Virus record (IMG/VR): IMGVR_UViG_3300045988_152944
DNA from: a virus
DNA length: 64,000 nucleotides
Strand: one strand, 5' to 3'
In this document: one piece after another, positions 1-64,000 of the stretch
How the letters are laid out: the number at the start of each line of letters is the position of its first letter
Position numbering within the stretch: the stretch's first letter is position 1
The notes under the pieces: model-generated
What the model was told of the DNA's origin: nothing
What the model saw: the letters and a program-made list of their open reading frames with translations, nothing else
Database searches by the model: none
Translations under genes and position numbers: made by a program

Positions 1-21
1 CGTTAAGAAAAATTCATCCAT
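1..21 (-). CDS. start of an unidentified gene truncated by the left window edge
   Basis: ATG at 19-21 (minus strand) is preceded by AAGGAG 8 nt upstream and lies downstream of the promoter at 58-98. Only 7 codons (MDEFFLT) are visible. Confidence 0.3.
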
Positions 22-57
22 AGTTGTCGCTCCTTATCGGTTTTTAATTACATATTG

Positions 58-98
58 AGTATAACAAAAAAAAAGAAACCTGTCAACATTATATGACA
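58..98 (-). promoter_or_regulatory. sigma70-type promoter (TTGACA-17-TATACT) with conserved upstream TGTCA half-site
   Basis: Minus strand reads TGTCATATAATGTTGACAGGTTTCTTTTTTTTTGTTATACT. The -35 box is at 81-86 and the -10 box at 58-63, with an exact 17-nt spacer. Confidence 0.75.
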
Positions 99-104
99 AG
101 TTTC
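66..104 (-). terminator. intrinsic terminator after nrdG, sharing sequence with the promoter at 58-98
   Basis: The minus-strand hairpin GAAACTTGTCA / TGACAGGTTTC forms an 11-bp stem (arms 94-104 and 75-85) and is followed by T9 (66-74). It starts 10 nt after the nrdG stop codon. Confidence 0.7.
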
Positions 105-114
105 TTTGTAGTTT

Positions 115-612
115 CTACAAAAGTTTTGCGTATTGATTATCACTCACCAGCGTGACTCCCAAGACATCGTCATATCTCGAAGGACGATTGGGAATGTACC
201 GTCCAAATTTAATAATAACGTTTGTGTACTGTTGAAGTTGATAATAATCGTGACTAAACCGCGTGCTACGCACTTCTTCCTCTGTATACCCTGTGTAGAT
301 TACGACATCGGCGTTGCTGTTGTAGGCATTCCGCAGTAGGTCGATAAATTCGATGATTTCAGTAATTTGAAGGAAGGGTTCAAGACCACCAAAAACTACA
401 GCATCGGTAAACGGATTTGCAAGAAAACGAAAGATGATGTCATCAGTTGGAATTGATTTAATGGGGCATTGTCCCCACTCCGCGTTTTGACACGTGGAGA
501 TAGGGAGATTATTTTCAGTGCAACATTTGAAATCACACATACACGCCCCGATGAACATGGCGGGCTTCTTATAGTTGACGAAATCTTCGTCTTTGATAAA
601 CTTAATTTTCAT
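115..612 (-). CDS. nrdG: anaerobic ribonucleotide reductase activating protein (radical SAM, NrdG-like)
   Basis: The 165-aa product has an N-terminal Cys cluster (GACMCDFKCC) and a GGLEPF (GGEP-like) motif. Size and position match NrdG, and it overlaps the 3' end of nrdD by 11 nt. Confidence 0.8.
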   Translation of the reverse strand: MKIKFIKDEDFVNYKKPAMFIGACMCDFKCCTENNLPISTCQNAEWGQCPIKSIPTDDIIFRFLANPFTDAVVFGGLEPFLQITEIIEFIDLLRNAYNSNADVVIYTGYTEEEVRSTRFSHDYYQLQQYTNVIIKFGRYIPNRPSRYDDVLGVTLVSDNQYAKLL

Positions 613-3508
613 TCGAATTCACCGAAAACCAGTCGCGTTTTGCAAATTCCGCCTTGCGTTCTTTGGAATATGTTTTTTCCGGCGTCAGGAATCCGACAAT
701 GCGTTGGTAGGTTGTTTTGACGGGTTCTCCACAGATTGGGCAGATGTCGCCATAGAACCCGTGGTTATTTTTACACGCGCTGATGCGGGTGCAGAAGGCG
801 AAATACGGGACTCCAAAGTCGGCCACAGTGTTGAAAAGTTTCCACGCTGTGTCGAAGTCTGAGAGGGGCGCGTCGATATTAATATGCGCAATTGAACCAC
901 CACTGCAAGCCGCGTCGAGAGTTGAGCTCGCTATCATTTTATTATGGAGCGAAGTGTGCGTTGCCAGCGGAATCCATTGGTTACCGTAAAGAGGAAGATC
1001 ATACTCACCATGTTTGTACAAGAGTTTGTCTTTTTCTTGTAAAATAGTCGCGCAGCGTTCAGCGGGCACTTGTTCAATATTGATTTGATAATCTACCTTT
1101 TCTGTTTGGATAAACAGGTCTTTTGCGTCATGAATTGCAGCGAGGATTTCGGTGGCAAATTCAAGACCACTTGGCGTGTAATTCGCGTTACCAAGGGTGT
1201 CGACATATGTGCCGTTTAAGTGCTTTACTGCCTCCCATAAACCCGTGATTCCGATTGTGTTATATTGGGACTTAAGGTGAATGAGATCGAGTGTGTAATT
1301 GGGGAGCAATCCTTTTTCAATATTGCGAGCAATGATTGAACGCACACGGTCAAGCACTCGTACACACAGATAAACCTTCGATTTGAGCAAGTCAAGATAA
1401 TAGGCTTTAATTTGTGCTTTGTTGGTGATGTGGTTTTTCTCGCTCCATACTTTTGTAGCATATGCGATGCGAGCTAAGTTGATTGTGTTAACTTTGACAG
1501 AGCCGACCTCGAGGGCGGTGCCGCCAATGGAATTAAAATACCCGAGATTTTTAACATCACTCACAAGGCGACAACAGTTTGAAAGACTGGTAACATCTTT
1601 ACTTATAAAGAAGTTGCTGTCGGCCCATTTCATATTATGTTTGCAACACCATTTGGCAAAATCTTCATCAACGAATTTGCCGTCGATACGAAGAAGAGCA
1701 TAGGTGAGCACCGGGAACGTCATCATATTGATTGAACGAATTTCACTAACCTTTTCCATAAAGGCTTTTTGATATTCAATGAGTTCGTCGATGTAGTCAA
1801 TCACACACGTTCCGTCAGGATACTCTACGCCGCCGAACAGCGCCATAAGGTATTCACGGTCAAAGATGGAAAAGTTTGTAAATGCACTTTGTGTAACGCG
1901 CAAATACGGCTGATTTAGTTTATAAATAATACGCTGGAATTCTTGGTCGCGGTAATATTCGGGAGAATGGAGATAGTATTTGTTCTCACAATCTTTCTTC
2001 CAGAAATAAAAACTATAAATTAAGAAGTTGGGAAGACCCACAGCGCCGGAAGTTCTATTTGCGCACCAGCTCACCATTTCCCCGACGAAGTCTGTGTAAG
2101 TTGTTAGATGTTGGGGTGGCTGTGCGTTGAAATTGTTAACAAAGAATAATCCTCTATTTACGAGTGGAGTTAGATCATAAGCGAAACAGTTGTGAGTTAA
2201 AACATTCCCTTCAAGTGTAAATGAATGGGTTTTTTTCGCAACTGCGCAATATACATCGTCTATGATACCTGTGTCTTCTACCGATTTTACAATCCAGGCA
2301 CGATGGTGTCGCCCCTTATTTACCGTTGCGAGCCACCGTTCTCTGTGTGTTGGACGAATAAAGAAATTTTCTCTTAGATATTCGCTGGATATTGTTAAAA
2401 CATAAACCCTTCCCATTTCATGTGTGAGATTGCTCACTCTGTCTTGATAACGAATTTTATTTACTGGCATTCCCAACACGCATAAGATATTTTGCGCACA
2501 CTCGAGGTATTCCTTATTAGTAGAACTGAGAGTACATCTCCCCTTTGTGTCGACACATCCATCAGCGGCAAAATAACCCGCAAGCCAGCCATATAAATAA
2601 CCCACCGACTCAGAGAGGTCTGGTAATTTGGTGAAAGCGTTGGGGACGCCCCTGGTTGTTATTTCATACTCAGGGCCTCTTACCTTTGCAGGAGTGAAAT
2701 ACGGAAGTAATGCAATTTTGTCTCCACAAAAGTTAACCCTACGCTGTGGGCCTTTGTCGCCGTCACCAATAAAAAACCCATGTGCCACACCAAAAGGGGA
2801 GGGCTCTACGGCAGCCCATGTTTTGGTTGTATTAAAAGGAATTTTCATACCAGGGGTTAACCGATCGGTTTCAACTTCGGTAGCCATATTACGTTTGTTA
2901 ATAGTAAACCATTTGTGGTTACCAGTTACATAAAACACTTGTTCTGTGTCGTATCTTGTAAGTGTAAGTTTTTTTAGTTCTTGTTTACCAAACCATTGAA
3001 CGGTAGCCTCTTCCCATCCATGGTTTTTATTGAGCACAGATACCGTCGAACCATTTAACTCATCCAACCGACGTAACCCCTGTTTTGTCATGATTCTTGT
3101 GTCACCACTAAAACAATAGGAACGGAACGTGGCCGAACAAAAATCGTGCAAATAAAAACCTCCGTTCCACTCTTCTTCTGCCCATTTTTTGGCTTCTTTA
3201 AGACCGTATTTCTTTTTCATTTCATAAAAAATCTTATGAAAGGCCAATAATTTAGAATGTGGCTTTGACATTTCGTTTTCGAGCGTCGTAATATCTTTAT
3301 GGTCTATATTGGCGTTGCTGTCAATAGAAGCATCGGCAACTGAGGTAGACTTCACAAACTGATCGATGAACTCTGTATAATTAATTTGTTTGTCAGCTAA
3401 GCCATTGAGGTAACACATTTGGTCACCGTATTTTCTATTGAGGTATTTCAATGTAGTGACAAAATCTTTGTCGAGATTGATATTAATATGTAGCTTTCGT
3501 TTTGTCAT
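602..3508 (-). CDS. nrdD: anaerobic (class III) ribonucleoside-triphosphate reductase NrdD, interrupted by an intein
   Basis: The ORF encodes 968 aa. The C-terminus carries a Zn ribbon (CKNNHGFYGDICPICG) and a glycyl-radical motif (YQRIVGFLTP). The extein is about 659 aa once residues 132-440 are removed. Confidence 0.9.
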   Translation of the reverse strand: MTKRKLHININLDKDFVTTLKYLNRKYGDQMCYLNGLADKQINYTEFIDQFVKSTSVADASIDSNANIDHKDITTLENEMSKPHSKLLAFHKIFYEMKKKYGLKEAKKWAEEEWNGGFYLHDFCSATFRSYCFSGDTRIMTKQGLRRLDELNGSTVSVLNKNHGWEEATVQWFGKQELKKLTLTRYDTEQVFYVTGNHKWFTINKRNMATEVETDRLTPGMKIPFNTTKTWAAVEPSPFGVAHGFFIGDGDKGPQRRVNFCGDKIALLPYFTPAKVRGPEYEITTRGVPNAFTKLPDLSESVGYLYGWLAGYFAADGCVDTKGRCTLSSTNKEYLECAQNILCVLGMPVNKIRYQDRVSNLTHEMGRVYVLTISSEYLRENFFIRPTHRERWLATVNKGRHHRAWIVKSVEDTGIIDDVYCAVAKKTHSFTLEGNVLTHNCFAYDLTPLVNRGLFFVNNFNAQPPQHLTTYTDFVGEMVSWCANRTSGAVGLPNFLIYSFYFWKKDCENKYYLHSPEYYRDQEFQRIIYKLNQPYLRVTQSAFTNFSIFDREYLMALFGGVEYPDGTCVIDYIDELIEYQKAFMEKVSEIRSINMMTFPVLTYALLRIDGKFVDEDFAKWCCKHNMKWADSNFFISKDVTSLSNCCRLVSDVKNLGYFNSIGGTALEVGSVKVNTINLARIAYATKVWSEKNHITNKAQIKAYYLDLLKSKVYLCVRVLDRVRSIIARNIEKGLLPNYTLDLIHLKSQYNTIGITGLWEAVKHLNGTYVDTLGNANYTPSGLEFATEILAAIHDAKDLFIQTEKVDYQINIEQVPAERCATILQEKDKLLYKHGEYDLPLYGNQWIPLATHTSLHNKMIASSTLDAACSGGSIAHINIDAPLSDFDTAWKLFNTVADFGVPYFAFCTRISACKNNHGFYGDICPICGEPVKTTYQRIVGFLTPEKTYSKERKAEFAKRDWFSVNSNEN
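2189..3115 (-). mobile_element. intein (309 aa) with a double-motif LAGLIDADG homing endonuclease, inside NrdD
   Basis: Block A is CFSGDTRI (Cys1 codon at 3113-3115) and block B is VTGNHKW. Two LAGLIDADG motifs are present (HGFFIGDGD and LAGYFAADGCV). The C-terminal VLTHN is followed by the +1 Cys (CFAYDL). Confidence 0.85.
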
Positions 3509-3537
3509 AGTATACTCCCATATATATTTTAATTAGC

Positions 3538-3570
3538 AAAAAAGGGGTTGCCCTTTTATAAGGGTCAACC
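3538..3570 (-). terminator. hairpin plus T-run between the glutaredoxin-like gene and nrdD (terminator or attenuator)
   Basis: Minus strand reads GGTTGaCCCTT-ATAA-AAGGGCAACC followed by CCTTTTTT. The stop codon of the upstream gene lies inside the stem. Confidence 0.5.
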
Positions 3571-3765
3571 TCTGGTTTTCAGCCATTTGATGGCTTCATT
3601 GAAATCATAAGATGTTCCGTCGACAACCAAGTGAGGTGCTGAATTATATTTCAATGCTTTCATTTGTTCGATGTCGTCAACTACTGTAAAATCTACACCC
3701 GCCTGGGTAAGTTTTGTCTCAAGCATTTTACACTTGGGACAGTGTGTGCTGTAAAGAATTGTCAT
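3565..3765 (-). CDS. small glutaredoxin/NrdH-like redoxin
   Basis: The 66-aa product has a CPKC active-site motif at residues 9-12 within a thioredoxin-fold-sized protein. AAGGAG RBS is present, and the gene sits directly upstream of nrdD. Confidence 0.75.
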   Translation of the reverse strand: MTILYSTHCPKCKMLETKLTQAGVDFTVVDDIEQMKALKYNSAPHLVVDGTSYDFNEAIKWLKTRG

Positions 3766-3790
3766 AATAAATTCTCCTTAAAAATTATTT

Positions 3791-3867
3791 TGGTCGGGGT
3801 GACACGATTCGAACGTGCGACCTTATGGTCCCAGGCCATACGCGCTCCCAGCTGCGCTACACCCCGA
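3791..3867 (-). tRNA. tRNA-Pro(UGG): tRNA-Pro (anticodon UGG), CCA encoded
   Basis: Manual fold: TCGGGGT acceptor, GTTCGAATC T-loop, anticodon arm TATGG-CCTGGGA-CCATA. Position 33 reads C rather than the near-universal U. Confidence 0.8.
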
Positions 3868-3886
3868 AGAAAAAGGGGCCGCCCCT
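3868..3886 (-). terminator. short GC hairpin plus T5 immediately upstream of tRNA-Pro (weak terminator or processing signal)
   Basis: Minus strand reads AGGGG-CGG-CCCCT followed by TTTTT. The stem is only 5 bp. Confidence 0.3.
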
Positions 3887-3894
3887 ACTTCTGA

Positions 3895-4089
3895 CATCCC
3901 GGATTTTGGGAGCATTTTCTGGGTAGCCCCGTTCAAAAATTTTGTAGTAGAACCGTTTCCAAACTACTACCATACTCTTGTACTTTGAGTATCTTGTTAC
4001 ACTTAACTTACCGCGAATTAGTTAGTAACCCTTGTCCTCTACGACACACACGATTTTTCTCAGTCGGGCGACACCTTGTCGTGTCGCCG
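3895..4089 (-). ncRNA. unclassified structured spacer between tRNA-Leu and tRNA-Pro
   Basis: No ORF and no tRNA fold. Three clean hairpins are present: GTAGTAG/CTACTAC (3944-3970), ATACTC/GAGTAT (3972-3992) and GGCGACAC/GTGTCGCC (4067-4088). Confidence 0.25.
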
Positions 4090-4173
4090 TGGTGCGACCA
4101 GTGAGACTCGAACTCACACATCTGTGATACCAGCTCCTAAGGCTGGCGCGTCTGCCAATTCCGCCACGGTCAC
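4090..4173 (-). tRNA. tRNA-Leu(UAG): tRNA-Leu (anticodon UAG), class II, CCA encoded
   Basis: Manual fold: GTGACCG acceptor, GGCGGAATTGGCAGACGC D arm, anticodon arm CCAGC-CTTAGGA-GCTGG, long variable arm, GTGAG-TTCGAGT-CTCAC T arm. Confidence 0.85.
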
Positions 4174-4179
4174 ATATTG

Positions 4180-4344
4180 TTATTGTTTGCGTTTCCCAAA
4201 CCACATCTCTGCTGCATTTTCAGGCAGCGGAGATGGGGTGGCTGGTGTAATATCTTCGGTATACACCATACTTGATTGTAGTGCTTCTTTAATCTCTTTG
4301 ATTTTCTTAGGGTCTGTAACAATTACAGGCTTATCGTCAATCAT
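4180..4344 (-). CDS. small hypothetical protein (54 aa) embedded in the tRNA cluster
   Basis: ATG at 4344 is preceded by CAGGAGG with a 5-nt spacer. The longer ORF-track model (to 4443) runs through a tRNA and is not credible. Confidence 0.5.
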   Translation of the reverse strand: MIDDKPVIVTDPKKIKEIKEALQSSMVYTEDITPATPSPLPENAAEMWFGKRKQ

Positions 4345-4364
4345 ACGAACCTCCTGAGTTATAG

Positions 4365-4449
4365 TGGCTACCGAGGAGGGACTTGAACCCCCAAGACTTT
4401 CGTCGCCAGAATCAAAATCTGGTGCGTCTACCAATTTCGCCACTCGGCA
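4365..4449 (-). tRNA. class II (Leu-like body, long variable arm) tRNA carrying a UUG (Gln) anticodon
   Basis: Manual fold: TGCCGAG-TG-GCG-AAATTGGTAGA-CGC-A-CCAGA-TTTTGAT-TCTGG-CGACGAAAGTCTT-GGGGG-TTCAAGT-CCCTC-CTCGGTA-G-CCA. All stems pair. The isotype is ambiguous. Confidence 0.75.
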
Positions 4450-4470
4450 TTATCTAAAATATTATTCTAT

Positions 4471-4545
4471 TGGCAGGCCCTCTAAGATTCGAACTCAGAT
4501 CTTACGGTTTTGGAGACCGATATTTTACCATTAAACTAAGAACCT
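4471..4545 (-). tRNA. tRNA-Trp(CCA): tRNA-Trp (anticodon CCA), CCA encoded
   Basis: Manual fold: AGGTTCT acceptor, anticodon loop CTCCAAA, CTGAG-TTCGAAT-CTTAG T arm. There is one T:T mismatch at pair 27-43. Confidence 0.8.
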
Positions 4546-4548
4546 ACG

Positions 4549-4625
4549 TTGCCCAGATGACGGATTTGGGACCGCTCTGTCTACTCTTGGAATAGCCGTG
4601 CTCCGAATTACACTACCACTGGGCA
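4549..4625 (-). pseudogene. degenerate tRNA-like element (possible tRNA pseudogene; anticodon-like CAA)
   Basis: A 7-bp acceptor-like stem (TGCCCAG/CTGGGCA) encloses 62 nt. The anticodon-like arm is CTAT-TCCAAGA-GTAG. There is no canonical T loop (TCCCAAAT), the D arm is poor and no CCA is encoded. Confidence 0.3.
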
Positions 4626-4989
4626 TGAATTAAAGGCTGGATCTTATTCCATTTAACTACTGCTTAACTCCGCCGAGTCTGGTGTTGGACATATCTAGAA
4701 TACCAACGTCGTAGCACCTTATATTTTAAGGGAATAGGCCACTCACCCTCATTGCGCCTCTTGCCGTACCTCGCGCTTTGGACGAATCTTTGTTCGACAG
4801 TCAGCCTCGTTTGCCCAATTAACAATGTTAGAAACAAGACAATCTAACGTAAATATCGGCTTTACCCGATTTGTGTGGTGTAGGGTAAAATCAACCACGC
4901 CCTCCAACATTTACCCAAGCAGGAGTTTTTACAGCACTTTCACTGGTGTCAGCATATCCTAGATTTTAGTGGCGGTATGCAACCACAAG
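4626..4989 (-). ncRNA. unclassified ~365-nt non-coding, hairpin-rich region inside the tRNA cluster
   Basis: No ORF of 60 aa or more and no tRNA fold. Mutually exclusive pairings are possible: TTTACCC at 4861-4867 and 4910-4916 against GGGTAAA at 4883-4889. Confidence 0.3.
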
Positions 4990-5064
4990 TGGCAGGCGTA
5001 AATAGATTTGAACTATTACTAGCAGAGTCAAAGTCTGCTGTGCTGACCATTACACTATACGCCA
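4990..5064 (-). tRNA. tRNA-Gln(UUG): tRNA-Gln (anticodon UUG), class I, CCA encoded
   Basis: Manual fold: TGGCGTA acceptor with unpaired U1:U72 and G73, anticodon arm GCAGA-CTTTGAC-TCTGC, AATAG-TTCAAAT-CTATT T arm. Confidence 0.85.
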
Positions 5065-5086
5065 TTGATATATAACACAAAGAGCC

Positions 5087-6022
5087 CTACTTGTAATTAA
5101 CAACAACCAACTCTTTGATTTGCCCACGTGCATCGCCCTTACTGTTGATGTTACGACGAGCTAAAACCTCATGAACGTACAGTCCATCTGTGCTTTCATA
5201 TTTATCACGAAGAGAAGTGTCATTTTCGTCAGCCGAATTCGACAACATCGTCGCTGCACCGGTTTTACCACTTTTGATAAAAAACTCACACAGGCGGTTT
5301 TGTTCTTCGTCACCGAACCCATCTTTGTCGTAAGCGGTAAAAGAGTTTTTACCTTTGAGAGGACGGTAAGGGGGATCGAAGTAGACAAAAGAGCCTTTCT
5401 CGATGTCCCACTCTACTTCAGTGAAATCACCACGGTAAATATCCACCTTTTGAAGAATGTCCGCGCATCTCTTGAGGTTGTCAGCATCGCAAATCGTTGC
5501 TGTTTCATATTGACCAAACGGAACATTGAATTCACCCTTACTGTTGACTCTATACAAACCATTAAAACAGGTTTTGTTTAGAAAAATAAACTCAGCCGCT
5601 TTTTGGTAACAATTTGTATGGGAGAGCTCGGTGGTGTTGAACGATTGCCTTGTCAACAGGTAAACCCCTTTCTTACCATCCAAGGTCGCCTGTTCGTCGT
5701 ACTTCGTTTGAAGCGTACGTAATTCATCTATCAACCTTTGATGATTTCTCTTAAGGCACTGATACACATTAATCAGTTCAGCATTACGGTCGCAAATAAC
5801 GCCGCGACGGAACGGATAACGTTGCATCATATAAAAAAGCATTGCCCCACTGCCAACAAGTGGCTCCACATATGTTGTGTATTCCCCTGACTTCACTCTA
5901 GTGTAGAAGTCTTCGCCTGATTTAGACACCGGAAGAAGTTTATCCAATTGAGGAATGAGTTGGGTTTTACCACCTGCCCACTTCACAAAGGGGCGAGCAA
6001 AAAGTTTTTTCTGTTTAGCCAT
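5087..6022 (-). CDS. dam: DNA adenine methyltransferase (Dam-like, D12 class N6-A MTase)
   Basis: The 311-aa product has an N-terminal FVKWAGGK SAM-binding motif and a catalytic DPPY motif (YFDPPYRP). Confidence 0.9.
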   Translation of the reverse strand: MAKQKKLFARPFVKWAGGKTQLIPQLDKLLPVSKSGEDFYTRVKSGEYTTYVEPLVGSGAMLFYMMQRYPFRRGVICDRNAELINVYQCLKRNHQRLIDELRTLQTKYDEQATLDGKKGVYLLTRQSFNTTELSHTNCYQKAAEFIFLNKTCFNGLYRVNSKGEFNVPFGQYETATICDADNLKRCADILQKVDIYRGDFTEVEWDIEKGSFVYFDPPYRPLKGKNSFTAYDKDGFGDEEQNRLCEFFIKSGKTGAATMLSNSADENDTSLRDKYESTDGLYVHEVLARRNINSKGDARGQIKELVVVNYK

Positions 6023-6051
6023 AAATATGCTCCAAGTTGTGTTATGTCAAA

Positions 6052-6092
6052 ATTTTACTGCTTTATATGGATTTTGTCAACTTCTAGTGACA
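6052..6092 (-). promoter_or_regulatory. sigma70-type promoter (TTGACA-17-TAAAAT) upstream of dam
   Basis: Minus strand reads TGTCACTAGAAGTTGACAAAATCCATATAAAGCAGTAAAAT. Confidence 0.7.
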
Positions 6093-6100
6093 AAAAAGTG

Positions 6101-6456
6101 CAAATAAAATCACAGTTTTATTTGCCGTATTTTTGGGGATTTTTTGTAATATCAGAGGAAGGATTGGCGACTCACACAAACAAAAAAGAAAATGGGTGAT
6201 TTTTACGTTGTCCGCCAACGCCAGGAGAACCCTAGAAAAGAGTTCGAGTTTTTCCGTTGCTCGTCAACCTTCGGTGCATTCGTCCGATAACGCTTCGGAT
6301 TATTCTAGTGTCACAACACTCGTGTTGTCTGCCAAATCCTTCTCTGATATTGGTGGAACATCTGGGTGCTGCCCCCAGGTCCCGTACAGTTCACTTCGGA
6401 TTTAAGTACGGTCGAAACTTTTCTATGTCCCACGTGCGGTATTATACCGCAAGTTG
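6101..6456 (-). ncRNA. unclassified ~355-nt non-coding, hairpin-rich region
   Basis: No credible ORF. Hairpins lie at 6436-6450 (GCGGTAT/ATACCGC), 6355-6383 (GGAAC..CTGGG..CCCAG..GTCCC) and 6313-6328 (ACAACAC/GTGTTGT). Confidence 0.3.
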
Positions 6457-6780
6457 TTATTTGTCTAGGAAGACAACATTGGCGGGCTGAGGAATTTCTT
6501 CATCGTCGCCCTCTTCTTCTGGTTCCCTAGGATCCTCTTCGGGTTCTACATCATATTCTTGGACGTATTCTTTGCTAGGGTCTACCCACACAAGATATGG
6601 GCAACCGTATTCGCGGTCTGCGTAATCGTACTCTACGCTAACATACATTCCGTCGCTCCAGATTTTAATATCTTGGTCTTGTGCCAGGAGTATTCTAATG
6701 AAGTCGTTAAAGTCTTTGCTTGCTTGACCACCCTTTAAAATGTCATCGAGTTTAAAGTTCAAATACTTTTCTGCTTGCAT
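6457..6780 (-). CDS. hypothetical acidic protein (107 aa)
   Basis: An ORF with a highly acidic C-terminal tail, on the same strand as and adjacent to its neighbours. Confidence 0.6.
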   Translation of the reverse strand: MQAEKYLNFKLDDILKGGQASKDFNDFIRILLAQDQDIKIWSDGMYVSVEYDYADREYGCPYLVWVDPSKEYVQEYDVEPEEDPREPEEEGDDEEIPQPANVVFLDK

Positions 6781-6782
6781 AA

Positions 6783-7358
6783 TTATTCTCCGTGTTGTTT
6801 AGTTTCCTGCATATACGCATTATTGAGCCATTTCTTTTTTTCGATGAAATCGATGGCTTCATCAATATGTAAGAAACCAATGCAATTAAAGTTACCGTCG
6901 TCGTTGATGTCGCTATGAGGAACACCTACATAGAATGGGCCAAACGCCGCGTTATGTGCGACTATAACCTTGCCAACTTTATCTTTGTTGAATTTACACA
7001 AATGATTAGTGGCAGGGTTCTTTATCAACCCCTCGGAATTAATCAACCATACCTTATCTGGACAGCATTCGCCCGTAATTCTCGAAACACCGCCGGGAGC
7101 AATATCCAACACGTTGAGGTCAGCAAGTTTTTGTTCGGCGTCCTCAGCCGTGAATACGGGAACCAATTTAATAAAATCAAATTCGAGATTCATTTTTTTG
7201 ATGACGAGGAACAAATAATCACTAAAACCGCGAACGATGAATCCTTTTTTCAATTCGTCCTCAGAATGAAGAGTGATTTCTTGGTCGATCTTTGTCCATA
7301 TTTCATCGGCCAACACCTGGCCTTCCTCAAGTCCTTCGACATATATATTGTCGTGCAT
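6783..7358 (-). CDS. hypothetical protein (191 aa)
   Basis: The start was moved to ATG 7358 (MHDNIYV), which is preceded by AAGGAG with a 7-nt spacer. The ORF-track start at 7382 would include this RBS. Confidence 0.65.
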   Translation of the reverse strand: MHDNIYVEGLEEGQVLADEIWTKIDQEITLHSEDELKKGFIVRGFSDYLFLVIKKMNLEFDFIKLVPVFTAEDAEQKLADLNVLDIAPGGVSRITGECCPDKVWLINSEGLIKNPATNHLCKFNKDKVGKVIVAHNAAFGPFYVGVPHSDINDDGNFNCIGFLHIDEAIDFIEKKKWLNNAYMQETKQHGE

Positions 7359-7371
7359 ATAACTTCTCCTT

Positions 7372-7545
7372 TTAATCGTCAATTTCTATTCTTCTATAAC
7401 CGTCTTCAATGCGAACACTAATCCAGTTCGACTCAATTTGAGTATCCGACCAAATTATTTCCTGTTCGCGAAGAAGTCGTGTCGCAAATGAGATAAAAGC
7501 CGATGAACAACCAGCTTGTCTCATAGCTTTCCTAAGTTCAATCAT
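7372..7545 (-). CDS. small hypothetical protein (57 aa), below the ORF-track cutoff
   Basis: ATG at 7545 is preceded by CAGGAG. The ORF fills the otherwise empty gap between flanking genes. Confidence 0.45.
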   Translation of the reverse strand: MIELRKAMRQAGCSSAFISFATRLLREQEIIWSDTQIESNWISVRIEDGYRRIEIDD

Positions 7546-7557
7546 AATCGTCTCCTG

Positions 7558-7845
7558 TTACTTGCGATACTTGTGTATCCCATATGTATCTGGGATGTCC
7601 AGAACTGTGATTAGTTCCGCAGTGGGGCTAAACACGAAGATTTGATTCCCGAATACCCTGAGCTCTGCGTCTATACAAGAACGAGACGCGACCTTTTGTA
7701 AATACTTACGAAATTTGGGATGCGTAAACGTGTTAGGCTTTTTACCGTTGCGATATGCTCTGTCGATATACGCGACAGCGTCTTTACAATTTGAGCGTTG
7801 AACCACTCTTTCCAATCCGTGTTTTGTTGCGTTGCAATTTTCCAT
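7558..7845 (-). CDS. hypothetical protein (95 aa)
   Basis: The start was moved to ATG 7845 (MENCNAT), because the ORF-track start at 7884 lies inside or upstream of the promoter -10 box. A GAGG RBS is present. Confidence 0.6.
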   Translation of the reverse strand: MENCNATKHGLERVVQRSNCKDAVAYIDRAYRNGKKPNTFTHPKFRKYLQKVASRSCIDAELRVFGNQIFVFSPTAELITVLDIPDTYGIHKYRK

Positions 7846-7874
7846 AGTGTACCTCACTTGTTGTTTATACACTG

Positions 7875-7915
7875 ATATTAGCACACTTTTGGAAAATTGT
7901 CAACACGTAATGACA
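7875..7915 (-). promoter_or_regulatory. sigma70-type promoter (TTGACA-17-TAATAT)
   Basis: Minus strand reads TGTCATTACGTGTTGACAATTTTCCAAAAGTGTGCTAATAT. Confidence 0.75.
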
Positions 7916-7925
7916 AAAAACTTTT

Positions 7926-8567
7926 TTAAATTTCATCTAGCGATGAAACCAGTCCGTGGATGATACCTAACTCTATAGCATCTTTTGCCCAAATAAACCA
8001 TTCTGTGCTTCTTTTTTTATTATATGTCTTCTCTGGAATAGTGGTTCTCTCAAGGACATATTTTTTCAGCAATTCTACACATCGAGTGTAGTGTTCCATT
8101 TGGCTTTTGCTTTGTTCGTAGGTTCCCGTAGCACCGCCAGAACCACTGTGAATTAAGAACTGAGCGTTGGGATACGCAAAACGTTGGCTGCCAGCGAGCA
8201 TGATATAAAACCCAGCCGACATTGCTACGCCTACGTTGTAAGTGTACACCGGAGTCTTACTCAGCAACAGAGTGTCAATGAAGTGCAAGCAAGAGTCCAG
8301 ACTTCCACCATAAGAATTAACTAAAACCTTAATAGGTTTGCGTTCTTCGATTGGTATGTCTTTATCTTGGCGATTCCAACGAATGATTCGACGAGAATAC
8401 TCAATAAGAGTGTCGTCGATATCGAAATCGATATAAATAATACGATCGTTGAGATCGAGATAGGTTTCGTATTCGTTCAAATTAGGAAGGGGACTTACTT
8501 GTCCCAGTTTCCCCAATTCAATCGTAAGGTCATCAAGATTCATAAACTCTTCACACTTGTTGGTCAT
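7926..8567 (-). CDS. ClpP-family (S14) serine protease-like protein
   Basis: The 213-aa product has a GVAMSAG Ser motif and a FLIHSGSGG His motif, spaced as in ClpP. Confidence 0.75.
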   Translation of the reverse strand: MTNKCEEFMNLDDLTIELGKLGQVSPLPNLNEYETYLDLNDRIIYIDFDIDDTLIEYSRRIIRWNRQDKDIPIEERKPIKVLVNSYGGSLDSCLHFIDTLLLSKTPVYTYNVGVAMSAGFYIMLAGSQRFAYPNAQFLIHSGSGGATGTYEQSKSQMEHYTRCVELLKKYVLERTTIPEKTYNKKRSTEWFIWAKDAIELGIIHGLVSSLDEI

Positions 8568-10893
8568 CTAAATACTCCTTTGGTTTTGTCGCTTCTTGTA
8601 AGAGCTCGCATAGCCAGGTTTGTTTTGTTTTCACTCGACTAATTCTGACTGCTTGTTGTAAAATTTTCTTCTGTCCAACTAAAACGCAATATTTACGAGC
8701 TCGAGTAATCATTGTGTACAGCAATTCTTTGGACATTAGGGCGTATGACGAACTGTCGATAGCTCCAATTACATACGGGGATGAGTCGCCCTGTTTTTTA
8801 TGCACGGTGATAGCATATCCTAAAGAAAGGTTGTTATAATCCTCTGCTCCCAAAACAATATCACCTTGCTCTGTCAAATTGACAATCATAAAATCAGGTC
8901 CAATTTGTTTAATATAACCTACATTCCCATTATAGATAGGTTCTTTGTTGCCTTCTATATTGATGGTCTTGTAGTTGTTTTTCATAATGATGATTCGATC
9001 ATTAGGACGGTACGTATAACTGTATTTATAGTTCCCGTCGGTATATGGTACTGTTATTTCATCAACACTGGGTGTACCGTTGACAATCTCTTGAATGGCT
9101 AGGTTTAACGCTCTACAGCTGGCTTCGCCACGACTACGCATCGGAACTAACACCTGGATGTCATTTGCTGGAACGTGTTGGTTAATATAAAGTTCCTTAA
9201 ACTCGTCAATAATTTTTGATTGTGTCAAAGCGCTATCAATATAAGTAACGAGTTTAAAATCTTTACGAACTCCACGATATTCAACACCACTGGTTTTCGG
9301 CCCCACAATTTGTTCTCCACATGCAACCTTAAGTGATTGTGTGATAATGCCGCTATCTGCCTGTTGTCGTTGTATTTTTGTTAACTGGACAGTTGGCATC
9401 GTGTGTGATTTAATTGTGTCAGTGAGAACACTGGCTAACCCAATTGCTTCAAGCTGTTTGGTATCACCAATAAATAACACTTTGGCGCCGGTGGGGATTG
9501 CTTGTAACAAAGAAAGGGTAATTTCCCCACCCCACATTGATACTTCGTCGCCGATAATAATGTCATATGGTAATGGATTCTCTTTATTGTGGAAGAATTT
9601 ACCCGACTCTGGATCATACTTAAGCAGACGATGGATCGTCTTTCCTTCAATATGGGTTATTTCGGTCAATTTAGAGGCAGCACGACCTGATAAAGACACT
9701 TGCGCAACGCGAAAATTATGCGCTTCGAGGACGTGAGCGATACCATTAACCGCTGATGTCTTGCCGCATCCGGCCCCGCCCGTCAAAATACTGAACTGAT
9801 TGTTCAAAGTATTCCAAATCGCGGTTCGCTGTTCCTCAGTATATTCGAAGCCTTGTTCTAGTTCCACGTTTCGAATTATTGTTTCAGCTCGTTCTGGGTT
9901 AATCTCAATATGAGCTGCGCCGCGTTGAATACGAAGTATCTCATTGGCGATTTGTTGTTCAAGTTCACGATATTCCATTAACCCAACACGTTCGGTTTCT
10001 TTATCATAATACAAAACGTGATTTTTAATATTACGACGAATAAGTTCATAAATTCGCTCATCGTTTTGTGGGTCGCACACCTGGTCAATAACCACGCACA
10101 AGTCTTCGACGCTTACCCAAGAGTTGCCGTTCATCTCTGCTTGTTCTCTTAGATAATGTACCAAATAGGCGCCCATGCGTTCATCTGAATCGTGAGCAAG
10201 TCCTTGTGACATCGCTATAGCGTCTGCTTTAGCCCATCCGTAACCAGGCACTTGAATAATTAACAAATACGGATTCTTTTCGATCACTTCGACCGCCGCC
10301 TCAGGAGAACCATAAAAGTGCACCAATTTCTCAATCGCACCCTTCGTTAACCCTAAATCATAAAATCGCACAAACGCGAGACTCAAGTCTTTACTATCCT
10401 CGTACTTGTTAATCATACGTTGCGCTGTCACCGGACCAATACCTTTTATTTTCATTAAGGCTTTCGTATCGTGGTTTTGTAACAGTGCCAACGGATTATC
10501 ACAACTCTCGTATAACGCCGTAGTTTGTGTTGGAGTTAAAAAGAAAGAGAAAAATTTAAGTTGGTCATCTTTGTCAGTCAAGTCGTAATCAAGACACATC
10601 AGATCAACTTCATATTGCAACCCATATTTTGCGTCTTCGACAAGATGAGCAACCATTGTGTAAGTGTCAAGTGCGTTTAACGCAGGCATCGAACCCTTGG
10701 CAGTAAAACGCAAAGACCATTGAAAGCACTCTGGGATCTCTCCCTCTAGCACTTCCTCAATACGAAAAGCAGCAATGGTCCAACTACCGGAAGTTTGACC
10801 ATTTTTTGGATAAATAATCCTTTCAACTCGTACTTTTAATCTAACTTTATCTTCAAAAGCCGACGATACGGCCAATGCGTAATTTGCGTCCAT
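8551..10893 (-). CDS. RecD2-like SF1 DNA helicase
   Basis: The 780-aa product has Walker A (LTGGAGCGKTS), Walker B (IIGDEVSM), motif III (FIGDTKQLEAIG) and a C-terminal AITVHKKQGDS motif. An HhH-like region lies in the N-terminal part. Confidence 0.8.
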   Translation of the reverse strand: MDANYALAVSSAFEDKVRLKVRVERIIYPKNGQTSGSWTIAAFRIEEVLEGEIPECFQWSLRFTAKGSMPALNALDTYTMVAHLVEDAKYGLQYEVDLMCLDYDLTDKDDQLKFFSFFLTPTQTTALYESCDNPLALLQNHDTKALMKIKGIGPVTAQRMINKYEDSKDLSLAFVRFYDLGLTKGAIEKLVHFYGSPEAAVEVIEKNPYLLIIQVPGYGWAKADAIAMSQGLAHDSDERMGAYLVHYLREQAEMNGNSWVSVEDLCVVIDQVCDPQNDERIYELIRRNIKNHVLYYDKETERVGLMEYRELEQQIANEILRIQRGAAHIEINPERAETIIRNVELEQGFEYTEEQRTAIWNTLNNQFSILTGGAGCGKTSAVNGIAHVLEAHNFRVAQVSLSGRAASKLTEITHIEGKTIHRLLKYDPESGKFFHNKENPLPYDIIIGDEVSMWGGEITLSLLQAIPTGAKVLFIGDTKQLEAIGLASVLTDTIKSHTMPTVQLTKIQRQQADSGIITQSLKVACGEQIVGPKTSGVEYRGVRKDFKLVTYIDSALTQSKIIDEFKELYINQHVPANDIQVLVPMRSRGEASCRALNLAIQEIVNGTPSVDEITVPYTDGNYKYSYTYRPNDRIIIMKNNYKTINIEGNKEPIYNGNVGYIKQIGPDFMIVNLTEQGDIVLGAEDYNNLSLGYAITVHKKQGDSSPYVIGAIDSSSYALMSKELLYTMITRARKYCVLVGQKKILQQAVRISRVKTKQTWLCELLQEATKPKEYLDDQQV

Positions 10894-10920
10894 TACTACC
10901 TCTGCTTGTAATTTGAATTT

Positions 10921-10961
10921 ATATTAACACAAAAAACTCTTGTTGTCAACCTATTGTGACG
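10921..10961 (-). promoter_or_regulatory. sigma70-type promoter (TTGACA-17-TAATAT) upstream of the helicase gene
   Basis: Minus strand reads CGTCACAATAGGTTGACAACAAGAGTTTTTTGTGTTAATAT. Confidence 0.75.
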
Positions 10962-12525
10962 AATTCTTTGTTTTTTCACGCTCGAATTTTAATTTGGGAT
11001 ATTCGCTCGAACACGATTCAATTAAATTAACCGAATGGCGGATACCCTTATCATAATCGGTCTTTGGTAAAAACATATTTTCTTGGCGTACGCCATATAT
11101 AAGCAATTTATTACCGCGTGTAAACCAAGATTTTTCAATCATTGTTTTCTTACCCTTGGCATCCACCGTACTAATATTCTTGTTATAATGAATATAAGCC
11201 TCGGCATAAAACTTGACATCCACAACGCCCGTGGGGGTGAGTACGGTCACAATATGTTTATTATTATTAGCGCCGACCACAGTGCCAGCAATACCAACTA
11301 CATCGTATACGGGAGTTTCTTTACCGCTTTTAAGTGTTTTCATCCTAAGAGGTTTGAGTTCTTCAGGAAGGGCTTTAAAAGAACGAAGGTTATATGCGAG
11401 CGACTTCATATTTGCCAATTCGTGGCCGCTGTAATAGAAACTCATTGATGACATTTCCCACGTGCTCAGACTTCCTTGACAATATTTGTCCCACATTGAC
11501 TTAACCACATCTTCACATTCCGCACGATATAAAGCTTGACGGCCTTCGTTGGAGCTAAACCACTCCATAACGGGTGCCATAATCTCTTTGTATTTTTTCT
11601 CAAAAGTTGAGGTTTTGAATGTATATCCAGCCGGAACGGTATCGTAATCTTTACCCAACACCATTTTATTTTTGAGGTAACGCTCAAAGAATTGAACACT
11701 GTCAGGATCGACGATGGCGTAGATTTTTTTGTCTGCCTGTTTTTCGTTTTTATCAATCCACTTTTTATAGTTAAACATTCGAACGTGAGATTTATAATCC
11801 TCTGGCACGATGCCAAACTCGACGGCTTTACCCAAATGGACGGCAGTGACCTTTTCTTTAAAGGTCACTTTAGTGCGAGCATACGCTTCGAGATATGAAC
11901 GCATGATTGCCTGACGCGGACGGTTCTCAATGGCATCAAAGGAACCTGCTTTAATCAATGAAATCATTTGAACCGGCGTGAGTGTTAAATGGCTCATAAA
12001 ATCATCAAGCGAGGAATAAGGGCGGCCAGCAATGATAGCCTTAGCCCACTCTTGGTTGATGTTAGTAATAGTCGACAAACTATAAACAATAGCGTTGTGC
12101 TTAATATCGGGAATGAAGTCTAACTGTGCTAGATTAATATCAGGCAACATAATTTGCACACCGCTTTGTTGTGCGTCGCTGATAGCCTTGGCAATTTTGG
12201 GATAGTTGATGGGAACGGATTTAGTCTTTTTGATCTCGTCGGCATCGCTAATATCGTCGTCGACATCGGTTTCCCAGGGCGAAGTGATATTTTCTTCGTC
12301 GCCATAATCTTCGTCACCATTGTCTTCGAAATCGGTGGCGGAAGAACCTGCGTTCACACACAAGCAAGCACACGACCAAAAGAGAGGATTATAGCGCGTA
12401 GCAAGGTTTGCCTCTTGTACTGCTTCGATACTATAAGCAATATCGTGAGGAATAGAAAAGCTATAACCAATTTGCGGTTTAACTAAATGGTTCCAACAAT
12501 AATCAAGATACTCTTTTCTAGCCAT
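10951..12525 (-). CDS. dnaE: DNA polymerase III alpha (DnaE-type), C-terminal portion
   Basis: GYSFSIPHDIAYSIEAVQEANLATRYNPLFW matches the DnaE YxFNKSHaaAY...P.eF region. ATG at 12525 is preceded by a GGGGGAG RBS. The ORF-track start at 12558 (TTG) is an alternative. Confidence 0.75.
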   Translation of the reverse strand: MARKEYLDYCWNHLVKPQIGYSFSIPHDIAYSIEAVQEANLATRYNPLFWSCACLCVNAGSSATDFEDNGDEDYGDEENITSPWETDVDDDISDADEIKKTKSVPINYPKIAKAISDAQQSGVQIMLPDINLAQLDFIPDIKHNAIVYSLSTITNINQEWAKAIIAGRPYSSLDDFMSHLTLTPVQMISLIKAGSFDAIENRPRQAIMRSYLEAYARTKVTFKEKVTAVHLGKAVEFGIVPEDYKSHVRMFNYKKWIDKNEKQADKKIYAIVDPDSVQFFERYLKNKMVLGKDYDTVPAGYTFKTSTFEKKYKEIMAPVMEWFSSNEGRQALYRAECEDVVKSMWDKYCQGSLSTWEMSSMSFYYSGHELANMKSLAYNLRSFKALPEELKPLRMKTLKSGKETPVYDVVGIAGTVVGANNNKHIVTVLTPTGVVDVKFYAEAYIHYNKNISTVDAKGKKTMIEKSWFTRGNKLLIYGVRQENMFLPKTDYDKGIRHSVNLIESCSSEYPKLKFEREKTKNSSQ

Positions 12526-12529
12526 TTGT

Positions 12530-14917
12530 TCATTCTCCCCCTTCGTCAACTGCCTCAAAGAAACGTTTTTTCATTTTCTCAATTTTCTTTGCGTCTTTTT
12601 TCGCCACTGCTTTGCGCAACAAGTTTGCCTCGCCCAAAGTAAAATTCGCAATTTCAGGACGTTGTACTAAGCGCATCATATCTTCTTGTTCAACAGAATT
12701 GCCATATTTGGACAACAACTCTTCTTTGAGAACTTGCTGTTCTTCAGGAGTTAAACCAGCTTCATCCATTTCTTTGTACCATTCGTTGATATCGTTACGG
12801 AATCTAACATATCTGTCCAGGGGGCGCTCTTCGCCCTCTTCGCCCATTAATCTCATAACAGCGTTGGCTGCTCCAAGTTCTGCAACCGACGTAGGACGAG
12901 TACGTTTGATACAAACGGCTCCAACTTGAGTTTCGAACTGGAAGAGATTGGCGATCTTGCCATTTTGCATATCTTCCCACATTTGAGGATTTGTATAATC
13001 AAGCACATCAGGATGTAAATACTTGTTGTAAGTTGCTCTTAAAGAACCTTGCCATTGAATCTCACCCGCTTTAAGCAACAGCTCGATACATTTCATTAGT
13101 TTGGTTTGAGCATCGGTATACAAACAGTCAAACTTCAATGAACCAACCTGATCTGCCGCACGGTAATCATAGCAAGTGATACGAGTTCCATTAGGGGCAC
13201 GCATCATCCCTAAATGTTCAAGATAGCCGTGAGAGAACACATAGCAAGCTGAAGCGTGAACTCCCGCACCTGAAATTAACCCTTCTATTTTACAGACCGT
13301 TTCATAAAGATTAGGATAGGCTTTAAGCGCTTTGATAAGTTCAGGAGCGGGTTCATATCCTTTCTCTTCATCCCCATTCTCGCACTCGTCCAAAGTATAT
13401 ACGTGCCCACGAGACATTGGCACCATAGCAGACAAGGGTTGCGCCTCATCCACCGGAATTTCAAGACCGCGACAAGCTGTTAAAATTGCGGACTTTAACG
13501 ACTCTCTTTTGTAAGTTAAAGTATTTAATATACAATCATATCCGTAATGTTCACGTAACGCGTCCATTAATTCTGGGGCCTTCTCATTCGAAAAGTCCAA
13601 ATCTATGTCCATGATCGTAGCACTACTTTCTACGTTCATAAAACGCCAATAAGGAATATCATACGGTATTGGATTGGCCTGAGTTATGCCAATAAGATAG
13701 TTAATCAAGAACGACATTGCCGAACCTCTTGAAACCCCAACAAACGTAACCTCCCAAGCTATATCGACAATTTCTTTAACCAAATTCAGATAAGCGCTCA
13801 TTCGTTGGTCGAGGGCTTCGCTTACGACCTTAAGAGTGTACAGCTCAATCTCTATTCTATCCGCCTGTTCCTTACCAATGGTAAAATTTTTATCAAGAAT
13901 CCCTTGCTCTATCGAATAAAGCAAAAATCTATCTTGTGGGAATTCGCTATACGCATAAAACTTGATATTGGGGCAACTCTCATACCAATCCTTGAGCAAG
14001 TGGCGTACTTGAAATTCTGGCAATTTACGTTCGGGAACGACGATGGGGCAGCGCATATCATAGTATTCAATTTGATTATAAATTAATTGAGTATTATTAA
14101 TCGCGGTATCGACAACGTCGCTCGGAAGATAAGATAAGATTTGACGAATCTCGTCTTCGGGTTTTATATAGGTGTATTTATAGAACGCGTTAACTTCGCG
14201 GTCACTTTCTTCTTTACTGTTTAAGAACTTTTCAAAAATAGAAAGATCTTCTTTGTTAAGATAGTGAGCATCTTGTGTTACAATATAAGGTATGCCAAAA
14301 AATTCAGACAACTTTATGATATAACGGTTAACATCTTGTTGGTCATCGGAATCGGAGTCTTGCATCTCCAAAAAACAATTTCCCTCACCAAAGGTGTCTA
14401 CCATCCAATTAACCATGAAATTGATTGAATCCGAATCCCTGCGTAAAATACTCGTACCCAAACGACCACCAATACAAGCAGTTGAGGCAATCAAATGTCC
14501 TTGATTTTTACCAACAATTCTTTCAAAGTCTTGATAAAAAGTGGGTGTGCGGCGTTGCCCACGTTCCATATAGGAGCGCTCCCAGGCTTGACTGGAAAGC
14601 TCACGCAATTGCCTGTGGCCAATTTCGTCTTTCGCCAAAAGAATGAAGTGCCAATACTTATCGGCGTTTTTATATTCGTTTTCGTCTATAAGATAAATCT
14701 CGTTACCGAGGATAATCTTAAAGTCGGGATGTTCTTCACGTATTTTATCCCCACAATTTAAAGCTTCGATATGACCACTAATGACTTCATGGTCAGTGAT
14801 CGCCAAACCATTAAAACCGTATTCAATGGCTTTGTTAATCATCTCGGGAATTCGGTTAATTGAATCTCTGAGATGTAGATTACTATAGGCCGTGTGATTG
14901 TGTATAGAACAAAACAT
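12530..14917 (-). CDS. dnaE: DNA polymerase III alpha (DnaE-type), N-terminal PHP and polymerase core portion
   Basis: The 795-aa product has an N-terminal PHP motif (HNHTAYSNL...AITDHEVISGH). It ends in the middle of the DnaE fold, directly before the region encoded by the next ORF. Confidence 0.8.
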   Translation of the reverse strand: MFCSIHNHTAYSNLHLRDSINRIPEMINKAIEYGFNGLAITDHEVISGHIEALNCGDKIREEHPDFKIILGNEIYLIDENEYKNADKYWHFILLAKDEIGHRQLRELSSQAWERSYMERGQRRTPTFYQDFERIVGKNQGHLIASTACIGGRLGTSILRRDSDSINFMVNWMVDTFGEGNCFLEMQDSDSDDQQDVNRYIIKLSEFFGIPYIVTQDAHYLNKEDLSIFEKFLNSKEESDREVNAFYKYTYIKPEDEIRQILSYLPSDVVDTAINNTQLIYNQIEYYDMRCPIVVPERKLPEFQVRHLLKDWYESCPNIKFYAYSEFPQDRFLLYSIEQGILDKNFTIGKEQADRIEIELYTLKVVSEALDQRMSAYLNLVKEIVDIAWEVTFVGVSRGSAMSFLINYLIGITQANPIPYDIPYWRFMNVESSATIMDIDLDFSNEKAPELMDALREHYGYDCILNTLTYKRESLKSAILTACRGLEIPVDEAQPLSAMVPMSRGHVYTLDECENGDEEKGYEPAPELIKALKAYPNLYETVCKIEGLISGAGVHASACYVFSHGYLEHLGMMRAPNGTRITCYDYRAADQVGSLKFDCLYTDAQTKLMKCIELLLKAGEIQWQGSLRATYNKYLHPDVLDYTNPQMWEDMQNGKIANLFQFETQVGAVCIKRTRPTSVAELGAANAVMRLMGEEGEERPLDRYVRFRNDINEWYKEMDEAGLTPEEQQVLKEELLSKYGNSVEQEDMMRLVQRPEIANFTLGEANLLRKAVAKKDAKKIEKMKKRFFEAVDEGGE

Positions 14918-14940
14918 ATAACTCTCCTTTCTCTCTTGTT

Positions 14941-14983
14941 ATATTACCACAAATACAGAAAGGTGTCAACTTTCACTGACACC
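14941..14983 (-). promoter_or_regulatory. sigma70-type promoter (TTGACA-17-TAATAT) within a GGTGTCA/TGACACC hairpin
   Basis: Minus strand reads GGTGTCAGTGAAAGTTGACACCTTTCTGTATTTGTGGTAATAT. Confidence 0.75.
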
Positions 14984-15529
14984 TTTTGAATATTTTTCTA
15001 CCATTTTCTCGGCCGCTCCACAGGGATAAAATTCTGTACATTTTCCACCGCGATAGACACAGTTGGGAACGAGCAGTCCTTTGAATTCGGGGTTGAGTAT
15101 TTCCACCTGACGGCAAATTTCGGCAACCACAGCACGCGTCTCAGGACTTGCTTGATTACATAAACGCTTATGGGCAATCGTCATGAGCTCCTGAGCGTTC
15201 ATCTCCCAGCAAAAGTCAACCGGCGCATCTTGGGGTGCTTTACCTCGGTCGTAGTTTTGCTGACGGTCGTTACGTTGCGTCTTGACAAACGGTGTGGCGT
15301 GAACGTGCCTCACCAGGTGCCCCACAACCCAATAAGGGACATTTGTGATACGAAATACAAAATGTAATACCCTAATTGGGCTGTGTTCAGAGGCTAAAAT
15401 CCTGTGCTTCCACTCGTCAGTTGGCGGCTGTTTAGCATCTTTGCCTATTGTTACTAAAGTACATTGTTTACATAACATCCAATCTTCGTCGGTTGGATGT
15501 CTAAGAATCTCTACTTGAAAATCTGACAT
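14966..15529 (-). CDS. thyX: ThyX-like (Thy1 family) protein with a divergent signature
   Basis: EHSPIRVLHFVFRI..VPYWVVGHLVRHVHATPFVKTQR parallels the ThyX pattern HgSplEh..f.f...qlvRHRxxSxxxxSxR. Here R3 is V and both Ser are Thr. The product is only 187 aa. Confidence 0.5.
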   Translation of the reverse strand: MSDFQVEILRHPTDEDWMLCKQCTLVTIGKDAKQPPTDEWKHRILASEHSPIRVLHFVFRITNVPYWVVGHLVRHVHATPFVKTQRNDRQQNYDRGKAPQDAPVDFCWEMNAQELMTIAHKRLCNQASPETRAVVAEICRQVEILNPEFKGLLVPNCVYRGGKCTEFYPCGAAEKMVEKYSKGVSES

Positions 15530-15530
15530 T

Positions 15531-16280
15531 CTACTCCTCTATGACAAAACAATTACATTTGTGACTATGGACTGTGCAAGCATCGAGGCCTACAATACCA
15601 TCATCGATAAAGATATCAAAGCAAGAATCGTCACCAAATTCTGTCCCCTTGTTATGTAAGAAACTATGCGCCCAACTTGTGTGCCAATGACCAACTACGA
15701 CAGTTTTGTCAGGAATTCGGTATCCACGATTCCACAACTTAAACGGATTGCCCCACCTGGCACTGCGCCACTCGTCTTTGGTAGCCTGTTGTAAGTCGGT
15801 AACACCAATAGGGACCCAGGAGTGTACAAAGATATATGTGCCCAACTCGTAAAAATCGACACATTCTGCGAGGTAATCCCATAATGGTTTAACATTGGCG
15901 ACGCGATCGAATATTTGATGATAATCACCATTCGGGTCGCCGGGAATGCCAAACCAAAACGCGTCATCTTGGAGACCACACAAATTAAAAATTGTTTTTA
16001 ACGTGCCGTTGGAAATATCATTGGGATAAAAATCACGACGGCTAATGCAATCTTCAAGCAAATCTTCGTGGTTACCTCGAATAAAAATTCGACGGTCTTC
16101 AGGGATAGACATTAAGAATTCTAGCACTTCCGATGATTGCGGACCACGGTCGAGCACGTCACCACAAGAGATTAAAATGTGGTCGGGGTTGTTAATTTCG
16201 AACCCCGCCACATCCAACGCGTTCTTCATTTCGGTGTAAAACGAATGAACATCAGCAATTACGAAAAACCTCTTACTCAT
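15531..16280 (-). CDS. calcineurin-like metallophosphoesterase (lambda-phosphatase-like)
   Basis: Motifs occur in canonical order: DVH, GDVLDRGP, GNHED, VHSW, GHWH. Confidence 0.8.
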   Translation of the reverse strand: MSKRFFVIADVHSFYTEMKNALDVAGFEINNPDHILISCGDVLDRGPQSSEVLEFLMSIPEDRRIFIRGNHEDLLEDCISRRDFYPNDISNGTLKTIFNLCGLQDDAFWFGIPGDPNGDYHQIFDRVANVKPLWDYLAECVDFYELGTYIFVHSWVPIGVTDLQQATKDEWRSARWGNPFKLWNRGYRIPDKTVVVGHWHTSWAHSFLHNKGTEFGDDSCFDIFIDDGIVGLDACTVHSHKCNCFVIEE

Positions 16281-16719
16281 GATCGCTCTTTGTGTTTACG
16301 TCCGCTTTAGGAAGAAAGTGTCCATATCTGTCCAAACCAACGAGTTCATTGGACCATTTTTCTGTGTAAAAGTCATAGTAAGTCTTGTTATGCTTTTTCA
16401 TATAATTGTCGCCAAACGCCGCCCAGCAGATTGAAGGCAATCCAATAACAAACAAGAACAACGGCCCAAGAAATAGACTTTGCAACGAGTGGCCATATTC
16501 GTGAGCCACCAGCTCTTCATCCTCGTCGTCGGTTACAAACAAAAACATCCCAAGCGATACGGAACCGTATTTGTTGTTCCACTTAGTCGCGATAGCGTTT
16601 TTGTACTTCTTGGATTTACATCCAAGCATTTTACATACCAAGAACATTACCAAACCCACAAGGTTTTGGAGAATGCCCCAGGTAAATTGAATCAATGTAT
16701 ACATAAGCTGATTGGTCAT
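16273..16719 (-). CDS. membrane protein with an HExxH motif (putative Zn metallopeptidase-like)
   Basis: The start was moved to ATG 16719, preceded by AAGGAGG. Several hydrophobic segments flank AHEYGH. Confidence 0.55.
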   Translation of the reverse strand: MTNQLMYTLIQFTWGILQNLVGLVMFLVCKMLGCKSKKYKNAIATKWNNKYGSVSLGMFLFVTDDEDEELVAHEYGHSLQSLFLGPLFLFVIGLPSICWAAFGDNYMKKHNKTYYDFYTEKWSNELVGLDRYGHFLPKADVNTKSDHE

Positions 16720-16732
16720 AGTAGTGACCTCC

Positions 16733-17056
16733 TTAAATAATATTTGGGTAAAATGCGTTGAAGCGTTCTGCAAAAGCACGTGCGCGTTCATCAGCGTTTT
16801 GACGTCCCAACATCCTGTCTTCGGTCAACATATCGCCGATGATGGCAGCAACATTTTGCTGAATCGTTTTAGATGTAACAATAGGATCAAGTAGTTTAGC
16901 GGCAACCCGATATGCGTGTGCATAATCAAAATTATAAGGATTTTGATCTATTTCGTCAGCTCGAAAGGCAGCCGTAATTGTATAATAAATGCGTAACCCA
17001 AGCTCTCGTGTCATTGTTTGAGCAGGGCCAAATAATGTATCAAAAAACAGTCCCAT
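16733..17056 (-). CDS. hypothetical protein (107 aa)
   Basis: A same-strand ORF packed tightly between neighbouring genes. Confidence 0.6.
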   Translation of the reverse strand: MGLFFDTLFGPAQTMTRELGLRIYYTITAAFRADEIDQNPYNFDYAHAYRVAAKLLDPIVTSKTIQQNVAAIIGDMLTEDRMLGRQNADERARAFAERFNAFYPNII

Positions 17057-17067
17057 AGGTTCTCTCC

Positions 17068-18111
17068 TTAAAAGATAAAGTTATACTTCTTTTTAATTTT
17101 TTCACGGTCCGGCGGAATATTCTCGCGCTCCTCATCGGTCAAATCTCTGCATTGTTCCATCAGATAATGGCGCATAATAGCCTCGTGTCGTTCCATTCCT
17201 TCCCATTCGTTCAGTTTGTCAAATGTTTTGTTGTCCTGTGTCCATTGGCACTGATACGGACAAAGATGTTTGGCACCTTCCGGTTGGTTTGGATTTGTCC
17301 CGCAGAAGTTACACCAATGACAAAGAGGGGAGGGGTGTGGTGTCCAATCTTGCGCGTCGATTCCAGCAAACAGCTTCTCTAACTTCGTGTCCGCACGTTT
17401 AAGCCATCCTTTTGTTCCCGCACGTTGCCTCATATCAATAAACGGCAAATCCCAGTAACACTCATCTGGCTCGGTTGCAAGATTGTAACAACTTTTAAGA
17501 GCCATGGTGTAAATCTTCATTTGTAATGGTGTGGGTACGTCATTCTTTTCATCGAATGGCGCAGCCTTGGTTTTGATATCATCGATGATATATTGAACAG
17601 TACCTTTATATCTCCAGATGCGATCAATATATCCGCTGAACAAACGTCCTTTGTACGTATATTCAAAATATTTTTCAACATCAACAAGCTCGATGTCGGG
17701 GTGTTCTTCCAAAAACTTTTGTTGACGATAAATACCAACTTCGGCGTAGAACTTACATCTTTGTGCATAAGAACTGCCGTATTTGTCGATTTCGTAAAAT
17801 TCATCAACGTATTTTTGTCGTAAAAAGTTAACGCCCTGGATGCCACCAGTTCTATCGTACTTATCTTTTTGCGGAATATTACAATTCCAAAAGTCTTCAA
17901 GCAGCGCAGGATAATCGGGCTCTCGACCATTGATATACGCTTCGGAGATGCGCTGTTCAATCCAGTGAACCAAGGTACCAATGCTTGTGGCGATAGTATC
18001 GGCGGCGAAGAATCTTCCTTCAACATATTGAAGTTTATATTTCCACCCACACTGTTTATAGGTGTCAAGTTTCGTATAAGAGAATCTCTCTACTTTACTT
18101 CTTTGTGGCAC
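17068..18111 (-). CDS. PD-(D/E)XK nuclease, Cas4/AddB-like, with a 4-Cys cluster
   Basis: The N-terminus has YKQCGWKY and the core has GYIDRIW...IIDDIKT. The C-terminus has CHWCNFC...C. This arrangement is typical of Cas4-family exonucleases. Confidence 0.75.
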   Translation of the reverse strand: MPQRSKVERFSYTKLDTYKQCGWKYKLQYVEGRFFAADTIATSIGTLVHWIEQRISEAYINGREPDYPALLEDFWNCNIPQKDKYDRTGGIQGVNFLRQKYVDEFYEIDKYGSSYAQRCKFYAEVGIYRQQKFLEEHPDIELVDVEKYFEYTYKGRLFSGYIDRIWRYKGTVQYIIDDIKTKAAPFDEKNDVPTPLQMKIYTMALKSCYNLATEPDECYWDLPFIDMRQRAGTKGWLKRADTKLEKLFAGIDAQDWTPHPSPLCHWCNFCGTNPNQPEGAKHLCPYQCQWTQDNKTFDKLNEWEGMERHEAIMRHYLMEQCRDLTDEERENIPPDREKIKKKYNFIF

Positions 18112-19234
18112 GTCTTCGCTCCTTTTTGAAGTCTACTTCGGGGGATGGTATATAGATCTTCTTCTTCATTAATTTTTCAAGGATTTCACGCCCATTATCA
18201 CTGGGCGAACCCTTATATGGCAATAAGCCTTCGTAGTCCATAACTACATATGTGTTAGTATATTTTGTGAGCGGTAATACCGTTTTGAGCAACTTTTGTT
18301 CATAAGCTTTGGTAAGCTCTGATTCGGGCTCTGTATCATTTTCTCTGTCGTATGCCAGAATAACTTCTTCCACTCCCAGTCGCAACAGTAAATCAATCTG
18401 TACGGGGGATATAGACGAACCACAGGTAGCTGCTACAAAACAATTCTCACCATAATAACTGTAGCACTGCATGACACTCTTTTCACTTTCCACTAACATA
18501 ATCTTCTTATGTTTTTTGATTGCTTCAAGATTTTCGTGCAAACCGTATAAACAAGAACCTAGCGGATGCCGATAACAAGTGCCTTCTAAATACGCTGGCA
18601 TATATTTTCGTCCATCCAATAAGTCATTGGCGTCATACGAGCGCCCTCTAATTCCTACTAAGTTGCCATCCATATCATAGTGAGGAATTATAATTTTTTG
18701 GTTGGCAATATCAACACGAATGCCAAACTTTCTCATTGTTTCGGCCGTTATATGTTCGGTTTTCCACTCCATAGGACTGGCTAAGGGGCCAAAACATTGT
18801 AAGATATTTGTGGGTAATATTGGCAACGAAGCATCGGGTTTTTGAACTTTTTGATAGAAATCATATTTGTTCAAAATATTCCAATCGTCACTCAATTCTT
18901 TCTCGGTATCGTCGGCAAAACCGCGACGTCTTACATCTAAATGAAAGAAATTGATAACGTATTTATACGCCTCTAAAAACGATTCAAAACCCTTCGCTTT
19001 TTGAACCAGCTCAAAAACATCCATTGAACCACATTCGGTGTAGCAATAAAATGTTTGAGAGTCGGGATAATAATATAATTTGTAACTACCAAATCCCGGC
19101 GGGTTGTGACAGATTGTTTGAAAAATTGGCGCCCCAGACGAATCCCAAAGATTGCCATTAGAGCCCAATCCCTCAGTAACCAATCTGATAATATCTTCGG
19201 TGGACAATAATGCTTTTACTTTCGAAGTATCCAT
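18095..19234 (-). CDS. dnaG: DNA primase (DnaG-like, Zn ribbon plus TOPRIM)
   Basis: The Zn-ribbon pattern is CHNPPG...CYTEC. TOPRIM-like motifs MLVESEKS and AYDREND are present. The gene is adjacent to the helicase gene. Confidence 0.7.
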   Translation of the reverse strand: MDTSKVKALLSTEDIIRLVTEGLGSNGNLWDSSGAPIFQTICHNPPGFGSYKLYYYPDSQTFYCYTECGSMDVFELVQKAKGFESFLEAYKYVINFFHLDVRRRGFADDTEKELSDDWNILNKYDFYQKVQKPDASLPILPTNILQCFGPLASPMEWKTEHITAETMRKFGIRVDIANQKIIIPHYDMDGNLVGIRGRSYDANDLLDGRKYMPAYLEGTCYRHPLGSCLYGLHENLEAIKKHKKIMLVESEKSVMQCYSYYGENCFVAATCGSSISPVQIDLLLRLGVEEVILAYDRENDTEPESELTKAYEQKLLKTVLPLTKYTNTYVVMDYEGLLPYKGSPSDNGREILEKLMKKKIYIPSPEVDFKKERRRATKK

Positions 19235-19242
19235 TATTCACC

Positions 19243-20802
19243 TCAAAAAACAAAATCGTACTTTTCTTCGAACGTTTTGTCAAACACAACCTCGATACTC
19301 GTGTCTTCGATGTTTAACAAGTTGCCATTATTATCGGTAACAAAACACTCAACGGCGCGACAAGTCGAACGATCAAAGTTAATATAGACTTTAATATTGT
19401 TGTAATGTCCGCGACGTACTTTATAAACATGGATAACGTGCGTAGGTTCAAGCTGGAACCCTTTTGCCAAATACGATTCAATAATTGGCTTGTCGGCCTC
19501 ACGAACCGGCAACATAATGCTACCAATGTCGATTTTGTCCGAAATTGATTTCGCACCACGCAACAATTGTTGGTCGGCCTCTTTAGCGTTTTTCCAGTCG
19601 CCAGACAACTGAGTAGCTGTCCAAATAAAGATGTCTAATTCGTTACACAAGTCTTTTAGCCTCGTGGTAAACATCAACAAGATTTGATCTTCACGCAAGT
19701 TGCTAATGCGAGATTTTGTAGCACCTTCCGACATTATTTTGATAGTGGTACTTAAATAGTCGTAATACACATAATTAACCTTATTTATTTGGTAATACTT
19801 CCTAATTAAGTTTTCGATATCGTCCATATCGTAGTTACTAATTTGAACAAAATATAGATTCGAGGCTTCGAGCAACTCGATTGCTGTATCAACTCTCTGT
19901 TCCTCACCTGCGCTATATTTGCCGTCCAGAATCTTATGTTCGGGTACACCGGAAACATAAGACAGCCACATTGTTTGAACTTCTTCCAACTCCAACTCTG
20001 TTGAAATAAACAACACGTTTTCCTGAAGCTTGGTTTTCACCCAACAATTGTGTTCTGTGTCAAAAATCTTGGGTACGGCCAAATGAGCAGATTCTGCAGC
20101 CATTCGACGAGACTTGCCAACACCTTGTGCGGAAGACTCAAGATAAAGTTTCTTCAATCGTTGCCCGCGATACAATGTAGTCAACTTGGGAGTGGTTAAC
20201 GGCAACCCCAGCTCTGGTGTCTCTTTCAGACGCTCTTTGGTTTCACGCAACCCGTCGCCTACCTTGGTTTGTACGATACCACGATTCTTTGCAAAAATGT
20301 CTTTAACTTGAATGAACTTGGTTTCGTAAGTTCCTATAATTTGTTCAATCGTATAAGAATCGAGCCTTTCTTGAAGTTCTGCAGCCTTGAGGGGATCTAC
20401 AACACTATCGTCATAAAAATCACTAATATCAAAACCGTTGTCCTCAAGTTTGTTTAAGAGGCTCATCTTCTTCAAGGTGTTGTAATAATAGGGGAAGTTA
20501 CGTTCTTCAGCGATTTCTAACGCTTTAATAACGTATTCAACACCCCTGTTATCAGTAAATACCTTATATTGCATTGGATATTGCGCCAAGTATTGGTCAA
20601 TATCAATGTAAGTAATGGTTTTCAGTCCAGAAGAGGATAAATTACTAATGGCGCCATACAATATGCGATGAAATTGTTCCACAAAGTCATCCATTTCGAT
20701 ATTATATTCTGCCCTGTTGCATAGCAGCGGGTTTTTCATCAGACAAGCAAGCACTTGTAACACTGCTAATTTATTAGTAAGTCTTTTCTTTGTTTCTGCC
20801 AT
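19243..20802 (-). CDS. dnaB: replicative DNA helicase (DnaB-like)
   Basis: The 519-aa product has a DnaB-like N-terminal domain and a RecA-type core with Walker A (SAQGVGKSR). Confidence 0.8.
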   Translation of the reverse strand: MAETKKRLTNKLAVLQVLACLMKNPLLCNRAEYNIEMDDFVEQFHRILYGAISNLSSSGLKTITYIDIDQYLAQYPMQYKVFTDNRGVEYVIKALEIAEERNFPYYYNTLKKMSLLNKLEDNGFDISDFYDDSVVDPLKAAELQERLDSYTIEQIIGTYETKFIQVKDIFAKNRGIVQTKVGDGLRETKERLKETPELGLPLTTPKLTTLYRGQRLKKLYLESSAQGVGKSRRMAAESAHLAVPKIFDTEHNCWVKTKLQENVLFISTELELEEVQTMWLSYVSGVPEHKILDGKYSAGEEQRVDTAIELLEASNLYFVQISNYDMDDIENLIRKYYQINKVNYVYYDYLSTTIKIMSEGATKSRISNLREDQILLMFTTRLKDLCNELDIFIWTATQLSGDWKNAKEADQQLLRGAKSISDKIDIGSIMLPVREADKPIIESYLAKGFQLEPTHVIHVYKVRRGHYNNIKVYINFDRSTCRAVECFVTDNNGNLLNIEDTSIEVVFDKTFEEKYDFVF

Positions 20803-20805
20803 GTG

Positions 20806-21285
20806 TTAAAGATCCTCTATGTTATATTTTGGTTTACGTGTTGGGTTTTCTGGAGGGGACATAATGACTGTGCGTTTAATAGGGGTTAAGTCCACTTGTG
20901 TGTTGGATTGTCGCAACTCTTTTTGTTCAGCAAAATACTGTGATGCTGTGTCGTAGTAATTCCTAATTGCCCACAATCCCTTGTCTGGATCTGCTCGATT
21001 CCCCAAAACCTCATAATAATAATATAAGGTTGCTCGCATCCCAAAATAGGTTTTCTTGTCTTTTCTATAAGCTTTGATTTGCTCGAGCCAATCGGGAGGA
21101 ATTTCGGTGATACCAAATAGTGCTCTCGCATACTCCAACAGCTCCTCAAGCTCTTGTTCTGCCAGCTTAACCTCTTCGATGGCTTTTCGATAGCAAGACG
21201 GGCAGAGTGTCTGCCCATCAAGTACCTTTTTAGATGTGGCCACCACAGCAGTGCCACATCGGGAGCATCGTAACGAGGTTGACAT
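20806..21285 (-). CDS. Zn-ribbon protein of unknown function (possible helicase-associated factor)
   Basis: The N-terminus has CSRCG...CPSC. The gene lies directly upstream of dnaB. The functional suggestion rests on position only. Confidence 0.5.
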   Translation of the reverse strand: MSTSLRCSRCGTAVVATSKKVLDGQTLCPSCYRKAIEEVKLAEQELEELLEYARALFGITEIPPDWLEQIKAYRKDKKTYFGMRATLYYYYEVLGNRADPDKGLWAIRNYYDTASQYFAEQKELRQSNTQVDLTPIKRTVIMSPPENPTRKPKYNIEDL

Positions 21286-21298
21286 AAGTTACCCTCGC

Positions 21299-21967
21299 TT
21301 AATAGCCAAGTTCTACAAGACCATCGATCAACGCTTCGAGCTGTTGACGTTGAGACTCGGTTGCCTGACTTGCTTTAAAGTCACTTGTGCCCAAAACTTC
21401 TTGCATAAGGTCAGAGTAACTATTGATGTCTCCTTCCTTTGCGCTCATTTTTTGAAGCTTGTCACCAATTGTAGAGATAAGTTCTTCAATGGGAACCTTT
21501 CTCTCGGTTTCTTCTTTTTTGGCTTTGGCAACTTTCTTGGCTGTTTCCTGTGCAGTAGCGGCTTTCATACCACTGTCTTTTTCTTCTGCTACAATCGCAT
21601 CGCTGATAGCTTGATCCAGTTTTTGGATGTTCCATTCAGGAATGCTTTTCACAATGTGAACAAAGCGACTGCGAGCATGATACGCCGGCGAACCTTTCAA
21701 ATACAACGTTGAAAGGACTTCCTCTCCATCTTCGGTATCGGGTTGGATTTGAGCATAACCGATAATGTCACAAAGGTCGCAAATAGGATCGATAACCCTT
21801 TTGTCACCCCTGGGATAAATTTTCGTATACTCATTACCCTGTGCGTCCTGGAAGACGCGTTCGCCTTCGTGTGCAATGAAGAAAATGGTATAACCAGCGT
21901 TGGTGAGGAGCTTGAGATACTTGTTGATTTCTGCTCCATATTCTTTCCAAAGACCATAACCTCTATT
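21299..21967 (-). CDS. Sak4-like AAA ATPase (AAA_24-type), exon 2
   Basis: The frame stays open upstream of the ORF-track start and reads ...NRGYGLWKEYGAEINKYLKLLTNAGYTIFFIAHEGE..., which continues exon 1. The 5' boundary is uncertain by about 8 nt. Confidence 0.7.
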   Translation of the reverse strand, partial: NRGYGLWKEYGAEINKYLKLLTNAGYTIFFIAHEGERVFQDAQGNEYTKIYPRGDKRVIDPICDLCDIIGYAQIQPDTEDGEEVLSTLYLKGSPAYHARSRFVHIVKSIPEWNIQKLDQAISDAIVAEEKDSGMKAATAQETAKKVAKAKKEETERKVPIEELISTIGDKLQKMSAKEGDINSYSDLMQEVLGTSDFKASQATESQRQQLEALIDGLVELGY

Positions 21968-22287
21968 CGAGTAATCTACTATATTTCTATAATAGTCAGA
22001 CTATATCACCAACTTATTCAGCAGTTCCAAATAAGTTGCGATGCACTTCCAGTAGTAGCTCATCTTCTACTGTACTTCCCTACACTCATCGGGAATAGTC
22101 GTTTGACCTTCCAATTACTTGGCTTGGCACAGGATTGACTTCGGCGGTCATCCGTTCAGTCGTTCCCTGTTAGCACAATTCCTAATCGCCATTTCCTGCG
22201 ATTCCTAATCGTGAATTGTACACCCTTGAGCCTCAAGGTTCACATCGTACACAAGTATTGTCACCAATACAAGGGGCAATAGTGTTT
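21968..22287 (-). mobile_element. ORF-less group I intron in the Sak4-like ATPase gene (boundaries approximate)
   Basis: Minus-strand core elements are AATCCTGTGCCAAGCC...AAGGTCAAACGACTATT (Q/R-like) and GATATAGTCTGA (P7 3' strand, 21996-22007). These are followed by a P9 hairpin CTATTATA-GAAA-TATAGTAG. The architecture is collinear with the intron at 60076-60405. Confidence 0.75.
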
Positions 22288-22641
22288 ACCGTCGTTAATT
22301 CGCGCAACTCCAAAGTTGCCGCACACAAACTCAGAAGCGAGGTCCGCCATACCATCGACAGTGTCGATAATAATAGAAGAATACATCTTCTTTGCCTCAG
22401 CAATGGTTTTGTCGCTCGTCAACTGTTTAACGAAACTCGTCCAATCAGTCCACTTTTTGATCTTAACGTTCTTGACGCCATTGATAGCACCGAGGCCGTT
22501 CTCAAAACAACACACCAACGGTTTGTCAGCCTTGGCAAGGTTTTTAGTCTTGCCAGTGCTGTTGGTGCCGTAAATGAGAATGAGTTTGCCTTCGATACCT
22601 TTAGTTACCTGAGATACTTCAGGGTTGAAAATATCCACCAT
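22288..22641 (-). CDS. Sak4-like AAA ATPase, exon 1
   Basis: AAGGAG RBS, Walker A (IYGTNSTGKT) and Walker B (SSIIIDTVDG). The reading frame hits a stop shortly after entering the intron. Confidence 0.75.
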
Positions 22642-22672
22642 AATTCTATTCTCCTTTTTTTTGTTAACTTAA

Positions 22673-23644
22673 TTAGAAGTTACCGCTGTCGAAAGTGAAT
22701 TTCTTCTTCGGTGCCGCCGGTGCAGAGTCTGCAAAGCCTCGTTTAGCATCCGATGTCGCAGCGGGCTGCTCTTTATCGGGCAATTCGTTGATTTTTTGTT
22801 GACGCAGTGTGAGTGCTTTCTTAATCTCTTCTTTTTTGAGACCACGTTCGTCATCCTCGTCCAACGGGGTTGCCGTACCACCGAAGATTTCTCTTTCTTG
22901 GGTAAATTTGGTTTCATATTGAGGTTCCGGCGTACGTCCAAAGGTGCCACCAACGACTTCTTTCTCAATACGAACAAAAGTATTGATCACGTTGCCGTAA
23001 ACTTTAACAGTTTGGCCGACTTCGTAGTTTTCTTCGATGTAATCGGTTGCGTCGCCGGTTTCGGTTACAAATTCGATTCTGCTGACGCTATCATCATATT
23101 CAGGAACCAAACCAACGAGGACGATACGTCCAGTCTCTTCGCCATCTTTCATTTCAGGGCGTTTGGATTCAATATACATTTCAACCTCAAACGTCGCATG
23201 GGGTTCAAAGGGATGATTTTCCGATTCGGTTTTTATACCTGCCGAAATACCACGAATGGTCGTCGAAGAAATAACCTCACCTTTTTCGTCTTTACGCAGA
23301 TATTCTTGCAAACTGGCAAATGCCCACATTTTGGTTGCCGACAATTTGGCGGTTTCGAAATCCATTGAGGTATTGTCTTTCATCAACGAAGCTACGGACA
23401 TTGTGTTACCAGGCAAAACGTCCACCAACTTGGCAAAGCTCTTGTTTTCTTGTTTGGTGGTTTCACCAGCACGCAACGCCTTGTATTTGTTCACGTAGAA
23501 CTGAACACGGCAACTGCGCACATCGTCGATTGCGATAATCAACGAGCCGCGAATCACTTCTTCGCCCATCTTATCACGGACGAGCTCAAGATTGTTTTCT
23601 CTCAAATAACCTTCAATTGTTACTTTGTTTACTACTTGTCTCAT
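22673..23644 (-). CDS. putative ssDNA-binding protein
   Basis: The 323-aa product sits next to the Sak4-like ATPase and has a Lys/Ala-rich linker and a short C-terminal FDSGNF tail. The call rests on context and composition only. Confidence 0.35.
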   Translation of the reverse strand: MRQVVNKVTIEGYLRENNLELVRDKMGEEVIRGSLIIAIDDVRSCRVQFYVNKYKALRAGETTKQENKSFAKLVDVLPGNTMSVASLMKDNTSMDFETAKLSATKMWAFASLQEYLRKDEKGEVISSTTIRGISAGIKTESENHPFEPHATFEVEMYIESKRPEMKDGEETGRIVLVGLVPEYDDSVSRIEFVTETGDATDYIEENYEVGQTVKVYGNVINTFVRIEKEVVGGTFGRTPEPQYETKFTQEREIFGGTATPLDEDDERGLKKEEIKKALTLRQQKINELPDKEQPAATSDAKRGFADSAPAAPKKKFTFDSGNF

Positions 23645-23667
23645 AGAACTATTCTCCTTTTAAAATC

Positions 23668-24237
23668 TTACTCTTCAGTCGCTTTCTCGCTAAGTTTTTC
23701 CAACTCTTCTTGAGTATCAGTGATTAGCTCACTGTTGTCCACATCAGCAAAGAGCTCTTGCTCCTCGCGTGCCGCAATGATTTCCAATGCTTCATACGCG
23801 CCGGTTGTCTCATCATAAATAAGCAAGTCGGTATAAAGGTCGAATAACCACTTTGGTTCAGTTTCATCTTCCGCAAGGCAAACAAGTGAATTACGAGCTC
23901 CCTCACGAGTGATGGTGAATTCTTTCTCTTTGTTGGCCTCTACCCAGTCTTTGAATTTGTCTGTCAAATCCTTTTGAGGCCGAGACTGAATTCCTTCTAC
24001 ATTCAGTTTACACTTGGTACCATCGGGACAAGCCTCTACATTGTCAAGATGTGCGAAGTTGCTATTGCGCAATATTTCGATGTCTTTCGAGTCTGCGATG
24101 CCACTCTGAAGACGACGAATTGCGATAGAACCCATTACTTCCTTTAGGCTAGTAACAGCTTTGCCCAACTGGCGTTCGGTGCGGTTCAAACGTTTTACCT
24201 GTTTTTCAAGGTCTCTACGCTGTTTTCGGTTCATCAT
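23668..24237 (-). CDS. hypothetical protein (189 aa)
   Basis: AAGGAG RBS. It is the first gene after the promoter at 24301-24341. Confidence 0.6.
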   Translation of the reverse strand: MMNRKQRRDLEKQVKRLNRTERQLGKAVTSLKEVMGSIAIRRLQSGIADSKDIEILRNSNFAHLDNVEACPDGTKCKLNVEGIQSRPQKDLTDKFKDWVEANKEKEFTITREGARNSLVCLAEDETEPKWLFDLYTDLLIYDETTGAYEALEIIAAREEQELFADVDNSELITDTQEELEKLSEKATEE

Positions 24238-24300
24238 TTCTCCTTTTTATGTAAAATAAAATTGTAGTTTTATTTGGCACAATTTTCACTTGTAACTTCA

Positions 24301-24341
24301 TTATATACGATCACCTTTCAAAAGTCAACATATAATGACGA
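24301..24341 (-). promoter_or_regulatory. sigma70-type promoter (TTGACT-17-TATAAT)
   Basis: Minus strand reads CGTCATTATATGTTGACTTTTGAAAGGTGATCGTATATAAT. Confidence 0.7.
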
Positions 24342-24352
24342 AATTTTTAAAA

Positions 24353-24778
24353 TTATTTTGACCAAAAATTGCCAACACACTTGGTGTATCGCCAATCGGT
24401 GCAATCCCACGTGTCCCACGCTTTACAATCTACGACGGCAACTATGTGTCCAGCCATCGATACCAAATAGCGTTGACCAGGTTTTGCTAACCGTGTGCAA
24501 AACTCCGCGACTGTATACTTGGTTCCGTCGGCTTTGCGCGGTTGGGGATTTTTCTTCCACCCCTTGGTCTGCATATATTTTTCAATACCTTTGGCATCCG
24601 CGTTATCGAAACCTGTTTTGCACTGCATCTCAGCATTTTCCAAAACCACCTGATTGTAGGGAATTTCTAAAACCACGGTTTCGGCACGCGTTACACAGTC
24701 GCCGGTGATACGGTTATGGGGATTGGCATTGTGATAATGGAATGTTGTAGTATCGGGAAACTTGTCTTGCCTTTTCAT
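24353..24778 (-). CDS. hypothetical protein with a possible Cys/His (papain-like) pair
   Basis: GAGGTGA RBS. The motifs ITGDCVTRA and MAGHIVAVVD are suggestive only. Confidence 0.5.
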   Translation of the reverse strand: MKRQDKFPDTTTFHYHNANPHNRITGDCVTRAETVVLEIPYNQVVLENAEMQCKTGFDNADAKGIEKYMQTKGWKKNPQPRKADGTKYTVAEFCTRLAKPGQRYLVSMAGHIVAVVDCKAWDTWDCTDWRYTKCVGNFWSK

Positions 24779-24805
24779 ATGTCACCTCTTCTCCTAGATA
24801 CTACT

Positions 24806-24855
24806 ATTATAGCACACAAAACCCAACCTGTCAACATTTAATGACAAATTGGGTT
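24806..24855 (-). promoter_or_regulatory. sigma70-type promoter (TTGACA-17-TATAAT) embedded in a 12-bp hairpin
   Basis: Minus strand reads CCCAATTTGTCATTAAATGTTGACAGGTTGGGTTTTGTGTGCTATAAT. The stem is CCCAATTTGTCA/TGACAGGTTGGG, followed by TTTT. Confidence 0.75.
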
Positions 24856-24871
24856 TGGTGTATTTGCATAA

Positions 24872-25090
24872 TTACCACAGGCCGCGAGCCTTCATTTCCT
24901 TTACGATGCAGTCAATAAGGGGATAATCCCATTCGACCTGTTGCTTGTATACTTCGCTATCATGATCACATTCCCAGGCACACTCGTAACAAGCGTAGTG
25001 GTAAGCCATGAAGCCGCTTTCATCCACCGCTTGTTTAGCGGCCTCTTTGATAACATTAGGAATACGTCCTCTTTTCCTATTTAGTCCCAC
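24872..25090 (-). CDS. hypothetical small protein (72 aa)
   Basis: GTG start preceded by AAGGAG with a 7-nt spacer. Confidence 0.55.
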   Translation of the reverse strand: MGLNRKRGRIPNVIKEAAKQAVDESGFMAYHYACYECAWECDHDSEVYKQQVEWDYPLIDCIVKEMKARGLW

Positions 25091-25286
25091 AGTTCTTCTC
25101 CTTTTCTATTTCAAGCCGCGTCTGAGCACGTTCTAAAGTATAATATATCCCATAGTGAACTAGCCCGTCTTCGTAAAAGTACACTGCCCATTTATGATCG
25201 CTCACCTTTTGCATCGACGGCACTTTGAGGTATTCGCCGGTCTGGAATTTGCCATAAATATCTTTCAACAACTCATTCGATTTCAT
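25077..25286 (-). CDS. hypothetical small protein (69 aa)
   Basis: ATGA start/stop overlap with the upstream gene. Confidence 0.55.
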   Translation of the reverse strand: MKSNELLKDIYGKFQTGEYLKVPSMQKVSDHKWAVYFYEDGLVHYGIYYTLERAQTRLEIEKEKNCGTK

Positions 25287-25522
25287 TTCGCGCTCCTCAT
25301 GTAACGGTCTTCGTAGAATTCCACCAACCTATCGAGCCACTCTGTGATTTTGCGTTTGCCAACGGTGGGGATATAGTTGTTATAATCAACTAGAACCTGT
25401 TGTAAAACTTCAATCTTGGTTTTAACAATAAACTGATTCTGTTTTTGTTTGTCTGCAGTCGGCTGTGCTGCAAATTGTTCTTCGCCGTGTTTGATACAAT
25501 CTGTTATACGATCTTTTTTCAT
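25283..25522 (-). CDS. hypothetical small protein (79 aa)
   Basis: ATGA start/stop overlap with the upstream gene. Confidence 0.55.
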   Translation of the reverse strand: MKKDRITDCIKHGEEQFAAQPTADKQKQNQFIVKTKIEVLQQVLVDYNNYIPTVGKRKITEWLDRLVEFYEDRYMRSAK

Positions 25523-25938
25523 TGATTCACCCCGTGTGATGTGGAATCACAATTGCCTGTTACGGTTATGTTGTCTAGTGATGTTGGTGGCACATATACT
25601 TGTGCTTGCGATGTAATGTCGTTACTGAAAGGAACTGTTTTAATAGGAGGTTCACCTATTGTCCCACAAGTTAATTTATGCGGAGTACAATATGGACACT
25701 CTTGTGTTGACGGGGATAATACCGCACCACATTTAGGACAAATCCAGCCATAGTTAGTTACGGAATAATCAGGAACAAACTTTCCTATTGTCCCTATACC
25801 GTTAACATCTGTTGTGTTTTTAACCTCATAGCCACACCCAGGGCATACATATTTCGCGTCAATATAATTGCCACGTGCTGTGTCACTGCCCGCACTTACC
25901 AATGAATACATTGTTTTACCACATTTTGGACACTTCAT
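25519..25938 (-). CDS. double zinc-ribbon protein (139 aa)
   Basis: Two CxxC...CxxC units are present (CPKCG..CPGCG and CPKCG..CPYC). Confidence 0.6.
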   Translation of the reverse strand: MKCPKCGKTMYSLVSAGSDTARGNYIDAKYVCPGCGYEVKNTTDVNGIGTIGKFVPDYSVTNYGWICPKCGAVLSPSTQECPYCTPHKLTCGTIGEPPIKTVPFSNDITSQAQVYVPPTSLDNITVTGNCDSTSHGVNQ

Positions 25939-26142
25939 TTATTCTTCCTCCTCCATTTCTATAAATACTTCTATAAGTTTTTCTGCAAATTTAGCTAATA
26001 TATATAATGTTGCACCAACAATAAACCCAGTTCTTGCAAAACCTCTTCCGGACAGGTATTCAAGTGCAACACCAAAAATACACGCCTGGCTCATTGCATT
26101 GAGATAAGCAAATATGATTCTACTTTTACTTTTCGTTTTCAT
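25939..26142 (-). CDS. small hydrophobic (membrane) protein (67 aa)
   Basis: AGGAG RBS and two hydrophobic segments. Confidence 0.55.
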   Translation of the reverse strand: MKTKSKSRIIFAYLNAMSQACIFGVALEYLSGRGFARTGFIVGATLYILAKFAEKLIEVFIEMEEEE

Positions 26143-26156
26143 TGGTTTTCTCCTAA

Positions 26157-26645
26157 TTAGAAATTATGGTACACACTAAACGGATCCACAGCTTTTAGAA
26201 ATTCTATTGAGGCATCTGCGTCTGTATTTTTGTCATAAATATTGTCAACCGCCTCCAGCTGATCAACAATCTTTTTACACTCGTCCTCAACATATTCAAG
26301 ACTTCTAACAGGTTGCAAGAAAGTGGGCGAAAGAATTTGCATTTCCAAAAGTTCGTTAAAGCGTTTTTCGGTGAGAAGTCCGTATTGCAAAGCTGTGTCA
26401 TAGTCATTTCCGTCGCAAATATGTCCACAGTCGAAACCGATGTAATAAGTTTCTTTCTGTCCATAATCATACGGCAATGTTCCCGACCACGATAAACCAC
26501 CATGGCACTCTATGTTATATTCGTTAAATTCCTTATCATCATCAATAGACACATAACCACACCTATATCCACGACAACCGAATATACATATGCAATCGTG
26601 ACCTTTGTACTCGAATTGTTTTTCAACTACTGTAAATTTACTCAT
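26157..26645 (-). CDS. hypothetical protein (162 aa)
   Basis: GGAG RBS. The Cys/His-rich N-terminal half includes CHGGLSW and GFDCGHICD. Confidence 0.6.
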   Translation of the reverse strand: MSKFTVVEKQFEYKGHDCICIFGCRGYRCGYVSIDDDKEFNEYNIECHGGLSWSGTLPYDYGQKETYYIGFDCGHICDGNDYDTALQYGLLTEKRFNELLEMQILSPTFLQPVRSLEYVEDECKKIVDQLEAVDNIYDKNTDADASIEFLKAVDPFSVYHNF

Positions 26646-27024
26646 TCGTCAATTTCTCCAGTTCTTGTTTGGCTTTTGCCCAGGTGGTAAATATATCACT
26701 GTTATTGAATATATATTTGCCAAAACTACACGGACCGTCTTTAACAGGATAGCACTCAATCTGTGTACTAATTTTATGCAACAGTTCATTTGCATAACTT
26801 CTAATACCAGTCACTATATATTCTTCTATTCCCGGAGTAGGAGAAAAGACGTTTGCATAATAAATAGTGTCTCCGATTTTACAAGGCATTTCCACTAGCA
26901 TCTTGTTCTCGATCTTTTCTTCAAGTTCGTACAACCTTTTGTAGATGTGTGAATATCCAAGTTCTTGCGTTAAGTCAATATCTTCTGACCATTTTTGATT
27001 GGTTAGTCTTTTATATTGTTTCAT
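26638..27024 (-). CDS. YKRLT/ELEEKIE-family paralog 3 (128 aa)
   Basis: N-terminal MKQYKRLT and YKRLYELEEKIEN are shared with the two upstream genes. ATGA coupling to the upstream gene. Confidence 0.6.
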   Translation of the reverse strand: MKQYKRLTNQKWSEDIDLTQELGYSHIYKRLYELEEKIENKMLVEMPCKIGDTIYYANVFSPTPGIEEYIVTGIRSYANELLHKISTQIECYPVKDGPCSFGKYIFNNSDIFTTWAKAKQELEKLTNE

Positions 27025-27329
27025 TTTTCTTTCTCCTTAACTTTTTGATAATCTTTTACTTGATTTGCAGTCATATAACAAGTTTGTACTATATCTTCTG
27101 TTCTTTGGAAAACTGCCCAACAGTCGTGATATTCCGACCAAAATGGTTCATCAATAAATACGAGCGTTCCGTTCTCAATTTTATCTTCAAGTTCGGCAAG
27201 GCGATTTCGTATGATTTCATAGCAGATTGCGTCTGTACACCCTTGTGGGTTTCTGACATTTGGGCAATTACCACAGTTATCAATTACTAAATTACCTCGT
27301 CTTTCTGTCAATCTCTTATACTCTTTCAT
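27021..27329 (-). CDS. YKRLT/LAELEDKIE-family paralog 2 (102 aa), Cys-rich
   Basis: MKEYKRLT...CGNCPN..C..C...NRLAELEDKIENG. ATGA coupling to the upstream gene. Confidence 0.6.
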   Translation of the reverse strand: MKEYKRLTERRGNLVIDNCGNCPNVRNPQGCTDAICYEIIRNRLAELEDKIENGTLVFIDEPFWSEYHDCWAVFQRTEDIVQTCYMTANQVKDYQKVKEKEK

Positions 27330-27664
27330 TTTTCTACCTCGTATTCATCCTTTAACTTGCGAGCAACAGTCTCAGCAAACCACGCCATATCACAGTTATT
27401 TGTCCAAGAGCCTAATTTCGAAATGCTGTTCAAAACCTCTTTCGCTGTTTCCTTTTTGACTTCTTCCGCATCTCGCAATTCTCCTTTCTCGATTTTGTCC
27501 TCTAACTCGGCAAGACGATTATATATTTCGCAAAATGTGTCATAGTTCACACATTCACCATTCGGGCGATTACAACCATTAGGCTCACCATAAAAATCAC
27601 AACCACAACAAAAATCATATTGATAATCAAAGTCTTCACTTGTCAGCCTTTTATATTCTTTCAT
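27326..27664 (-). CDS. YKRLT/LAELEDKIE-family paralog 1 (112 aa), Cys-rich
   Basis: The start was moved to ATG 27664 (MKEYKRLT), preceded by GAGGAG. Motifs are CCGCDF..C..C...NRLAELEDKIEKG. Confidence 0.6.
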   Translation of the reverse strand: MKEYKRLTSEDFDYQYDFCCGCDFYGEPNGCNRPNGECVNYDTFCEIYNRLAELEDKIEKGELRDAEEVKKETAKEVLNSISKLGSWTNNCDMAWFAETVARKLKDEYEVEK

Positions 27665-27738
27665 TTTTTCATCTCCTCTACATAACACCAACTTTGCGGG
27701 GGACGAGTAAGTGGCTTACACATAACCGAGCAACAACC

Positions 27739-28374
27739 TTATTCAGAAACTTTCAGCAAGTCACGTTCTTTGATTTTAACAATAATGCGCTTGCCTTGAT
27801 GATCGTAAATTCTGACCGCCGGTACGCACACCAATCCCTCTTGCCTTGTTGTTCCTTTTTTGCAGTGCGGGCTTAATGGATTGCTACTGACAATTTTCAA
27901 CGCCTCATCAATGCCGCTCACTTTAAAGAACTCGACTGTTTCTACACCGAACTTGTCGAAGATTTCTTTGATTATGAGTTTGTCGAGATATGTGCCGTTG
28001 ACCATAACATCAAAGCCGATGAGCCTCTCTTCCCCGCCGTATAGCCCGCCTTGAATTTTACCGCCGTAACATTCCATAAACAGAATCACGAGTTTGTCGC
28101 CGAACATTTGCTCGAACACGACCTCACTATCCGCAAATTTTCCCGTAAGCGCGGCGAGAACCTCTTTCGGGAAATTTGTGCGCTCGGTTCTGCCATGAAA
28201 GGCAACTCGATGCCCGTCATACTCGACTTGAACATTCGTACCGTCGATTTTCTCGGATGCAATCCACTCGTTGTCTTTCAAATAGTCCACATATGGATTG
28301 AAAAACTCCTTGCGATAAGTCTTTGTTACATTGTCAAACTTGTATAATGTTTCGATTTTTTGATATTCTGTCAT
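27739..28374 (-). CDS. RNA ligase (Rnl2-like nucleotidyltransferase)
   Basis: The start was moved to ATG 28374, which has ATGA coupling and a GAGGTGG RBS. Motif I is EKIDGTN (KxDG). Size and motif spacing fit phage RNA ligases. Confidence 0.65.
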   Translation of the reverse strand: MTEYQKIETLYKFDNVTKTYRKEFFNPYVDYLKDNEWIASEKIDGTNVQVEYDGHRVAFHGRTERTNFPKEVLAALTGKFADSEVVFEQMFGDKLVILFMECYGGKIQGGLYGGEERLIGFDVMVNGTYLDKLIIKEIFDKFGVETVEFFKVSGIDEALKIVSSNPLSPHCKKGTTRQEGLVCVPAVRIYDHQGKRIIVKIKERDLLKVSE

Positions 28375-28553
28375 TCTTCCACCTCTGCTTGTTTGCACAC
28401 GTCGCAACGAATATACCCCCAATCATCATCTCTGATATTGCCATACGAAGTTAATTCTCGGTCAAAGAGATTGCACTTGTTGCCATATCTATGCGCACAG
28501 TCCCTGCAATTTTTCGGCACTTTGATTTTAATTTCAACTTTTATTTTCGGCAT
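28371..28553 (-). CDS. small zinc-finger protein (60 aa)
   Basis: The start was moved to ATG 28553 (MPKIKV), preceded by GGAGGTG. Motif is CRDC...C...CDVC. Confidence 0.55.
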   Translation of the reverse strand: MPKIKVEIKIKVPKNCRDCAHRYGNKCNLFDRELTSYGNIRDDDWGYIRCDVCKQAEVEE

Positions 28554-28568
28554 TTTGCACCTCCACAT

Positions 28569-28934
28569 TTAATATCTATGATTTTCATTTGCATACTTCT
28601 CCAAAAGCACGTCGATGTCATTAACAAATACATATCTATGCCATTTGCCATCCATAAAATCGTTATCGCAATAACTGTATTTTTTCAACTCGTTCAGCAC
28701 GTCGGTTTTTGCTTTTTTAACCTTCTTATCAATACATTCTGTACTTGATGCTACAAATGCCATATAACGTTGGTCGAGACTTTCATAACGTTGTTTCCAG
28801 TCGTTTTTTGCTGCCTTTAACTCGGCAATCTCTTGTTCTTGCTTGGTGATGAGGTTGTAAGCTTTTGCAAAAAAGTAGTCTCCCGTTGCTCTTGCCCCAG
28901 ATTCCAACCATTGTTTAATCTCTTCGTTCGTCAT
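28569..28934 (-). CDS. MTNEEIK-family paralog 2 (121 aa)
   Basis: It shares MTNEEIK..., LIT.QE.EI..LKA and K.AK.DVL.EL..Y with the upstream gene. ATGA coupling to the upstream gene. Confidence 0.6.
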   Translation of the reverse strand: MTNEEIKQWLESGARATGDYFFAKAYNLITKQEQEIAELKAAKNDWKQRYESLDQRYMAFVASSTECIDKKVKKAKTDVLNELKKYSYCDNDFMDGKWHRYVFVNDIDVLLEKYANENHRY

Positions 28935-29431
28935 TTCTTTAACTCCTCAATCATTCGGTCTATTTTCTCGACTACTTTATTCGCCATCGTAGATTGACCA
29001 TTTGCTTTATCTGCGCCGGTTCTAATGACAAATATCTCGTCTAATGTGAGCTCAGGATGGAACTTTCGCTCGTCGTTTATTCGTAACAAATCCTCGTTTT
29101 GCTGCTGTTGTATGCCTTTATAATTTTCACGCTCAACACAATAAGTTCTCAACTCGCTCAACACGTCGATTTTTGCTTGTTTGATTTTCTCGGTCAGTTC
29201 ATAGTTTTCGTGGTTAAGATCCCTTACGCCTCTTGCGAGTATTTCTGCATTGGTTTCCAATTGCTTAAACTCGGCTTTCAATTGTGTAATCTCTTTCTCT
29301 TGCTCGGTTATGAGTGTGAGAGCGTCTTGTTTTAGATTAACTTCACAAAATGTGAAATCTGTATATGGGCATCTTACACACCAATCTGTTTTACAGCACT
29401 CCAAGCCTTTTTTAATCTCTTCATTCGTCAT
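28931..29431 (-). CDS. MTNEEIK-family paralog 1 (166 aa)
   Basis: Same motifs as the gene at 28569-28934, plus an N-terminal Cys cluster (CCKTDWCVRCPY). ATGA coupling to the upstream gene. Confidence 0.6.
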   Translation of the reverse strand: MTNEEIKKGLECCKTDWCVRCPYTDFTFCEVNLKQDALTLITEQEKEITQLKAEFKQLETNAEILARGVRDLNHENYELTEKIKQAKIDVLSELRTYCVERENYKGIQQQQNEDLLRINDERKFHPELTLDEIFVIRTGADKANGQSTMANKVVEKIDRMIEELKK

Positions 29432-30060
29432 TCTTCTACCTCTACCAACGTGCCTCTGTCAAGGCATATGAGCGGACGAACCCCGCCACACCCGTAGTAC
29501 ACAATGTCGTCGTTCAACGAACCATCTGAATCGACACCGCGAACCAACTCATTCGTGTTTGTTGTGGCAGTTATAGTCCACTGTCGCTCGTTTATTACAG
29601 GGATATACTTTCTGTATTTCCGATATTCGTCACAAGTTAGCATTGATACATTGTCGTTACAATGTCCGTAATCCGTAAGTCCGTCATCGGTCGTTAAGTC
29701 GCGGTCGAACAACATAAGTTTATTGATGTCGGGGATAAAATCGACCACCTTAGTGGCAATGTCGCCACGTAATTGTGATTTTACCCAGTTGATTGCCTTG
29801 TTATCGAACTTACTACAAAACCACACATCTTTTGCAAGACACAGACAACCATCGGAGATAGCGTCGAGTTTGATGTACTCTTTCTCGCCCCATTTGAACG
29901 TATCACCTTGTTTTAATTCGTCAACGATTATCTTGTTTTCAAAAATCCCAGACGTCAACAAGTCCTTTGCAATAAGACCGATTTCCGCCTCGGACAGGTA
30001 AAATCTGTATTTGTCGCACGAATTGTTTATTACTGTTATTACTTTTTCAAATCTGTTCAT
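29428..30060 (-). CDS. hypothetical protein (210 aa) with a C-terminal YYGCGGVRPL motif
   Basis: The motif ...VYYGCGGVRPLICLD also occurs in the tail-region protein at 49108-50538 (YIGYGGVRPLCNLN). Confidence 0.55.
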   Translation of the reverse strand: MNRFEKVITVINNSCDKYRFYLSEAEIGLIAKDLLTSGIFENKIIVDELKQGDTFKWGEKEYIKLDAISDGCLCLAKDVWFCSKFDNKAINWVKSQLRGDIATKVVDFIPDINKLMLFDRDLTTDDGLTDYGHCNDNVSMLTCDEYRKYRKYIPVINERQWTITATTNTNELVRGVDSDGSLNDDIVYYGCGGVRPLICLDRGTLVEVEE

Positions 30061-30064
30061 TTTC

Positions 30065-30628
30065 TCACTCTATATCGCAGAGGTCATCAGCCTCTTGTTT
30101 TTGGCAGTTGTGTCTCATACGTCCTACCATAAGAAGTTCATTGAGCTCACGCAACCGTTTTTGTATTTTTTCTGCGAGTTTCTCTTGGGTATCAGAACAA
30201 CCTGAGTAATAACTTATGGGGAAATCCGTTCCGCGCTCCCAGGCGTAGTTGTTGGAAAAGACTTCAACTTTTGCACGCCTTAAAAAGTCAGGACCGTGTT
30301 TACTTCTATTGATTACCACAAGCTCAATTGCGTTGTCGTACCCTACCCATTCCCAGTATGTTCCTTTCGGGAATGTTATACAAGCATCAAGGAAATCACT
30401 GATAGTATCGAAATTAAAATATTCTTGCAACGAGCCTACTGAAACAATGTCGTCCTTATTCTCGTCCCAAAACTCTTCAACCGTATATCTTTTCCGTGTC
30501 ATTTGTACTGCGTAGTTGTGTTTAGGACAGTGCATAAAATCGCACGTTTCACAATCACACTTGGTAAAATTGATTGTCCTACCAATGTCAAATTTTTGAT
30601 TTTTTACCGGTTCAAATGCTAATTTCAT
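30065..30628 (-). CDS. hypothetical Cys-rich protein (187 aa)
   Basis: The ORF carries CDCETCDFMHCPKH. No SD lies close to the ATG; the nearest AAGGAGG is about 55 nt upstream, inside a hairpin. Confidence 0.5.
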   Translation of the reverse strand: MKLAFEPVKNQKFDIGRTINFTKCDCETCDFMHCPKHNYAVQMTRKRYTVEEFWDENKDDIVSVGSLQEYFNFDTISDFLDACITFPKGTYWEWVGYDNAIELVVINRSKHGPDFLRRAKVEVFSNNYAWERGTDFPISYYSGCSDTQEKLAEKIQKRLRELNELLMVGRMRHNCQKQEADDLCDIE

Positions 30629-30975
30629 AACGCTTTTGCCAAGGAAACCACAATCCCTTTAGGGTTGTGGAGGAATTGGCAACCTCCTTGTTTGTTTAAT
30701 ACATACACCATTGCTTTTACAGCCTCCTGTATGTTAGAGTGGTTACTCCACGACAAGGTTATTCAAAGGTTTGTCGTATGCAACATTGTTCCTACCCATC
30801 AGAACTGTTTAATCACATACCGCAGAGCGTAAGACTGGAGAGTACATCCTACGGTGCCTATATATTCTTTGATAACGTAGTGCTCGAAACACTTAGTCTG
30901 ATCAACTAGTGGACTTGATTACTCCTCAAGCCCACGCCTATTTATGGACTGGGTAGTTGACATGCAACTCCTTAC
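30629..30975 (-). ncRNA. unclassified ~347-nt highly structured non-coding region
   Basis: No ORF of 60 aa or more. Many hairpins are present, for example 30648-30670 and GGAGG/CCTCC at 30669-30687. A group-I R-like motif GATCAGACTAAGTG lies at 30890-30903, and an 8-codon mini-ORF with an AAGGAG SD lies at 30938-30963. Confidence 0.35.
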
Positions 30976-31428
30976 TCATTTTTTATATTCGTCCAACAGC
31001 TCGTCAATTTTCGCTTTCACTTCATCTGCAAATACTTTTCTAACTGTGTTGAAAACACTATATTTTTTATTTTGAGTCGTATCGAATGTAAATTTTTCTT
31101 CACAAGCTTTTAACAAATAAGCATTTTCTTTTTTAAGCCGCGTAATTTCAGCTTGCATTCTAGCGACTTCATCGCGCCGTTTCTGCATTAAATAAGTAGC
31201 AAAACCTATTGTATAATCGTCAACAGCATCGCACGTCAAGTCGTCATCTTGTTCTTCTGATGCAGGCACAACCGCTTTGTACTCCTCATTTTCACTCAAA
31301 AATTCAATTGCTTGTTGAATACATACATATGCCCTTTCTCTGGCATAATCGGTCAGCTCGTCGTCGCTATCCCAGTCAACTTTGTCTTTGATTTCTTCAA
31401 GTTTCTTAATCATTTTTTGCCTTGTCAT
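30976..31428 (-). CDS. hypothetical coiled-coil protein (150 aa)
   Basis: ATGA coupling to the upstream gene. Confidence 0.6.
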   Translation of the reverse strand: MTRQKMIKKLEEIKDKVDWDSDDELTDYARERAYVCIQQAIEFLSENEEYKAVVPASEEQDDDLTCDAVDDYTIGFATYLMQKRRDEVARMQAEITRLKKENAYLLKACEEKFTFDTTQNKKYSVFNTVRKVFADEVKAKIDELLDEYKK

Positions 31429-31811
31429 TTTCTCAACTCCTTTAAAAGTTTGTCGACCTCGTTTTCACAATCCACTACAGCGGAGTGCCCATTCCAATCG
31501 TACATACAAATATAGTGTTGCTCTTTTGCTTCGAGTCGTGTTTTCAACTTATCCGCAAAGTCTTGTACAGCTTGGAGCATTTCGATTCCAAACAGTGCTT
31601 TGATCTCGTGTTCCAACCGCTCGTGTTGTTCAAGCTTTTTTTGCAACTCGTCGATTTCTCGGCGTTGAGATTTCAGTCTTTCCCACGCTCTGTTATAATC
31701 TTGTTGAAGTTGCATGTTAAGCGTTTGCAAACGAAACACCTCGGCCTCTGCTTCGTCCCATTGGTTAATAATGTTGTCAAAATCTCTCTGTTGTTGAGTC
31801 TGTTTTGTCAT
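31425..31811 (-). CDS. hypothetical coiled-coil protein (128 aa)
   Basis: ATGA coupling to the upstream gene. Confidence 0.6.
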   Translation of the reverse strand: MTKQTQQQRDFDNIINQWDEAEAEVFRLQTLNMQLQQDYNRAWERLKSQRREIDELQKKLEQHERLEHEIKALFGIEMLQAVQDFADKLKTRLEAKEQHYICMYDWNGHSAVVDCENEVDKLLKELRK

Positions 31812-32059
31812 AATGTCTCTCCAAATGTTGAATTTAGCATATTTTCAATGTCCTTCATTGCGGCCGCGTTACGCGCTTGACCTGCTTTAATTTCTTCATC
31901 GGTCAAAATCATCTTGGTCAAATTCTTTTCGGTTTCTTTGAAGCATTGTCCCAGTTGACGACTGTGGCATTGACAACCAGTGCCACCAAGCCAACAACAG
32001 CCTATATTTCTTCTCAATTCATCGAAGACTTCTTGTTTTGTCGGGTTTACAACCTGCAT
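31808..32059 (-). CDS. hypothetical small protein (83 aa)
   Basis: The start was moved to ATG 32059 (MQVVNPT), preceded by GGAGG with a 5-nt spacer. The ORF-track start at 32089 would be only about 4 nt from the predicted transcription start site. Confidence 0.55.
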   Translation of the reverse strand: MQVVNPTKQEVFDELRRNIGCCWLGGTGCQCHSRQLGQCFKETEKNLTKMILTDEEIKAGQARNAAAMKDIENMLNSTFGETL

Positions 32060-32099
32060 ACGTACCTCCATCGATGAAATAGTCTTCATCTATGGTTTG

Positions 32100-32140
32100 A
32101 TTATAGTAAAAAAAAAGAAACTTGTCAACTTGTAATGACA
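32100..32140 (-). promoter_or_regulatory. sigma70-type promoter with perfect consensus (TTGACA-17-TATAAT)
   Basis: Minus strand reads TGTCATTACAAGTTGACAAGTTTCTTTTTTTTTACTATAAT. Confidence 0.8.
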
Positions 32141-32146
32141 AATTTC
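32108..32146 (-). terminator. intrinsic terminator ending the tail-fibre cassette, fused to the promoter at 32100-32140
   Basis: The minus-strand hairpin GAAATTTGTCA/TGACAAGTTTC forms an 11-bp stem and is followed by T9 (32108-32116). Confidence 0.75.
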
Positions 32147-32188
32147 TTTTAATTTTTTAAAATAAAATTATTCTTTTATTCAACAGTT

Positions 32189-33088
32189 CTAAAACACTTT
32201 ACGAAATTTATATTTGTTAATATCGTATAAGCTATAGTGCCATTTTGCTGTTGAGGTGTTATCCCTTTGTAAAACACCTCCTTTCACCGCTAAAGTTCCG
32301 TCTATTCGAATAACCACGTGGGTGGTATATAAAGCGACGGTGTTGTTTGAACTATCAAGGTTTGTGTTGGTGTAAACACTTTGAGCAATTTGGCCTGAGC
32401 CATCCCAATGTACCAACGTTGTGCCATAAAACGCCAAAAGTTCATAAGTGTCCAAAACCGTAACTTCATAGGTCCCGGCTTCTGTCACCTTTGAATCGGC
32501 ACCATTTGTGCCAGTAGTGATAGTCACCCACTCTCCCACCTGCGGTATATCTTCCTCTAGCGCAATTTCTTTTGTTACCGTTGTTTCCCCACTCTTCACC
32601 TCCGCCTTGGGTCTGGGGTCTGAAGTTTTTATAATAGTGGGAGAGTTTGCAGAACCAAAATACTCATTTCTACCGTTAAATTCATACCAGTTTGTACCAT
32701 TGGCGGACTGTGCCGTATCGCTCTGAAGCCCCTTGGCCATTGTGGCAGTTTTAGCCGTTGGTTCACCACTCTCAAATATGTCTGTAATTTTGTACTCACC
32801 GATGTTGGTCGACACTGTTGTCGCTGTTGTCGCTTCTGTGGCCATAGGACATTCCTTAATTGTCCAGCCAACCGTTGACCCCGAGTCGGCAACCAACACT
32901 TTGTTATCGTCATCCGCACCGCTTGGGGCAATTGATTTAGTGACAGTAAACAAATCTTTATCAGGTATGCCCGTTCCGACATATAAAGCCCCTTTTGTTG
33001 CCAAAGTGTCTTTGCTCTCCATTTTGCGTCTCATTTTACTGGCTTCTAAACCACTGTCAATAGTTACGCCATCGTTAATTGTCGCCAT
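32189..33088 (-). CDS. hypothetical virion or fibre-associated protein (299 aa)
   Basis: GGAGG RBS and Thr/Ser/Gly-rich beta-type composition. It is the last gene of the cassette. Confidence 0.55.
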   Translation of the reverse strand: MATINDGVTIDSGLEASKMRRKMESKDTLATKGALYVGTGIPDKDLFTVTKSIAPSGADDDNKVLVADSGSTVGWTIKECPMATEATTATTVSTNIGEYKITDIFESGEPTAKTATMAKGLQSDTAQSANGTNWYEFNGRNEYFGSANSPTIIKTSDPRPKAEVKSGETTVTKEIALEEDIPQVGEWVTITTGTNGADSKVTEAGTYEVTVLDTYELLAFYGTTLVHWDGSGQIAQSVYTNTNLDSSNNTVALYTTHVVIRIDGTLAVKGGVLQRDNTSTAKWHYSLYDINKYKFRKVF

Positions 33089-33091
33089 CTC

Positions 33092-33379
33092 TTATACCTC
33101 CGATAAATTATCGCTTTTATCTCCGACAGGTTTAGTCGAAGAGTTCTTTTTACGTTTGTCGATTGCCGCACTCGCGAGCAGCTCGTCGATAACCGCCAGT
33201 TCCTGCGCAATTTCGGTTTCGTTAATTTCCGAATACAAAACGCTAAGTTTGATGCAGGTTTCTTGTAGTTGTTTTATCTGTAGTTGCGCTTGGTCAAACC
33301 GCTCTTGTAAAACATCTTTTTGAGCCAACTGTTGTTGTAAGGTTTCTTTACGCTTATTTAAATATAAAGTACAGTCCAT
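33092..33379 (-). CDS. hypothetical coiled-coil protein (95 aa)
   Basis: AAGGAG RBS. Confidence 0.55.
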   Translation of the reverse strand: MDCTLYLNKRKETLQQQLAQKDVLQERFDQAQLQIKQLQETCIKLSVLYSEINETEIAQELAVIDELLASAAIDKRKKNSSTKPVGDKSDNLSEV

Positions 33380-33390
33380 AGATTCTCCTT

Positions 33391-33894
33391 TTATACATTA
33401 GTAAATTCTGCCAATTGTGGCTTAAGTTTGTTATATAAATACTCAAGAGTGAGTGGTTTACCGTCATATCTACCACAGTTGACAGTGATTCGGTCGAGAA
33501 TAACTATTGGATCAGAAAGAAACTCGTCTTTGTATCCAAGTTCTATCAACTCTTGTTTCACACTGTCGGAAATAGAAATTACCGCCGGTTGCTGAGCAGC
33601 AACAATAACCGCAAAGTTTTCTACTGTATAGAGGACGCGCTCAATTTCTGCAGTATATTCGGCCTCTTCCTCGGTAAGGGATTCGTTTTCCTCGTTCTCT
33701 GCGACCAGTGTTAAATATCGATTATTGACATTCGACATGAATATCGATAATTCCTCTTCTCTTGCTTTTTCGCGTTCACGTTCTTCTTGGCTAGGGTATC
33801 GAGCCACGGCGACAAAAACGAAGCCGTTATAGACATAACAATCATCTTCTAATACCTTATAATATTGACTTGTAATATTTTCGCTGACTGCCAT
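33391..33894 (-). CDS. hypothetical acidic protein (167 aa)
   Basis: AGAGGTG RBS. Confidence 0.55.
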   Translation of the reverse strand: MAVSENITSQYYKVLEDDCYVYNGFVFVAVARYPSQEEREREKAREEELSIFMSNVNNRYLTLVAENEENESLTEEEAEYTAEIERVLYTVENFAVIVAAQQPAVISISDSVKQELIELGYKDEFLSDPIVILDRITVNCGRYDGKPLTLEYLYNKLKPQLAEFTNV

Positions 33895-33905
33895 AGATTC
33901 ACCTC

Positions 33906-34913
33906 TTAATAATAGATATTCGCCAACCCTTCGCCACCGTGACTTCCTGGGTTAGCTTGACCAGCAGTAAACCCTGCGCCAGCACCGCCACTACCTTGAC
34001 TACCAGGAGAAGAAGGTTTCTTTCGACTATCCCCATTTGCACCATTAGCAAATGCAGATGCTCCCCCGCCTCCGCCATAGTTATTACCACCAGATGTGCC
34101 ACCCGATTTACCACCACGCACAAAGGTAGTACTTTCAGGTTTGTCATAAGTTAATGTCGTAGAAGTTGTTCCTCCACCCTCGCGTTCTTTTTCAGCCCCA
34201 TAGCCTCCATTGAGCCCAGTACCGCCGCTGTAAACGCCAGGAGTTCCTTGACCATCGTCAGTCTTTCTTCCCTTGCCACCGCCATTAGCCTGTAAAATAA
34301 TGCTATCATTAGCATCATATAAGTAAGAAGTTCCACCATTGCCACCGTCTTCTCTGTTTTCTCCACGAGGACCAGCGTCTCCGACCACTATTCTTATATA
34401 TGAATTTTCAGGGAGTGCTATACCCGTGAAAGTATAACCACCGCCCCCGCCACCGCCGGAACACCAGACGGCAGAACTACCTGCTCCACCGCCGCCGCCG
34501 CCTTGAATTTCCACAAAAATATATTTTGGGTTGTAATTCAGGCGTGTTCCTGTCGCGGAATTAGCACTTGTTGAAAGCCAGGTCTCCCCGTTTACACGGT
34601 TTACATAGTGAGTTCCTGGCGATAACGTTGCTAATGGTATTCCTATTGGTCTACAACCTTTAAGGGCAACGTCGATAGGTTGTTCGTTTATTTTATATTG
34701 AGCGCAAGTGTTCGAACCTCCAAGGTGTGTCCCTGCGCTTGTGGGAAAGGTTTTTCCGATGGCGGTTTTCAACGGTTGTCCGTTTTTCTTAAATTTGGCA
34801 GTAGAATCGGTAAATTTACTATCTGTCACGCCGTATTGTTCAGCAACCGAAGTCTCGAACGTTTCATACATTTCGTCGATGTCGATGTTGTTTATCTTGT
34901 AGTTAGTTGCCAT
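33906..34913 (-). CDS. glycine-rich tail-fibre-type protein (335 aa)
   Basis: GGAGG RBS. The product contains long Gly runs (GGGGGGAGSS..CSGGGGGGGYTF, GGNGG, GGGGGAS), as in the glycine-rich domains of phage fibre proteins. Confidence 0.65.
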   Translation of the reverse strand: MATNYKINNIDIDEMYETFETSVAEQYGVTDSKFTDSTAKFKKNGQPLKTAIGKTFPTSAGTHLGGSNTCAQYKINEQPIDVALKGCRPIGIPLATLSPGTHYVNRVNGETWLSTSANSATGTRLNYNPKYIFVEIQGGGGGGAGSSAVWCSGGGGGGGYTFTGIALPENSYIRIVVGDAGPRGENREDGGNGGTSYLYDANDSIILQANGGGKGRKTDDGQGTPGVYSGGTGLNGGYGAEKEREGGGTTSTTLTYDKPESTTFVRGGKSGGTSGGNNYGGGGGASAFANGANGDSRKKPSSPGSQGSGGAGAGFTAGQANPGSHGGEGLANIYY

Positions 34914-34934
34914 TACAGTGTACCTCCAGTTGGG

Positions 34935-36062
34935 TTATTTCCCCAATTTTGCTTTATATATTTTTGACATTTCAGCTTCGAGCTTGGTGAGAGCACACCT
35001 TTGAAATGGCTTATTGATATCGCCGTACATATAATAACTATCCGCCGGACAAACACTGCAAACGCTCGAACATTCACAATCAAAACACTCTTTTTTGTAA
35101 TTACTAAAATTGCGACACTGCATTTGTTCTAAAAACGCAGTATTGGATATGCCCGTGTTGATATTACCAATAGGCACCTTCTTCGCCCCTTGGCTATCCT
35201 CACAGAATCTAAAGCAAATATAAATATCACCATTCCAATCAATTGCGAAGCCTGCTTTTGTCGCCAATCCACAAGTGCATATTTGCAAGTCTTTGGTATG
35301 TTCAACTTCTAATGCCGAAAGCGCCAATGGAGTGTTGGTAACTTTAATCCACTCAATTGTTTTTAACAGTTGCTGTCTATACTCTTTTAAGAACTTTTCA
35401 TCTGGGATGTAGTTGACATCAATACTGTGTTTAAGACGTGTGAAGCCTAGTGAAGCCAGATACTTACAACTCTCAAAAAAGTATTGAATGTTGTCAGGCG
35501 CGAATGTCAACTTTGTGGTTGTTTCGTAGCCAAAATCAACAAAATGTTGTTTAACGGCTTTTTCGACTTTGTCAAACACCGAATTGCCGTTTTTATCTCG
35601 TCGGCACTTGTCAAAACACTCGCGAGGTCCATCGATAGTTATCGCAAAGAGTAATTTATCTTTATATTTCTGAATGAAATCTTGGACATCTTTGTTGAAA
35701 TAAGTCGTGCCGTTAGTGTCAATAGCAATACAGCTACGAGACACAAGATCATAAAATTTGTGCTCGAGGCACTGGCGGAAAAAGTAATCACATATGTCAT
35801 TTACTATTGGCATATATAGAGTTACTTCTCCGCCCAGAAAAGTTAGCATCACGTTGTCAAAATCATCGCGCACCAACGCGTCGAAAGGTGTCGACTTGCC
35901 GAGTTTTCGGTCGATTAAACAGTCGATCACCTTTTTCGCGTCTTCGAGTTTAATGATTTGCTTTGCGTCACAATGTTGTTGGTAACAATAAGTACACCGC
36001 AAATTACAATTTGAAGTAATGTGAAATGTAATTGTTACCTGTTTATCTAATCGTTCGTCCAT
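34935..36062 (-). CDS. radical SAM enzyme with a SPASM-like C-terminal Cys-rich domain (anSME / Cys-rich-peptide maturase-like)
   Basis: The 375-aa product has CNLRCTYC (CxxxCxxC) at residues 18-25 and a FLGGE SAM motif. The C-terminus carries CTCG...NGDIYIC and CFDCECSSVCSVC...C auxiliary-cluster motifs. Confidence 0.8.
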   Translation of the reverse strand: MDERLDKQVTITFHITSNCNLRCTYCYQQHCDAKQIIKLEDAKKVIDCLIDRKLGKSTPFDALVRDDFDNVMLTFLGGEVTLYMPIVNDICDYFFRQCLEHKFYDLVSRSCIAIDTNGTTYFNKDVQDFIQKYKDKLLFAITIDGPRECFDKCRRDKNGNSVFDKVEKAVKQHFVDFGYETTTKLTFAPDNIQYFFESCKYLASLGFTRLKHSIDVNYIPDEKFLKEYRQQLLKTIEWIKVTNTPLALSALEVEHTKDLQICTCGLATKAGFAIDWNGDIYICFRFCEDSQGAKKVPIGNINTGISNTAFLEQMQCRNFSNYKKECFDCECSSVCSVCPADSYYMYGDINKPFQRCALTKLEAEMSKIYKAKLGK

Positions 36063-36364
36063 ACCAACACTTCTCTTTTTATAATTAAGCCATCGTATTG
36101 TGGTTCGATGCGCACCATGTTGGGATAATAAAATTGCAATAAATAAAACAACTCTTCTGTTTTTTTACGATATGCCTCTAACGTATTTGTGTAAAATTTA
36201 AAAGCATCGTCGAGCGTTTGTTGAGTCACACCCAGTTGTTGTTTGGTTGCGTCTGTTAGTTTAAACAACCAATTGTAGTTATTGACACTATCGCTTAATT
36301 GTGTTGTTAGACGCAATAACTCATTATAGATATTATCTGTTAATACATAAGTAATCGACTGCAT
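36047..36364 (-). CDS. small helical protein (105 aa) between the propeller and radical SAM genes
   Basis: GGGAG RBS. Its 3' end overlaps the radical SAM gene start by 16 nt, consistent with translational coupling. Confidence 0.6.
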   Translation of the reverse strand: MQSITYVLTDNIYNELLRLTTQLSDSVNNYNWLFKLTDATKQQLGVTQQTLDDAFKFYTNTLEAYRKKTEELFYLLQFYYPNMVRIEPQYDGLIIKREVLVWTND

Positions 36365-36378
36365 AATGTTCTCCCAAA

Positions 36379-38415
36379 TTAAGACTCACACAGACCAGAA
36401 AACGTTGATGTCCCACCACATACAGCAATTTGCTTCAAATTTGTGCTACACCGAATATTACAAATGTTGTGACGTGCTGAGGTGTTACACGACGAACAAG
36501 ATACAGAGTGGCTCACATCAATGGTGAGTTGTCCATCCTCGGTCACCGTGTAGGATTGTCCAAAAATTCTATAACTGTCGAATCCGCTCGAATAACTTTG
36601 TGCCTTAACATACAATGTGTCACCATAATACCCAACTATTTGCTGGCCATCAGCGGACGTCGACGCTACATTTATCACATACGAGCTTTCACCACCGGAA
36701 GAATCGTAAACCGCACTCGGTTCTTGCCCTTTTGCATTACTCGAACGATAAATGATGACATTAATATTAGAATTGGGAGTCCCAGTTACTTTGATGGTAA
36801 TAGTATATGGTTTAACCCATTGACAAGTATCACCTTTGTAGAAATAATGGATGGGGATTGGGGGTTCGAGCTGATATTGAGCGTCATTGTAGGAATAGTA
36901 CATATTAGTGCCATCGGTCCAAACGTATGCACCCACAAACTCTGTGGCACCCTCCCATGTCTGCGCATTCCAGGCGGATGTGGCTTTGTGCAGTTGATAT
37001 ATACCAGAATAATATATACTAACCCCATCGGTCCACACATTAGAACCATAAAAATTAGTCAACCCACTCCACGTTTTCTGATTCCAAGTCGAAGTGGATT
37101 GATCCAACTGGTACTGATCCGTACCCAAGGAGTAATATATATTCTCACCATCGTTCCAAATGTGTCTTCCATACATCCCTGTAAAATTAAACCACGTTTT
37201 TTGAGTCCACGTAGACGTGCTGGTATTAAGCTGATACTGGTCTGTACCGCCCGAATAGTAAGTTATAGCCCCATTGGACCAGATGTGATCACCCGTAATT
37301 GATGTGAGCTCTCCGTTCCAGGTTTTAGGACTCCAAGTCGATGTTGCTTTGTCTAATTGATATTGGTGTTGATAAAACGAATAATAAATATCATCTCCCA
37401 CAGCCCAAATATACATCCCGGTAAATTCTGTTAATCCTGTCCAACTCTTTTTGTTCCAAATTAACGAGGTTTTGTCCAGTTGATATTGAGTCGTGTTATA
37501 TGAGTAATAAGTGTTATTTCCATCTGTCCAAATATGTTGTCCCACGTTAATTTTGAACTCTTCGTACCAAGTTGTTTCGTTCCAAGTAGAGGTGGTTTTG
37601 TCAAGTTGATATTGTTTGGTTACATACGAATAATAAAAATTGCCACCGCTCGTCCAGATAGTGGCGCCGGAAACTTTGGTGAACCCATTCCACGTTTTGG
37701 GATTCCAAGTCGAAGTAGATTTATCTAACTGGTACTGGTCGTTAGACGAAGAGTAATATATATTTTCTCCGTCGGTCCATACCCCGCTTCCGGAAACTTT
37801 GGTGAACCCATTCCATGTTTTGGTGCTCCAAGTAAACGTGGATTTATCCAATTGATAGTGAGTGGGAGCGTTGAGGCCATCATAAAAAGAATAATAAATA
37901 TTAGTGCCGTCGGTCCAAACATAAGCGCCATTAAAATTTGTTAGCCCATTCCAAGTTTTTGAAGTCCACGTTGAAGTGGCTTTATCCAATTGATATTGGG
38001 CTGTGCCTAATGAGTAATATATATTTCCACCATCGGTCCAAGGCCCATAGGCTCCATCCAAATTGGTAAATCCACTCCAGTTTTTTTTATTCCAAGTCGA
38101 TGTGGTTTTATCTAATTGATATTGTTCGGCGTCACTGGAATAATATATGTTTTCTCCATCGGTCCAAATCTTTGCGCCATAAAACTTTGTCAATCCTCCC
38201 CAAGTCTTTTTAACCCAAACAAACGTTGTTTGATCTAATTGATAATGTATTGTGTCCCAGGAATAGTAAACATTATTGCCGTCGGTCCATATATTTTCCC
38301 CGCTTATTCCTTCTCTATCCCATGGCGTTTTCCACATAATTGGTGTCACTGTACCAACCATATTATTATTCGCCTCAATGCTTTTTATTAAAACGTTATT
38401 TGCTTCTAATGCCAT
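36379..38415 (-). CDS. tail-fibre or receptor-binding protein with ~12 tandem propeller-type repeats and a 6-Cys C-terminal tail
   Basis: The 678-aa product repeats the unit W(T)DG.NIYYS...QYQLDK.TSTW..KTW.G.T.F.G about 12 times. The last 41 residues are SCSSCNTSARHNICNIRCSTNLKQIAVCGGTSTFSGLCES. Confidence 0.75.
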   Translation of the reverse strand: MALEANNVLIKSIEANNNMVGTVTPIMWKTPWDREGISGENIWTDGNNVYYSWDTIHYQLDQTTFVWVKKTWGGLTKFYGAKIWTDGENIYYSSDAEQYQLDKTTSTWNKKNWSGFTNLDGAYGPWTDGGNIYYSLGTAQYQLDKATSTWTSKTWNGLTNFNGAYVWTDGTNIYYSFYDGLNAPTHYQLDKSTFTWSTKTWNGFTKVSGSGVWTDGENIYYSSSNDQYQLDKSTSTWNPKTWNGFTKVSGATIWTSGGNFYYSYVTKQYQLDKTTSTWNETTWYEEFKINVGQHIWTDGNNTYYSYNTTQYQLDKTSLIWNKKSWTGLTEFTGMYIWAVGDDIYYSFYQHQYQLDKATSTWSPKTWNGELTSITGDHIWSNGAITYYSGGTDQYQLNTSTSTWTQKTWFNFTGMYGRHIWNDGENIYYSLGTDQYQLDQSTSTWNQKTWSGLTNFYGSNVWTDGVSIYYSGIYQLHKATSAWNAQTWEGATEFVGAYVWTDGTNMYYSYNDAQYQLEPPIPIHYFYKGDTCQWVKPYTITIKVTGTPNSNINVIIYRSSNAKGQEPSAVYDSSGGESSYVINVASTSADGQQIVGYYGDTLYVKAQSYSSGFDSYRIFGQSYTVTEDGQLTIDVSHSVSCSSCNTSARHNICNIRCSTNLKQIAVCGGTSTFSGLCES

Positions 38416-38422
38416 AACTCAC

Positions 38423-38974
38423 CTATGTGTTTAAATATAATGTGTCGCCCTCAACGTACATCTTAATATGTCCCAACGTCGTTTGAGTGGCGACGGTGTT
38501 GATGTGGGCTGTTAGTTCCGATTTCAACGCGAAACTGCTTATATCGGGAATGTCGGGTTTGTTTAGTAAATCGTTGTAATCACCGGTCGTTGCAACTTGT
38601 GCCAAAGTAGGAATATCACTCTTAAATGCGAGTTCCTTAAAATTTACATTATCACTACTATATACAGGATTAGTCGCACTTCCTCTTAACCTTAATGGTA
38701 TGCTTTGGTGTCCTACGATCAAAACTCCACCACTGCGCCCAAACAGCGTTGAATTGCTTTCGTTCGTAATTTGACCATTCGACGTCAATATCATTTTAGA
38801 TGCTGCCGCTCCATCACCGCCTGTAAGCGTCAGTGGGCTTGTCAGCGTTCCGCCACTTAACCCATCTATTGAAGTGGGGATGTCGTTAACATCTGCCTTG
38901 GAGGTTAACCCCTGATCAACATATTGCTTAGTAGTAATGTCTAAACTCTCTGTGATCTCACTATAGTTTTTCAC
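38423..38974 (-). CDS. tail fibre protein (183 aa)
   Basis: AAGGAGGTG RBS with a GTG start. TTKQYVD and TGDYNDLLNKPD are motifs typical of phage tail fibre proteins. Confidence 0.65.
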   Translation of the reverse strand: MKNYSEITESLDITTKQYVDQGLTSKADVNDIPTSIDGLSGGTLTSPLTLTGGDGAAASKMILTSNGQITNESNSTLFGRSGGVLIVGHQSIPLRLRGSATNPVYSSDNVNFKELAFKSDIPTLAQVATTGDYNDLLNKPDIPDISSFALKSELTAHINTVATQTTLGHIKMYVEGDTLYLNT

Positions 38975-39026
38975 GTGGTGTCACCTCCTTGGGCAATAAA
39001 TGTGTAATTTTATTTAATATATATTT

Positions 39027-39067
39027 ATTATACATAGTGTTAATTGATTTGTCAACTTAATGTGACA
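39027..39067 (-). promoter_or_regulatory. sigma70-type promoter with perfect consensus (TTGACA-17-TATAAT) inside the tail module
   Basis: Minus strand reads TGTCACATTAAGTTGACAAATCAATTAACACTATGTATAAT. Confidence 0.8.
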
Positions 39068-39071
39068 GAAA

Positions 39072-40565
39072 TTATCCAATGATTACCACTTTAAATGTTT
39101 GTGCGGTAGTGGGGGCGGTCGCAAACAACAATTTCACTTTGTTATTCATGGTGTAGGTGTCTACCATAACCAGCTCGTCGACCGTATCTGCTCCAACCGT
39201 TTGATTCTTGAGATAAACCTGAACGCTAACATCGGCACCCAGTGTATGAGCAACATCAAATGAAGTTTTGCTACCATCCCCCGTGATAGTTTGCACGACT
39301 TTTGTGGAATAATTTTCACTCGATGCAGCGGTTACTCGACCTTTTTCATTAACCGTCACAGTGTTATATGTGCCCGCCGTTACGCCAGTATTCGACAGTG
39401 TGACATTAATATCTTTGTTTGCACTTCCGTCGAAAGTAGTCGAACCAGTTGCATCTCCTGTGAGTGCAATTGTTCGCGCTGTCTTAAGTTTATCGGCCGT
39501 TCCCGCTTCGTTGACTCTGGTAATACTCACATCACCTATTTGACCATTGACACTCGTGACAGCATCGGTGTTATCAATTTTTTCCCACCTAGTTCCTGTC
39601 GAAATAATCCAGTCACCCGTCTCAAAACCAATCCCCGCAAACGTCCCGCTTGCTTGACAAATGAAATAAACACCTTCCATGTCTTGCCAACCATATGTGT
39701 TGGCTGCTGTGCTTGTTACAGAGTTTACAATCGCAATCGAAGTTGCTGTTATGTTCTTTTTTGTTTTTAAGCTATCGGAGGGTGAAATAGTGGTTGTAGT
39801 TGCAACCGTGGAAGCATTACCACCATACATTACTTGCCCAAGCAAATAATCAGGCAATTGGCTTGTAATAATCTTACTGTTGGCATCCAGTGACGCAACA
39901 CCACTCGCTTTACCTTTCCCCAAAGTTGCGGGAGTGATAACTTTTGTAGTGTCAGTACCATTGTTTACTTCGTCTTGAGTAGCCAACTGAACAACGCCTT
40001 TCACTGTTGTAGAAGCATTAACACCACTCAAAGTAAAAGAATTGCCTGGTGTCGTACTACCGCCTGTGATACCATTAGAGGTCTGAATTGTGACTTTTGC
40101 AGAATCTATCGCACTTTGTTTGGCCGCCGCAAGTTGTTTTGCATTGATAGCACGAGTAGTATCGGTACCCGCTGTGGCTTCAGCATCAGTAGCTAATTCA
40201 ATAACACCCTTGGCTGAATCTGTTGCATCAGGCAGAGAGATTTGATGGGTGTGACTATTTGCTGTAACGCCATTAGAACCGTAAGTGTTAGAGCCAGAGC
40301 CCGAAGCTGAAGGAGTACCCAAGCTAATAGTAACCGTGTCTGTTCCTGAACTGGTCAAACCATTGCCCGCTACAATGGATTTCACCGCTTCCGCTGTGAT
40401 ACTTACCCACGCGGTTCCATTGTGGTATCTATACCCATTATCTGTGGTGTTGTAATAAATTTGACCAGCTTTTCCCGACGAGGGATCGCTAGCCAAGTTT
40501 TGAATTACAGCATTTTCCAGTTGGTTTTGTTGTAAATTTAATCCGTTAAACCATTTTTGACTCAT
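39072..40565 (-). CDS. tail fibre protein (497 aa)
   Basis: AAGGAG RBS. It contains the repeated fibre motifs KGVIELATDAEATAGTDTTRAINAKQL and KGVVQLATQDEVNNGTDTTKVITPATL. Confidence 0.7.
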   Translation of the reverse strand: MSQKWFNGLNLQQNQLENAVIQNLASDPSSGKAGQIYYNTTDNGYRYHNGTAWVSITAEAVKSIVAGNGLTSSGTDTVTISLGTPSASGSGSNTYGSNGVTANSHTHQISLPDATDSAKGVIELATDAEATAGTDTTRAINAKQLAAAKQSAIDSAKVTIQTSNGITGGSTTPGNSFTLSGVNASTTVKGVVQLATQDEVNNGTDTTKVITPATLGKGKASGVASLDANSKIITSQLPDYLLGQVMYGGNASTVATTTTISPSDSLKTKKNITATSIAIVNSVTSTAANTYGWQDMEGVYFICQASGTFAGIGFETGDWIISTGTRWEKIDNTDAVTSVNGQIGDVSITRVNEAGTADKLKTARTIALTGDATGSTTFDGSANKDINVTLSNTGVTAGTYNTVTVNEKGRVTAASSENYSTKVVQTITGDGSKTSFDVAHTLGADVSVQVYLKNQTVGADTVDELVMVDTYTMNNKVKLLFATAPTTAQTFKVVIIG

Positions 40566-40579
40566 AATACTCTCCTTTT

Positions 40580-41152
40580 TTAGTTCAGATATGCTTTACC
40601 GCTGAAAGCTGCCGAAAAACTGATTGTTAATTTGTTTTTATCAATATAGTTGACTTCTGCTCCACCAACGATGTCCCCCGCGCTAGTAACCACGCTCACA
40701 CTAGGATATTTGTCCATATTGTGATTGATAGTCCAAGTTGCGGCTGGAGTGCTTTGCAAATGTGTGTATGTGGGGGCGGTTTGGGTGATTTGATAATAAT
40801 TGTTGACCACAGTCCCCTCAGAATTATTGTTGCCAACATTCTCATCGGCCACTTGTTTACTCAAGGGCTGATTATCGGCATACGACGGTCCTAATTTAGC
40901 AATAATGAACGCATTAGCTAAATTATTACCAATCTTATATAAAATGCCGTAATCACCCATCTGAAATTCATATTTTGAAGCGTTCACGACGTTTCTGACA
41001 CGAGTGTGCTCATCGGGTACGATTGTGACATCTAACGTGTAGTCCTCATTAACACCAACCACCTTACAATAGATAGTTTGATCAAGTGTGGACACTTTGT
41101 CGTCAATCGTCCCCTTTAGCACATCTAGAAAGTCATAACTTGTTCTGTCCAT
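40580..41152 (-). CDS. tail or baseplate-associated protein (190 aa)
   Basis: GGGGG RBS. The call rests on position within the tail module. Confidence 0.5.
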   Translation of the reverse strand: MDRTSYDFLDVLKGTIDDKVSTLDQTIYCKVVGVNEDYTLDVTIVPDEHTRVRNVVNASKYEFQMGDYGILYKIGNNLANAFIIAKLGPSYADNQPLSKQVADENVGNNNSEGTVVNNYYQITQTAPTYTHLQSTPAATWTINHNMDKYPSVSVVTSAGDIVGGAEVNYIDKNKLTISFSAAFSGKAYLN

Positions 41153-41162
41153 AAATTACCCC

Positions 41163-42422
41163 CTAGATTCGTGATGCAAATGGTAAATTGCGTACGTTTG
41201 ATACTGTAATCGACATTGCGCCCGAATAGTCCAAACTACACGATACGCCCTGTAACAAAAACCTCTCGTGGTCTAATCCGAAGAACTCATCCGTGATTTC
41301 GATCAAATTATTAACCGACAGCAGAGGATTAAAACTAATATTTGTACTTACTGACGACTTGAGAATCAATTGTTTTCTCAGCTCATATTTTGCCCTGTCG
41401 TCAGCCAAACTTTGCGACGTAATGTTACTATCGTTGACAACCGGCCCAGTTCTGTAACCAATTCGTTGATAGCAAAGCGGTGAAGTTGGATCGTCATTTT
41501 CTGCAATTGCAGTATAAACTTTTCCATCCACTGTTGCGCCTATAACAACGACACGGTTGACAATGCTATTAACCTGTAATCCAAACGACAGCCCTGAAAA
41601 ATCTCCATTGCTGTCAGTTAATTCACAGATAACAGGTTTGTCTATATCCAGCGTGGTTTCTTGTGTCGGTAATATTGTTAAATTACCATTAGAATTATAA
41701 AACATTTCTGCTGACAACTGGTTAGCCAATTCCAGCAAAATACTACCGAGAGTCTCACCCGCAGATTTGCTAATTTTAGATTGAGTTTTCTTCCCTTTAA
41801 AACTTGAGTGATAAATAATGGGGGCCGGATCCAAAGGGTATCCATTACCCTTTGAACCGAGCAAAATCCCTCTAATTGTATCTTCAATGTCTGTTCCTGT
41901 AGGAATCTCATAACTGGTCTCAAGTGTACCAGGTTTCCCCTCGAAAATCGAGAACTTGTCACCAGTCTGTACGGCGACGGTTTGGGAGTCTGGATCTTCC
42001 GACGGTGTCAGTGACGAGGCCACATAAACACCGCTGCGTTTCCAGATAATGCTCCCGTCATCTTTTTCAATACCCAAGTCGAGGGCGAATTTAGTTTCCG
42101 CCCATAGGGTGTTGACCGAGGGGGTATATTTTTTATCCGTATTATAGAGTGAAAACGATAACGAACGACGTTGACCATTTTGATATTGTTCACTATAAGA
42201 CGAACCACTTAATAGAATATCTTCATCGGGAATTTGATAATCGACTGTTTCGTCGGGATGAAGAAGGAAAATTCTATATCGGGGGCGCAAAATCGGAGAG
42301 TTGATTAAATCGTTAAGCTCTGGGATACTCACATTAGAATCTAAGTAAGTATCCCCACTCATAACACTTAATGATAATACATCTCCGCTCGCTAAACCAA
42401 TAGTTTTTATAATTCGAGCCAT
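41163..42422 (-). CDS. baseplate or tail structural protein (419 aa)
   Basis: The start was moved to ATG 42422 (MARIIKT), preceded by AGGAGGTG. The ORF-track extension to 42578 overlaps the upstream gene in another frame. Confidence 0.6.
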   Translation of the reverse strand: MARIIKTIGLASGDVLSLSVMSGDTYLDSNVSIPELNDLINSPILRPRYRIFLLHPDETVDYQIPDEDILLSGSSYSEQYQNGQRRSLSFSLYNTDKKYTPSVNTLWAETKFALDLGIEKDDGSIIWKRSGVYVASSLTPSEDPDSQTVAVQTGDKFSIFEGKPGTLETSYEIPTGTDIEDTIRGILLGSKGNGYPLDPAPIIYHSSFKGKKTQSKISKSAGETLGSILLELANQLSAEMFYNSNGNLTILPTQETTLDIDKPVICELTDSNGDFSGLSFGLQVNSIVNRVVVIGATVDGKVYTAIAENDDPTSPLCYQRIGYRTGPVVNDSNITSQSLADDRAKYELRKQLILKSSVSTNISFNPLLSVNNLIEITDEFFGLDHERFLLQGVSCSLDYSGAMSITVSNVRNLPFASRI

Positions 42423-42453
42423 TTTGCACCTCCTAAAGAATTGAAGAAAAATT

Positions 42454-43506
42454 TTAATTGTCGCCCGTAATAATTGTATCATCCAGTGAGGCAATTTGTG
42501 TCCAACTGAAATTGATTTTGTCGGGCTGATAACCGATGTTGTCGGTTGGTTTGTTTGAACCGCTGGTGATTTGCACAATGAAGGCTTGCCCTTTGCGGTC
42601 TTTGATTAATTTTGGATTTTTCGACGCCACAACTTTACGCCATTCTTGCAACATCATAACCTTTTGGTTGGTAGTTAAATGAGATTTCCAAGGAAGTCTT
42701 TCCAGATAACCTTGTGCATACGGAATCTTCTCCTCCTCGGTTAAACATCCCAAATTGATAATTTCGCTGCCCAAATAACAACTTACAGAACTGGAAATGT
42801 TATTCTGGCGGCCGTGAGCGAACCTCGGGAACTGACCAAGCGTCTTTTGTTCTGTTTTAGAAATGTTCTGCGCTTGATCGCCTGATTCTACGTCATATTT
42901 GAACAACCAAACGTTCGTCGGGTTTGCTATGTAAGCTTTTTTGATAGCTGGGCTGGCCGTGTCTATTTGAACCGGCGTGAGCTCTGTTAAGCTCCAGCAA
43001 TCCCAATCTACTTTTATTGGTTGTGCCAGTTTTTGAATCGCAGTTGGATTACCTTCGGCAGAGTAAGCAATATATTGATATTCTCGCCCAGCGGTGACGT
43101 TGAAGTCGTACACCGTCGTTTGAGTAGTTCCAATCGCCACCGGTGAATAGTACGTAATACCATCGGCCACCTCTTTTTTGTAAATCGAATAAGAGTTACC
43201 TGGAGTACCAGGAGCTATTTTATATACCCCATAATCGGCTTCTGCATGGAAAGTCTCGTCTGTGATTATCAAATAGCCAATTTCGCCATTGTCGTTAAAC
43301 AACTTAGTATAACTTGTAGGCGTTTGCACGTTTGTGGGAAAAGTTTCGCCGTCCCACTGTTTTTGGTAAAAATACGACACCTTTTGTTTGGTGTCATAGC
43401 CAATGGTATAAACTCCTGTATCTGCATTTGGTATATCGTACGTCTCAGACTCTGCGGAGCGACCAGAGAACGAAATTTCACAATATCTGTTTAATCCTTC
43501 TTTCAT
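42454..43506 (-). CDS. tail or baseplate structural protein (350 aa)
   Basis: ATGA coupling to the upstream gene. Confidence 0.55.
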   Translation of the reverse strand: MKEGLNRYCEISFSGRSAESETYDIPNADTGVYTIGYDTKQKVSYFYQKQWDGETFPTNVQTPTSYTKLFNDNGEIGYLIITDETFHAEADYGVYKIAPGTPGNSYSIYKKEVADGITYYSPVAIGTTQTTVYDFNVTAGREYQYIAYSAEGNPTAIQKLAQPIKVDWDCWSLTELTPVQIDTASPAIKKAYIANPTNVWLFKYDVESGDQAQNISKTEQKTLGQFPRFAHGRQNNISSSVSCYLGSEIINLGCLTEEEKIPYAQGYLERLPWKSHLTTNQKVMMLQEWRKVVASKNPKLIKDRKGQAFIVQITSGSNKPTDNIGYQPDKINFSWTQIASLDDTIITGDN

Positions 43507-45248
43507 GATTGCCCCTCCTGTTCTTGTGTCTGTGTAACCTTGAGCGTAATATACGTCGAACCGTCGGGCTTTTTAAGGTACCAAGTTCCGGAATTGCCGT
43601 CAGTGCCGTCCTCGTATGAGAGGGTACAAGTTTCCAATCCTGTATATAAATCGTCAATATTTTTCATATAACAATCAATCTTGAGTGTTTTATTAGTTAA
43701 TTGTGGATGACGTTTGACTTGTGCCATATGGGTATCAGTGTCTTTGTTCCAACCTTCTACCCAGAATTTGGTATCGTCCCATGTGGCGGGCTCTTGGGTT
43801 TGCACTACGCGAGGCCCCGCCGGAGTATCGATTTGAACCCGTTTTAGGTCGGTCCAGACGTTGTATTGCCCGCCTGTGTTGGTCGGCTTCTCCTTCTGCA
43901 AACAACATATTCCAATTTCTCTCTTTGCTTTGGTGTTAATTAAGTCGTTGATGTTGGTATAGCTTATGAGTTCCTCACCCGTGTTTGGGTCAAACGGATG
44001 GGAATAATTTAAATATTCAAGCTCTGCGTTGCCATCCTTGGTTAAATCGCCCGTTGTGTCATCAGCCCAAGATTTAGGTTGCAAATAAAACGCTTCCGTA
44101 GTTGTTGTGGCTAGTGGGAACAAAGTTGATCCAACGCAATCAAGCGTAGTGGAGCTGCTCTTAATCGTGCATTTGAGACGGTTGCGCAGGGGGTTAAAGG
44201 AAGCAACTGGTTTATAACAAAGGCGACCTCCGATAGGCAAGTACATGTCCGACGGATTATAACTACCGGCCCAATACCACAAACCCGCGTACCTCGTGTC
44301 GCTCCAAGCACCGCCAACAGCAAGAACGGAGCTACTGACGTCCGTGTAGTCGCAAAAATAAGTTGTGTTGCCACTTCTGGCGATTTCTGTTACGTATTGT
44401 ATAAGTGGGTTGCGTCCGAGCGGTTCAACCTTTTTAATCCAGCCGTCACCCACCGAGCAGTTACCTTGATAAACGTACGGTGCATCAATTTTGCCAGCGA
44501 TATAAGACACAGGGTCTGTGCAAACGTAAACTTTGTCAGAGGAGAAAGATATACCGTCGCACCAAGTAAAAATATTACCCCACAAATTCTCAATACCGCG
44601 ATACTTACACGCATGTTTGCCATCGGCATTGCTTTCTGGTGAACCGGACGGAGTGATAACGCTGTCTGTGGCACCCGTATTTGTTGCTGCCGAGTTGTTA
44701 TTCACATAGCCGTACATAATCGACTGGCAATTGGTGGTTTTCATTTCGATCAACCATAGCTCCTTAATAATCAAGTCAATTAAAAAATCGTATTGTTGAT
44801 AACCTGTGCCGTTTGCTTTACACGCCGTGCGGAAATTATCGCAAGTAATCTTTGTAAGTACGGTTTGCCCGCTCTTGGAATAAACGCGCTCCGACGACCC
44901 ACTTCCCTCATATTTGCCAACCATTACATAGTCAATCTCTTTTTCTCCGATTTTGAACAAAGTGTCAAAGCCCTCATGTTTCGTTCCTGACAATTGGTGC
45001 TTATAGGTGCCATCTACGTTTTTCGTGATTTTGCTGTAAAACTTTGGGATTTTAACAAAAACATTCCCAAATTTGTCTGTCACCTCTTCAATATCGCTCC
45101 AAGGATAGCAACTATCAAAATCGCTTGTGATTTCCGAGGTGCCAACTGTTATATTCAATCCCACTGCATCATCCACACGTATAAGCGCATTGGGATCTTG
45201 AGAACCAACAAGGTTTACGCCGTAAATTTTTTCTATATTTCCTTTCAT
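43503..45248 (-). CDS. tail protein with an FGE/C-type-lectin-like ligand-binding domain (581 aa)
   Basis: ENLWGNIFTWCDG and VGGAWSDTRYAGLWYWAGSYNPSDMYLPIGGRLCY resemble the NxxGNVWEW / GGxW...AG...G(F/G)R pattern of the FGE-sulfatase (CLec) fold. Confidence 0.6.
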   Translation of the reverse strand: MKGNIEKIYGVNLVGSQDPNALIRVDDAVGLNITVGTSEITSDFDSCYPWSDIEEVTDKFGNVFVKIPKFYSKITKNVDGTYKHQLSGTKHEGFDTLFKIGEKEIDYVMVGKYEGSGSSERVYSKSGQTVLTKITCDNFRTACKANGTGYQQYDFLIDLIIKELWLIEMKTTNCQSIMYGYVNNNSAATNTGATDSVITPSGSPESNADGKHACKYRGIENLWGNIFTWCDGISFSSDKVYVCTDPVSYIAGKIDAPYVYQGNCSVGDGWIKKVEPLGRNPLIQYVTEIARSGNTTYFCDYTDVSSSVLAVGGAWSDTRYAGLWYWAGSYNPSDMYLPIGGRLCYKPVASFNPLRNRLKCTIKSSSTTLDCVGSTLFPLATTTTEAFYLQPKSWADDTTGDLTKDGNAELEYLNYSHPFDPNTGEELISYTNINDLINTKAKREIGICCLQKEKPTNTGGQYNVWTDLKRVQIDTPAGPRVVQTQEPATWDDTKFWVEGWNKDTDTHMAQVKRHPQLTNKTLKIDCYMKNIDDLYTGLETCTLSYEDGTDGNSGTWYLKKPDGSTYITLKVTQTQEQEGQS

Positions 45249-48200
45249 GCCTTATCGCCCCCTTGTAATGTTAAGAAATTTTCTGGCAACGCCAATGAAA
45301 TGCGTAATTTATCTGTGTTGCCAAAACGGTCACCAATATCAACCACATATGTGAAGATGTCGCCACAGAAGTTAGCATCCAACTCCACCTGTGTGTGGAA
45401 TTCTATGTTACCTTCCTTGTTGGTAACCATTTTACTTGGAGTTTGTGTGATATCAGTAATCTGATTAACTTTGTATTTAAAAAATCGCTTCAGTTGCGCT
45501 CCTTCTAAGGGGAGTGCCATTTTTGAAGCAGCCTTCCACGAGGGCGTTGGCACGAGGTTCCCTGTGGCGTTTACCTCATCAACCCCTTGCAAACCAACGT
45601 ATGGTGGTGCCGTTACCACACCATCAGCAGTACTAAGCTTGATTGCTTGATTATTTTCGTCCTTTGATAAAGCAGGATAACCATAATCTTGAATGCCCAA
45701 TTTAACCGAATGTGTCTTACAATCAAACTCTCCTGAAAACTGTGCTATCAAGTCGGTAGGATCGATAGTAACCTCAATCTTAATACCCATTAACAATATA
45801 TTACCAAGTTCGTCTTCTACGATTAACACAATATAGTAGACATTAGGTATCGCTTGATGTTGGTTAACCGCCTTAGACGTCGGTCCGTCTAATCCATAAA
45901 AGGTTGTTTTAATGGCGCCATCATATTGCTTGCCTGTATCTTGAATTATATTACCATACGCATCGACCAATAGCCAGCGATATGAAGTCCAAAATTTGTT
46001 TTGTGCTTGTAAATATTGACCACCGACTTCGATATAACGACGATCAACTTTTTGTGAACACAAAATCGGCACTGTTAAAATTTCTCCACCGGATTCTAAT
46101 AGAAACTCGTGTCCATGCTCGTTGGCGACCGCCAGATTCTCTAAAACCCAAGGTACGAGACGCGGTGAGTCATAAGCGTAAAACGGCGTTTCATCACTTG
46201 ATTTAAAATTGGTACGAATTTCATATTTTAATGGATTGATTGAGGAGTAAGACGCTGTTGATGCTGGCGATTCTGGGTTGTAGGTAACCGCCCAGTTAGT
46301 GGTGTCAACATCCGTAGCTTTAATAACCGTACCATCGGAAACATATAATCTCGCCCCCGCTTGTAGCCCAACAAACGGAGAAACATAGACCTTGCCAGCA
46401 CTATTTTTGAAAATCTCACCATGGAACTTATCGTCTGCGTCAGGGTAGATCGCCAAAGGTTCTTCTTCTGTAAATGTAATTGGGGCGCCTAAAGATAAGA
46501 TGTTGTTGTCACCGGTTGCTTCTGCTTTGGAAACGATATTTTGATTGGTAAACGAACCATCTTTGACGAAAAATACTTTGCCAATATACGAAGAAACCTT
46601 ACGATAGGCGTAAGCCATCAAAAATGTAAACTTAGGTATATTCTTGCCGTTAGCTCCTTTCGATGTGGTGAAATTAATCGTAAAATACCCCGTTAACGGG
46701 TTGGCCGTCGAATTTTCTTCATTCCAAATAAGCACCGACTGGCCGCCATAATCTGCCGTATAACTATCTTGTTCTTCGTCGTGTTTATAGTTGCATAAAG
46801 GGGTTGTCTGAAGTGCGTTGCACTTGGCGTTAAACTTGTCAATCTTGTCTTTGCCCTCAACCTCGTAAGAATAGTTCTCTTGAGTATAACTTGCTCCACT
46901 TGCTGTCAATGCAAAATTGATTGACTGATCGACAGAGTTTTGTGAGGTCATGTGTTCTGGATCGTTGGAATATTTATATACTGCGAAATGTGTGGCGGGA
47001 TTTACTCCATATAGGTCATCATTGCTAAAGCCGCGCGAATCCCCAGAAATGGGATAAATATGCCCTAGGCTCTGACTGTATGATTCTATATAAGTGCGTG
47101 TGCCCACCTGGGCAGATGGTGTAAGAAGAAGTTGATATTGCGCATTCTGATTTTGAATATGGTGGGAGTAATACACATTAACGCCATCAGTCCACACGTC
47201 ACGACCGGTGAATAATGTGAACCCTTTCCAAGTTTTTTCCGCCCATATCCCGTTTATCTTGTCTATCAATTGATAGTGCTCTATCCCCCCCGTAATAGCG
47301 TGGGAATAATAAACATTAACGCCATCAGTCCAAATGTCGGTACTATCAAATGACGTCAATCCGCCCCAAGTTTTAGATGCCCACGTATCGGTAAAATGAC
47401 CGTCGGTATCTTTAGTTAAATAATGAGTATACTTGTAATATATCTCATCGTTGGTTTGCCAAATCTCGTTTCCCGCCGTTGGGGTAATGCCATGCCATGT
47501 TTGAGATTCCCAAATGGCATTTTCGCCTAAATAATATTGTTGGTTGGTGTTTAGTGAATAATAAATCTTTTCTCCGTCGGTCCAAACGTATCGACCCTGA
47601 AAACTTGTCAGTGGTCCGTCCCACGTTATCTCTTCCCATTCGGAACTGTTTGGGTTAAGCCAATATTGATACAGGTAATCAGAATAATATATCTTGTTAC
47701 CATCAGTCCAAATGTCGGTGCTATCAAACGACGTCAGTTTGTCACCCCAGTCTTTTGTGTGCCACGTGGATGTGCTTTTGTCTAATTGATATTGTTGCTC
47801 GAAATGGGAGTAATATATGTTTTTTCCATCAGTCCAAACATAGCTTCCATCAAACTGTGTTAATACGCCCCATTCTTTGTTTGCCCACGTGTTCCCAGGC
47901 ACTTCTCTTAACAACTGCAACCATTGTTTAGCATAAATCTTATCACTTATCGGACCTTGAATTCTGTCTTCGGTTGAACCCAGAATTGTTCCACTAGTTA
48001 ACAGTGTGTCAAACTCGGAATCGGCCATTTCGTCGTAGTTGATTGTACGCGCAACAAGTTTTTGGGAACCTGCGTCCTCTGAAGCGGTAGGTTTCGGTTC
48101 TATAGTGATCCCTTTAGAACCGGAGTATAAGGTTATTTGCCATTTATATGTCTTGCCTTTGTTAGACAAAGATAGCTGGTGCTTGTCGCAATCTACCCAC

Positions 48201-48835
48201 ACACCGTCTGTGGATTCGACCCACTTCTCATTTTTGTATTGAAAAATGCTTCCCGCGTGTGTGTATCCACTTTTAACGTAGATAATATCATTTTCTGTCA
48301 GCGCAGGGGCAGCCGCAACACCAGATGTGGTTACGGTGTAGAGCTGGTCTTTGGCTACAACCGTATCCCCTACAAATATGAGAGACCCGTCAATCACCAT
48401 TGGTTCGTAGGTTTGAGAATCTTTCTCTTTTACATAAAGTTGGCCATTGTCACCTATTTTGAACTTGCGCCCTTCCGTTACTAATGGTTCTGACTGATAA
48501 TAATCCACATACTTTGTTGCCCTAAAATAAATTGCATTATAGGATGTGGTGATTTTGTCGTCAAAATGCTGAATAAATGGGATACGCAATTCGCTTCCAT
48601 TTAAACCATCTATATTTGTTACAATTGGTAATTCACTAATAGGGCTAATCTTATTTTTATTGCTCTTGTTTGGAAATACCAGCGTATTGTTTTCGTCGTA
48701 AACCTCAATCTTGTAACCCGTGATTGCAATATTTGACGTGTCAATTTGGCAAGTGAAATATTTTTCACCATCCGGGATGGTTAAATCCACGGGTTCAAGA
48801 TAAGGGTAACAATAAGTAGGTTTATAAACTGCCAT
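45245..48835 (-). CDS. large tail/baseplate protein (~1196 aa) with an inserted block of propeller-type repeats
   Basis: The start was moved to ATG 48835 (MAVYKPT), preceded by GAAGGAGG. ORF residues ~320-576 carry 6 copies of the same W.DG.NIYYS..QYQLDK repeat seen in the protein at 36379-38415. Confidence 0.7.
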   Translation of the reverse strand: MAVYKPTYCYPYLEPVDLTIPDGEKYFTCQIDTSNIAITGYKIEVYDENNTLVFPNKSNKNKISPISELPIVTNIDGLNGSELRIPFIQHFDDKITTSYNAIYFRATKYVDYYQSEPLVTEGRKFKIGDNGQLYVKEKDSQTYEPMVIDGSLIFVGDTVVAKDQLYTVTTSGVAAAPALTENDIIYVKSGYTHAGSIFQYKNEKWVESTDGVWVDCDKHQLSLSNKGKTYKWQITLYSGSKGITIEPKPTASEDAGSQKLVARTINYDEMADSEFDTLLTSGTILGSTEDRIQGPISDKIYAKQWLQLLREVPGNTWANKEWGVLTQFDGSYVWTDGKNIYYSHFEQQYQLDKSTSTWHTKDWGDKLTSFDSTDIWTDGNKIYYSDYLYQYWLNPNSSEWEEITWDGPLTSFQGRYVWTDGEKIYYSLNTNQQYYLGENAIWESQTWHGITPTAGNEIWQTNDEIYYKYTHYLTKDTDGHFTDTWASKTWGGLTSFDSTDIWTDGVNVYYSHAITGGIEHYQLIDKINGIWAEKTWKGFTLFTGRDVWTDGVNVYYSHHIQNQNAQYQLLLTPSAQVGTRTYIESYSQSLGHIYPISGDSRGFSNDDLYGVNPATHFAVYKYSNDPEHMTSQNSVDQSINFALTASGASYTQENYSYEVEGKDKIDKFNAKCNALQTTPLCNYKHDEEQDSYTADYGGQSVLIWNEENSTANPLTGYFTINFTTSKGANGKNIPKFTFLMAYAYRKVSSYIGKVFFVKDGSFTNQNIVSKAEATGDNNILSLGAPITFTEEEPLAIYPDADDKFHGEIFKNSAGKVYVSPFVGLQAGARLYVSDGTVIKATDVDTTNWAVTYNPESPASTASYSSINPLKYEIRTNFKSSDETPFYAYDSPRLVPWVLENLAVANEHGHEFLLESGGEILTVPILCSQKVDRRYIEVGGQYLQAQNKFWTSYRWLLVDAYGNIIQDTGKQYDGAIKTTFYGLDGPTSKAVNQHQAIPNVYYIVLIVEDELGNILLMGIKIEVTIDPTDLIAQFSGEFDCKTHSVKLGIQDYGYPALSKDENNQAIKLSTADGVVTAPPYVGLQGVDEVNATGNLVPTPSWKAASKMALPLEGAQLKRFFKYKVNQITDITQTPSKMVTNKEGNIEFHTQVELDANFCGDIFTYVVDIGDRFGNTDKLRISLALPENFLTLQGGDKA

Positions 48836-49025
48836 TTGGACCTCCTTCAATTACCGAGGAATCCTCGGCTGTTTTACCTTTTTTACTTTGAAATTTTTTG
48901 CACTCGGTTGGGCAAAATGAGATGCAATTCTTAATGCGGTCGCTTTCGGTTGCGGCACACAAATAAAAATTCCCATCGGGAATTAAAAATTTACATTTTT
49001 TATTAAATCGATTTGTGTCTGGCAT
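48822..49025 (-). CDS. small Cys-rich protein (67 aa)
   Basis: GGGAGG RBS and 5 Cys residues (C11, C23, C34, C38, C42). Confidence 0.5.
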   Translation of the reverse strand: MPDTNRFNKKCKFLIPDGNFYLCAATESDRIKNCISFCPTECKKFQSKKGKTAEDSSVIEGGPNGSL

Positions 49026-49063
49026 ATCATTGCCTCCCGAAGAAAAGTATTGTTTTATTTGTT

Positions 49064-49095
49064 GTCTGGGGGCTAATTAACTTAGCCACCCAGAC
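49064..49095 (-). terminator. 13-bp hairpin after the gene at 49108-50538 (no clear U-tract)
   Basis: Minus strand reads GTCTGGGtGGCTAA-GTTAA-TTAGCCCCCAGAC, followed by AACAAATAAAAC. Confidence 0.35.
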
Positions 49096-49107
49096 ATTAA
49101 AAATGAA

Positions 49108-50538
49108 TTAAGTTGTGGGTTCGCTATCATTTAGCGTGGTTTTAATTCCAAATAGTTTTATATCACCTGTGGATGAATTACGCGTAATCGAAACTTGTAA
49201 CATAATCTTCCATTGTTCTGCAGTCTTGGTCGCATTCTTAAAAACGTGATTTGCCCCCATTTTGACCGCCGTGGTCATATCTTCCCAAGCGGGTTGTGCA
49301 TCGTTGCCATTGTTACATACCAACACTTCTAAATCTGCGCCAAAGGGTTTGGTATAATCTAGTTCTACGTTAATTGCTGTAGGTTGTGTTATTGTGGATG
49401 GACTCGCAGTATATTTAAGTTGCAAAGTCGAGTTTTTGACAAAATGCTTCGTTTGTGTAACTGTTTGTTCACCCTTAATCGCGGTAATTTGAATGGCATT
49501 ATCTCCATTTGGTACAGCAGCCCATAGTTCATTTGTTAAAGCGAAGGTTTGTTCCTCATCCCCTGTTGCGGTATAACTACGCACTTGTGTTTGATTTAAT
49601 GTCTCAACCACGGTGACGCCGGTTGCATTAAGTATATTATACTTATAAACAAATGGAAAAACAAACGTGCCCAAGGGGTCGTTGTTACCAACAATCTCCA
49701 CAGGGTATTGAAGCTGGTATATCCCATCACTATCAGGCTGATCAGAAACAGGGAGCGTGGAGTTTAAGTTACACAGTGGCCGCACCCCGCCGTACCCGAT
49801 GTACGCATAATCGTAGTCCAGCGAACCAGCCGCAAGGACAATACGGACAAAGTACGATTTCGACGAATCTGGTGTTCTCAATAAATAATAGTGAGCTGAA
49901 TCCGCTGTAACGCTTGACGAGCCCGAATGACTGTTGTTATCTTCTGCACAATAGTTGGATATTTTCGCTATTCTAATTGCGTTTGTATTTGCTTGAAAGT
50001 ATTGTAACAGCGAGCCTTCCATAATCGAGTTTTCGGCTTGATTAAAAAGTTCTGCCAACGACGGTAAAAAAATCTTCCTTACAAGCGTGTCGTAACCGCC
50101 ATCGTCCGTTACGGTGTTGCGTGCGACCTTGATTGTGGTGTCTTGAATTGCAGAAACAAATCTTGCGTCAAAACCCGTCAAAAACCCTGCGTCCGTGTCA
50201 TAAGGGTTTTGTGACACAACGTTCGTGCTGTTTGGAGACTGGTCTGTCGCGTGTTGTGGGGAATACCATTGTCCCGCAGAAGCCGTCGAGTTCAACCAAT
50301 GATCTATGTTCGATACGGAATAGCGGTTATTGCCGTAATCTCGTCTATTGCTGTCCGTGTTGTTCGGCTCTTTTGCGTCAAACGCACGCAGTAAAATGAG
50401 TTCGTCCGTGATGAGCGTTGTCGAGTTTTCGGGATAACCCGTATGATTTTGGTCGCACTTGAGAAATACGATATCCCCCATCACAGAGTGTGGTACTTTT
50501 ATTTTTGCCCCGATGGGCAGACTTCCTAATGTTGCCAT
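49108..50538 (-). CDS. tail-associated protein (476 aa) with a GGVRPL-motif domain
   Basis: GGGAGGAG RBS. HYYLLRTPDSS...YIGYGGVRPLCNLN is shared with the protein at 29428-30060. Confidence 0.6.
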   Translation of the reverse strand: MATLGSLPIGAKIKVPHSVMGDIVFLKCDQNHTGYPENSTTLITDELILLRAFDAKEPNNTDSNRRDYGNNRYSVSNIDHWLNSTASAGQWYSPQHATDQSPNSTNVVSQNPYDTDAGFLTGFDARFVSAIQDTTIKVARNTVTDDGGYDTLVRKIFLPSLAELFNQAENSIMEGSLLQYFQANTNAIRIAKISNYCAEDNNSHSGSSSVTADSAHYYLLRTPDSSKSYFVRIVLAAGSLDYDYAYIGYGGVRPLCNLNSTLPVSDQPDSDGIYQLQYPVEIVGNNDPLGTFVFPFVYKYNILNATGVTVVETLNQTQVRSYTATGDEEQTFALTNELWAAVPNGDNAIQITAIKGEQTVTQTKHFVKNSTLQLKYTASPSTITQPTAINVELDYTKPFGADLEVLVCNNGNDAQPAWEDMTTAVKMGANHVFKNATKTAEQWKIMLQVSITRNSSTGDIKLFGIKTTLNDSEPTT

Positions 50539-50562
50539 AATTGACTCCTCCCATCTAATTTA

Positions 50563-53500
50563 TTATACGCAATATACATACTTACCCTCCGCGTCATATT
50601 GTCCTAACTCTAATACACAGTCGGTTAAATCCTCAAATGTCTTATATCGTTTTGTGCCTTGTAGTGTCTCGGTTACTAACTGAGTAATATAACCACTGTC
50701 GTTTTCTAATTCGCTCACCTTGGTTGGCATCGTCGGTATATAACTATTGACAATTGTGAATTGCCCACGCGTATCGGTTCTTAATGGTTTATAAGAATAC
50801 TCAATTGGCTCCGTCGGTTTGGTTGCAGCTTTAATTTTGAGTGTAAAATTGGTCAGACTTAATGCCAATAGCGCTATTGGAGTGTTCACGTTCATAATAA
50901 TATCAGTACGCGACGAAATCGAATAATCTGAAATGGTGTAAGTATAATAACCACTTTCTGCAACCCATTTATCAACCGCAAAAGTGCCGGTGGTTTGTGA
51001 AGATGTGTATTGAGCAAAGGCTACACTATCGGTTGATGATATGCCAATCGTAACCGTCCCATCATCCGCTTTATTCAGAGATATTGGAGAATTATAGTCC
51101 AAATTTTGGGCTGTTAGATACTTAGCATCATTTTGTAGCTCACTAACTTTTTGTGGTACATAAGAGTTAAATAAACGCAGTAACCCTTCTTCTTCCGTGT
51201 CAAGGATCTCCATACTAAACGGAATATTTGCCACCTTAGCACGCTTAAACTGGACATACCCCTCTTGTCTGTCAACGATTTGAATATTTTCACTGTCATT
51301 TAAATATACTTTTATCGCAGATTCAAGTTTGATATTCTCGTTTGAGTAGGTGTAGGTTACGGGCGCCATCCCCGAAGTCGTTAAAGAAAAAAGCTTTGAG
51401 AAAACATATTTAGGGTCACTCCCCGAACTTTGATCTCTGCCGAACACAATTATTGTCCCAGCCGGTGCAACCTCAGGTATGTTTGAGGTCAATACATAAG
51501 CCATAAAAGCCATTGGAAAGGCCTGTACCTCCTCTTCGGTTGTTGGCTGATAGGTGTATATATGGAGCTTATTACCTTCAATCTCTTCGGCGCCCACATA
51601 CGGCATCAGCAAAGTTTTGCGTATATCAGGACTATCTGTTTTTGTGCACAAAACATCTATGGTAATAGAAGTTCCTGTTAAATCCGAAGGGAACGTATAT
51701 CCGTAAAAATTAACTGCCGACATTCCTTCAAGCTCCGAAGAGGGTGTTAACGTGCTACATTTTATCCAATCGGGAGCGGTGGCCGACATGGTTGCGCTTA
51801 TGACTAAAACAATATCGCCCGCTTTATACGTTGCACTATCAGATTTGTAAACATATAATGCCGCCCCTTCGACGCCGTTGTTATCTATTTGAGCATATTT
51901 GTAATACACATCAGTTGTTTCGTTAAATACCATTTGAAGAGGGGTATTGGTATCTGGCTCGGTAGCTAAAATTATATTTACAACCACCGATTGTCCATCA
52001 AAAGCCCAATACCCAATGTTTTTCAGTTCGTCCGCCGTCGCGTGTCCAATCAATAAGGTGTTTTCTTTTGTCTTATCGATAGTGTGTTGCACCGTGCTAT
52101 CGAAAGTCATCAATATAGTTTCTGTTGTGGGTAAGATTTCTCCTTCAACGTGAATTTCATCAGTTGTCCACTTGTCTATGGCGAGCGTGTCTTTAATCGC
52201 GGTATAGTTTACCCCCTTGCCAGACATTCCGCCGCCAACAGAATTTAACAATTCAATATAGTGATATTGCGTAATGCCCAAATCAGCAAACGTTGACTCG
52301 CTATAAGCCAAATTCGCCGCACCGGGATTAGCATTAGAAACCAGGTTAGTCGATTTGAGTCCAGTTAACTTACTATCTTTCACCGTGATGGTTGCAGACT
52401 TTAATTCATATGTGGATGCACCGTCTGTTCCCTGCTGTGTGCCACCAACAACGTTGGCATCAATAGCATCCAGAGCTGCACTCATTGTAAAGATTGCGGT
52501 CAAGGGATAAGGCGTGGTGTCAAGTTTAACGACATAAGTCTTTCCGTTTTCTAAAGCCGTAGTGATAGGCACCGTTGTCCAATCCGTAGGCTCTGGTGTA
52601 ATATTACCAAGATCGATAAGACCACTGGGTTGCGGATTTTTAATAAATCCGTTGATTTTTACTTGTGTAACAGTTCCGATGTTGCTCGTGAAATTCTGAT
52701 CGTTATCAAGTTGGCTCACTTTTGTCGGTATTTGTCCTACAGTGGCATAATCCATATCGTTCGTGAGCTGGCTAATTTTAGTAGGAACCTGAGATTCGGT
52801 AATATAGTGAGCATCATTGTCTAGTTGACTCACCTTCGTGGGTATATTGGGTAAATAATTATTGACTACTATGAATTGCCCTTGATTGTTCGTCTCCCTA
52901 ACTTTGTAAGTATATGGAACTGAGGTTGTGGGTTCTGTGTCGCGAATGATAGTGATGTTATATTTGGACACTCCGTGTGCTTTAATTTGCCCATTGTCTG
53001 ACACTTCCATTAACACGTCACTGGTCTCTGTAATTGAGTTATCACGAATAGTGTACACAACCCCAGGAGCGAGTTTTAAACATGCCCCCGCTTGACCATA
53101 AAACACAGCAACAAATTTGCCATCGCCATAGGCCACATCCCAATAATCACTAGTTGTTTTACCTAACGAGGTCCAATTAATACCATCGCGAGAATACGCG
53201 GCGGCATAGCCATCTCCTATGGTTGCCACAAACAAACCATTACCATAGACCACGTCCCCCCAAAACCCGCTTGCTGGCAATTTTGTCATCGTCCAGTTGA
53301 TCCCGTCGGAAGAATAGGCCGCATTATTACTCTCACGTTCAACAGCTACAAATACGCCATTGCCATAAGTAATACTTCTCCAGCCGGCAGATGGGAACAT
53401 GGTGGTCTGTTCCCAAGTGATTCCATCGTTTGAGTAAGCTAAATTACCCCCTTCATAACTAACGACAACAAACTTATTATTACCATATGCGATGTCGAGC

Positions 53501-55569
53501 CAAGGAGAATTAGACGGCATCGTCGTCTCAACCCAAGTGATACCGTCCAACGAATATGCCGCACGATCATTCTGATTGGCGATCGCCACAAATTTATCCG
53601 CCCCATAAACAACACTACCCCACTCGGCGCTCGCGGGCATCGTTGTTTGAGTCCAACTTACACCGTCGAGCGAATAAGCACTCACTGTTGAATTCTTGTA
53701 CGACACAGCAACAAATTTCCCATTACCATAAGCTATACTTTGCCAATAGGCCGAAACTGGCATGTTCATCTGTTTCCATGTTATACCATCTTCAGAATAA
53801 GCGCCACGCGACGTTTGTTCTGCTATGGCAACAAATTTCCCATTACCATAGGCAACATCGTTCCAGGGTTGCTCCCAAGGCATTGTTGTTTCTTGCCAAT
53901 CTCCATCAAACGGACTCCACCCAACTGTTGGTAAGATGCCACTTTGTATTGTGCCAGTTTTTTGAGGAAGAGCAACGGGCACCTGATTTTCAGTAACATA
54001 ATGAGCGTCGTTCTCTAATTGACTAACCCGTGTGGGAATCTCAGGCATAGTAGGCACAAATGAATTTACAATAGTAAATTGTCCTTTCCCGCTCGTTTGT
54101 TTTTTTTTATACTTATACGTAATAGGGGTTGAAGGGACAGTGTCTCTCATTACTATCATATGTTGATTCTGCATGGTCGCAGGGTTTATTATGTGTTCAT
54201 CCTCTAATGTCATAACCACATCAGAATGAGTATCAAGTTCCGAATCCGAAATTGAATACGTATATTTATTTAACGAGGGCGTGGCCACCCAATAATTAAC
54301 TCCGGTGCTATCGCTATATCCCACTGTATCAAGTGCAACAAACCGATCATTACCACAAACAACCTTAACCCATGAACCACTCCCTGTGAAATCGCACAAA
54401 GACCAGTTAACACCATCATAAGAATATAAACACTGGGAAGAGCCATAATACTGGGAGTCGTCCACTGCGATAAATACCCCATTACCATACGCAATGTTTG
54501 TCACCTGATTAAATGTATCTTGTATAGATTTGGGCAGTATTGTCCAGGACCAGTTTAGTCCGTCCATGGAATAACCACAGGCCATTCCAGAGTAGTGGGT
54601 TTCGGTTAAGATAACAAACTTCCCTTGACCATAACAAATACGACACCGATCCAGATCGTGCCCAGGCATGTTAGATATGGTTGCCTTTGTCCAACTCAGC
54701 CCATCGTTTGAATAAGCTATTGTACCACCGTCGTCCACTGCAACAAACTTGTCTGCTCCATAAGTAATATCTGCGCAAACAATCGGGAAACCCGTTTGTG
54801 ACACCCATGATTTTCCATCGGTCGAATACATATAAGGATGTGAGGTGATTCCACTTTCGTTTGTAATGGCCAGGAACTTGTCTTTCCCAAATATTAAGGG
54901 ACCAAACCTGGTTTTTAAAGGAGCTTTGAACTGGGTCCAGCTTGTACCATTTGTAGACCACGCACCAGCAAAGCTGTCGGTAGTATCACCCACACCTGGT
55001 ACAATGTTGCCGTTTGACAAGGTTACAAAAACCCCAGCGCCATAACAAATTTTCCCCCAATGTTGTGCCGATGGCAAGTTCATTGTATTCCATGTGATAC
55101 CATCTTTGGAATATACTCCCTGTTGAGCCGAAATTGTACTAGATGTGCCTCCGGAACGTTCGGCAACAGCAACAAACTTTCCGTCGCCATAAGCCACGTC
55201 GGTCCAATAGTATCCCGATAATGGGAAAGTGGCATTTTGCCAAGTGTCTTTTACCCATCCGGTGGTTGGTAATTCGCCCTGAATAATATTTGAAGACGTT
55301 TGTGGAAGCGATGTGGGTATAGCTGGTATTAATTGTTCAACCTCTGCCGAGGTCGTATACCCTGCATCGTTTTCTAATTCGCTTACCTTTTTAGGCAACT
55401 GATCTGTCCCCAAAGCACCTATATTTTTCCTTGCTTGTTCTTGTTCTTTTTCTTCAAGATTTTGTGGGGTATACAATACAGCATCAGTGACTTGTGCTTG
55501 CCCACCATTCTTAATCTGGTTGAGCAACGCTTGAACTTCTTGCCCCGTTTGGGTTAGTTTATAACTCAT
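50563..55569 (-). CDS. giant tail fibre or receptor-binding protein (1668 aa) with two Asp-box (BNR-like) beta-propeller domains
   Basis: GAAGGAG RBS. Blades of the form W..IAYGNGKFVAV.....AYS.DGI.W recur at residues ~105-430 and ~555-830. The fibre motif VS.L.ND..Y.T occurs at least 8 times. Confidence 0.75.
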   Translation of the reverse strand: MSYKLTQTGQEVQALLNQIKNGGQAQVTDAVLYTPQNLEEKEQEQARKNIGALGTDQLPKKVSELENDAGYTTSAEVEQLIPAIPTSLPQTSSNIIQGELPTTGWVKDTWQNATFPLSGYYWTDVAYGDGKFVAVAERSGGTSSTISAQQGVYSKDGITWNTMNLPSAQHWGKICYGAGVFVTLSNGNIVPGVGDTTDSFAGAWSTNGTSWTQFKAPLKTRFGPLIFGKDKFLAITNESGITSHPYMYSTDGKSWVSQTGFPIVCADITYGADKFVAVDDGGTIAYSNDGLSWTKATISNMPGHDLDRCRICYGQGKFVILTETHYSGMACGYSMDGLNWSWTILPKSIQDTFNQVTNIAYGNGVFIAVDDSQYYGSSQCLYSYDGVNWSLCDFTGSGSWVKVVCGNDRFVALDTVGYSDSTGVNYWVATPSLNKYTYSISDSELDTHSDVVMTLEDEHIINPATMQNQHMIVMRDTVPSTPITYKYKKKQTSGKGQFTIVNSFVPTMPEIPTRVSQLENDAHYVTENQVPVALPQKTGTIQSGILPTVGWSPFDGDWQETTMPWEQPWNDVAYGNGKFVAIAEQTSRGAYSEDGITWKQMNMPVSAYWQSIAYGNGKFVAVSYKNSTVSAYSLDGVSWTQTTMPASAEWGSVVYGADKFVAIANQNDRAAYSLDGITWVETTMPSNSPWLDIAYGNNKFVVVSYEGGNLAYSNDGITWEQTTMFPSAGWRSITYGNGVFVAVERESNNAAYSSDGINWTMTKLPASGFWGDVVYGNGLFVATIGDGYAAAYSRDGINWTSLGKTTSDYWDVAYGDGKFVAVFYGQAGACLKLAPGVVYTIRDNSITETSDVLMEVSDNGQIKAHGVSKYNITIIRDTEPTTSVPYTYKVRETNNQGQFIVVNNYLPNIPTKVSQLDNDAHYITESQVPTKISQLTNDMDYATVGQIPTKVSQLDNDQNFTSNIGTVTQVKINGFIKNPQPSGLIDLGNITPEPTDWTTVPITTALENGKTYVVKLDTTPYPLTAIFTMSAALDAIDANVVGGTQQGTDGASTYELKSATITVKDSKLTGLKSTNLVSNANPGAANLAYSESTFADLGITQYHYIELLNSVGGGMSGKGVNYTAIKDTLAIDKWTTDEIHVEGEILPTTETILMTFDSTVQHTIDKTKENTLLIGHATADELKNIGYWAFDGQSVVVNIILATEPDTNTPLQMVFNETTDVYYKYAQIDNNGVEGAALYVYKSDSATYKAGDIVLVISATMSATAPDWIKCSTLTPSSELEGMSAVNFYGYTFPSDLTGTSITIDVLCTKTDSPDIRKTLLMPYVGAEEIEGNKLHIYTYQPTTEEEVQAFPMAFMAYVLTSNIPEVAPAGTIIVFGRDQSSGSDPKYVFSKLFSLTTSGMAPVTYTYSNENIKLESAIKVYLNDSENIQIVDRQEGYVQFKRAKVANIPFSMEILDTEEEGLLRLFNSYVPQKVSELQNDAKYLTAQNLDYNSPISLNKADDGTVTIGISSTDSVAFAQYTSSQTTGTFAVDKWVAESGYYTYTISDYSISSRTDIIMNVNTPIALLALSLTNFTLKIKAATKPTEPIEYSYKPLRTDTRGQFTIVNSYIPTMPTKVSELENDSGYITQLVTETLQGTKRYKTFEDLTDCVLELGQYDAEGKYVYCV

Positions 55570-55686
55570 GTTTCACTCCTTCGGGACTAAGCCCCCTAAA
55601 GTATTTTGGAAGAGACGTTTTTCCGAGAACGTCGCTAAAAACTCGTTATCAACCTTCAAATAAAATGAAGATTTTATTATTTCAAC

Positions 55687-55716
55687 GCAGAATCCCCTAA
55701 TAAATGGGGAATCTGC
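55687..55716 (-). terminator. hairpin after the tape measure gene (weak terminator candidate)
   Basis: Minus strand reads GCAGATTCCCC-ATTTATTA-GGGGATTCTGC, with 5+5 bp around a central mismatch. There is no immediate U-tract. Confidence 0.3.
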
Positions 55717-55736
55717 GTAAAATAAGTTAAAATACA

Positions 55737-58700
55737 TTAAGAATGTCTAGTGAGATTACGCGCGGCTTGAAGTTGTCGCACAAAGTCATCCATATCAAAC
55801 CCAGGTTGAGCAACCATATGAACATCCAGATGTTCAACATTAAACGATTCGTCGGTTCCGAACCCTGTTGTGTGACTGAACTTGCCGTTGATGTCCACAA
55901 GTTGTTTAATCAGATTAGGAGCAACCTCGCCCAGTTGCCATACGTTGCGCGTAAGGTCGGCGGGAACAACTCCAGACTTCGACGGAAGAGCCGTCAAAGT
56001 ACCTTGAGGAGTAATGATGCCTTCAAGACCATATTGAGGATCGTCATTGACCAGAGAGAGGCCACCGGCGGTAGATAGAGTGCCTGTTGCGTGTGAAGAG
56101 AAGTCGTCTTGTGGGAGTTCACCTTCGCCTGCATATGTTTCATATATTGTCCCGTTAGCATCAATATAGTACACTTTTTTACTTCCAGAATCATAAATAA
56201 AACGATTGCGTCCGCCCTTAATGATGTCTGCGGCTTTATACCCCAGATCTATTTCCTTAGTTTCTAGTGGATCGAACCACAGGTTTTTAGCAGGAGAATA
56301 AAACAAATAAGAAGGACTAGTCGAGGAATAATCTTTAATAAGCGAAGAGTCCACCTTTTTATTTGTGATCACCACTTTTGAGAATTTCTGAGTCGCATTG
56401 GGATTTGCCCACCACCCATACCAACCCTTGCTGGTGGATGAAATTGCACTATTTAACGAATTCCAACTAGAAATAGCCCCAACGCCGCCCGAACTTTCAT
56501 TACTCTTTTCAAACAATTCTAGATACTCTGCCTTATCTTTATTAGACAGGTATTTATTGTTAAAGGCATCTTCAAAAGCGCTGCGATTTGTGTTAAACTG
56601 TTCAATTTCCACATTGTCCAAATTATCATATAGAGCCTTCTTGTTTGACGCCGCATCCTTGGTTCCTTTTGACTGTAACCATCCACCACCTTTGGTGTTG
56701 ATGAAATCGTCATACGCCGTTTTTAAGGCTTTTTTGGCCGCAGCCTTACGATAGCTATCTTCACTCTTATTCCATTCCTCCAGCTCTTCTTTTTGTTGTG
56801 CCTTATCGGCCGACGAAAACAAGGAAAATTGCTTGGGATCGTTTAACCGTTTGGTCCACAATTCTATCAGTTCAGTTGTGTCTGTGATATTACCCGACCA
56901 AGACTGCATAAACTTTTGAGCCTCTTCAAAGGATTTGTCGTCGACAATTTTGGTCATCCAATCTCGTTGACCTTGTAATTCATCAATCAAAGTTTGTAGT
57001 TTGTTGATTTGTTTTTCATTATCCAGTTCTTCGAGTTCTTTTTGCGCATCAGCGATTGCCGCCGTATCTGCCTCATAAACCCAACCAACACCCTCTCTCC
57101 AAACCTTCTTTTTTTCAGTTTGAGCATTTTCGAGTTTAATTTTAGCTTCAATAAGTTTATTTTCGTATTCTCGTTGCTTATTAATTTGCTCTAGGGCCGA
57201 TTTTTGTTCCTCTAATGCTGTCTGCTCTCTTTCCAAACGTTTATCAATATTGGATTGTATCGCAGCCAATACAGTATTATTCCAGCTTTCTTGAACCACC
57301 TGTCTTATATTTTCGGCTCCATTCAAATACGCCTCAACATATGCGTTTTTGTATTTATTTAATATATCGCCATAGGCGGTGATTTGTTCGTCTGAAAAGT
57401 CTTCAGAACTTAACGCCTGATACAAATCGTCTAAAGATGTATTATCCGCGCCAAACCCCATTTTTTCCATCATATCAACAAAACCCTGGCTTTCGTTAGA
57501 TACCATAGCTTTAAAAATCTGGGAACCCGAGGCGTTTCCGCCAGACCAGTCCTCAAATAGAGAACGGGTTTTATTTGCATAATACTCTTTTGTTTTATTA
57601 GCAATACTAAAGACTCCGGCTTCTGTTAATGCACCCGCCTCGTTACCATTTGCTTGAATAATTTGATATAATGAATCCAGCGACACTTTGCCAGTGGAAG
57701 CCATTTCTGAAAAATAATTTATCAATTTTTCACTTTGTTCTTGCAAATCTGAAAATGTGGAATTCAACTCACCAATTGTTAACGAACCAAATTTATCCAC
57801 ACTTTGTTTCACATCGTCCACCGAACGCCCAAGGGCATTAGCAGCCTGATCTAAGAGTTCATTAACCACATTCGTATCCAATTTATAAGTGTTGTTAACA
57901 ATATCAGATAAAGTGAATTGCCCGCCAGCTAAAAGGGATTGTATCGAGGTGGAGGTGTCTCGTTTCATCATTAGTTGAATTAATCTTCTTATTTCCGTCG
58001 TTAACGACAGTCCCGCCTTATCCGCCACTTGTTGTTCAACCCAAGAGATACCCTTGCGTGCTAATTCCATAGAACCCATTGAGGAAACACCGCTGCGTAA
58101 ATACGCTTCTTGCATCGTATAATTCAAGAGTTTTTTTCGCTCGTCTGCGGTCAATTGTTGTCCTTCTTTGGATTGTTCATAGGCGGCCTTTTGCGCTCGA
58201 ATATTGGCGATTTGCAACGCTTGTGCTAACTGTGTCCGGCTTTCGCTGGATTTGTTTTCATCTGCTAAGTAATCATCAATGTTTCTATAAAGCTCGTCTA
58301 ATGAGGCAGCGCCAAATGTTTCGCGTAATTTAACCCCATCTTCTGAAGACAAGTAACTCTTAAAAGTATCCTCAAGAACTTTGTTGTCTACCGATGCTGC
58401 TTTTATAGCTTCCACATTTTCACGAATAGCCTTCACATCATCCGAAAGTAACTTATCTTGCTTGGAAACTTCAACAACGTTTTGAAGCGCGGTTTCTTGA
58501 GCCTTTAAAGTTTCTAAGAGTTTAGACGCCTCTGCCACTCTTTTTTTACGGTTGATTTCTTCTTTGTCAAGCGCATTGGCAATAGGCTCAGCGGCAAAGC
58601 TCCCAATCGTGGAACCTATCATTGCTCCAATTGGCCCCCCAAGTGCTCCTCCAATGGCTGTTAAACCACCCGCAAAAGCACCAGCAACTACTTTAGCCTC

Positions 58701-60075
58701 TGTAGATCCTTCTGTACCAACGCCAGTTGTTATACCACTAAACAATCCCCCGAGTGCGGCTCCAGGAATATTAGATGGGACGGATTTGAAATATTTTTTT
58801 ACTTTCCCATCTTCTCCCGTCGTTTCTCCAGGAACTCCACCTGTTTTTTGCTGATTAGTATCTTGAGCAACTGCTTTGGCGTGTTTTTGAGTTTCTTTTG
58901 TATCTCGCGAAGTAGCATTTGTGTTTTTGTTTTCCTCTTTGGTTCCTTGCGCTTCGGCGGCGGCCCCTTGTGACGCACTCTCGGCAACTTGGTCTAGCGC
59001 AGAAGCTGTACCAGTTGCAGATTGAGCCAATTTGTTATTGGCCGCTGCTACAGCCTCTTCGGTCTTTTTCTTTTGTATATCTTCTAGTTTGGACGCCTTC
59101 CAATCTTGCTGATGTTGTGCAAATCTTGTGGGTCCTAATCCACTCACAAAACTCTTCCCCTTACCCACAGAGAAAAACTCTTTCATCCAAAGAGGAACTT
59201 TAAAAGCGTTGTATTGAATCAGAGCTGTCCCGACAGCTCGAATGGAGGGAAGAAGTATTTTCATTAAAACAACGGACAAATCGGTAAACAATTTAACGAG
59301 TCCCGACTGCTCCAAAGTCATAGCGAGGTTTTCCCAAGCTGATTGCAGTCTATTTGATGCGCTTTGAATGGTTTCCATATATGCGGCATACTTGCTTTCG
59401 GCCGTACCTTGTGAATGCGCCGAAACCTCTTCTAGTTCTTCCGCACGATCCATATTTTCCATCAACACAAGGAATTGCTCGCGTTGACGAACACCGGCCA
59501 TAGCTGTAGCAATCGCGTTTTTCGACACGTTGTCAAGATTAATCCACCTATCACTCAGTTCGTCAAGAACGTCGCTAAAACTTCTAAATTCTGTATTGGT
59601 CGATCGAATACTGATACCAATTTTACCCAATACTTTTTCTATATCGTTTAAATTCTCGAGATCGGTATCAGACGATGCCTCGAGATTCATTTTTGTATAA
59701 GCGCCCGCTTTTACGTTGCCGTAACGGGACATAATTGTACGCAAGGCCATACCCACACTCGACGCGTCGCGTTGGGTGGTTTCAATGATTGTTGAAGCAT
59801 AGGCTATCGTCTCGTCTAACGACACGCCCGCCAGTTGCGCTGTCGTGGCAACGTTTTGCAAAGCAGCACCAATATCTGCGGCGGACACCGCTGCTTTCAT
59901 GTCAACTGCTGTCAGTTTCGAAACCACATTAACGGCATCAGACACCTCTAATTTAAACCCTTTAATCATTGAGGTTAAATACTCAGTTGCCTGACCGGCG
60001 TCAATCATACCCAGTTTACTTAAATAAGTTGAGGCGGTAATAAGCTCTCCAGCTTGTTGTGCCTCGTAACCTTGT
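55737..60075 (-). CDS. tail tape measure protein, exon 2
   Basis: The frame is open upstream of the ORF-track ATG and reads QGYEAQQAGELITASTYLSKLGMIDAGQATEYL..., continuing the TMP core domain begun in exon 1. The exon also has Gly-zipper hydrophobic segments and long coiled coils. Confidence 0.8.
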
Positions 60076-60405
60076 CTATAATTGTGTTACTTTTGAACTT
60101 CGTTACGTTTCAAAAGATTAAGAGAATTTTTATGTCTCAAAATTTTCTTTTATTTTCATAAAAGTTCAGACTATATCTTTGGTAAATAAAAGTTTCCTTT
60201 TATTCCCATCCCCCGCTTCCATTCACTTGAATGTACATAATAGTCTTTGAACCTTCCCCTATTCGGGGCTTGGCTGCTGATTATCCAATTTATATAATTT
60301 TTTAACCATCACACTTAAGCCTATTTCATCTTTATGTTGTGGTTTATATAACTTTAGGAACTTCCAGCAATTCAAGGGATTTATAGTGACCTAGACTTTT
60401 AGTTA
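60076..60405 (-). mobile_element. ORF-less group I intron (330 nt) in the tape measure gene
   Basis: In P1, exon AGUGGCU pairs with intron GGUCACU, giving a U:G wobble at the splice site. Core elements are AATCAGCAGCCAAGCC...AAGGTTCAAAGACTATT and GATATAGTCTGA (60166-60177). P9 is CTTTTAT-GAAA-ATAAAAG. The intron ends in G (..AATTATAG), and splicing restores ..AANEWL-QGYEAQQ.. in frame. Confidence 0.85.

Positions 60406-64000
<3,595 letters not shown>

Follow-up and report, generated by a model that had tools for sequence, protein, structure and literature searches.

The window analysed here, a stretch of 64,000 nt, is part of an uncultured tailed phage and encodes NrdD/NrdG, a Dam methylase, RecD2, ClpP, a DnaE-type polymerase, DnaB, a primase, and tail and head proteins. 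Among cultured phages its closest protein matches, those of the replication genes included, are around 40% identical (at most about 41%) and belong to Bacillus SPbeta-group and Clostridium phages. A protein with an RNA ligase domain (PF09414) is encoded at 27739-28422. ORFs on the minus strand cover 91% of the window and, co-oriented with them, there is a cluster of five tRNA genes comprising Gln (class I, 5064-4990), Trp, a second Gln that carries a long variable arm, Leu(UAG) and Pro. These genes, and the parts of the long-arm gene that is the subject of this analysis, are as follows.

4990..5064, minus strand: class I tRNA-Gln(UUG) with U1.U72, G2-C71, G3-C70 and G73 (ARAGORN; Rfam, 63.9 bits)
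4471..4545, minus strand: tRNA-Trp(CCA), 21 nt upstream of the long-arm gene (ARAGORN, Rfam)
4365..4449, minus strand: long-arm tRNA-Gln(UUG) of class II shape with an encoded CCA (ARAGORN, Rfam, cloverleaf MFE structure, conservation and covariation)
4443..4449, minus strand: 5' strand of its acceptor stem, UGCCGAG (positions 1-7), the same as in class I tRNA-Gln genes from related phages
4424..4440, minus strand: its D arm, GCG-AAAUUGGUAGA-CGC, of tRNA-Leu type with a 3-bp stem, identical to those of E. coli leuW and Vequintavirinae tRNA-Leu(UAG) and invariant in 10/10 long-arm variants
4406..4422, minus strand: its anticodon arm, CCAGA-UUUUGAU-UCUGG, with the stem of leuW and the loop of E. 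coli glnU; pair 27-43 covaries (C-G/U-A)
4415-4413, minus strand: its anticodon, UUG, read from the sequence
4393..4405, minus strand: its 13-nt variable region, made up of C, a GAC-GAAA-GUC hairpin and UU, with the architecture of leuW (3-bp stem and GNRA loop); the hairpin is kept in all variants
4376..4392, minus strand: its T arm, GGGGG-UUCAAGU-CCCUC, shared with tRNA-Leu(UAG) genes of phages (L435 and L428, for example)
4365..4375, minus strand: 3' strand of its acceptor stem, CUCGGUA (4369-4375), discriminator G73 (4368) and CCA (4365-4367), read from the sequence
4090..4173, minus strand: tRNA-Leu(UAG) with G1-C72 and A73 (ARAGORN)
3791..3866, minus strand: tRNA-Pro(UGG), the last gene of the cluster (ARAGORN, Rfam)

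A degenerate tRNA-like remnant was also seen at 4551-4622. A scan for promoters and terminators near the long-arm gene gave three promoter-like sites, where 2.6 were expected.

The long-arm gene is called by ARAGORN as an 85-nt tRNA-Gln(ttg) running from 4449 to 4365 on the minus strand, and the Rfam tRNA model (RF00005), whose gathering score is 29, gives it 50.5 bits (E = 2.2e-9) in an alignment whose variable region holds a long insertion. Written as RNA it is UGCCGAG UG GCG AAAUUGGUAGA CGC A CCAGA UUUUGAU UCUGG CGACGAAAGUCUU GGGGG UUCAAGU CCCUC CUCGGUA G CCA, and both the minimum free energy (MFE) and the centroid structures are a class II cloverleaf (-27.4 kcal/mol) with which the ARAGORN drawing agrees. 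The acceptor end has the pairs U1-A72, G2.U71 and C3-G70 and the discriminator G73. The canonical features of an elongator tRNA (U8, A14, G18G19, U33 and a T loop of the form UUCRANY) are all present. The molecule belongs to class II, as its variable region exceeds 10 nt and folds into a stem-loop and its D stem has 3 bp. When compared to shuffled sequences, its folding energy is not unusual for its composition (z = -0.98) and hence the energy alone is no proof of the cloverleaf; unremarkable folding energies relative to composition are common among tRNAs.

An initial annotation of this DNA, made from the sequence alone, had described a clean 85-nt class II fold, and this was borne out by ARAGORN, Rfam and the MFE and centroid structures. 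The anticodon stem CCAGA/UCUGG, the loop UUUUGAU and the anticodon UUG that it listed are all present, as is the 13-nt variable arm with a GAC/GUC stem, which encloses a GAAA loop, and the D loop that it called nearly identical to that of the neighbouring tRNA-Leu(UAG) differs from that of the gene at 4090-4173 at two positions. The class I tRNA-Gln(UUG) that it placed at 4990-5064 is likewise called by ARAGORN and recognised by Rfam. As the two tRNA finders agree with the annotation on the fold of the long-arm tRNA, a different fold or anticodon was rejected. The minus strand location, the G.U pair at 2-71 and the C-G pair at 3-70 had been left out.

A search for the same chimera in other phages, which had been proposed in the annotation, revealed that it recurs. 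In scans by sequence pattern, this 85-nt gene or a close variant (83-85 nt) turned up on at least 8 IMG/VR contigs and at least 17 metagenome contigs, giving about 25 uncultured phage contigs, though two of the metagenome contigs apparently duplicate IMG/VR contigs. Near-identical tRNA clusters are found on several contigs labelled human gut metagenome. The long-arm gene lies in about nine different phage tRNA arrays, where it occupies the place of the Gln tRNA, and in three cases (L300, L314 and L323) it is the sole Gln tRNA within the available stretch. Ten distinct long-arm sequences could be aligned unambiguously, and all 227 of the 227 stem cells in this alignment are standard pairs, whereas only 43-54% of cells were paired in control registers slid by 1-3 columns. 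Compensatory double changes are seen in four pairs, namely 4:69 (C-G to G-C), 6:67 (A-U to G-C), 27:43 (C-G to U-A) and the middle pair of the variable-arm stem (A-U to G-C), and the remaining two variable-arm pairs vary only to wobble pairs. The anticodon loop, U1-A72, G2.U71, C3-G70, G73 and G10-C25 are invariant in all ten, and so is the D arm, which was fixed in the patterns used to gather the family. The U1-A72 pair and G73 singled out in the initial annotation can be read directly and do not vary within the aligned set. The loop of the variable arm is always GNRA (GAAA or GUAA). The recurrence in about 25 contigs, the full pairing and the compensatory changes make the gene more than a product of chance, and the long-arm tRNA is a real class II tRNA selected for its fold. 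The same sets of contigs also include long-arm forms of tRNA-Gln, Asn, Asp and Pro and short-arm forms of tRNA-Leu.

The body of the long-arm tRNA is of the Leu type. Positions 6-46 are identical to E. coli leuW, which encodes tRNA-Leu(UAG), and positions 7-46 to the Vequintavirinae tRNA-Leu(UAG), in each case save for A35U and G37A. The best E. coli match, present in 5,412 genomes, was leuW (81% identity), and when 352 distinct tRNAs were compared the nearest neighbours of the long-arm tRNAs outside their own family were Leu(UAG) tRNAs. The closeness is most apparent in L361, which differs from the phage tRNA-Leu(UAG) L428 at only 4 nt in a 65-nt core (35, 37, one base in the variable loop and one in the T loop) and which, relative to leuW, retains acceptor pairs 4-7 and has changes only in pairs 1-3 and the discriminator. 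The variable region in the long-arm family is 11-15 nt long with a mode of 13, which is also the mode for Leu, while in 65 distinct Ser tRNAs it spans 14-23 nt and is mostly 16-18. The core elements of tRNA-Leu are present (A14, A15-U48, G18G19, A20a and the Leu-type D arm), U48 here being the last base of the variable region as read and invariant in the long-arm variants. Scores from home-made profiles were 48.7 bits for Leu and 37.5 bits for Gln, and masking of the anticodon brought them down to 42.2 and 21.6; the Gln profile had a training set enriched for the acceptor stem of the long-arm tRNA itself. The Leu/Gln scores of the controls were 59/8 for the true tRNA-Leu of the window and 9.6/52 for its true class I tRNA-Gln. 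Departures from tRNA-Leu cluster at identity positions and in acceptor pairs 1-3, with G73 in place of A73, and U35 and A37 in place of the A35 (anticodons NAG/NAA) and G37 of tRNA-Leu. At the level of sequence comparison, a Leu ancestry for the long-arm tRNA is established.

The two parts of the molecule that are not of the Leu type correspond to those of tRNA-Gln. E. coli glnU has the same loop, UUUUGAU, with a YUG anticodon (U35, G36) followed by A37 and U38. The acceptor stem UGCCGAG/CUCGGUA together with G73 and CCA is the same in the long-arm gene and in the class I tRNA-Gln(UUG) of L017, L350 and L365, each of which carries both genes, and the same stem is found in the class I tRNA-Gln of L017, L191, L194, L216, L218, L252 and others. 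Matches of the L017 class I tRNA-Gln to phage records (blastn) were mainly to the tRNA-Gln bodies of Listeria and Bacillus phages and are weakly informative on the host. A scan of IMG/VR for the UGCCGAG/CUCGGUA stem yielded nine further tRNAs, all of them class I tRNA-Gln (eight UUG and one CUG) with varied bodies, and hence in phage tRNAs this stem goes with Gln anticodons. Its G2.U71 and C3-G70 pairs differ from the G2-C71 and G3-C70 of tRNA-Gln in E. coli, which may not be the host, and pairs of the type found in the window occur in ten class I phage tRNA-Gln genes. The molecule does not have the architecture of a class I tRNA-Gln, which has a variable loop of 4-5 nt and the D arm GCCAAGCGGUAAGGC in place of the 13-nt arm and Leu-type D arm seen here. 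Nor does it conform to tRNA-Ser, as the variable region is 13 nt and the D arm of Leu type, even though G73 is present and G2, which pairs with U, is too. The combination of a Leu body, a Gln loop and a Gln acceptor end recognised in the initial annotation thus stands, and can now be specified as a leuW-type core with the acceptor stem and G73 of phage class I tRNA-Gln.

The two Gln-type ends are coupled. This was examined in the tRNAs that share the Leu-type D arm GGCGRAAUUGGYAGACGC, about 85 distinct sequences that are related and do not represent independent events. Among the matches listed, the UAG/G37 loop is found in 56 distinct sequences (124 loci), and all 56 are long-armed and have G1 and A73, 55 with C72 and one with U72. 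The UUG/A37 loop is found in 29 distinct sequences (60 loci among the matches listed), and 27 of the 29 have G73, with U1-A72 in 22, A1-U72 in three and a mismatch at 1-72 in two. The two exceptions among these matches are a short form with U1.U72 and U73, and L366, which has G1-C72 and A73. The association of UUG/A37 with G73 and a weak 1-72 pair is, therefore, almost complete. The UUG set includes, again among the matches listed, 18 distinct short-arm forms of 75-78 nt that have the same D arm, several of which also share the GGGGG/CCCUC T stem, and position 1-72 in these relatives is U-A, A-U or a mismatch. As these forms are found alongside the long-arm ones, the combination of a Leu-type D arm with a Gln loop appears to be widespread in uncultured phages, both with and without the arm.

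The simplest history would be one in which a duplicated leuW-type tRNA-Leu(UAG) gene underwent an alloacceptor shift with its long arm kept. The D arm, anticodon stem, 13-nt variable arm and T arm would have been retained from the Leu parent, while A35 was replaced by U, G37 by A, A73 by G, and the top acceptor pairs by U1-A72, G2.U71 and C3-G70, which would have produced the acceptor stem found in the class I tRNA-Gln of related phages. We infer that the duplicate acquired point changes and that its acceptor stem may have been taken over from a class I tRNA-Gln by gene conversion. In E. coli, leuW adjoins glnU and glnW in a single tRNA operon and hence the parental types are, at least in that species, neighbours. 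A single crossover or simple recombination between two genes as the sole origin was rejected because segments of Gln and Leu type alternate four times, and a recent copy of the adjacent tRNA-Leu(UAG) at 4090-4173 was rejected because that gene is less similar to the long-arm tRNA than are Leu tRNAs of the leuW type. No sibling with the same variable and T arms and another anticodon was found in IMG/VR.

What the tRNA is charged with can be approached via the known identity elements. In E. coli, GlnRS reads U35, G36, the 1-72, 3-70 and 10-25 pairs and G73, and alteration of its determinants can lead to catalytic losses of up to 10^5-fold (PMC9976931). LeuRS in E. coli ignores both the anticodon and the long arm and needs A73 and the core formed by the D and T loops, and G73 acts against both LeuRS and TyrRS as an antideterminant (PMC9976931). 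SerRS depends on the long arm and the tertiary shape, with contributions from G73 and the acceptor stem, and the C2-G71 pair of tRNA-Leu is an antideterminant against it (PMC9976931). As summarised in the same review (ref. 82 in PMC9976931), an amber tRNA-Ser, which is of class II, acquired Gln identity when two of its acceptor pairs were changed, and a long arm is, thus, in itself no bar to GlnRS. The long-arm tRNA has U35, G36, G73, a weak 1-72 pair and G10-C25, that is every Gln element except the 2-71 and 3-70 pairs of the E. coli type, and the key Leu element has been lost. GlnRS binds the inner, D-arm side of the tRNA L and leaves the variable region in solvent.

The long-arm tRNA is probably a functional elongator tRNA that is charged with Gln, having shifted from tRNA-Leu(UAG), and that adds to the capacity to decode CAA. 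If expressed, it would read CAA and, by wobble, also CAG, and would be charged by the GlnRS of the host or, if the host has none, by a non-discriminating GluRS together with GatCAB. GlnRS is absent from many Bacillota. It would then be a second tRNA-Gln(UUG), structurally unrelated to the class I gene, and would serve a strongly preferred codon. In 25 long ORFs of the window (G+C 41.6%), CAA accounts for 527 of 680 Gln codons (78%), and additional capacity with a UUG anticodon is therefore a plausible benefit to the phage. The initial annotation had considered the charging identity to be ambiguous between a long-arm tRNA-Gln, a mis-incorporating tRNA and a decoy. The coupling of UUG/A37 to G73, the loss of A73, an arm of Leu length and the published switch of a class II tRNA to Gln now favour the long-arm Gln tRNA over the other two. 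On the other side, the G2.U71 and C3-G70 pairs are not those of E. coli tRNA-Gln, and the competence of the stem would follow from its use by class I phage tRNA-Gln genes that are themselves predicted. Moves towards recognition by SerRS can likewise be seen in G73, in the long arm and in the absence of C2-G71, all of the core LeuRS elements remain, and L366 combines UUG with G1-C72 and A73. The invariant U1-A72 would suit the GluRS/GatCAB route as well, acceptance of a Leu-type D arm by these enzymes being hypothetical.

The chemistry of a Gln-charged tRNA would be unaltered, and its purpose refined, if the Leu-like body served to escape host or competitor factors, such as a nuclease, a toxin or a sequestering protein, that recognise the body of tRNA-Gln, with the two unrelated Gln(UUG) tRNAs as a form of bet-hedging. 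Evasion of host tRNA nucleases has been proposed for phage tRNAs (PMC10264068), and this would account for the keeping of two unrelated genes whose tRNAs, in the window, have different bodies and different bases at loop positions 32 and 38. The RNA ligase domain protein (PF09414) in the window, which is of a kind found in phages that repair cleaved tRNAs, and the unexpected variable arms on other phage tRNAs are also consistent with it. However, the loop is the ordinary one of E. coli glnU and would give no escape from loop-specific nucleases, the 78% share of CAA explains retention through codon supply without recourse to defence, and a putative nuclease recognising the tRNA-Gln body was not identified in this analysis. 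We consider a role of this kind unlikely. That the tRNA might instead mistranslate, being charged by SerRS (through G73, the long arm and G2) or by LeuRS (through the intact core) and inserting Ser or Leu at CAA and CAG in the manner of the nev- and allo-tRNAs, is very unlikely, even though neither enzyme reads the anticodon, G73 is a SerRS determinant, the C2-G71 antideterminant is gone and L366 shows UUG on a family member with Leu ends. For LeuRS, the crucial A73 has been replaced by the antideterminant G73. For SerRS, the variable arm, with its 3-bp stem and 13 nt, is shorter than in nearly every one of the 65 distinct Ser tRNAs compared, and the D arm, which according to the literature helps to set the orientation of the long arm, is of the Leu type. 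In addition, positions 35, 37, 73 and 1-3:70-72 have changed together towards Gln, which mis-charging does not need, the acceptor stem is one held in common with class I tRNA-Gln, and the gene sits in the Gln slot of tRNA arrays. If there were partial charging by SerRS or LeuRS, Gln codons would be ambiguous during infection.

It is highly improbable that the RNA acts off the ribosome, be it to sequester an anticodon nuclease or a synthetase as a decoy or sponge, or to serve as a primer or regulator. As its LeuRS core is intact and it has G73, it might in principle bind to LeuRS and yet stay uncharged, but everything that translation calls for is conserved (stems of 7/3/5/5 bp, U33, the T loop UUCAAGU, G18G19 and the encoded CCA), the acceptor end matches that of Gln tRNAs of the working type, and such a role would not call for an exact Gln acceptor stem combined with A37 and U38. 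It is scarcely credible that the gene is a decaying duplicate, a pseudogene of tRNA-Leu whose anticodon mutated by chance. Phage tRNA clusters do turn over quickly, and the remnant at 4551-4622 is an example of degeneration, but the long-arm gene is found on about 25 contigs and in nine array contexts, its stem changes are all compensatory or to wobble pairs, and its identity positions are invariant.

The concept nearest to a Gln-charged tRNA of Leu descent is alloacceptor remolding, or anticodon shift, known from metazoan mitochondria (PMC4783518), from eukaryotic nuclear genomes (PMC3923123) and from the yeast mitochondrial tRNA-Thr that arose from tRNA-His (PMC3113583). As in those cases, the long-arm tRNA has a substituted anticodon and is closer to another acceptor family, here Leu, than to tRNAs with its own anticodon, and changes to the anticodon and identity positions would have switched the isotype. 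Unlike them, it is found in phages and crosses the boundary between class II and class I with its arm kept, and the acceptor-end changes are visible and coupled to the anticodon over about 85 distinct sequences among the matches listed. The nev-tRNAs of nematodes and the bacterial allo-tRNAs similarly combine a long arm with the anticodon of an amino acid that is served by class I tRNAs; in the summary given in PMC6041473, these are described as keeping the Leu or Ser identity of the body, as being leucylated or serylated in vitro, and as potential mistranslators. In contrast, the phage tRNA has had A73 and G1-C72 replaced and a Gln-type acceptor end installed, and does not belong with them. 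The engineered amber tRNA-Ser (ref. 82 in PMC9976931, as summarised there) is also a class II tRNA made into a GlnRS substrate by U35 and altered 1-72 and 3-70 pairs; it is a laboratory construct with a Ser body and a CUA anticodon, whereas the phage gene is natural and conserved, with a Leu body, a UUG anticodon and predicted charging. That a long arm is not tied to one identity is also seen in tRNA-Tyr, which is of class II in bacteria and class I in archaea and eukaryotes (PMC9976931), though tRNA-Tyr lost its arm within one identity while the phage tRNA would have changed identity and kept the arm. Phage tRNAs for which resistance to host anticodon nucleases has been proposed (PMC10264068) are likewise isoacceptors that differ from those of the host and read the same codons, but they carry point mutations in the anticodon loop, whereas here an ordinary Gln loop is carried on an entirely foreign body.

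Comparison of positions 3700-5200 with 50,697 phage records using megablast gave only partial matches to tRNA-Leu genes, and hence no deposited phage carries the long-arm gene at the sensitivity of megablast. When bacterial genomes were scanned for a Leu-type D arm combined with a Gln loop, there was no instance among the 120 matches listed, three of which are interrupted tRNA-Leu(UAA) genes. Nor did a description of a long-arm tRNA-Gln emerge from literature searches, whether by topic or for the literal sequence. A natural class II-shaped tRNA-Gln, as predicted here, would thus be a conserved identity swap that we have not found described.

In textbooks, the long variable arm is reserved for Leu, Ser, bacterial Tyr and Sec, and a conserved natural tRNA-Gln with such an arm would break this class rule. 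It would also amount to a natural identity-swap experiment for which the Leu parent, the long-arm Gln form and the short-arm Gln relatives are all available, and as the changes fall at biochemically mapped Gln and Leu identity positions they provide a short and testable list of nucleotides that may suffice for a shift from LeuRS to GlnRS. For the design of orthogonal or chimeric tRNAs, the molecule may provide a natural scaffold. It is a pitfall for annotation, the anticodon indicating Gln and the similarity Leu. Finally, it offers a starting point for understanding what makes gut phages retain two unrelated tRNAs that serve a single codon and, if the Leu-like body does act to conceal a tRNA-Gln, it would exemplify a more general strategy by which phages remodel the architecture of tRNAs.

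Unusual tRNAs were found on three of the contigs that bear members of the Leu-type-D-arm Gln family (UUG/A37 tRNAs sharing the tRNA-Leu D arm):

L361:119-195 (-), 77-nt tRNA with the anticodon GAA (Phe)
L366:2501-2587 (-), 87-nt long-arm tRNA with the anticodon UUG
L323:2180-2254 (-), tRNA with the anticodon CUA, of the amber suppressor type and labelled 'Pyl' by ARAGORN
L323:2086-2176 (-), long-arm tRNA with the anticodon ACU

The GAA tRNA of L361 combines a D arm of the Leu type (GGUGGAAUUGGUAGACAC) with the T arm of the long-arm tRNA-Gln (GGGGGUUCAAGUCCCUC); its variable loop is short, its discriminator is A73, and it may represent a further shift of the same scaffold. The L366 tRNA includes A37, yet its ends are Leu-like (G1-C72, A73); in addition, C2 and C71 are mismatched and the anticodon stem is imperfect. 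Possible readings of this tRNA are as an intermediate, as a mistranslator or as a gene in decay. In the phage tRNA array of L323, the CUA and ACU tRNAs are found together with a long-arm Gln tRNA.

Long variable arms were also found on phage tRNAs of three further types, the last two located by ARAGORN on environmental phage contigs:

L001:2165-2250 (-), tRNA-Asn(GUU) with a variable-arm hairpin, Erwinia phage Hena1
L002:2267-2351 (-), tRNA-Asn(GUU) with a variable-arm hairpin, Klebsiella phage KpS8
L192:4425-4510, tRNA-Asn(GUU) with a variable-arm hairpin
L299:2390-2478, L303:3631-3718, L311:4091-4175 and L324:2558-2646, long tRNA-Asp(GUC)
L303:3531-3621 and L324:2744-2832, long tRNA-Pro(UGG)

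The tRNA-Asn genes are 85-86 nt long with G73 and a hairpin such as GAGC-GAAA-GCUC, and in Hena1 the 5' half shares 92 % identity with the ordinary class I tRNA-Asn of E. coli. They look like class I bodies with an inserted hairpin, a route to a long arm that differs from that of the long-arm tRNA-Gln. The tRNA-Asp and tRNA-Pro genes are 85-91 nt long with variable regions of approximately 20 nt, in which GAAA loops are frequent, and the four contigs that include them also bear tRNAs of the Leu-type-D-arm Gln family that have short arms.

The opposite deviation from the class II rule is represented by 18 distinct tRNA-Leu genes on phage contigs (L010, L192, L216, L408, L415, L486 and others), which are only as long as class I tRNAs (74-79 nt), have a variable region of 5-7 nt and nearly all carry A73 as the 3' discriminator. 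Among the pattern matches listed for bacterial genomes, the tRNA-Leu sequences of three contigs (L123, L141 and L176) diverge from tRNA directly after the CUU of the anticodon loop, as would be expected of tRNA-Leu(UAA) genes interrupted by a group I intron.

Further features lie in and around the tRNA cluster of the window, and elsewhere in the window:

115-612, NrdG-like radical SAM activase
602-3508 (-), anaerobic ribonucleotide reductase NrdD, split by an intein
3565-3765, glutaredoxin
4180-4344 (-), small ORF of 54 aa between tRNA-Leu(UAG) and the long-arm tRNA-Gln
4551-4622 (-), weak tRNA-like sequence
27739-28422 (-), RNA ligase domain protein of 227 aa (PF09414, E = 4e-13)

The NrdD intein contains a LAGLIDADG homing-endonuclease domain, and AGGAGG precedes the ATG start of the 54 aa ORF. 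The weak tRNA-like sequence, called by ARAGORN only at a lowered threshold, as a 72-nt 'Leu(CAA)' that lacks a normal T loop, lies within a 177-nt segment (4547-4723) that is shared with L332 and missing in the close relatives L034, L025, L016, L304 and L336. The adjacent stretch of approximately 265 nt (4724-4989), between the class I tRNA-Gln and tRNA-Trp, is 94-95 % conserved among relatives, is overlapped by a single short ORF (60 aa) on the opposite strand, and gave no Rfam matches at E <= 1. Taken together with the tRNA genes, the RNA ligase domain protein is a hint that damage to tRNAs, and their repair, may be important to this phage.

Follow-up and report, generated by a model that had tools for sequence, protein, structure and literature searches.

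The window analysed here, 64,000 nt of an uncultured virus (IMGVR_UViG_3300045988_152944), contains a recombination ATPase gene whose two halves are separated by a short spacer, raising the questions of what the spacer is, how the gene is read across it, and whether it is related to a second intron elsewhere in the same genome. Our reading is that the spacer is very probably a functional, ORF-less group I self-splicing intron of subgroup IA2, which shares its lineage with the DNA polymerase intron of phage SPO1 and interrupts a Sak4-like ATPase gene. As mobile introns go, it is genuine but unremarkable. Coordinates of the exons, the intron and its predicted structural elements are collected in Table 1.

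The interrupted ATPase gene and its splice junction

Exon 1 extends from ATG 22641 to GGT 22290-22288 and contains both a Walker A (GTNSTGKT) and a Walker B motif (IIIDTVDG). As the preliminary description had recognized, this frame then runs into a stop: read without splicing, it continues into the intron as far as TGA 22263-22261, and an unspliced RNA would specify a truncated product of just 126 aa. The downstream ORF can be followed in its own frame without a stop as far back as 22000 and from 21967 reads NRGYGLWKEY...TIFFIAHEGE..., supplying the part of the AAA_24 fold that had been described as missing from exon 1. The Pfam AAA_24 profile (PF13479) is cut cleanly between the exons, and the joined protein matches it from position 4 to 195 (143.8 bits). 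The spliced protein also matches PHROG 124 (“Sak4-like ssDNA annealing protein”; E = 2.4e-44), its closest cultured homolog is YorG of SPbeta (38% identity over 99% of its length), and the gene neighbourhood is SPbeta-like, with YorF followed by the ATPase gene, YorH, and DnaB. By these similarities the interrupted gene is a Sak4-like, or SPbeta YorG-like, AAA_24 recombination ATPase, in keeping with the name it had first been given.

The insertion lies between codons 118 and 119. Excising 320 nt restores the frame and gives a sequence that fits the intron-less alleles, and the full-length homologs in the alignment, without a gap at the DNA and the protein level, with the junction ...INDG|NRGYGLW... 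(GGU|AAU, or ...GACGGU|AAUAGAGG... in nucleotides). Although three placements of the boundaries are equivalent in DNA, only one, U22288/G21968, agrees with the U as well as the G expected at group I splice sites. U22288, the last base of exon 1, is the 5′ splice-site U and is also set on the splice-site U of the model in the Rfam alignment; it pairs with G22277 as a U·G wobble within P1, in which UUGCC (22279-22275) pairs with exon GGU and intron AA. Directly 5′ of the P1 guide, CUAUU (22282-22278) forms a 5-bp P10 with exon-2 AAUAG (21967-21963). This guide pairing is kept in all intron-bearing alleles, every one of which has an intron ending ...G|AAUAGAGG and an exon ending GGU, vs. GGG or GGA in closely related empty alleles. 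The interval and the in-frame model ..GVARINDG|NRGYGLW.. offered in the preliminary description thus proved exact, the junction being confirmed by intron-less alleles and by homolog alignment.

Splicing, which we infer from these features, would begin with the pre-mRNA folding into a P1-P10 structure. An exogenous guanosine, docked in P7, would attack after U22288, held in the P1 U·G pair, and the 3′-OH of exon 1 would then attack after G21968, with exon 2 aligned by P10, to give an mRNA for the 340-aa ...GVARINDG-NRGYGLW... protein.

The exon-1 and exon-2 fragments are listed as separate proteins by public gene callers, as would be expected if the gene were naturally split into two separately translated, assembling polypeptides with the spacer staying in the RNA. 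That reading is extremely improbable, however, as exon 2 begins without a start codon and the first in-frame start listed, TTG 21706, would forfeit nearly half of the second AAA_24 half, while the database fragments begin at arbitrary internal Met codons. More than 100 uninterrupted homologs are single 340-aa chains, so the halves are not normally separate, every full-length homolog aligned crosses INDG|NRGYGLW gap-free, and the spacer is itself a covarying ribozyme. Database proteins of 504 aa prompted consideration of TAG=Q recoding, which was rejected on finding no suppressor tRNA in the window and standard-code calls in sister contigs; these read-through proteins are treated as a gene-caller artefact. 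Current public annotation consists of broken pieces or of an endonuclease-exon chimera read through TAG, and the two fragments belong in one 340-aa Sak4/YorG-like protein.

Table 1. Coordinates of the Sak4-like gene, its intron and predicted intron elements, and the second group I intron of the window.
Feature	Coordinates	Strand	Description
Exon 1	22288..22641	-	118 codons, Walker A and B; AAA_24 profile positions 4-97; corresponds to positions 1-354 of the intron-less L001 allele
Exon 2	21299..21967	-	222 codons and stop; AAA_24 profile positions 98-195
Group I intron	21968..22287	-	320 nt, ORF-less; assigned to IA2 and the SPO1-polymerase-intron lineage; missing exactly from empty alleles L001, L002, L058-L060
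Internal guide sequence	22275..22282	-	Read from sequence; P1 and P10 pairing
Terminal guanosine (omega-G)	21968..21968	-	Last intron base; intron end ...CUCG
P2 hairpin	22255..22270	-	GUAUUG-GUGA-CAAUAC; both-side changes in 6/6 pairs among 12 sequences
P3, 5′ strand	22241..22247	-	CGAUGUG; 7/7 paired in all 12 sequences, 8 sequence versions
Peripheral domain, P3 to J3/4	22173..22238	-	P3.1, P3.2, P3.2a (helix names are labels coined here)
P4-P5-P5a-P6 domain	22106..22170	-	P4 invariant; P5 with compensatory change in L009
P7, 5′ strand	22096..22100	-	GACUA, preceded by J6/7 CAAAC; compensating GGUCA/UGACC in the Enterocloster copy
P7.1 and P7.2	22050..22095	-	UUCCC...GGGAA, GUA linker, CAGUAG...CUACUG; IA2 hallmark
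P3, 3′ strand	22039..22045	-	UGCAUCG; core pseudoknot together with P7
P8 hairpin	22011..22037	-	AACUUAUU...AAUAAGUU; compensatory versions in L009, SPO1, L039
J8/7 and P7, 3′ strand	21999..22010	-	GGUGAUA and UAGUC
P9 hairpin	21976..21995	-	CUAUUAUA-GAAA-UAUAGUAG; L009 CUGUUAUA/UAUAAUAG, L007 UCCUAUUA/UAGUAGGG
TMP-gene intron	60147-60439	-	Group I, ORF-less; Rfam 85.9 bits

Fold and conservation of the ribozyme

The motifs from which a group I intron had originally been proposed, namely AATCCTGTGCCAAGCC, AAGGTCAAACGACTATT, GATATAGTCTGA (21996-22007), and the hairpin CTATTATA-GAAA-TATAGTAG, can all be read on the minus strand, and the assignment is borne out by a covarying core and by a profile built from six introns of other genes and phages, none in Sak4, which matches 22281-21994 with E = 1.4e-42. 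Pairing was assessed in 12 diverse relatives over 39 pairs, drawn from P2, P3, P3.2, P3.2a, P4, P6, and P7; 97.4% of the cells were paired, compared with 29-39% for slid partners, and 24 of the 39 pairs had changes on both sides, values reached by none of 500 shuffles. The remaining helices (P5, P5a, P6a, P7.1, P8, and P9) were kept outside this count, their MAFFT alignment among distant sequences being unreliable, and were judged on closer copies; the assignments of P5a, P7.1, and P9 rest on few informative sequences. A copy diverged to 87-90% (L009) keeps all helices through compensatory changes.

Within the peripheral domain that follows P3, a P3.1 hairpin (22238-22224) precedes P3.2 (22221-22214 with 22180-22173; both-side changes in 5/8 pairs), which encloses P3.2a with its conserved loop AGGAAAUG. 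The P3.1-P3.2 domain is also found in SPO1, in Enterocloster phage CB457P1, and in L034, L037, L039, and L050. P6a (CCAA-GUAA-UUGG, 22122-22111) is capped by a GNRA tetraloop, a class kept throughout as GUAA, GAAA, or GCAA (window, L009, L032), and marks the position of an HNH endonuclease ORF in other alleles. P7.2 covaries, reading CAGCGG/CCGUUG in L007 and CGGUGG/CCACCG in L034. The criterion for subgroup IA2 is the presence of P7.1 and P7.2 between P7 and P3′, joined by G-U-A (PMC3428280); the P7.1/GUA/P7.2 arrangement read from the sequence places the intron in IA2.

P3 was placed at intron positions 41-47/243-249, where four pairs have both-side changes across lineages, in preference to the P3 of the Rfam alignment (109-116/243-250), which contains mismatches, and to a possible pairing at 111-116/241-246. 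A GUGAA/UUCAC pairing (45-49/73-77) was also rejected; it is broken in L007, which keeps 72-74/108-110 via compensatory changes. The competition between the GUGAAC / GUGCUAAC repeat (111-116/241-246) and P3 (41-47/243-249) might conceivably act as a folding switch that tunes recombinase expression.

The preliminary description had left the intron to be judged by a covariance model, and here the answer was divided. In a permissive local search of the sub-region, Rfam RF00028 aligned end to end with 21977-22297 on the minus strand (35.3 bits, E = 2.8e-7), but the score falls below the gathering score of 50 bits, and a scan of the whole window at the gathering threshold returned the TMP intron only. 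The low score probably stems from the large insertions that separate P3 from P4 and occupy P7.1/P7.2. RF00028 also fails on the ORF-carrying SPO1 intron and on an ORF-less Enterocloster intron, and misses the lineage in L005 and L006. The sub-threshold score is therefore probably a limit of the model's sensitivity for the SPO1-type lineage, which it under-detects, rather than evidence against membership.

Allelic states of the insertion site

Further copies were sought with a 16-mer search of viral contigs, which returned 42 matches; a match was used only if downstream core motifs or Sak4 exons were present, and in about two thirds of the 42 the similarity was limited to the 16-18-nt seed or the intron was unrelated. 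Related gut phages were found to carry three states at a single site: empty, occupied by a bare intron, and occupied by an intron whose P6a loop houses a putative HNH homing endonuclease. These states co-exist in phages that are ∼95% identical, many of them from a single metagenome (IMG 3300045988). Of these allelic states, all at the same homing site, the window copy is the bare one, in a population of related gut phages (Firmicutes-type, SPbeta-like).

Two empty alleles (L001 and L002) share ∼95% DNA identity and gene order with the window, are missing precisely the 320 nt, and code for the 340-aa protein without interruption; the site is empty in L058-L060 as well. The empty alleles align without gaps up to and beyond the 320 nt, and there is therefore no target-site duplication, which counts against a small mobile element (a MITE or IS remnant) with a chance likeness to an intron, a reading that nothing specific favours. 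Terminal inverted repeats were not seen on reading the sequence, the insert is collinear over its full length with a proven ribozyme, and its pseudoknotted P3/P7 core covaries, so that such an element has next to no probability as the source of the insert.

The window copy has no homing endonuclease of its own, and at P6a has instead a 12-nt hairpin, CCAAGUAAUUGG; the preliminary description had likewise called the intron ORF-less. Sister alleles contain at P6a an insert of ∼712 nt with an HNH ORF of ∼250-260 aa (PF13391 and PF24308; at 3035-3820 in L012, for example), and in two of these (L020 and L030) the intron occupies the same site and the ribozyme flanks are 100% identical. In L032 and L046 the intron is 98.75-100% identical, whereas the contig flanks are only ∼77% identical. 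Identity over the opening 30 nt of exon 2 is 100% among close intron-bearing alleles, as against 80% for an empty allele that is otherwise 97-100% identical. The empty alleles differ at 5-7 positions, mostly synonymous, within -1 to +19 of the site, reading GACGGR|AAYAGKGGTTACGGCTTG vs. GACGGT|AATAGAGGTTATGGTCTT in the intron-type exon. Judged from these alignments, the identical start of exon 2 is a homing footprint, i.e., a co-converted flank. Population signatures of horizontal movement are accordingly present in the form of presence/absence polymorphism, an intron more conserved than its flanks, and a co-converted exon flank, and the three states together with the sharp exon-2 footprint provide a natural series for studying the gain and loss of introns and endonucleases.

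In principle, an intron without an ORF might be in the course of decay, and the absent endonuclease ORF and the Rfam score below threshold are both compatible with a splicing-dead remnant in a Sak4-like pseudogene. We consider this very unlikely. All core helices are intact, none of P1, P10, and the terminal G is missing, variation in the P6a loop is confined to GNRA, and the diverged L009 copy preserves its helices by compensation. Moreover, identical or 99% identical copies persist despite flanks diverged to ∼77%, both exons have kept an open frame, and most of the changes that set them apart from empty alleles are synonymous.

The preferred reading, a functional intron, leaves the question of how a bare copy moves. 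On its own it cannot home; its spread and persistence would most likely reflect recombination during co-infection, possibly with help in trans from the endonuclease of relatives that encode one. An intron endonuclease has been shown to serve as a weapon in phage competition in PhiPA3 (PMC11620839). A live, ongoing homing cycle here, in which the HNH enzyme of co-infecting relatives would mobilise the ORF-less intron in trans and would itself act as a weapon in competition between these gut phages, is a doubtful extension.

Relationship to the TMP-gene intron and to other phage introns

The intron in the TMP gene lies on the same strand of the same genome and is also group I, and the preliminary description had regarded the two as collinear, related copies that spread within the genome. 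The shared strings are indeed there in collinear order (GCCAAGCC, GACTAT, and GATATAGTCTGA), but a specific relationship, with one intron derived from the other by intragenomic spread, is highly improbable. The strings GCCAAG, GACTAT, and GATATAGTCTG are universal core motifs that the SPO1 polymerase intron also contains, as do many unrelated phage introns. Similarity found by blastn is limited to two stretches, 27 nt at 85% and 19 nt at 84%; a global alignment scores 23, inside the spread of shuffled sequences (15.3 ± 4.0, maximum 28.5); and the Sak4/SPO1 lineage profile gives no match to the TMP intron when relaxed to E ≤ 10 with filters switched off. A MAFFT pairwise value of 71% mean column identity for the two window introns was set aside in favour of the blastn, shuffle, and profile comparisons, because global alignment, when forced on AT-rich RNAs, overstates their identity and makes the value uninformative. 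The architectures differ as well. P3 of the TMP intron abuts J3/4 and P4 in the Rfam alignment, which leaves no room for a P3.1-P3.2 domain; in place of P7.1 and P7.2 this intron has a single short insertion between P7 and P3′, and its P5 contains a large insertion. Closer relatives of the Sak4-gene intron occur elsewhere, as same-site copies in related phages and in the polymerase genes of SPO1-like and Enterocloster phages.

By sequence and predicted fold, the home of the Sak4-gene intron is the lineage of the SPO1 DNA polymerase intron. In SPO1, as in SP82, phi-e, CampHawk, and Goe2, the intron of DNA polymerase gene 31 carries the HNH nicking endonuclease I-HmuI. The Sak4-gene intron resembles these introns at 73-75% over 132 nt of the P3.1-P7 region (blastn) and shares with SPO1 its helix order, the P3.1-P3.2 domain between P3 and J3/4, P7.1/P7.2, and GAUAUAGUC; an HNH endonuclease occurs in the SPO1 intron and in relatives of the window intron. 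The two differ in host gene (a Sak4/YorG-like ATPase vs. a family-A DNA polymerase), in the ORF, present in the SPO1 intron and absent from the window copy, and at the 3′ end, where SPO1 has extra helices beyond P9. The ORF is also placed differently, extending from P6a through P7 into P7.2 in the endonuclease-bearing Sak4 alleles but lying in the P8 loop in SPO1. Self-splicing of the SPO1 intron is documented (Goodrich-Blair 1990, cited in PMC11878797, in which it serves as a positive control).

A second relative is found in Enterocloster phages (CB457P1/P2 and CB473P1-3; gut Firmicutes phages of ∼100 kb), where an intron lacking an ORF interrupts the DNA polymerase III alpha-like gene and is absent from the GenBank annotation. 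This intron matches the window intron at 84% over 90 nt of P3.1-P3.2 and has the same architecture, but differs in P7 (GGUCA/UGACC), in the peripheries of P5, P6, and P9, and in its host gene, whose PHP and DNA_pol3_alpha domains are split at profile positions 103/138. More distantly, the window intron shares with the IA2 introns of other phages (T4 td/nrdB/sunY, Twort orf142, and the Pf-WMP3 polymerase) GUA-joined P7.1/P7.2 and the conserved J6/7-P7 (ACGACUAU) and J8/7-P7 (GAUAUAGUC) motifs. As in Pf-WMP3, the endonuclease gene of the sister alleles begins in P6a and overlaps P6, P7, P7.1, and P7.2. T4 td and Twort are not known to carry an extra domain at the junction of P3 with J3/4.

A full-text literature search and a published table of phage introns (PMC11878797) contained no earlier report of an intron in a Sak4-type ATPase, and the Sak4-type recombination ATPase would be a new host gene among the phage genes colonised by group I introns. 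The SPO1-type lineage also reaches beyond Bacillus phages to uncultured gut SPbeta-like phages, while the known mechanism of such introns is left unchanged. The nearest parallel in host function is the RecA-like gene of Bacillus phage 0305phi8-36, which contains a group I intron (Supplementary Table S1, PMC11878797); there too a mobile intron interrupts a phage recombinase-type ATPase, although that protein is fully RecA-like, whereas the one interrupted here is a core-only Sak4/AAA_24 ATPase.

The split Sak4-like gene and the limits of its insert

The Sak4-like gene lies on the opposite strand of the window and is interrupted by a real group I intron of 320 nt, almost certainly functional. 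Read without splicing, exon 1 continues to a TGA at 22263-22261, after "..INDGKHYCPLYW", and the downstream ORF extends upstream in frame, without a stop, to 22000. The Pfam AAA_24 profile is cut cleanly, with positions 4-97 in exon 1 and 98-195 in exon 2, and the joined protein matches positions 4-195 with 143.8 bits, in agreement with the split gene of the preliminary description, in which Walker A and B run into a stop and an upstream-open frame holds the rest of the fold. The spliced protein is a member of PHROG 124 ("Sak4-like ssDNA annealing protein") and is 38% identical to SPbeta YorG, homologs of which were uninterrupted in all best-matching cultured phages among the matches listed; the exons themselves had no blastn match in cultured phages. 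A search with the joined protein returned >100 uninterrupted homologs of ∼340 aa (identity up to 97%), and the junction model proposed earlier, INDG↓NRGYGLW, was gap-free in every aligned full-length homolog.

Public contigs L001 and L002, ∼95% identical to the window in DNA, carry an empty allele, and their gene order is that of the window (YorF-like, Sak4-like gene, YorH-like, DnaB, PD-(D/E)XK, ThyX). Relative to these, the window is longer by exactly 320 bases, gene positions 355-674 (window 22287-21968), precisely the interval given in the preliminary description, and three further empty alleles (L058-L060) give the same difference. Because AA follows both junctions, the boundary can slide by 0-2 nt; only the zero-shift placement satisfies both group I rules, an exon-final U and an intron-final G. 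The 5′ exon then ends at U22288, paired with guide-sequence G22277 in P1 (GGU↓AA with UUGCC), the last intron base is G21968, and exon-2 bases 1-5 (AAUAG) pair perfectly with CUAUU directly 5′ of the P1 guide, a predicted pairing that is a textbook P10. The Rfam alignment independently sets U22288 on the splice-site U of the model, and as judged from these sequences the boundaries and junction are fixed.

Predicted fold and lineage

Exons of the Sak4-like gene and predicted helices of its intron (intron position n = window coordinate 22288 - n; P3.1 and P3.2 are our own labels)
Feature	Position	Strand	Remarks
Exon 1	window, start ATG 22641	-	Walker A GTNSTGKT, Walker B IIIDTVDG
Exon 2	window 21967 to stop at 21299	-	NRGYGLWKEY...FFIAHEGE...
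P2	intron 18-23 / 28-33		
P3	intron 41-47 / 243-249		
P3.1	intron 50-55 / 59-64		hairpin
P3.2	intron 67-74 / 108-115		
P3.2a	intron 85-90 / 99-104		loop AGGAAAUG
P4	intron 118-122 / 155-159		
P5	intron 127-130 / 148-151		
P6	intron 160-161 / 181-182		
P6a	intron 166-169 / 174-177		loop GUAA
P7	intron 188-192 / 285-289		
P7.1	intron 193-197 / 208-212		then GUA linker
P7.2	intron 216-221 / 233-238		
P8	intron 251-258 / 270-277		
P9	intron 293-300 / 305-312		loop GAAA
Terminal G	intron 320		

The motif strings picked out in the preliminary description were all found at their positions. The structural alignment comprised 12 sequences with ORFs trimmed, namely the window copy, five Sak4-site variants, SPO1, Enterocloster phage CB457P1, and four IMG/VR introns from other contexts; the formal pair count was limited to helices with a reliable MAFFT alignment (P2, P3, P3.2, P3.2a, P4, P6, and P7, the last entered as a pseudoknot). 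Over 39 pairs, 97.4% of cells were paired and 24 pairs changed on both sides, with a covariation score of 0.545 vs 0.159 in shuffles (reached by 0/500); when partners were slid as a control, pairing fell to 29-39%. P3 was paired at 7/7 positions in 12/12 sequences, in eight different sequence versions, and the closer copies had compensatory versions of P7.2, P8, and P9. An HMM built from only six non-Sak4 relatives matched window 22281-21994 at E = 1.4e-42, which, with the exact boundaries and the covarying structure, upholds an ORF-less group I intron in this gene. Subgroup IA2 is recognized by P7.1 and P7.2 joined by GUA (PMC3428280), and the predicted fold has this P7.1-GUA-P7.2 arrangement.

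A near-repeat, GUGAAC / GUGCUAAC, flanks the P3.1-P3.2 domain (window 22238-22243 and 22169-22176; intron 45-50 and 112-119) and allows a 111-116/241-246 pairing in competition with P3; it looks like an ancient-insertion scar or a possible folding switch. As P3 itself that pairing is disfavoured, covariation supporting the tabulated helix.

At the curated threshold, the Rfam group I model found the TMP intron, the other, also ORF-less, intron of the window (60147-60439, opposite strand, 85.9 bits), but had no match to the Sak4 intron, which was aligned end to end only under permissive filters (21977-22297, opposite strand; 35.3 bits, threshold 50, E = 2.8e-7). The low score arises because the ∼70-nt P3.1-P3.2 domain sits between P3 and J3/4. 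This domain recurs in the polymerase intron of SPO1, in the Enterocloster intron, and in contigs L034, L037, L039, and L050, and is therefore a lineage trait rather than copy-specific. No tested lineage member (window 21977-22297, CB457P1, SPO1) reached the RF00028 gathering score, the misses including the proven, ORF-bearing SPO1 intron and the ORF-less Enterocloster copy, and curated Rfam scans will miss such introns systematically.

The preliminary description had regarded the two introns of the window as related and suggested intragenomic spread; the kinship is rejected and the spread is not supported. Direct blastn between them gave two matches, one of 27 nt (85%) and one of 19 nt (84%), the Sak4 intron searched against the whole window did not recover the TMP intron at E <= 1, and the lineage profile had no match to it. 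Their global alignment score of 23 is within the shuffled range (15.3 ± 4.0, maximum 28.5), whereas SPO1, Enterocloster, L034, and others score 55-108. In the Rfam alignment, P3 of the TMP intron abuts J3/4 and P4 without a P3.1-P3.2 domain, a single short insert replaces P7.1 and P7.2, and P5 has a large insertion. Both are group I introns, of lineages that these comparisons indicate are different.

A polymorphic homing site

Public contigs fall into three allelic classes at a single position (...GGT↓AATAGAGG...), a polymorphic homing site of which the window copy shows one state. The site is empty in L001, L002, L058-L060, and L065. The bare 320-nt intron occurs in the window, L017 and L023 (100% identical), L032 (98.75%), and L046 (99.4%), and a diverged 309-nt bare form in L009-L011. 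A ∼1020-nt intron with an HNH ORF is present in L003, L004, L012-L015, L020, L022, L030, L031, L035, and L052, and a distant endonuclease-bearing copy in L007 and L008, whose host protein is only 53% identical. Among 14 IMG/VR loci of the gene, four were empty, four had the bare intron, and six the endonuclease gene.

The endonuclease (PF13391 HNH_2 and PF24308; matching PHROG HNH families) is encoded by an insert of ∼712 nt in place of the 12-nt P6a hairpin, bordered by its own stem, UUGCAAAUU/AAUUUGCAA; its frame crosses P6′, P7, and P7.1 and ends at a TAG in P7.2. The L012 and L007 enzymes occupy the same loop and are 40% identical (E = 2e-58), and the endonuclease-bearing state is therefore old. 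Bare-intron P6a loops vary only within the GNRA class (GUAA, GAAA, GCAA), and the diverged bare form is 87-90% identical, depending on measure; both indicate that the bare intron is not a fresh deletion. Proteins P0031 and P0036 (504 aa; L003 1125-2639, L004 178-1692) are chimeras of HNH ORF, intron 3′ part, and exon 2, translated with two in-frame TAG codons as Q, apparently the gene caller's choice on short contigs; sister contigs L012-L015 have standard-code gene calls.

Sequence comparison gives signs of horizontal movement. Intron identity is 98.75-100% across L032 and L046, in which flanking DNA is ∼77% identical, and L017, L020, L023, and L030, in which it is ∼95-96% identical. Over the initial 30 nt of exon 2, all close intron-bearing alleles match the window with 100% identity, despite values of 0.57-0.87 in later bins for the most diverged, and L007 matches with 90%. 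In empty L001 this bin is 80% identical, vs 97-100% elsewhere. Empty alleles read GACGG(G/A)↓AA(C/T)AG(G/T)GGTTACGGCTTG vs GACGGT↓AATAGAGGTTATGGTCTT in intron-bearing alleles, the differences around the site being nearly all synonymous. Co-conversion during homing would produce this exon-2 pattern, as would selection of cleavage-resistant empty sites, and we infer that the cleavage and homing reading extends to the predicted HNH enzyme of these alleles.

Other RNAs were also seen. A HEARO RNA (HNH endonuclease-associated RNA and ORF; RF02033, 133 bits) lies at window 30739-30961 (opposite strand), and no Pfam match was obtained for the 187-aa ORF that follows it directly (30065-30628); sister contig L023 has an 88.7% copy (1356-1626) whose relative position differs, and the element may therefore be mobile. 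A cluster of five tRNAs (Pro-UGG, Leu-UAG, two Gln-UUG, Trp-CCA), without a suppressor tRNA, occupies 3791-5064 (opposite strand). Viral contig L037 (IMGVR_UViG_2940228231_000002) carries, besides its Sak4-lineage intron, a ROOL RNA (RF03087, 299 bits) at 4180-4765 within a tRNA cluster. In L016 (1845-2131, opposite strand) and L049 (746-1032, forward strand), Rfam finds another group I intron (83.5 bits), distinct from the one matched there by 16-mer.

Relation to known phage introns

In cultured phages, blastn matched the Sak4 intron to SPO1-like DNA polymerase introns, at 73-75% over 132 nt, and to sequences of Enterocloster phages, at 84% over 90 nt; Clostridium phages and Streptococcus phage Str-PAP-1 gave short matches as well. 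The SPO1 match falls within gene 31 ("contains intron"), adjoining homing endonuclease gp31.2; self-splicing of this intron was proven by experiment (Goodrich-Blair 1990; positive control in PMC11878797). From its sequence and predicted fold, the Sak4 intron is a member of this SPO1-type IA2 lineage. CB457P1 has an unannotated ORF-less intron of the same lineage (L005 ∼2958-3391; OP172753.1 ∼56903-57336) that interrupts a DNA polymerase III alpha-like gene, whose halves are annotated as 'hypothetical proteins' CB457P1_00063 and CB457P1_00062.

A full-text literature search for group I introns with Sak4 found no report, and a published table of >100 phage introns, in polymerase, RNR, terminase, TMP, capsid, tRNA, and a RecA-like gene (PMC11878797), had no match for "Sak4", "annealing", "recombinase" or "ATP-binding". 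What is new here is therefore the host gene, the Sak4-like gene, together with the ecological setting; the kind of element and its mechanism are well known.

Follow-up and report, generated by a model that had tools for sequence, protein, structure and literature searches.

A candidate radical SAM maturation module for the Cys-rich tail of a predicted phage tail-fibre protein

Within the fibre cluster of a phage, a three-gene module was found in which a radical SAM/SPASM enzyme and a 105-aa partner protein probably modify the six-Cys C-terminal tail of a 678-aa protein, thioethers being the likeliest products. The synteny between the enzyme and a Cys-rich protein is deep and near-universal. 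No radical SAM maturation system of a phage fibre type was found in the literature.

Results and discussion

The analysed DNA (the window) is a stretch of 64,000 nucleotides. The four open reading frames of the locus are where a first-pass annotation of this DNA had placed them, all on the minus strand (Table 1). In gene order, the 678-aa gene comes after those for the tape measure, the tail proteins and a fibre, and the module is surrounded by tail and fibre genes. The genome also carries an anaerobic ribonucleotide reductase, NrdD, with its activase, and an anaerobic host is therefore implied. The phage itself is an uncultivated gut phage.

Table 1 Coordinates of the genes and protein segments at the locus, in window positions
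Feature	Position	Strand	Basis
678-aa protein gene, predicted substrate	36379..38415	-	ORF; position in the tail/fibre module
N-terminal ~20 residues (MALxANxVLIKS...)	38356..38415	-	Conserved across the window protein and L001-L007, with a variable body behind
12 tandem repeats, predicted beta-propeller blades, residues 43 to about 515	36871..38289	-	Repeat register, AF2, Foldseek
All-beta domain with 'YYGD' motif, residues ~530-636	36508..36828	-	Conservation and AF2; directly before the tail
Cys/Ser/Thr/Asn-rich C-terminal tail, residues 637-678	36382..36507	-	Predicted core (modified) region
105-aa accessory protein gene	36047..36364	-	ORF, translationally coupled to the enzyme gene
375-aa radical SAM/SPASM enzyme gene, without RRE	34935..36062	-	ORF and profile matches
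Gly-rich protein gene, 335 aa, PF21722	33906..34913	-	ORF; clade-specific neighbour

The enzyme had been described from its motifs as a member of the SPASM/anSME-type family, in which SCIFF enzymes were also counted. These motifs (CNLRCTYC at residue 19, GDIYIC at 278 and CFDCECSSVCSVC at 326) are all present, and the CX3CX2C motif, C19-x3-C23-x2-C26, is invariant in 11 homologs. A SPASM domain is recognised by the pattern C-x9-15-G-x4-C ... C-x2-C-x5-C-x2/3-C ... C, with seven cysteines and two auxiliary clusters. The corresponding set in the enzyme, C264, G278-x4-C283, C326, C329, C335, C338 and C356, is likewise invariant in the 11 homologs, so that all seven auxiliary-cluster cysteines are retained on alignment. 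The SPASM model TIGR04085 scored 31.2 bits (cutoff 27); PF04055 scored 28.8 bits, just under its cutoff of 29.5, and full-length NCBIfam radical SAM models reached 1e-48.

That value belongs to the best NCBIfam match, TIGR04115 (CXXX-repeat maturase; 166.7 bits, cutoff 350), which was followed by PapB (NF047865; 1e-37, 129.8 bits, cutoff 340). Further top matches were the Cys-peptide maturases SCIFF and CcpM, the SCIFF maturase model TIGR03974 scoring 73.8 bits against a cutoff of 425. The anSME model TIGR03942 scored 58.5 bits (cutoff 349), and the anSME structure 4K36 was matched over residues 16-187 only (1.8e-5). The closest solved structure was CteB (5WGG, residues 98-446 only; 2e-13). 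The enzyme thus clusters with peptide maturases and not with non-peptide families. Its assignment as a SPASM peptide maturase stands, with the correction that the nearest relatives are the CXXX-repeat maturases, not SCIFF or anSME enzymes. TIGR04115 scores form a continuous gradient, from 625 bits for a bacterial enzyme through 390 and 350 bits for phage enzymes to 167 bits for the window enzyme. As the enzyme scores under the curated cutoffs of all the named families, their chemistry is not confidently transferable to it.

Enzyme and Cys-rich region were found together in 7/7 close loci, in 6/6 loci sampled at 33-41% enzyme identity and in 78/80 IMG/VR loci, which bears out the pairing that the first-pass annotation had proposed from a single genome. 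In the seven close relatives (L001-L007, enzymes 93-94% identical) the upstream protein ranges from 178 to 612 aa, and all seven retain a beta-domain of about 95 aa and the six-Cys tail, with the cysteines invariant. At 33-41% identity, a Cys-rich-tailed protein, a protein of about 100 aa and an overlapping radical SAM gene recur in four loci (L008, L010, L012 and L160), in which the tailed proteins have unrelated bodies; a Cys-rich-tailed protein is present in L158 as well. The IMG/VR count refers to Cys-dense ORFs (at least 6 Cys per 45 aa) no more than 3 kb from the enzyme, for which the background elsewhere is about 0.25 per 6 kb. Genuine CXXX arrays adjoin many of the more distant phage enzyme homologs, and the Cys spacing differs between clades, from short tails to CXXX arrays of as many as 92 Cys; the place next to the enzyme is constant. 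At least 230 IMG/VR phage contigs, together with Erwinia jumbo phages and Phass-1, carry a system of this enzyme and Cys-rich-protein kind. The bacterial locus L013 is a curated CXXX target/maturase system (TIGR04119 245 bits, TIGR04116 90 bits). A genuine SCIFF pair (L020) is quite different in appearance from the phage module.

The 678-aa protein is built mainly from repeats of 41-42 aa, each predicted by AF2 to form four beta-strands. Foldseek matches were beta-propellers without exception, the best being the tandem propellers BT4663/BT4673 (E = 8e-14), for an AF2 model of moderate confidence that was based on a 4-sequence alignment. The relatives have about 0 to 11 copies of the repeat, and with the window included the length of the body runs from 178 to 678 aa among phages whose enzymes are 93-94% identical. 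Near-identical phages keep the N-terminal 20 aa, probably an attachment segment, and the C-terminal 140 aa, and the number of propeller repeats that separate these two ends ranges from 0 to 12. Location in a structural module, a conserved attachment end and an exchangeable body are features of fibres, and together the gene position, modular variability and lectin-like propeller fold suggest that the protein is a tail fibre or receptor-binding protein, which would be present in virions.

The tail might instead be modified on a protein outside the virion: an assembly factor, a host-surface or decoy protein, or a giant-leader carrier that releases a phage-encoded RiPP. Pfam and PHROG searches gave the 678-aa protein no family and no structural annotation, and RiPP precursors with large leader domains (Nif11/NHLP-type) are a known precedent. 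However, no protease or exporter gene was found within the module by Pfam and PHROG annotation, the gene lies between fibre-like genes, and a conserved N-terminus with a swappable body is typical of receptor-binding proteins. Homologous systems, moreover, adjoin Peptidase_S74 fibre proteins, Phage_fiber_2, Mtd_N and tape-measure genes. A non-virion role is therefore considered improbable, and the protein is treated below as a predicted fibre.

The first-pass annotation had drawn attention to the cysteines at the C-terminus of this protein, and six of the seven (residues 531, 640, 643, 652, 656, 666 and 676) do fall within the last 39 residues. When seven Cys were placed at random in 678 residues, about 2e-5 of trials put at least six of them into any one 39-aa stretch. 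Densities of at least 5 Cys per 45 aa are also reached in about ten other real small ORFs of the genome; as Cys-dense stretches are not rare there, weight was placed on conservation and synteny rather than on Cys density. Among the eight close sequences the six tail cysteines are invariant and only 12/36 of the non-Cys positions are. The spacing is C-x2-C-x8-C-x3-C-x9-C-x9-C-x2-end, so that the final Cys has a fixed C-x-x-COOH position within the close clade, and P0110, which is 47% identical, retains the spacing. No NCBIfam or SCIFF-peptide model matched the tail. In the domain directly before it, 80/98 positions are invariant across the same eight sequences. AF2 predicted this domain to be all-beta (pLDDT 60-80), and it can be aligned to the equivalent region of the proteins in L008, L010 and L012, which show no relationship in the rest of their bodies. 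These observations suggest that the tail is the substrate of the enzyme and make the beta-domain a candidate site for docking, the part otherwise played by a leader peptide.

The tail could alternatively be a structural element that binds a metal or Fe-S or forms disulfides, or it could supply the enzyme with a cluster or electrons, the enzyme itself acting on the Gly-rich protein, a small molecule or some other target. Its first four cysteines (C-x2-C-x8-C-x3-C) could make a zinc knuckle and the genome encodes many Zn-finger-like Cys-rich proteins. The gene for the Gly-rich protein lies next to that of the enzyme, to which a GrrM-type model gave a weak match (1.8e-7). Against this, the Cys spacing changes from clade to clade and the enzyme adjacency does not, AF2 left the tail unstructured (pLDDT 33-36), and no other model scored as well as those for peptide maturases, which led GrrM by over 25 orders of magnitude. 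The Gly-rich protein, which had been put forward as an alternative substrate, has matches to Gly_rich_2 (PF21722, 1e-11) and phrog_863 ('tail fiber assembly') and is probably another fibre-module protein. It is kept in L001-L007 but lies outside the conserved module: the downstream genes of L008 and L010 are unrelated to it and are not Gly-rich. As it is not conserved beyond the close clade it is an unlikely substrate, and that suggestion was dropped. Of the readings considered here, one in which the tail is no substrate is the least probable.

The remaining gene of the module encodes the 105-aa protein. Its 3' end overlaps the start of the enzyme gene by 16 nt in the window, and it has the same place, with an overlap of 8-16 nt, in 8/8 loci of the clade; homologs are present in L008, L010, L012 and L160. 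The translational coupling noted earlier is upheld and is conserved, and this protein may be a recognition partner of the enzyme. AF2 modelled it with high confidence (pLDDT 94) as a strand, a long helical hairpin (helix, short helix, helix) and a beta-hairpin. No match was obtained with Pfam, NCBIfam or PHROG, nor with Foldseek against the PDB at E <= 1e-3. An RRE is defined by membership of the PqqD/RRE sequence family or by a winged-helix fold of three strands then three helices; the 105-aa protein has no match to that family and a different topology, and was ruled out as an RRE.

Comparison with known systems

The top-scoring family for the phage enzyme belongs to the CXXX system (TIGR04114/TIGR04117 target, TIGR04115, TIGR04119 and TIGR04116). 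Like the phage enzyme, which aligns to model positions 3-335 of 359, TIGR04115 maturases have no N-terminal peptide-recognition (RRE) domain, and in both systems a Cys-rich target lies beside the enzyme along with an accessory gene of about 90-110 aa. Unlike CXXX targets, that of the phage is a tail of 42 aa in which the spacing is not CXXX, carried on a 678-aa folded propeller protein, and the CXXX system is found on bacterial chromosomes whereas the window system is in a phage tail module. Neither of the companions TIGR04119 and TIGR04116 was found in the window by NCBIfam search, and hhalign detected no homology between the 105-aa family and the TIGR04116 protein of L013 (probability 0.1%). 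The CXXX system was defined in silico and no characterised reaction of TIGR04115 was found in the literature; the family is not known to have been studied biochemically.

CteB makes a Cys-Thr thioether. Its SCIFF substrate has six Cys in about 40-45 residues, as does the phage tail, and the match between the two enzymes spans the whole catalytic and SPASM region. CteB, however, has an N-terminal RRE domain of about 95 residues that the phage enzyme does not, and its substrate is a free peptide of about 45 aa rather than the tail of a protein. PapB, of the freyrasin (PapA) ranthipeptide system, is also a radical SAM/SPASM thioether former, and its targets are repeated Cys motifs; activity on peptides that lack a leader, and at the C-terminal end of peptides, has been shown (PMC12715619, PMC12373016). 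It differs from the phage enzyme in having an RRE and in requiring a carboxylate as acceptor, which Asp, Glu or the C-terminus can provide. The phage tail offers no conserved Asp/Glu for this role: none of its Cys is followed by a conserved acidic residue.

The same enzyme and substrate might be joined by another chemistry, such as formylglycine formation from Cys or Ser (anSME-like), epimerisation, or C-C or other cross-links. In addition to the sub-cutoff scores, the lack of a characterised reaction for the nearest family and the missing acidic acceptors, the anSME and cyclophane-forming models also gave significant, though weaker, matches. The strongest similarities, on the other hand, are consistently to enzymes that form thioethers on Cys or are predicted to mature Cys repeats (TIGR04115, PapB, SCIFF/CteB, CcpM), and Cys itself is the invariant feature of the substrates. 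A different reaction is thus rather unlikely, and thioether formation is the likeliest on account of the homology with the CteB/PapB clade; by this argument from sequence, the tail probably acquires thioether cross-links.

Virions are known to stabilise themselves covalently, as in the isopeptide 'chainmail' of the HK97 capsid, and Peptidase_S74 acts as a C-terminal intramolecular chaperone of tail fibres. The resemblance to the phage module, which lies in a conserved fibre C-terminal element or a toughening cross-link, is a functional analogy only, with no sequence relationship. HK97 and Peptidase_S74 are autocatalytic, whereas the phage module has genes for a dedicated radical enzyme, which is O2-sensitive, and for an accessory protein.

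Proposed mechanism and significance

In the proposed mechanism, the enzyme and its translationally coupled partner would be made in the cytoplasm of the anaerobic host, where the enzyme would act post-translationally on the unstructured six-Cys tail of the beta-propeller protein. Recognition may take place via the folded beta-domain upstream of the tail, the 105-aa partner, or both. SAM-dependent H-atom abstraction would then lead to Cys-S to carbon thioether cross-links, and the product would be a redox- and protease-resistant staple at the C-terminus of the fibre, either intra-chain or between subunits.

More broadly, it is conceivable, though we put this forward only tentatively, that phages of anaerobes 'weld' their tail-fibre and tail-tip proteins in this way, a radical SAM/SPASM enzyme and a new small partner that is not an RRE putting non-reducible thioethers into Cys-rich tails or arrays. 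If true, this would be RiPP chemistry on a full-size structural protein, and for the first time a radical enzyme would be seen to modify a virus particle post-translationally. Radical SAM peptide chemistry has so far been tied to natural products that are small and secreted; here it would serve to mature a virion protein of large size. The same kind of system is present in hundreds of related phages. Anaerobe phages would gain a disulfide-like stabilisation that lasts in the reducing environment of the gut, and an explanation would be at hand for a widespread phage family of unknown function (phrog_6085 and the radical SAM PHROGs). A leader-free cross-linking enzyme directed to a protein tail, together with its new accessory protein, would also be attractive for protein stapling. 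The phage module gives the TIGR04115 family a tractable test case, and a natural mini-version exists in the 178-aa protein of L002, which contains little beyond the conserved domain and the tail.

Results and discussion

ORF calling placed the four minus-strand genes of the region at the positions given in the first-pass annotation. These genes lie among those of phage tail components, and a Hoc-like protein is also encoded upstream of the module.

Genes of the radical SAM module and neighbouring tail genes in the window
Feature	Coordinates	Strand	Remarks
678-aa protein gene	38415-36379	minus	ORF
105-aa protein gene	36364-36047	minus	ORF
375-aa enzyme gene	36062-34935	minus	ORF; start overlaps 105-aa gene by 16 nt
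335-aa Gly-rich protein gene	34913-33906	minus	ORF
Tape measure	55737-60008		upstream of module
Tail protein	43503-45248		upstream of module
Tail protein	41163-42578		upstream of module
Fibre protein	39072-40565		upstream of module
Second fibre-like gene	32189-33088		downstream of enzyme; N-terminus conserved, C-terminus variable

Homologous modules adjoin Peptidase_S74 fibre proteins, Phage_fiber_2, Mtd_N and tape-measure genes. A megablast search of the 8-kb region against GenBank phages gave no match, hence no isolate relative. In the window and seven close-clade loci (L001-L007), the product of the second fibre-like gene has a conserved N-terminus (MAIINDGVTIDSGLEA... or MAIIGEKITLDK...), and its C-termini of 278-476 aa are wholly exchanged between near-identical phages. 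Swappable receptor-binding-type genes are therefore found on both sides of the enzyme.

The radical SAM/SPASM enzyme

The Pfam Radical_SAM match of the 375-aa enzyme was borderline (28.8 bits, cutoff 29.5) and the SPASM domain model scored above its cutoff (31.2 vs 27 bits). Searching NCBIfam gave full-length matches to peptide maturases, the first being TIGR04115, the family acting on CXXX-repeat targets (1e-48), and the second the ranthipeptide maturase PapB (1e-37), followed by the QhpD, Nif11, SCIFF and CcpM models. No equivalog cutoff was reached (TIGR04115, 167 vs 350 bits). The closest solved structure was the SCIFF thioether synthase CteB (5WGG, 2e-13); the alignment runs only from CteB residue 98 to 446, and the N-terminal recognition domain of CteB is therefore missing from the phage enzyme.

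When 11 homologs of 33-51% identity were aligned, C19, C23 and C26 were invariant, as were the seven SPASM cysteines C264, C283, C326, C329, C335, C338 and C356. Scored against TIGR04115, the homologs form an unbroken gradient: a bacterial member reaches 625 bits, phage members follow at 431, 390, 350 and 301 bits, and the clade of the window lies at 224-167 bits. TIGR04115 ranked first and PapB second for the scored members of this gradient, the order being reversed for the Erwinia phage enzyme. The maturase matches, the invariant cysteines and the score gradient together identify the enzyme, at the level of sequence, as a divergent phage branch of the CXXX-repeat/PapB group. This placement led to rejection of a non-peptide radical SAM enzyme, and assignment as an anSME was also rejected (58 bits).

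The predicted substrate

Six of the seven cysteines of the 678-aa protein are near its C-terminus (residues 640, 643, 652, 656, 666 and 676), as the first reading of the sequence had noticed, and random placement of seven cysteines yields such clustering in only about 2e-5 of trials. Cysteine density alone was nevertheless discarded as a statistic, as several small Zn-finger-like proteins in the window are equally Cys-dense. About ten such ORFs are present in this genome, and the case for the tail therefore rests on conservation and synteny. A run of proteins of 65-166 aa with 5-6 Cys per 45 aa in CxxC-type, Zn-finger-like spacing occupies 25519-32089 (minus strand).

Seven IMG/VR contigs of 85-141 kb carry an enzyme 93-94% identical to that of the window, with the same gene order in all seven. 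The upstream protein varies greatly in length (178, 388, 388, 425, 428, 429 and 612 aa, vs 678 aa in the window), and what is kept is an N-terminus of about 20 aa, a beta-domain of about 95 aa with a 'YYGD' motif, and the tail pattern C-x2-C-x8-C-x3-C-x9-C-x9-C-x2-end. Across the eight sequences the six tail cysteines are invariant, as against just 12 of the 36 other tail positions; in the preceding domain 80 of 98 positions are invariant. When the C-terminal module was searched exhaustively against 1.8 billion representative proteins, just ten matches were obtained. Among these, P0110 (47% identical) has near-identical cysteine spacing, C-x3-C-x8-C-x3-C-x9-C-x9-C-x2, with very different sequence between the cysteines. 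The 178-aa protein of one close relative (L002, 9157-9693) is a natural minimal substrate candidate consisting of N-terminal anchor, beta-domain and six-Cys tail without propeller repeats, and would suit biochemical tests ideally.

The body of the 678-aa protein consists of twelve repeats of 41-42 aa. An AF2 model built on a shallow alignment (mean pLDDT 66) showed four strands in each repeat; in it, residues 530-638 make up an all-beta domain and the tail is left unstructured (pLDDT 33-36). The best Foldseek matches of this model were tandem beta-propellers (BT4663/BT4673, 8e-14), with further matches to PorZ, GH74 enzymes and Kelch domains. The modelled strands and the propeller matches support a propeller at blade level, its global arrangement being uncertain.

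Distant relatives and co-occurrence

On contigs where the enzyme is 33-41% identical, differing protein bodies again end in Cys/Ser/Thr-rich tails. These proteins have 186 aa in L008 (VSCNAACSTSASSSCKTAICS...), 203 aa in L010 (RTCGTCSATTTCGSSSSCSTCSAVTTCG...), 477 aa in L012, with three CxxCSAVxTC units, and 464 aa in L160, with a Cys/Ser/Thr-rich tail of similar type; that of L158 is very large. Most of these loci have the tailed protein, then a protein of 101-112 aa, then an overlapping enzyme gene. The beta-domain before the tail can be aligned across the proteins of the window, L008, L010 and L012. Directly upstream of the module in L008 are an IS605/TnpB (Cas12f-like) element and a 1487-aa LRR_5 protein (594-1688 and 2650-7113). 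Some phages that carry the system seem to have reassigned stop codons: the large Cys-tailed protein of L158 (3-3950) has five in-frame stops under table 11, and in Phass-1, annotated with code 15, the enzyme is immediately followed by a 174-aa protein whose C-terminus is Cys-rich.

At 28-32% enzyme identity the neighbouring proteins are long CXXX arrays that match TIGR04114/TIGR04117; L016 has 49 Cys in its array, L014 has 41 and L017 has 22. The bacterial relative L013 has the complete curated system of target, TIGR04115, TIGR04119 and TIGR04116. The phage array proteins belong to phrog_6085, annotated as 'unknown function'. In Erwinia jumbo phages, too, two radical SAM genes are preceded by CXXX ORFs that lack annotation. 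In Erwinia phage vB_EamM_Caitlin (KX397365; 2122-3163 of the locus) these are phrog_6085 ORFs of 127 and 153 aa with 20-21 Cys each, unannotated or mis-annotated, just upstream of the adjacent radical SAM genes gp172 and gp171. As a cultivated jumbo phage, Caitlin could be an experimental model for the family. A classical SCIFF pair, a 47-aa peptide (...GGCGECQTSCQSACKTSCTVGNQTCEHCK) and a 451-aa RRE-containing maturase, was seen on a 91-kb 'Bacteriophage sp.' record (MT835472; 4486-6077 of the locus), which could represent bacterial DNA or a RiPP cluster carried by a prophage.

Co-occurrence of the enzyme with a Cys-rich tail in relatives had been set as a test beforehand. A profile scan of IMG/VR gave 230 relatives, and among the best 80 loci an ORF with at least 6 Cys per 45 aa was present on the same strand within 3 kb of the enzyme in 78, the other two being truncated contigs. 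The background of such ORFs elsewhere in the 80 loci is about 0.25 per 6 kb. Together with the tails at the distant loci, this shows clearly that the two do co-occur. Scanning species-representative bacterial genomes revealed just generic SPASM maturases (20-31% identity) and no prophage copy.

The Gly-rich protein, which had been proposed as an alternative substrate, is conserved solely in the close clade. It is not kept beside enzyme homologs outside that clade and was rejected as an unlikely substrate.

The accessory protein

The 105-aa protein had no match in Pfam, NCBIfam or PHROG. A single-sequence search gave close homologs alone; with a profile, it could also be linked to a 94-aa family and to the small proteins encoded at loci of the L010 and L012 types. 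The AF2 model was confident (pLDDT 94) and consisted of one strand, a long helical hairpin and a beta-hairpin; Foldseek found nothing significant for it, with an RRE-like fold absent. The family scans and fold search thus exclude an RRE, and remote homology with TIGR04116 was unsupported (hhalign probability 0.1%). An HMM of the accessory family detected it in 8 of the 80 viral loci, confined to the clade of the window, and in all eight the gene overlaps the enzyme start by 8-16 nt. Other clades usually have an ORF of 95-145 aa at this position with undetectable homology, so the partner is not claimed as universal. A 195-aa protein with a Cys-rich N-terminus in L159 was considered as a 'Rosetta-stone' fusion of substrate and accessory protein, but this was not supported (hhalign probability <1%, BLASTP E = 39). 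From its coupling to the enzyme gene, we infer that the 105-aa protein is an adaptor or chaperone.

Proposed modification

The evidence best supports a model in which the enzyme and its 105-aa partner would modify the fibre-module protein at its disordered Cys tail, with the conserved beta-domain standing in for a leader peptide. There is precedent for leader-independent and C-terminal action in PapB (PMC12715619, PMC12373016). By homology the chemistry would most likely be thioether cross-linking. Conserved acidic acceptors are missing from the tail in the eight sequences, which makes the acceptor residues, and even the type of reaction, less certain.

The system of the window is of the radical SAM/SPASM Cys-peptide maturase kind, its predicted substrate being the tail of a large virion-module protein; it has a new partner protein and no RRE. 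Full-text literature searching turned up neither a phage structural protein matured by a radical SAM enzyme nor any biochemical work on TIGR04115. The original in-silico description is reportedly that of Haft and Basu in 2011. Interest in the system is high, conditional on experimental proof of modification and of virion incorporation.

Anaerobic setting and other features of the window

The phage encodes the anaerobic ribonucleotide reductase NrdD and an activase-like protein, consistent with a host that is anaerobic and so permits an O2-labile enzyme to function. NrdD (115-3508, minus strand, 968 aa) has a LAGLIDADG homing-endonuclease-like domain inserted at residues ~307-379, suggesting an intein or endonuclease insertion. 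The activase-like protein that follows it is a 165-aa Fer4_12 protein, and the pair indicate a host that is anaerobic, whether strictly or facultatively. Five tRNA genes (Pro-TGG, Leu-TAG, two Gln-TTG and Trp-CCA) are located at 3791-5064 (minus strand). The DnaE-type DNA polymerase III alpha (10951-14917, minus strand) is seemingly split into two overlapping ORFs, one of 795 aa with PHP, pol3-alpha and finger domains and one of 535 aa with HHH_6; possible causes are gene splitting, a programmed frameshift and an artefact of sequencing.

What the first reader, a model, noticed from the sequence alone, without database searches (positions are those of the whole stretch)
60076..60405. Group I intron interrupting the tape measure protein gene
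**Evidence that the two ORFs are one gene**
- The two large ORFs (60399-63935+ and 55737-60008) are halves of one TMP core domain.
- Exon 1 ends ..VQIANAANEWL, with a stop 2 codons later. The downstream frame is open from ..QGYEAQQAGELITASTYLSKLGMIDAGQ.

**Group I hallmarks in the 330-nt gap (minus strand)**
- A P1 helix pairs exon AGUGGCU with intron GGUCACU, placing a U:G wobble exactly at the proposed 5' splice site (last exon nt 60406).
- Q/R-like elements AATCAGCAGCCAAGCC and AAGGTTCAAAGACTATT are present.
- The P7 3' strand GATATAGTCTGA is present.
- A GAAA-capped P9 is present.
- The terminal nucleotide is G (60076).
- Splicing restores the frame (CT+A = Leu).

**Context**
- No homing endonuclease ORF is present.
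- The best-known phage group I introns sit mainly in DNA-metabolism genes, so a TMP location stands out.
Basis: partly seen in the sequence, partly recalled or inferred. Interest (0 to 1): 0.7.

Follow-up and report, generated by a model that had tools for sequence, protein, structure and literature searches.

The report
Group I intron in tape-measure gene

Summary
Rfam's Intron_gpI model hits window 60147-60439 (-) at 85.9 bits (gathering score 50, E 1.8e-20). The two flanking ORFs join into one TP901-type tape measure (TMP) core domain. Relatives exist with the site empty and with a homing-endonuclease gene in the intron's P9.1 loop. The window copy has no such ORF.

The 5' splice site after U60406 is well supported: P1 is 7 bp, has a U·G wobble, and covaries in other copies.

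The 3' boundary is not settled.
- Empty alleles read GAGTGGCT^TAGACAAGG, so the inserted DNA is 327 nt (60405-60079) and ends in A.
- A covarying 5-bp P10, a P9.0 pairing and alignment with sister introns that end in G all put the 3' splice site at 60079|60078. That junction gives EWLRQGY.
- All of the roughly 30 copies retrieved at this site have the A, apart from the divergent L012, which has G there.

The location is not new: group I introns in TMP genes were described in 2008 (PMC2504315). This is a typical ORF-less group I intron with an atypical 3' splice site. RT-PCR or in vitro splicing would settle it.

The parts
60406..64000 (-). TMP exon 1. The reading frame is open to the window edge. 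The last codons are ...GCG AAC GAG TGG CT.
   Evidence: Relatives' gene calls end at the same residue (P0030, P0041, P0048, P0050, P0052).
60079..60405 (-). Group I intron as defined by comparison with empty alleles and by P1/P10 (327 nt). It starts UAACUAAAAG and ends CACAAUUA.
   Evidence: RF00028 at 85.9 bits. Empty sites in L008 and L013. Structure counts.
60076..60078 (-). UAG triplet of uncertain status.
55737..60075 (-). TMP exon 2, which is certain from A60075 onward (...CAA GGT TAC GAG = QGYE...), running to the stop codon.
60406..60412 (-). P1 5' strand: the last 7 exon nt, AGUGGCU. U60406 forms the U·G wobble at the 5' splice site.
   Evidence: P1 is paired in 100% of cells, with 3 pairs changed on both sides.
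60385..60391 (-). Internal guide sequence, P1 3' strand GGUCACU.
   Evidence: L112 has exon AGUGGGU with IGS GCUCACU, a compensatory change.
60392..60396 (-). IGS 5' flank GUCUA. This is the P10 strand that pairs with UAGAC at 60078-60074.
   Evidence: The pair U60078-A60392 becomes C-G in L112 and L117.
60074..60078 (-). P10 3'-exon strand UAGAC.
   Evidence: helix 2 is paired in 100% of cells, with 3 of 5 pairs changed on both sides.
60208..60380 (-). Core helices. P3 is 60380-60373 with 60215-60208. P4 is 60369-60364 with 60280-60275. P5/P5a is 60359-60344 with 60297-60284. P6 is 60273-60252. P7 5' strand AGACUA is 60246-60241. The P7.1 hairpin is 60233-60220.
   Evidence: Rfam alignment, coordinates, pair counts.
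60168..60207 (-). P8 hairpin (60207-60181), J8/7 AAAGAUA (60180-60174) and the P7 3' strand UAGUCU (60173-60168). The G-C pair G60245-C60169 is the presumed guanosine-binding pair.
   Evidence: The G-C pair is invariant in 8 of 8 copies (columns 175/257).
60080..60166 (-). 3' peripheral region. It contains J7/9 AA (60166-60165), P9 with a GAAA loop (60164-60147), P9.1 stub GAGA...UCUC (60138-60122; this is where relatives carry the endonuclease ORF), the P9.2 hairpin (60116-60090), and the tail UU (60081-60080), which can pair with J7/9 as P9.0.

Best explanation
Window 60405-60079/60076 (minus strand) is an ORF-less group I intron of subgroup IA type. It has a P7.1 hairpin, P9.1/P9.2 extensions and no P2. 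It sits in the TP901-type core domain of a very large tail tape measure gene (over 2,620 aa) of a roughly 90-145 kb gut phage.

It belongs to a mobile intron clade. Other members carry a homing-endonuclease gene in the P9.1 loop, and that gene has been lost from this copy.

**Proposed mechanism (inferred from established group I chemistry, not tested here)**
1. The late transcript folds.
2. Exogenous guanosine bound at the P7 G-C pair attacks after U60406. That base is held in P1 (AGUGGCU/GGUCACU) by a U·G wobble.
3. The freed 5' exon then attacks the 3' splice site, and the exons are ligated to give one TMP mRNA.

**The 3' splice site is the open point**
Its product is ...NEWL-QGYE..., which lacks one conserved Arg. 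I consider this site somewhat more likely to be the one used, about 0.55, because the G-binding pair is unchanged.
- All comparative and base-pairing evidence places the original junction 3 nt upstream, at A60079|U60078. Its product is ...NEWLRQGYE.... I give this about 0.3-0.35.
For: **It is a group I intron**
- RF00028 hits at 85.9 bits against a gathering score of 50.
- Related copies score 77-83 bits in L003, L004 and L006.
- In my 80-pair model on 8 copies, 89.4% of cells are paired, against 36-48% when partners are slid. 27 pairs change on both sides, and 0 of 500 shuffles reach that number.

**The host gene is a single TMP**
- TIGR01760 and PF10145 each match as one stretch across the junction.
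- Thirteen homologs align across it.

**The site is polymorphic**
- Empty alleles: L008 and L013 read GAGTGGCTTAGACAAGG.
- Occupied alleles have a 282-aa ORF (L003, L103, L112) or a 538-aa ORF (L009, L021) in P9.1. These match DUF7487+DUF559 and the PHROG homing-endonuclease families phrog_12131 and phrog_3339.
- ORF-less copies also exist: the window, L004, L006, L101, L111 and L117.

**5' splice site**
- The U·G wobble is present in 8 of 8 copies, and P1 covaries.

**For G60076 as the site used**
- The P7 G-C pair is invariant.
- In a library-scale study of a group I intron, every alternative 3' splice site ended in G and lay within 10 nt of the normal site (PMC13521648).

**For A60079 as the junction**
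- The empty-site sequence.
- An in-register 5-bp P10, with U-A changed to C-G in L112 and L117.
- J7/9 AA can pair with UU as P9.0, and sister introns show the matching pairs GAU/AU-G and GGU/AC-G.
- MAFFT puts the sister intron's terminal G in the same column as A60079.
- The sister junction is confirmed by intron-less homologs.
- Arg is present in 19 of 19 protein hits and 66 of 66 intron-less loci.
Against: - No RNA data were available, so splicing itself is inferred.
- Neither 3' site satisfies all the usual rules. The site after G60076 has no P10 and no P9.0, and it removes an Arg found in every intron-less homolog. The site after A60079 lacks the terminal G that, to my knowledge (unchecked recollection), essentially all described group I introns have.
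- One copy, L251, has a tail variant (...CACAAAAUA|UAG) that breaks the proposed P9.0.
- Rfam's own alignment of P1/P2 falls in exon sequence and does not match my P1. This is expected of that model (see also bioRxiv 10.1101/2020.01.27.920355).
- Subgroup assignment is by eye only.
- The 66 IMG/VR loci were partly selected with a pattern that contained the Arg, so only the 19 protein hits are an unbiased sample.
Confidence: 0.93

Rival explanations
1. The intron splices at the junction defined by P10, 60079|60078, with adenosine in the terminal (omega) position. This restores exactly the intron-less sequence ...GAG UGG CUU AGA CAA GGU... (EWLRQGY). The strong P9.0 and P10 pairings would make up for poor binding of A in the guanosine pocket. 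A low yield could be enough for a protein needed in only a few copies per virion.
For: - The empty sites L008 and L013.
- P10 is paired in 100% of cells, and its first pair changes from U-A to C-G in L112 and L117.
- P9.0 covaries among sister introns.
- The terminal G of sister intron L093 aligns with A60079.
- The A is fixed in about 30 retrieved copies, spread over at least 4 intron sub-lineages and host exons down to about 45-50% identity.
- The Arg is present in every intron-less homolog examined.
- The divergent copy L012 has G at this same position (UUUG|CAGACAAGG).
Against: - The G-C pair in P7 that specifies guanosine is unchanged.
- From memory of the Tetrahymena mutagenesis literature, changing the terminal G to A blocks exon ligation unless the binding pair is also changed.
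- In the IStron library study, all alternative 3' sites ended in G (PMC13521648).
- I know of no natural group I intron with a terminal A.
- L251 breaks P9.0.
Confidence: 0.32
2. The clade carries an old G-to-A mutation at the terminal position and now uses the next G, G60076, 3 nt into the former exon. Every intron-bearing phage therefore makes a TMP with a one-residue deletion (EWL-QGY).
For: - It is the only in-frame junction that combines U at -1 with a terminal G.
- The spliced product still matches TIGR01760 and PF10145 as a single stretch.
- The guanosine-binding pair is intact.
- Nearby G residues are the ones chosen when the normal site is impaired (PMC13521648).
Against: - It removes an Arg present in 19 of 19 unbiased homologs.
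- It has no P10 or P9.0 in that register.
- It does not explain why the first P10 pair covaries (U-A to C-G) in lineages that already carry the A. Recombination of 3' tails between lineages could account for that.
Confidence: 0.55
3. The sequence is a decayed intron that no longer splices. The TMP is made as two polypeptides, or the gene is dead.
For: - The window copy has no endonuclease ORF.
- The expected terminal G is missing.
Against: - The core helices are intact and covary.
- The CM score is well above threshold.
- The same intron is kept in many large phage contigs of 85-146 kb, with both exon frames open.
- The break lies inside a conserved domain rather than between domains.
Confidence: 0.04

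Closest known systems
Group I introns TMP-IVS1, -IVS2 and -IVS3 in tape measure genes of Bacillus cereus-group prophages (Tourasse and Kolsto 2008, PMC2504315)
   Same: - Group I introns of subgroup IA inside the conserved TMP gene of siphovirus-type phages of Firmicutes-like hosts.
- Several insertion sites within one gene.
- Copies with and without complete endonuclease genes.
- P1/P10 adapted to the target site, and insertion in the most conserved stretch of the gene.
   Different: - The host phage is different: an uncultured gut phage whose TMP is only about 28% identical to Bacillus phage TMPs.
- I could not check whether the insertion site coincides with IVS1-3, because the paper's figures are not held.
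- The terminal-A anomaly seen here is not mentioned in the sections of the paper that I read.
Classical phage IA2 introns (T4 td; Staphylococcus phage Twort orf142 introns; SPO1 DNA polymerase intron)
   Same: - The same core: GUUCAA(A/C)GACUA and AAGAUAUAGUC elements and a P7.1-type insertion.
- A U·G wobble at the 5' splice site.
- An ORF placed in a peripheral loop.
- Presence/absence polymorphism consistent with homing.

The comparison with these specific introns is from memory. The core match itself is the Rfam alignment.
   Different: - No P2.
- Only one hairpin between P7 and P3'.
- The nucleotide before the P10-defined exon 2 is A rather than G.
Group I intron in Staphylococcus phage PMBT8 (MK893987, about 9.5-9.8 kb)
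   Same: 89% identity over the 70-nt P6-P7-P7.1 core, and an RF00028 hit of 92.5 bits.
   Different: - It lies in a different, unannotated gene region upstream of the major tail protein gene.
- Several introns occur in tandem there.
- The rest of the intron is not alignable by megablast.
Sister introns in IMG/VR contigs L093, L102, L105 and L107 (another structural gene, ...LQD|K/R|YDLL...)
   Same: - The same family: nearly identical P3-P7 core, the same P1 layout (exon-U | UAA..., IGS G-GUCCUGU) and the same P9.2/tail layout.
   Different: - They end in a canonical G directly before exon 2, which is confirmed by the intron-less homologs L236 and L237.
- Their endonuclease ORF, where present, lies elsewhere in the intron.
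- Their host phages use recoded stop codons.

Membership tests
Group I intron (Rfam RF00028) | Covariance-model score at or above the curated gathering score | tested here: met
   85.9 bits against 50, E 1.8e-20, full model 1-253.
Group I intron (Rfam RF00028) | Conserved core helices P3-P8, supported by compensatory changes | tested here: met
   In the 80-pair model, 89.4% of cells are paired, against 36-48% when partners are slid. 27 pairs change on both sides, and 0 of 500 shuffles reach that. P4 and the outer 2 bp of P6 never vary, so they are uninformative.
Group I intron (Rfam RF00028) | P1 helix between the 5' exon end and the internal guide sequence, with a U·G wobble at the 5' splice site | tested here: met
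   AGUGGCU with GGUCACU. The U·G is present in 8 of 8 copies, and 3 pairs change on both sides, including exon C-to-G with IGS G-to-C in L112.
Group I intron (Rfam RF00028) | Guanosine-binding G-C pair in P7 | tested here: met
   G60245-C60169 is G-C in 8 of 8 copies (columns 175/257). That this pair is the binding site is inferred by analogy with Tetrahymena G264-C311, from memory.
Group I intron (Rfam RF00028) | Terminal guanosine immediately before the 3' exon | tested here: inconclusive
   The nucleotide before the exon 2 defined by the empty site and P10 is A60079, and it is A in all of the roughly 30 copies retrieved. A G (60076) lies 3 nt downstream and gives an in-frame junction, but with one residue lost.
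Group I intron (Rfam RF00028) | P10 pairing between the IGS 5' flank and the start of the 3' exon | tested here: met
   GUCUA with UAGAC, in register with P1. It is paired in 100% of cells, and 3 of 5 pairs change on both sides. It fits only the 60079|60078 junction.
Group I intron (Rfam RF00028) | GTP-dependent self-splicing, or spliced mRNA in vivo | not testable with these tools
   No RNA data were available.
Subgroup IA2 | P7.1 and P7.2 between P7 and P3', with a typical P2 and P9 periphery | tested here: inconclusive
   One hairpin (CAUUC/GAAUG, 60233-60220) covaries in 4 of 5 pairs. No second hairpin and no P2 were found by inspection. No subgroup-specific model was available.
Mobile (homing) group I intron | Intron-encoded homing endonuclease | tested here: not met
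   No ORF longer than 38 aa in the window copy. Relatives carry a 282-aa or 538-aa ORF in P9.1 that matches PHROG homing-endonuclease families and DUF7487/DUF559. No solved-structure relative was found by sequence.
Mobile (homing) group I intron | Both intron-containing and intron-less alleles at the same site in related genomes | tested here: met
   The empty alleles are L008 (56.5% aa identity by BLASTP) and L013 (88%). Occupied alleles occur in TMP genes only about 45-50% identical to each other, with nearly identical introns and identical exon flanks.
Phage tail tape measure protein, TP901 family core (TIGR01760 / PF10145) | Profile match above the curated cut-off, continuous across the exon junction | tested here: met
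   TIGR01760 scores 114.3 bits against a cut-off of 28.8. PF10145 scores 95.3 against 33.2. Each matches as a single stretch.

The most novel reading that the evidence does not exclude
This is a natural, widespread clade of group I introns that performs exon ligation with adenosine instead of guanosine at the terminal (omega) position. The A is fixed in about 30 independent copies and at least 4 sub-lineages, while the guanosine-binding pair in P7 is unchanged. P9.0 and a covarying P10 would do the work of positioning the 3' splice site.
Probability: 0.3. Interest if true: 0.75.

Novelty: new variant of a known kind. Interest (0 to 1): 0.45.

Why it matters
**Annotation.** The two ORFs should be joined into one TMP gene of more than 2,620 aa. 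Gene callers split this gene in every relative examined. The TMP core domain appears to be a repeated target for group I introns: at least three sites in these relatives, plus the three published for Bacillus prophages.

**Ribozyme biology.** The 3' end is the interesting part, and there are two possibilities.
- An intron clade ligates exons after an A even though its guanosine pocket is standard. To my knowledge that would be a first.
- A mobile intron has spread widely even though it forces a one-residue deletion of a highly conserved Arg on every TMP it invades. That would be a clear case of a selfish element imposing a coding change on its host gene.

Both are cheap to test.

Tried and rejected
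- **Close phage relatives.** Megablast of the region against 50,697 phage records found only a 70-nt match to the core of an intron in phage PMBT8.
- **A possible family trait.** The idea came from L093 (...AAUG UAG|UAUGAC), where UAG looked like an in-frame stop. I rejected it. L093 and its relatives use TAG or TGA as sense codons, and the intron-less homologs L236 and L237 have one residue (K/R) at that position. The sister introns therefore end at the upstream G.
- **Other in-frame junctions.**
  - A 5' site after A60403 would give EWLKQGY, but it has no U·G wobble and no P1.
  - G60090 as the terminal G is out of frame.
- **Search for a G variant at position 60079.** I scanned IMG/VR and metagenome contigs. 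No copy of this intron clade with G at that position was found. One viral scan was wasted on a badly designed pattern, and one was rejected for having too few specified bases.
- **Rfam alignment of P1/P2.** It falls in exon sequence, so I did not use it.
- **First pair count.** The first pair count used one bracket type for P3 and P7, which cross each other, so those two helices were mis-paired. I repeated it with separate brackets.
- **Endonuclease structure.** A PDB sequence search with the relatives' intron ORF found nothing significant.
- **Host assignment.** It failed. The two MAG bins that carry the intron are labelled Lachnospiraceae and Bacteroidaceae.

Full report

Yes. On the minus strand, exon 1 reads ...GCG AAC GAG TGG CTT AAC TAA (ANEWLN*). 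About 330 nt downstream, the frame ...AGA CAA GGT TAC GAG... (RQGYE...) opens and runs to 55737.

Rfam's Intron_gpI model (RF00028) matches 60147-60439 (-) over its full length at 85.9 bits, against a gathering score of 50, with E 1.8e-20.
- P4' and P6 in AAUCAGCAGCCAAGCC;
- J6/7 and P7 in GGUUCAAAGACUA;
- J8/7 and P7' in AAAGAUAUAGUCU;
- a GAAA-capped P9.

No ORF longer than 38 aa lies in the interval.

**2. Are the two ORFs one gene?**

Yes. A 414-aa segment spanning the junction gives single, uninterrupted matches to two TMP profiles: TIGR01760 tape_meas_TP901 (114 bits, residues 67-384) and PF10145 (95 bits, residues 107-321). The junction is at about residue 127.

Tblastn finds TMP genes of Bacillus phages aligning in one piece across it, at about 28% identity. 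A search of predicted proteins found 60 relatives, which BLASTP sorts into three groups:
- some span the junction (P0001, P0005-7, P0009 and others);
- some end exactly at the exon 1 stop (P0030 at 98.6% identity, P0041, P0048, P0050, P0052);
- some start at the first ATG of exon 2.

This is the pattern expected if gene callers split intron-bearing alleles. The assembled TMP is longer than 2,620 aa and runs off the window.

**3. Relatives with and without the intron**

*Empty alleles.* L008 (56.5% aa identity by BLASTP) and L013 (88%) read GAG TGG CTT AGA CAA GGT.

*Occupied alleles.* They were found on many contigs from pig and human gut metagenomes and from IMG/VR. They are the window itself, L003-L007, L009/L010/L021, L098, L101, L103, L111, L112, L115, L117, L167, L238-L250 and L251.

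Several occupied alleles carry an ORF in the P9.1 loop:
- a 282-aa protein with DUF7487 and DUF559, matching PHROG homing endonuclease phrog_12131;
- a 538-aa protein that adds a Mom-like domain, matching phrog_3339.

In the window the loop is reduced to GAGA-CAUAAAAAU-UCUC, so this is an ORF-less derivative of a mobile intron.

The introns are nearly identical in TMP genes that are only about 45-50% identical to each other. The exon bases next to the junction are identical in all of them. That is the signature of homing with co-conversion.

**4. Structure**

I built a model with P1, P3-P9, P7.1, P9.2, P9.0 and P10, and counted pairs on eight copies: five of the window type, two from the diverged L112/L117 lineage, and one sister intron from another gene (L093). 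The ORF loops were removed first.

| Measure | Result |
|---|---|
| Cells that form standard pairs | 89.4% |
| Same, with 3' partners slid by 1-3 columns | 36-48% |
| Pairs changed on both sides | 27 of 80 |
| Shuffles reaching that number | 0 of 500 |

P1, P10, P5, P6a and P7.1 are paired in 100% of cells and show compensatory changes. P4 never varies, so it is uninformative.

The structure was derived partly from these sequences, so the slid-partner control is somewhat generous. The compensatory changes do not have that problem.

The intron has no P2 and only one hairpin between P7 and P3'. I call it IA-type. An IA2 assignment is not established.

**5. The 5' splice site**

Exon AGUGGCU (60412-60406) pairs with GGUCACU (60391-60385). 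U60406·G60391 is the wobble pair.

- In L112 the exon reads AGUGGGU and the guide reads GCUCACU, a C-G to G-C swap.
- In the sister introns the pair is ACAGGAU with GGUCCUGU.

**6. The 3' splice site, the one real problem**

Compared with the empty alleles, the inserted DNA is 327 nt: GAGTGGCT[TAAC...CACAATTA]TAGACAAGG.

Four observations put the junction at 60079|60078:

- **(a) P10.** The guide's 5' flank GUCUA (60396-60392) is complementary to UAGAC (60078-60074) and in register with P1. As a result, 12 contiguous nt of guide match the ligated or empty sequence AGUGGCU-UAGAC.
- **(b) P10 covariation.** The first P10 pair covaries. It is U-A in the window type and C-G in L112 and L117 (exon CAGAC, flank GUCUG).
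- **(c) P9.0.** The two bases before A60079 (UU) can pair with J7/9 AA. Sister introns show GAU with AU-G and GGU with AC-G at the same places.
- **(d) Alignment with sister introns.** MAFFT aligns the terminal G of sister intron L093 with A60079. The tails also align by eye: AACACAAAUG| against AACACAAUUA|. The sister junction (QD|K/R|YD) is confirmed by the intron-less homologs L236 and L237.

That junction yields EWLRQGY. The Arg is present in 19 of 19 protein hits spanning the site, and in 66 of 66 intron-less IMG/VR loci. The second set was partly selected for the motif.

Against this, the nucleotide before that junction is A in every copy of the clade. About 30 copies were retrieved, some of them duplicate assemblies, and none has G. 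Only the divergent, 5'-truncated L012 has G there (UUUG|CAGACAAGG).

The P7 G-C pair that should bind guanosine is unchanged. In a library-scale study of another group I intron, all alternative 3' sites ended in G and lay within 10 nt of the normal one (PMC13521648).

One copy, L251, also breaks the proposed P9.0.

My weighting is about 0.55 for G60076, about 0.3-0.35 for A60079, and the remainder for mixed use or an inactive intron. Sequence analysis alone cannot decide this.

**7. Comparison with what is known**

Group I introns in TMP genes are not new. Tourasse and Kolsto (2008, PMC2504315) described IA1 and IA2 introns at three sites in the TMP genes of Bacillus cereus-group prophages. 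They reported the same features seen here: a conserved target, adaptation of P1/P10, and loss of the endonuclease gene.

I also saw further sites in the same domain:
- a second intron in L004 at MAL|RTIM (RF00028 33.4 bits, E 6e-7);
- an unannotated intron between GP42 and GP43 of Geobacillus virus E3 (48.7 bits, E 1.6e-11).

What differs from described introns is the 3' end.

**8. Verdict**

This is a real, typical, ORF-less group I intron in a phage TMP gene. The kind and the location are both known.

The fixed A at the structurally defined terminal position is a genuine oddity and is worth a simple RT-PCR or in vitro splicing test.

Interest is 0.45. Without the 3'-end anomaly it would be about 0.25.

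Noticed in passing
window 30739-30961 (-): HEARO RNA (RF02033) at 133.4 bits, a full-length match. The flanking ORFs are only 187 aa (30065-30628) and 150 aa (30976-31428), so no IscB-sized or HNH-sized ORF lies next to it.
   Followed up: partly
window 3794-5064 (-): Cluster of five tRNA genes (Rfam tRNA, 50-64 bits).
   Followed up: no
window 55737-64000 (-): The TMP is unusually long, over 2,620 aa, and still open at the window edge. It contains an (SG)8 run in exon 1. This implies a very long tail. Related contigs are 85-146 kb.
   Followed up: partly
L004 about 5709-5996: Second group I intron in the same TMP core domain of a relative, at MAL|RTIM (RF00028 33.4 bits, E 6e-7). It has canonical ends, CCCU|UAAUAG...AAAUUG|UAGAAC. 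Several database proteins end or start at the equivalent residue (about 1285-1292).
   Followed up: partly
L002 4429-4730 (Geobacillus virus E3, KP144388, between GP42 and GP43): The annotated N-terminal and C-terminal TMP genes are separated by an unannotated group I intron (RF00028 48.7 bits, E 1.6e-11). It lies at a third site of the domain (VDL|..AVS).
   Followed up: partly
L001 2872-3469 (Staphylococcus phage PMBT8, MK893987, about 9.5-10.1 kb): Two RF00028 hits (92.5 and 61.4 bits) lie in an unannotated 1.5-kb gap upstream of the major tail protein gene. By eye there seem to be more intron-like cores nearby.
   Followed up: no
L093, L102, L105, L107 (IMG/VR): Sister introns of the same family interrupt another structural gene (...LQD|K|YDLL...). 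Their host phages have in-frame TAG (L093, L102) or TGA (L105, L107) codons at conserved positions, which suggests stop-codon reassignment.
   Followed up: partly
L003 12779-13062: A close relative of the window phage has an IS605 OrfB/TnpB-type gene (HTH_OrfB_IS605, OrfB_IS605, Cas12f1-like_TNB) immediately downstream of its TMP gene.
   Followed up: no
L251, L252 (GTDB genome contigs): Copies of the intron lie on contigs binned into MAGs labelled Lachnospiraceae and Bacteroidaceae. The host of this phage group remains unclear.
   Followed up: no
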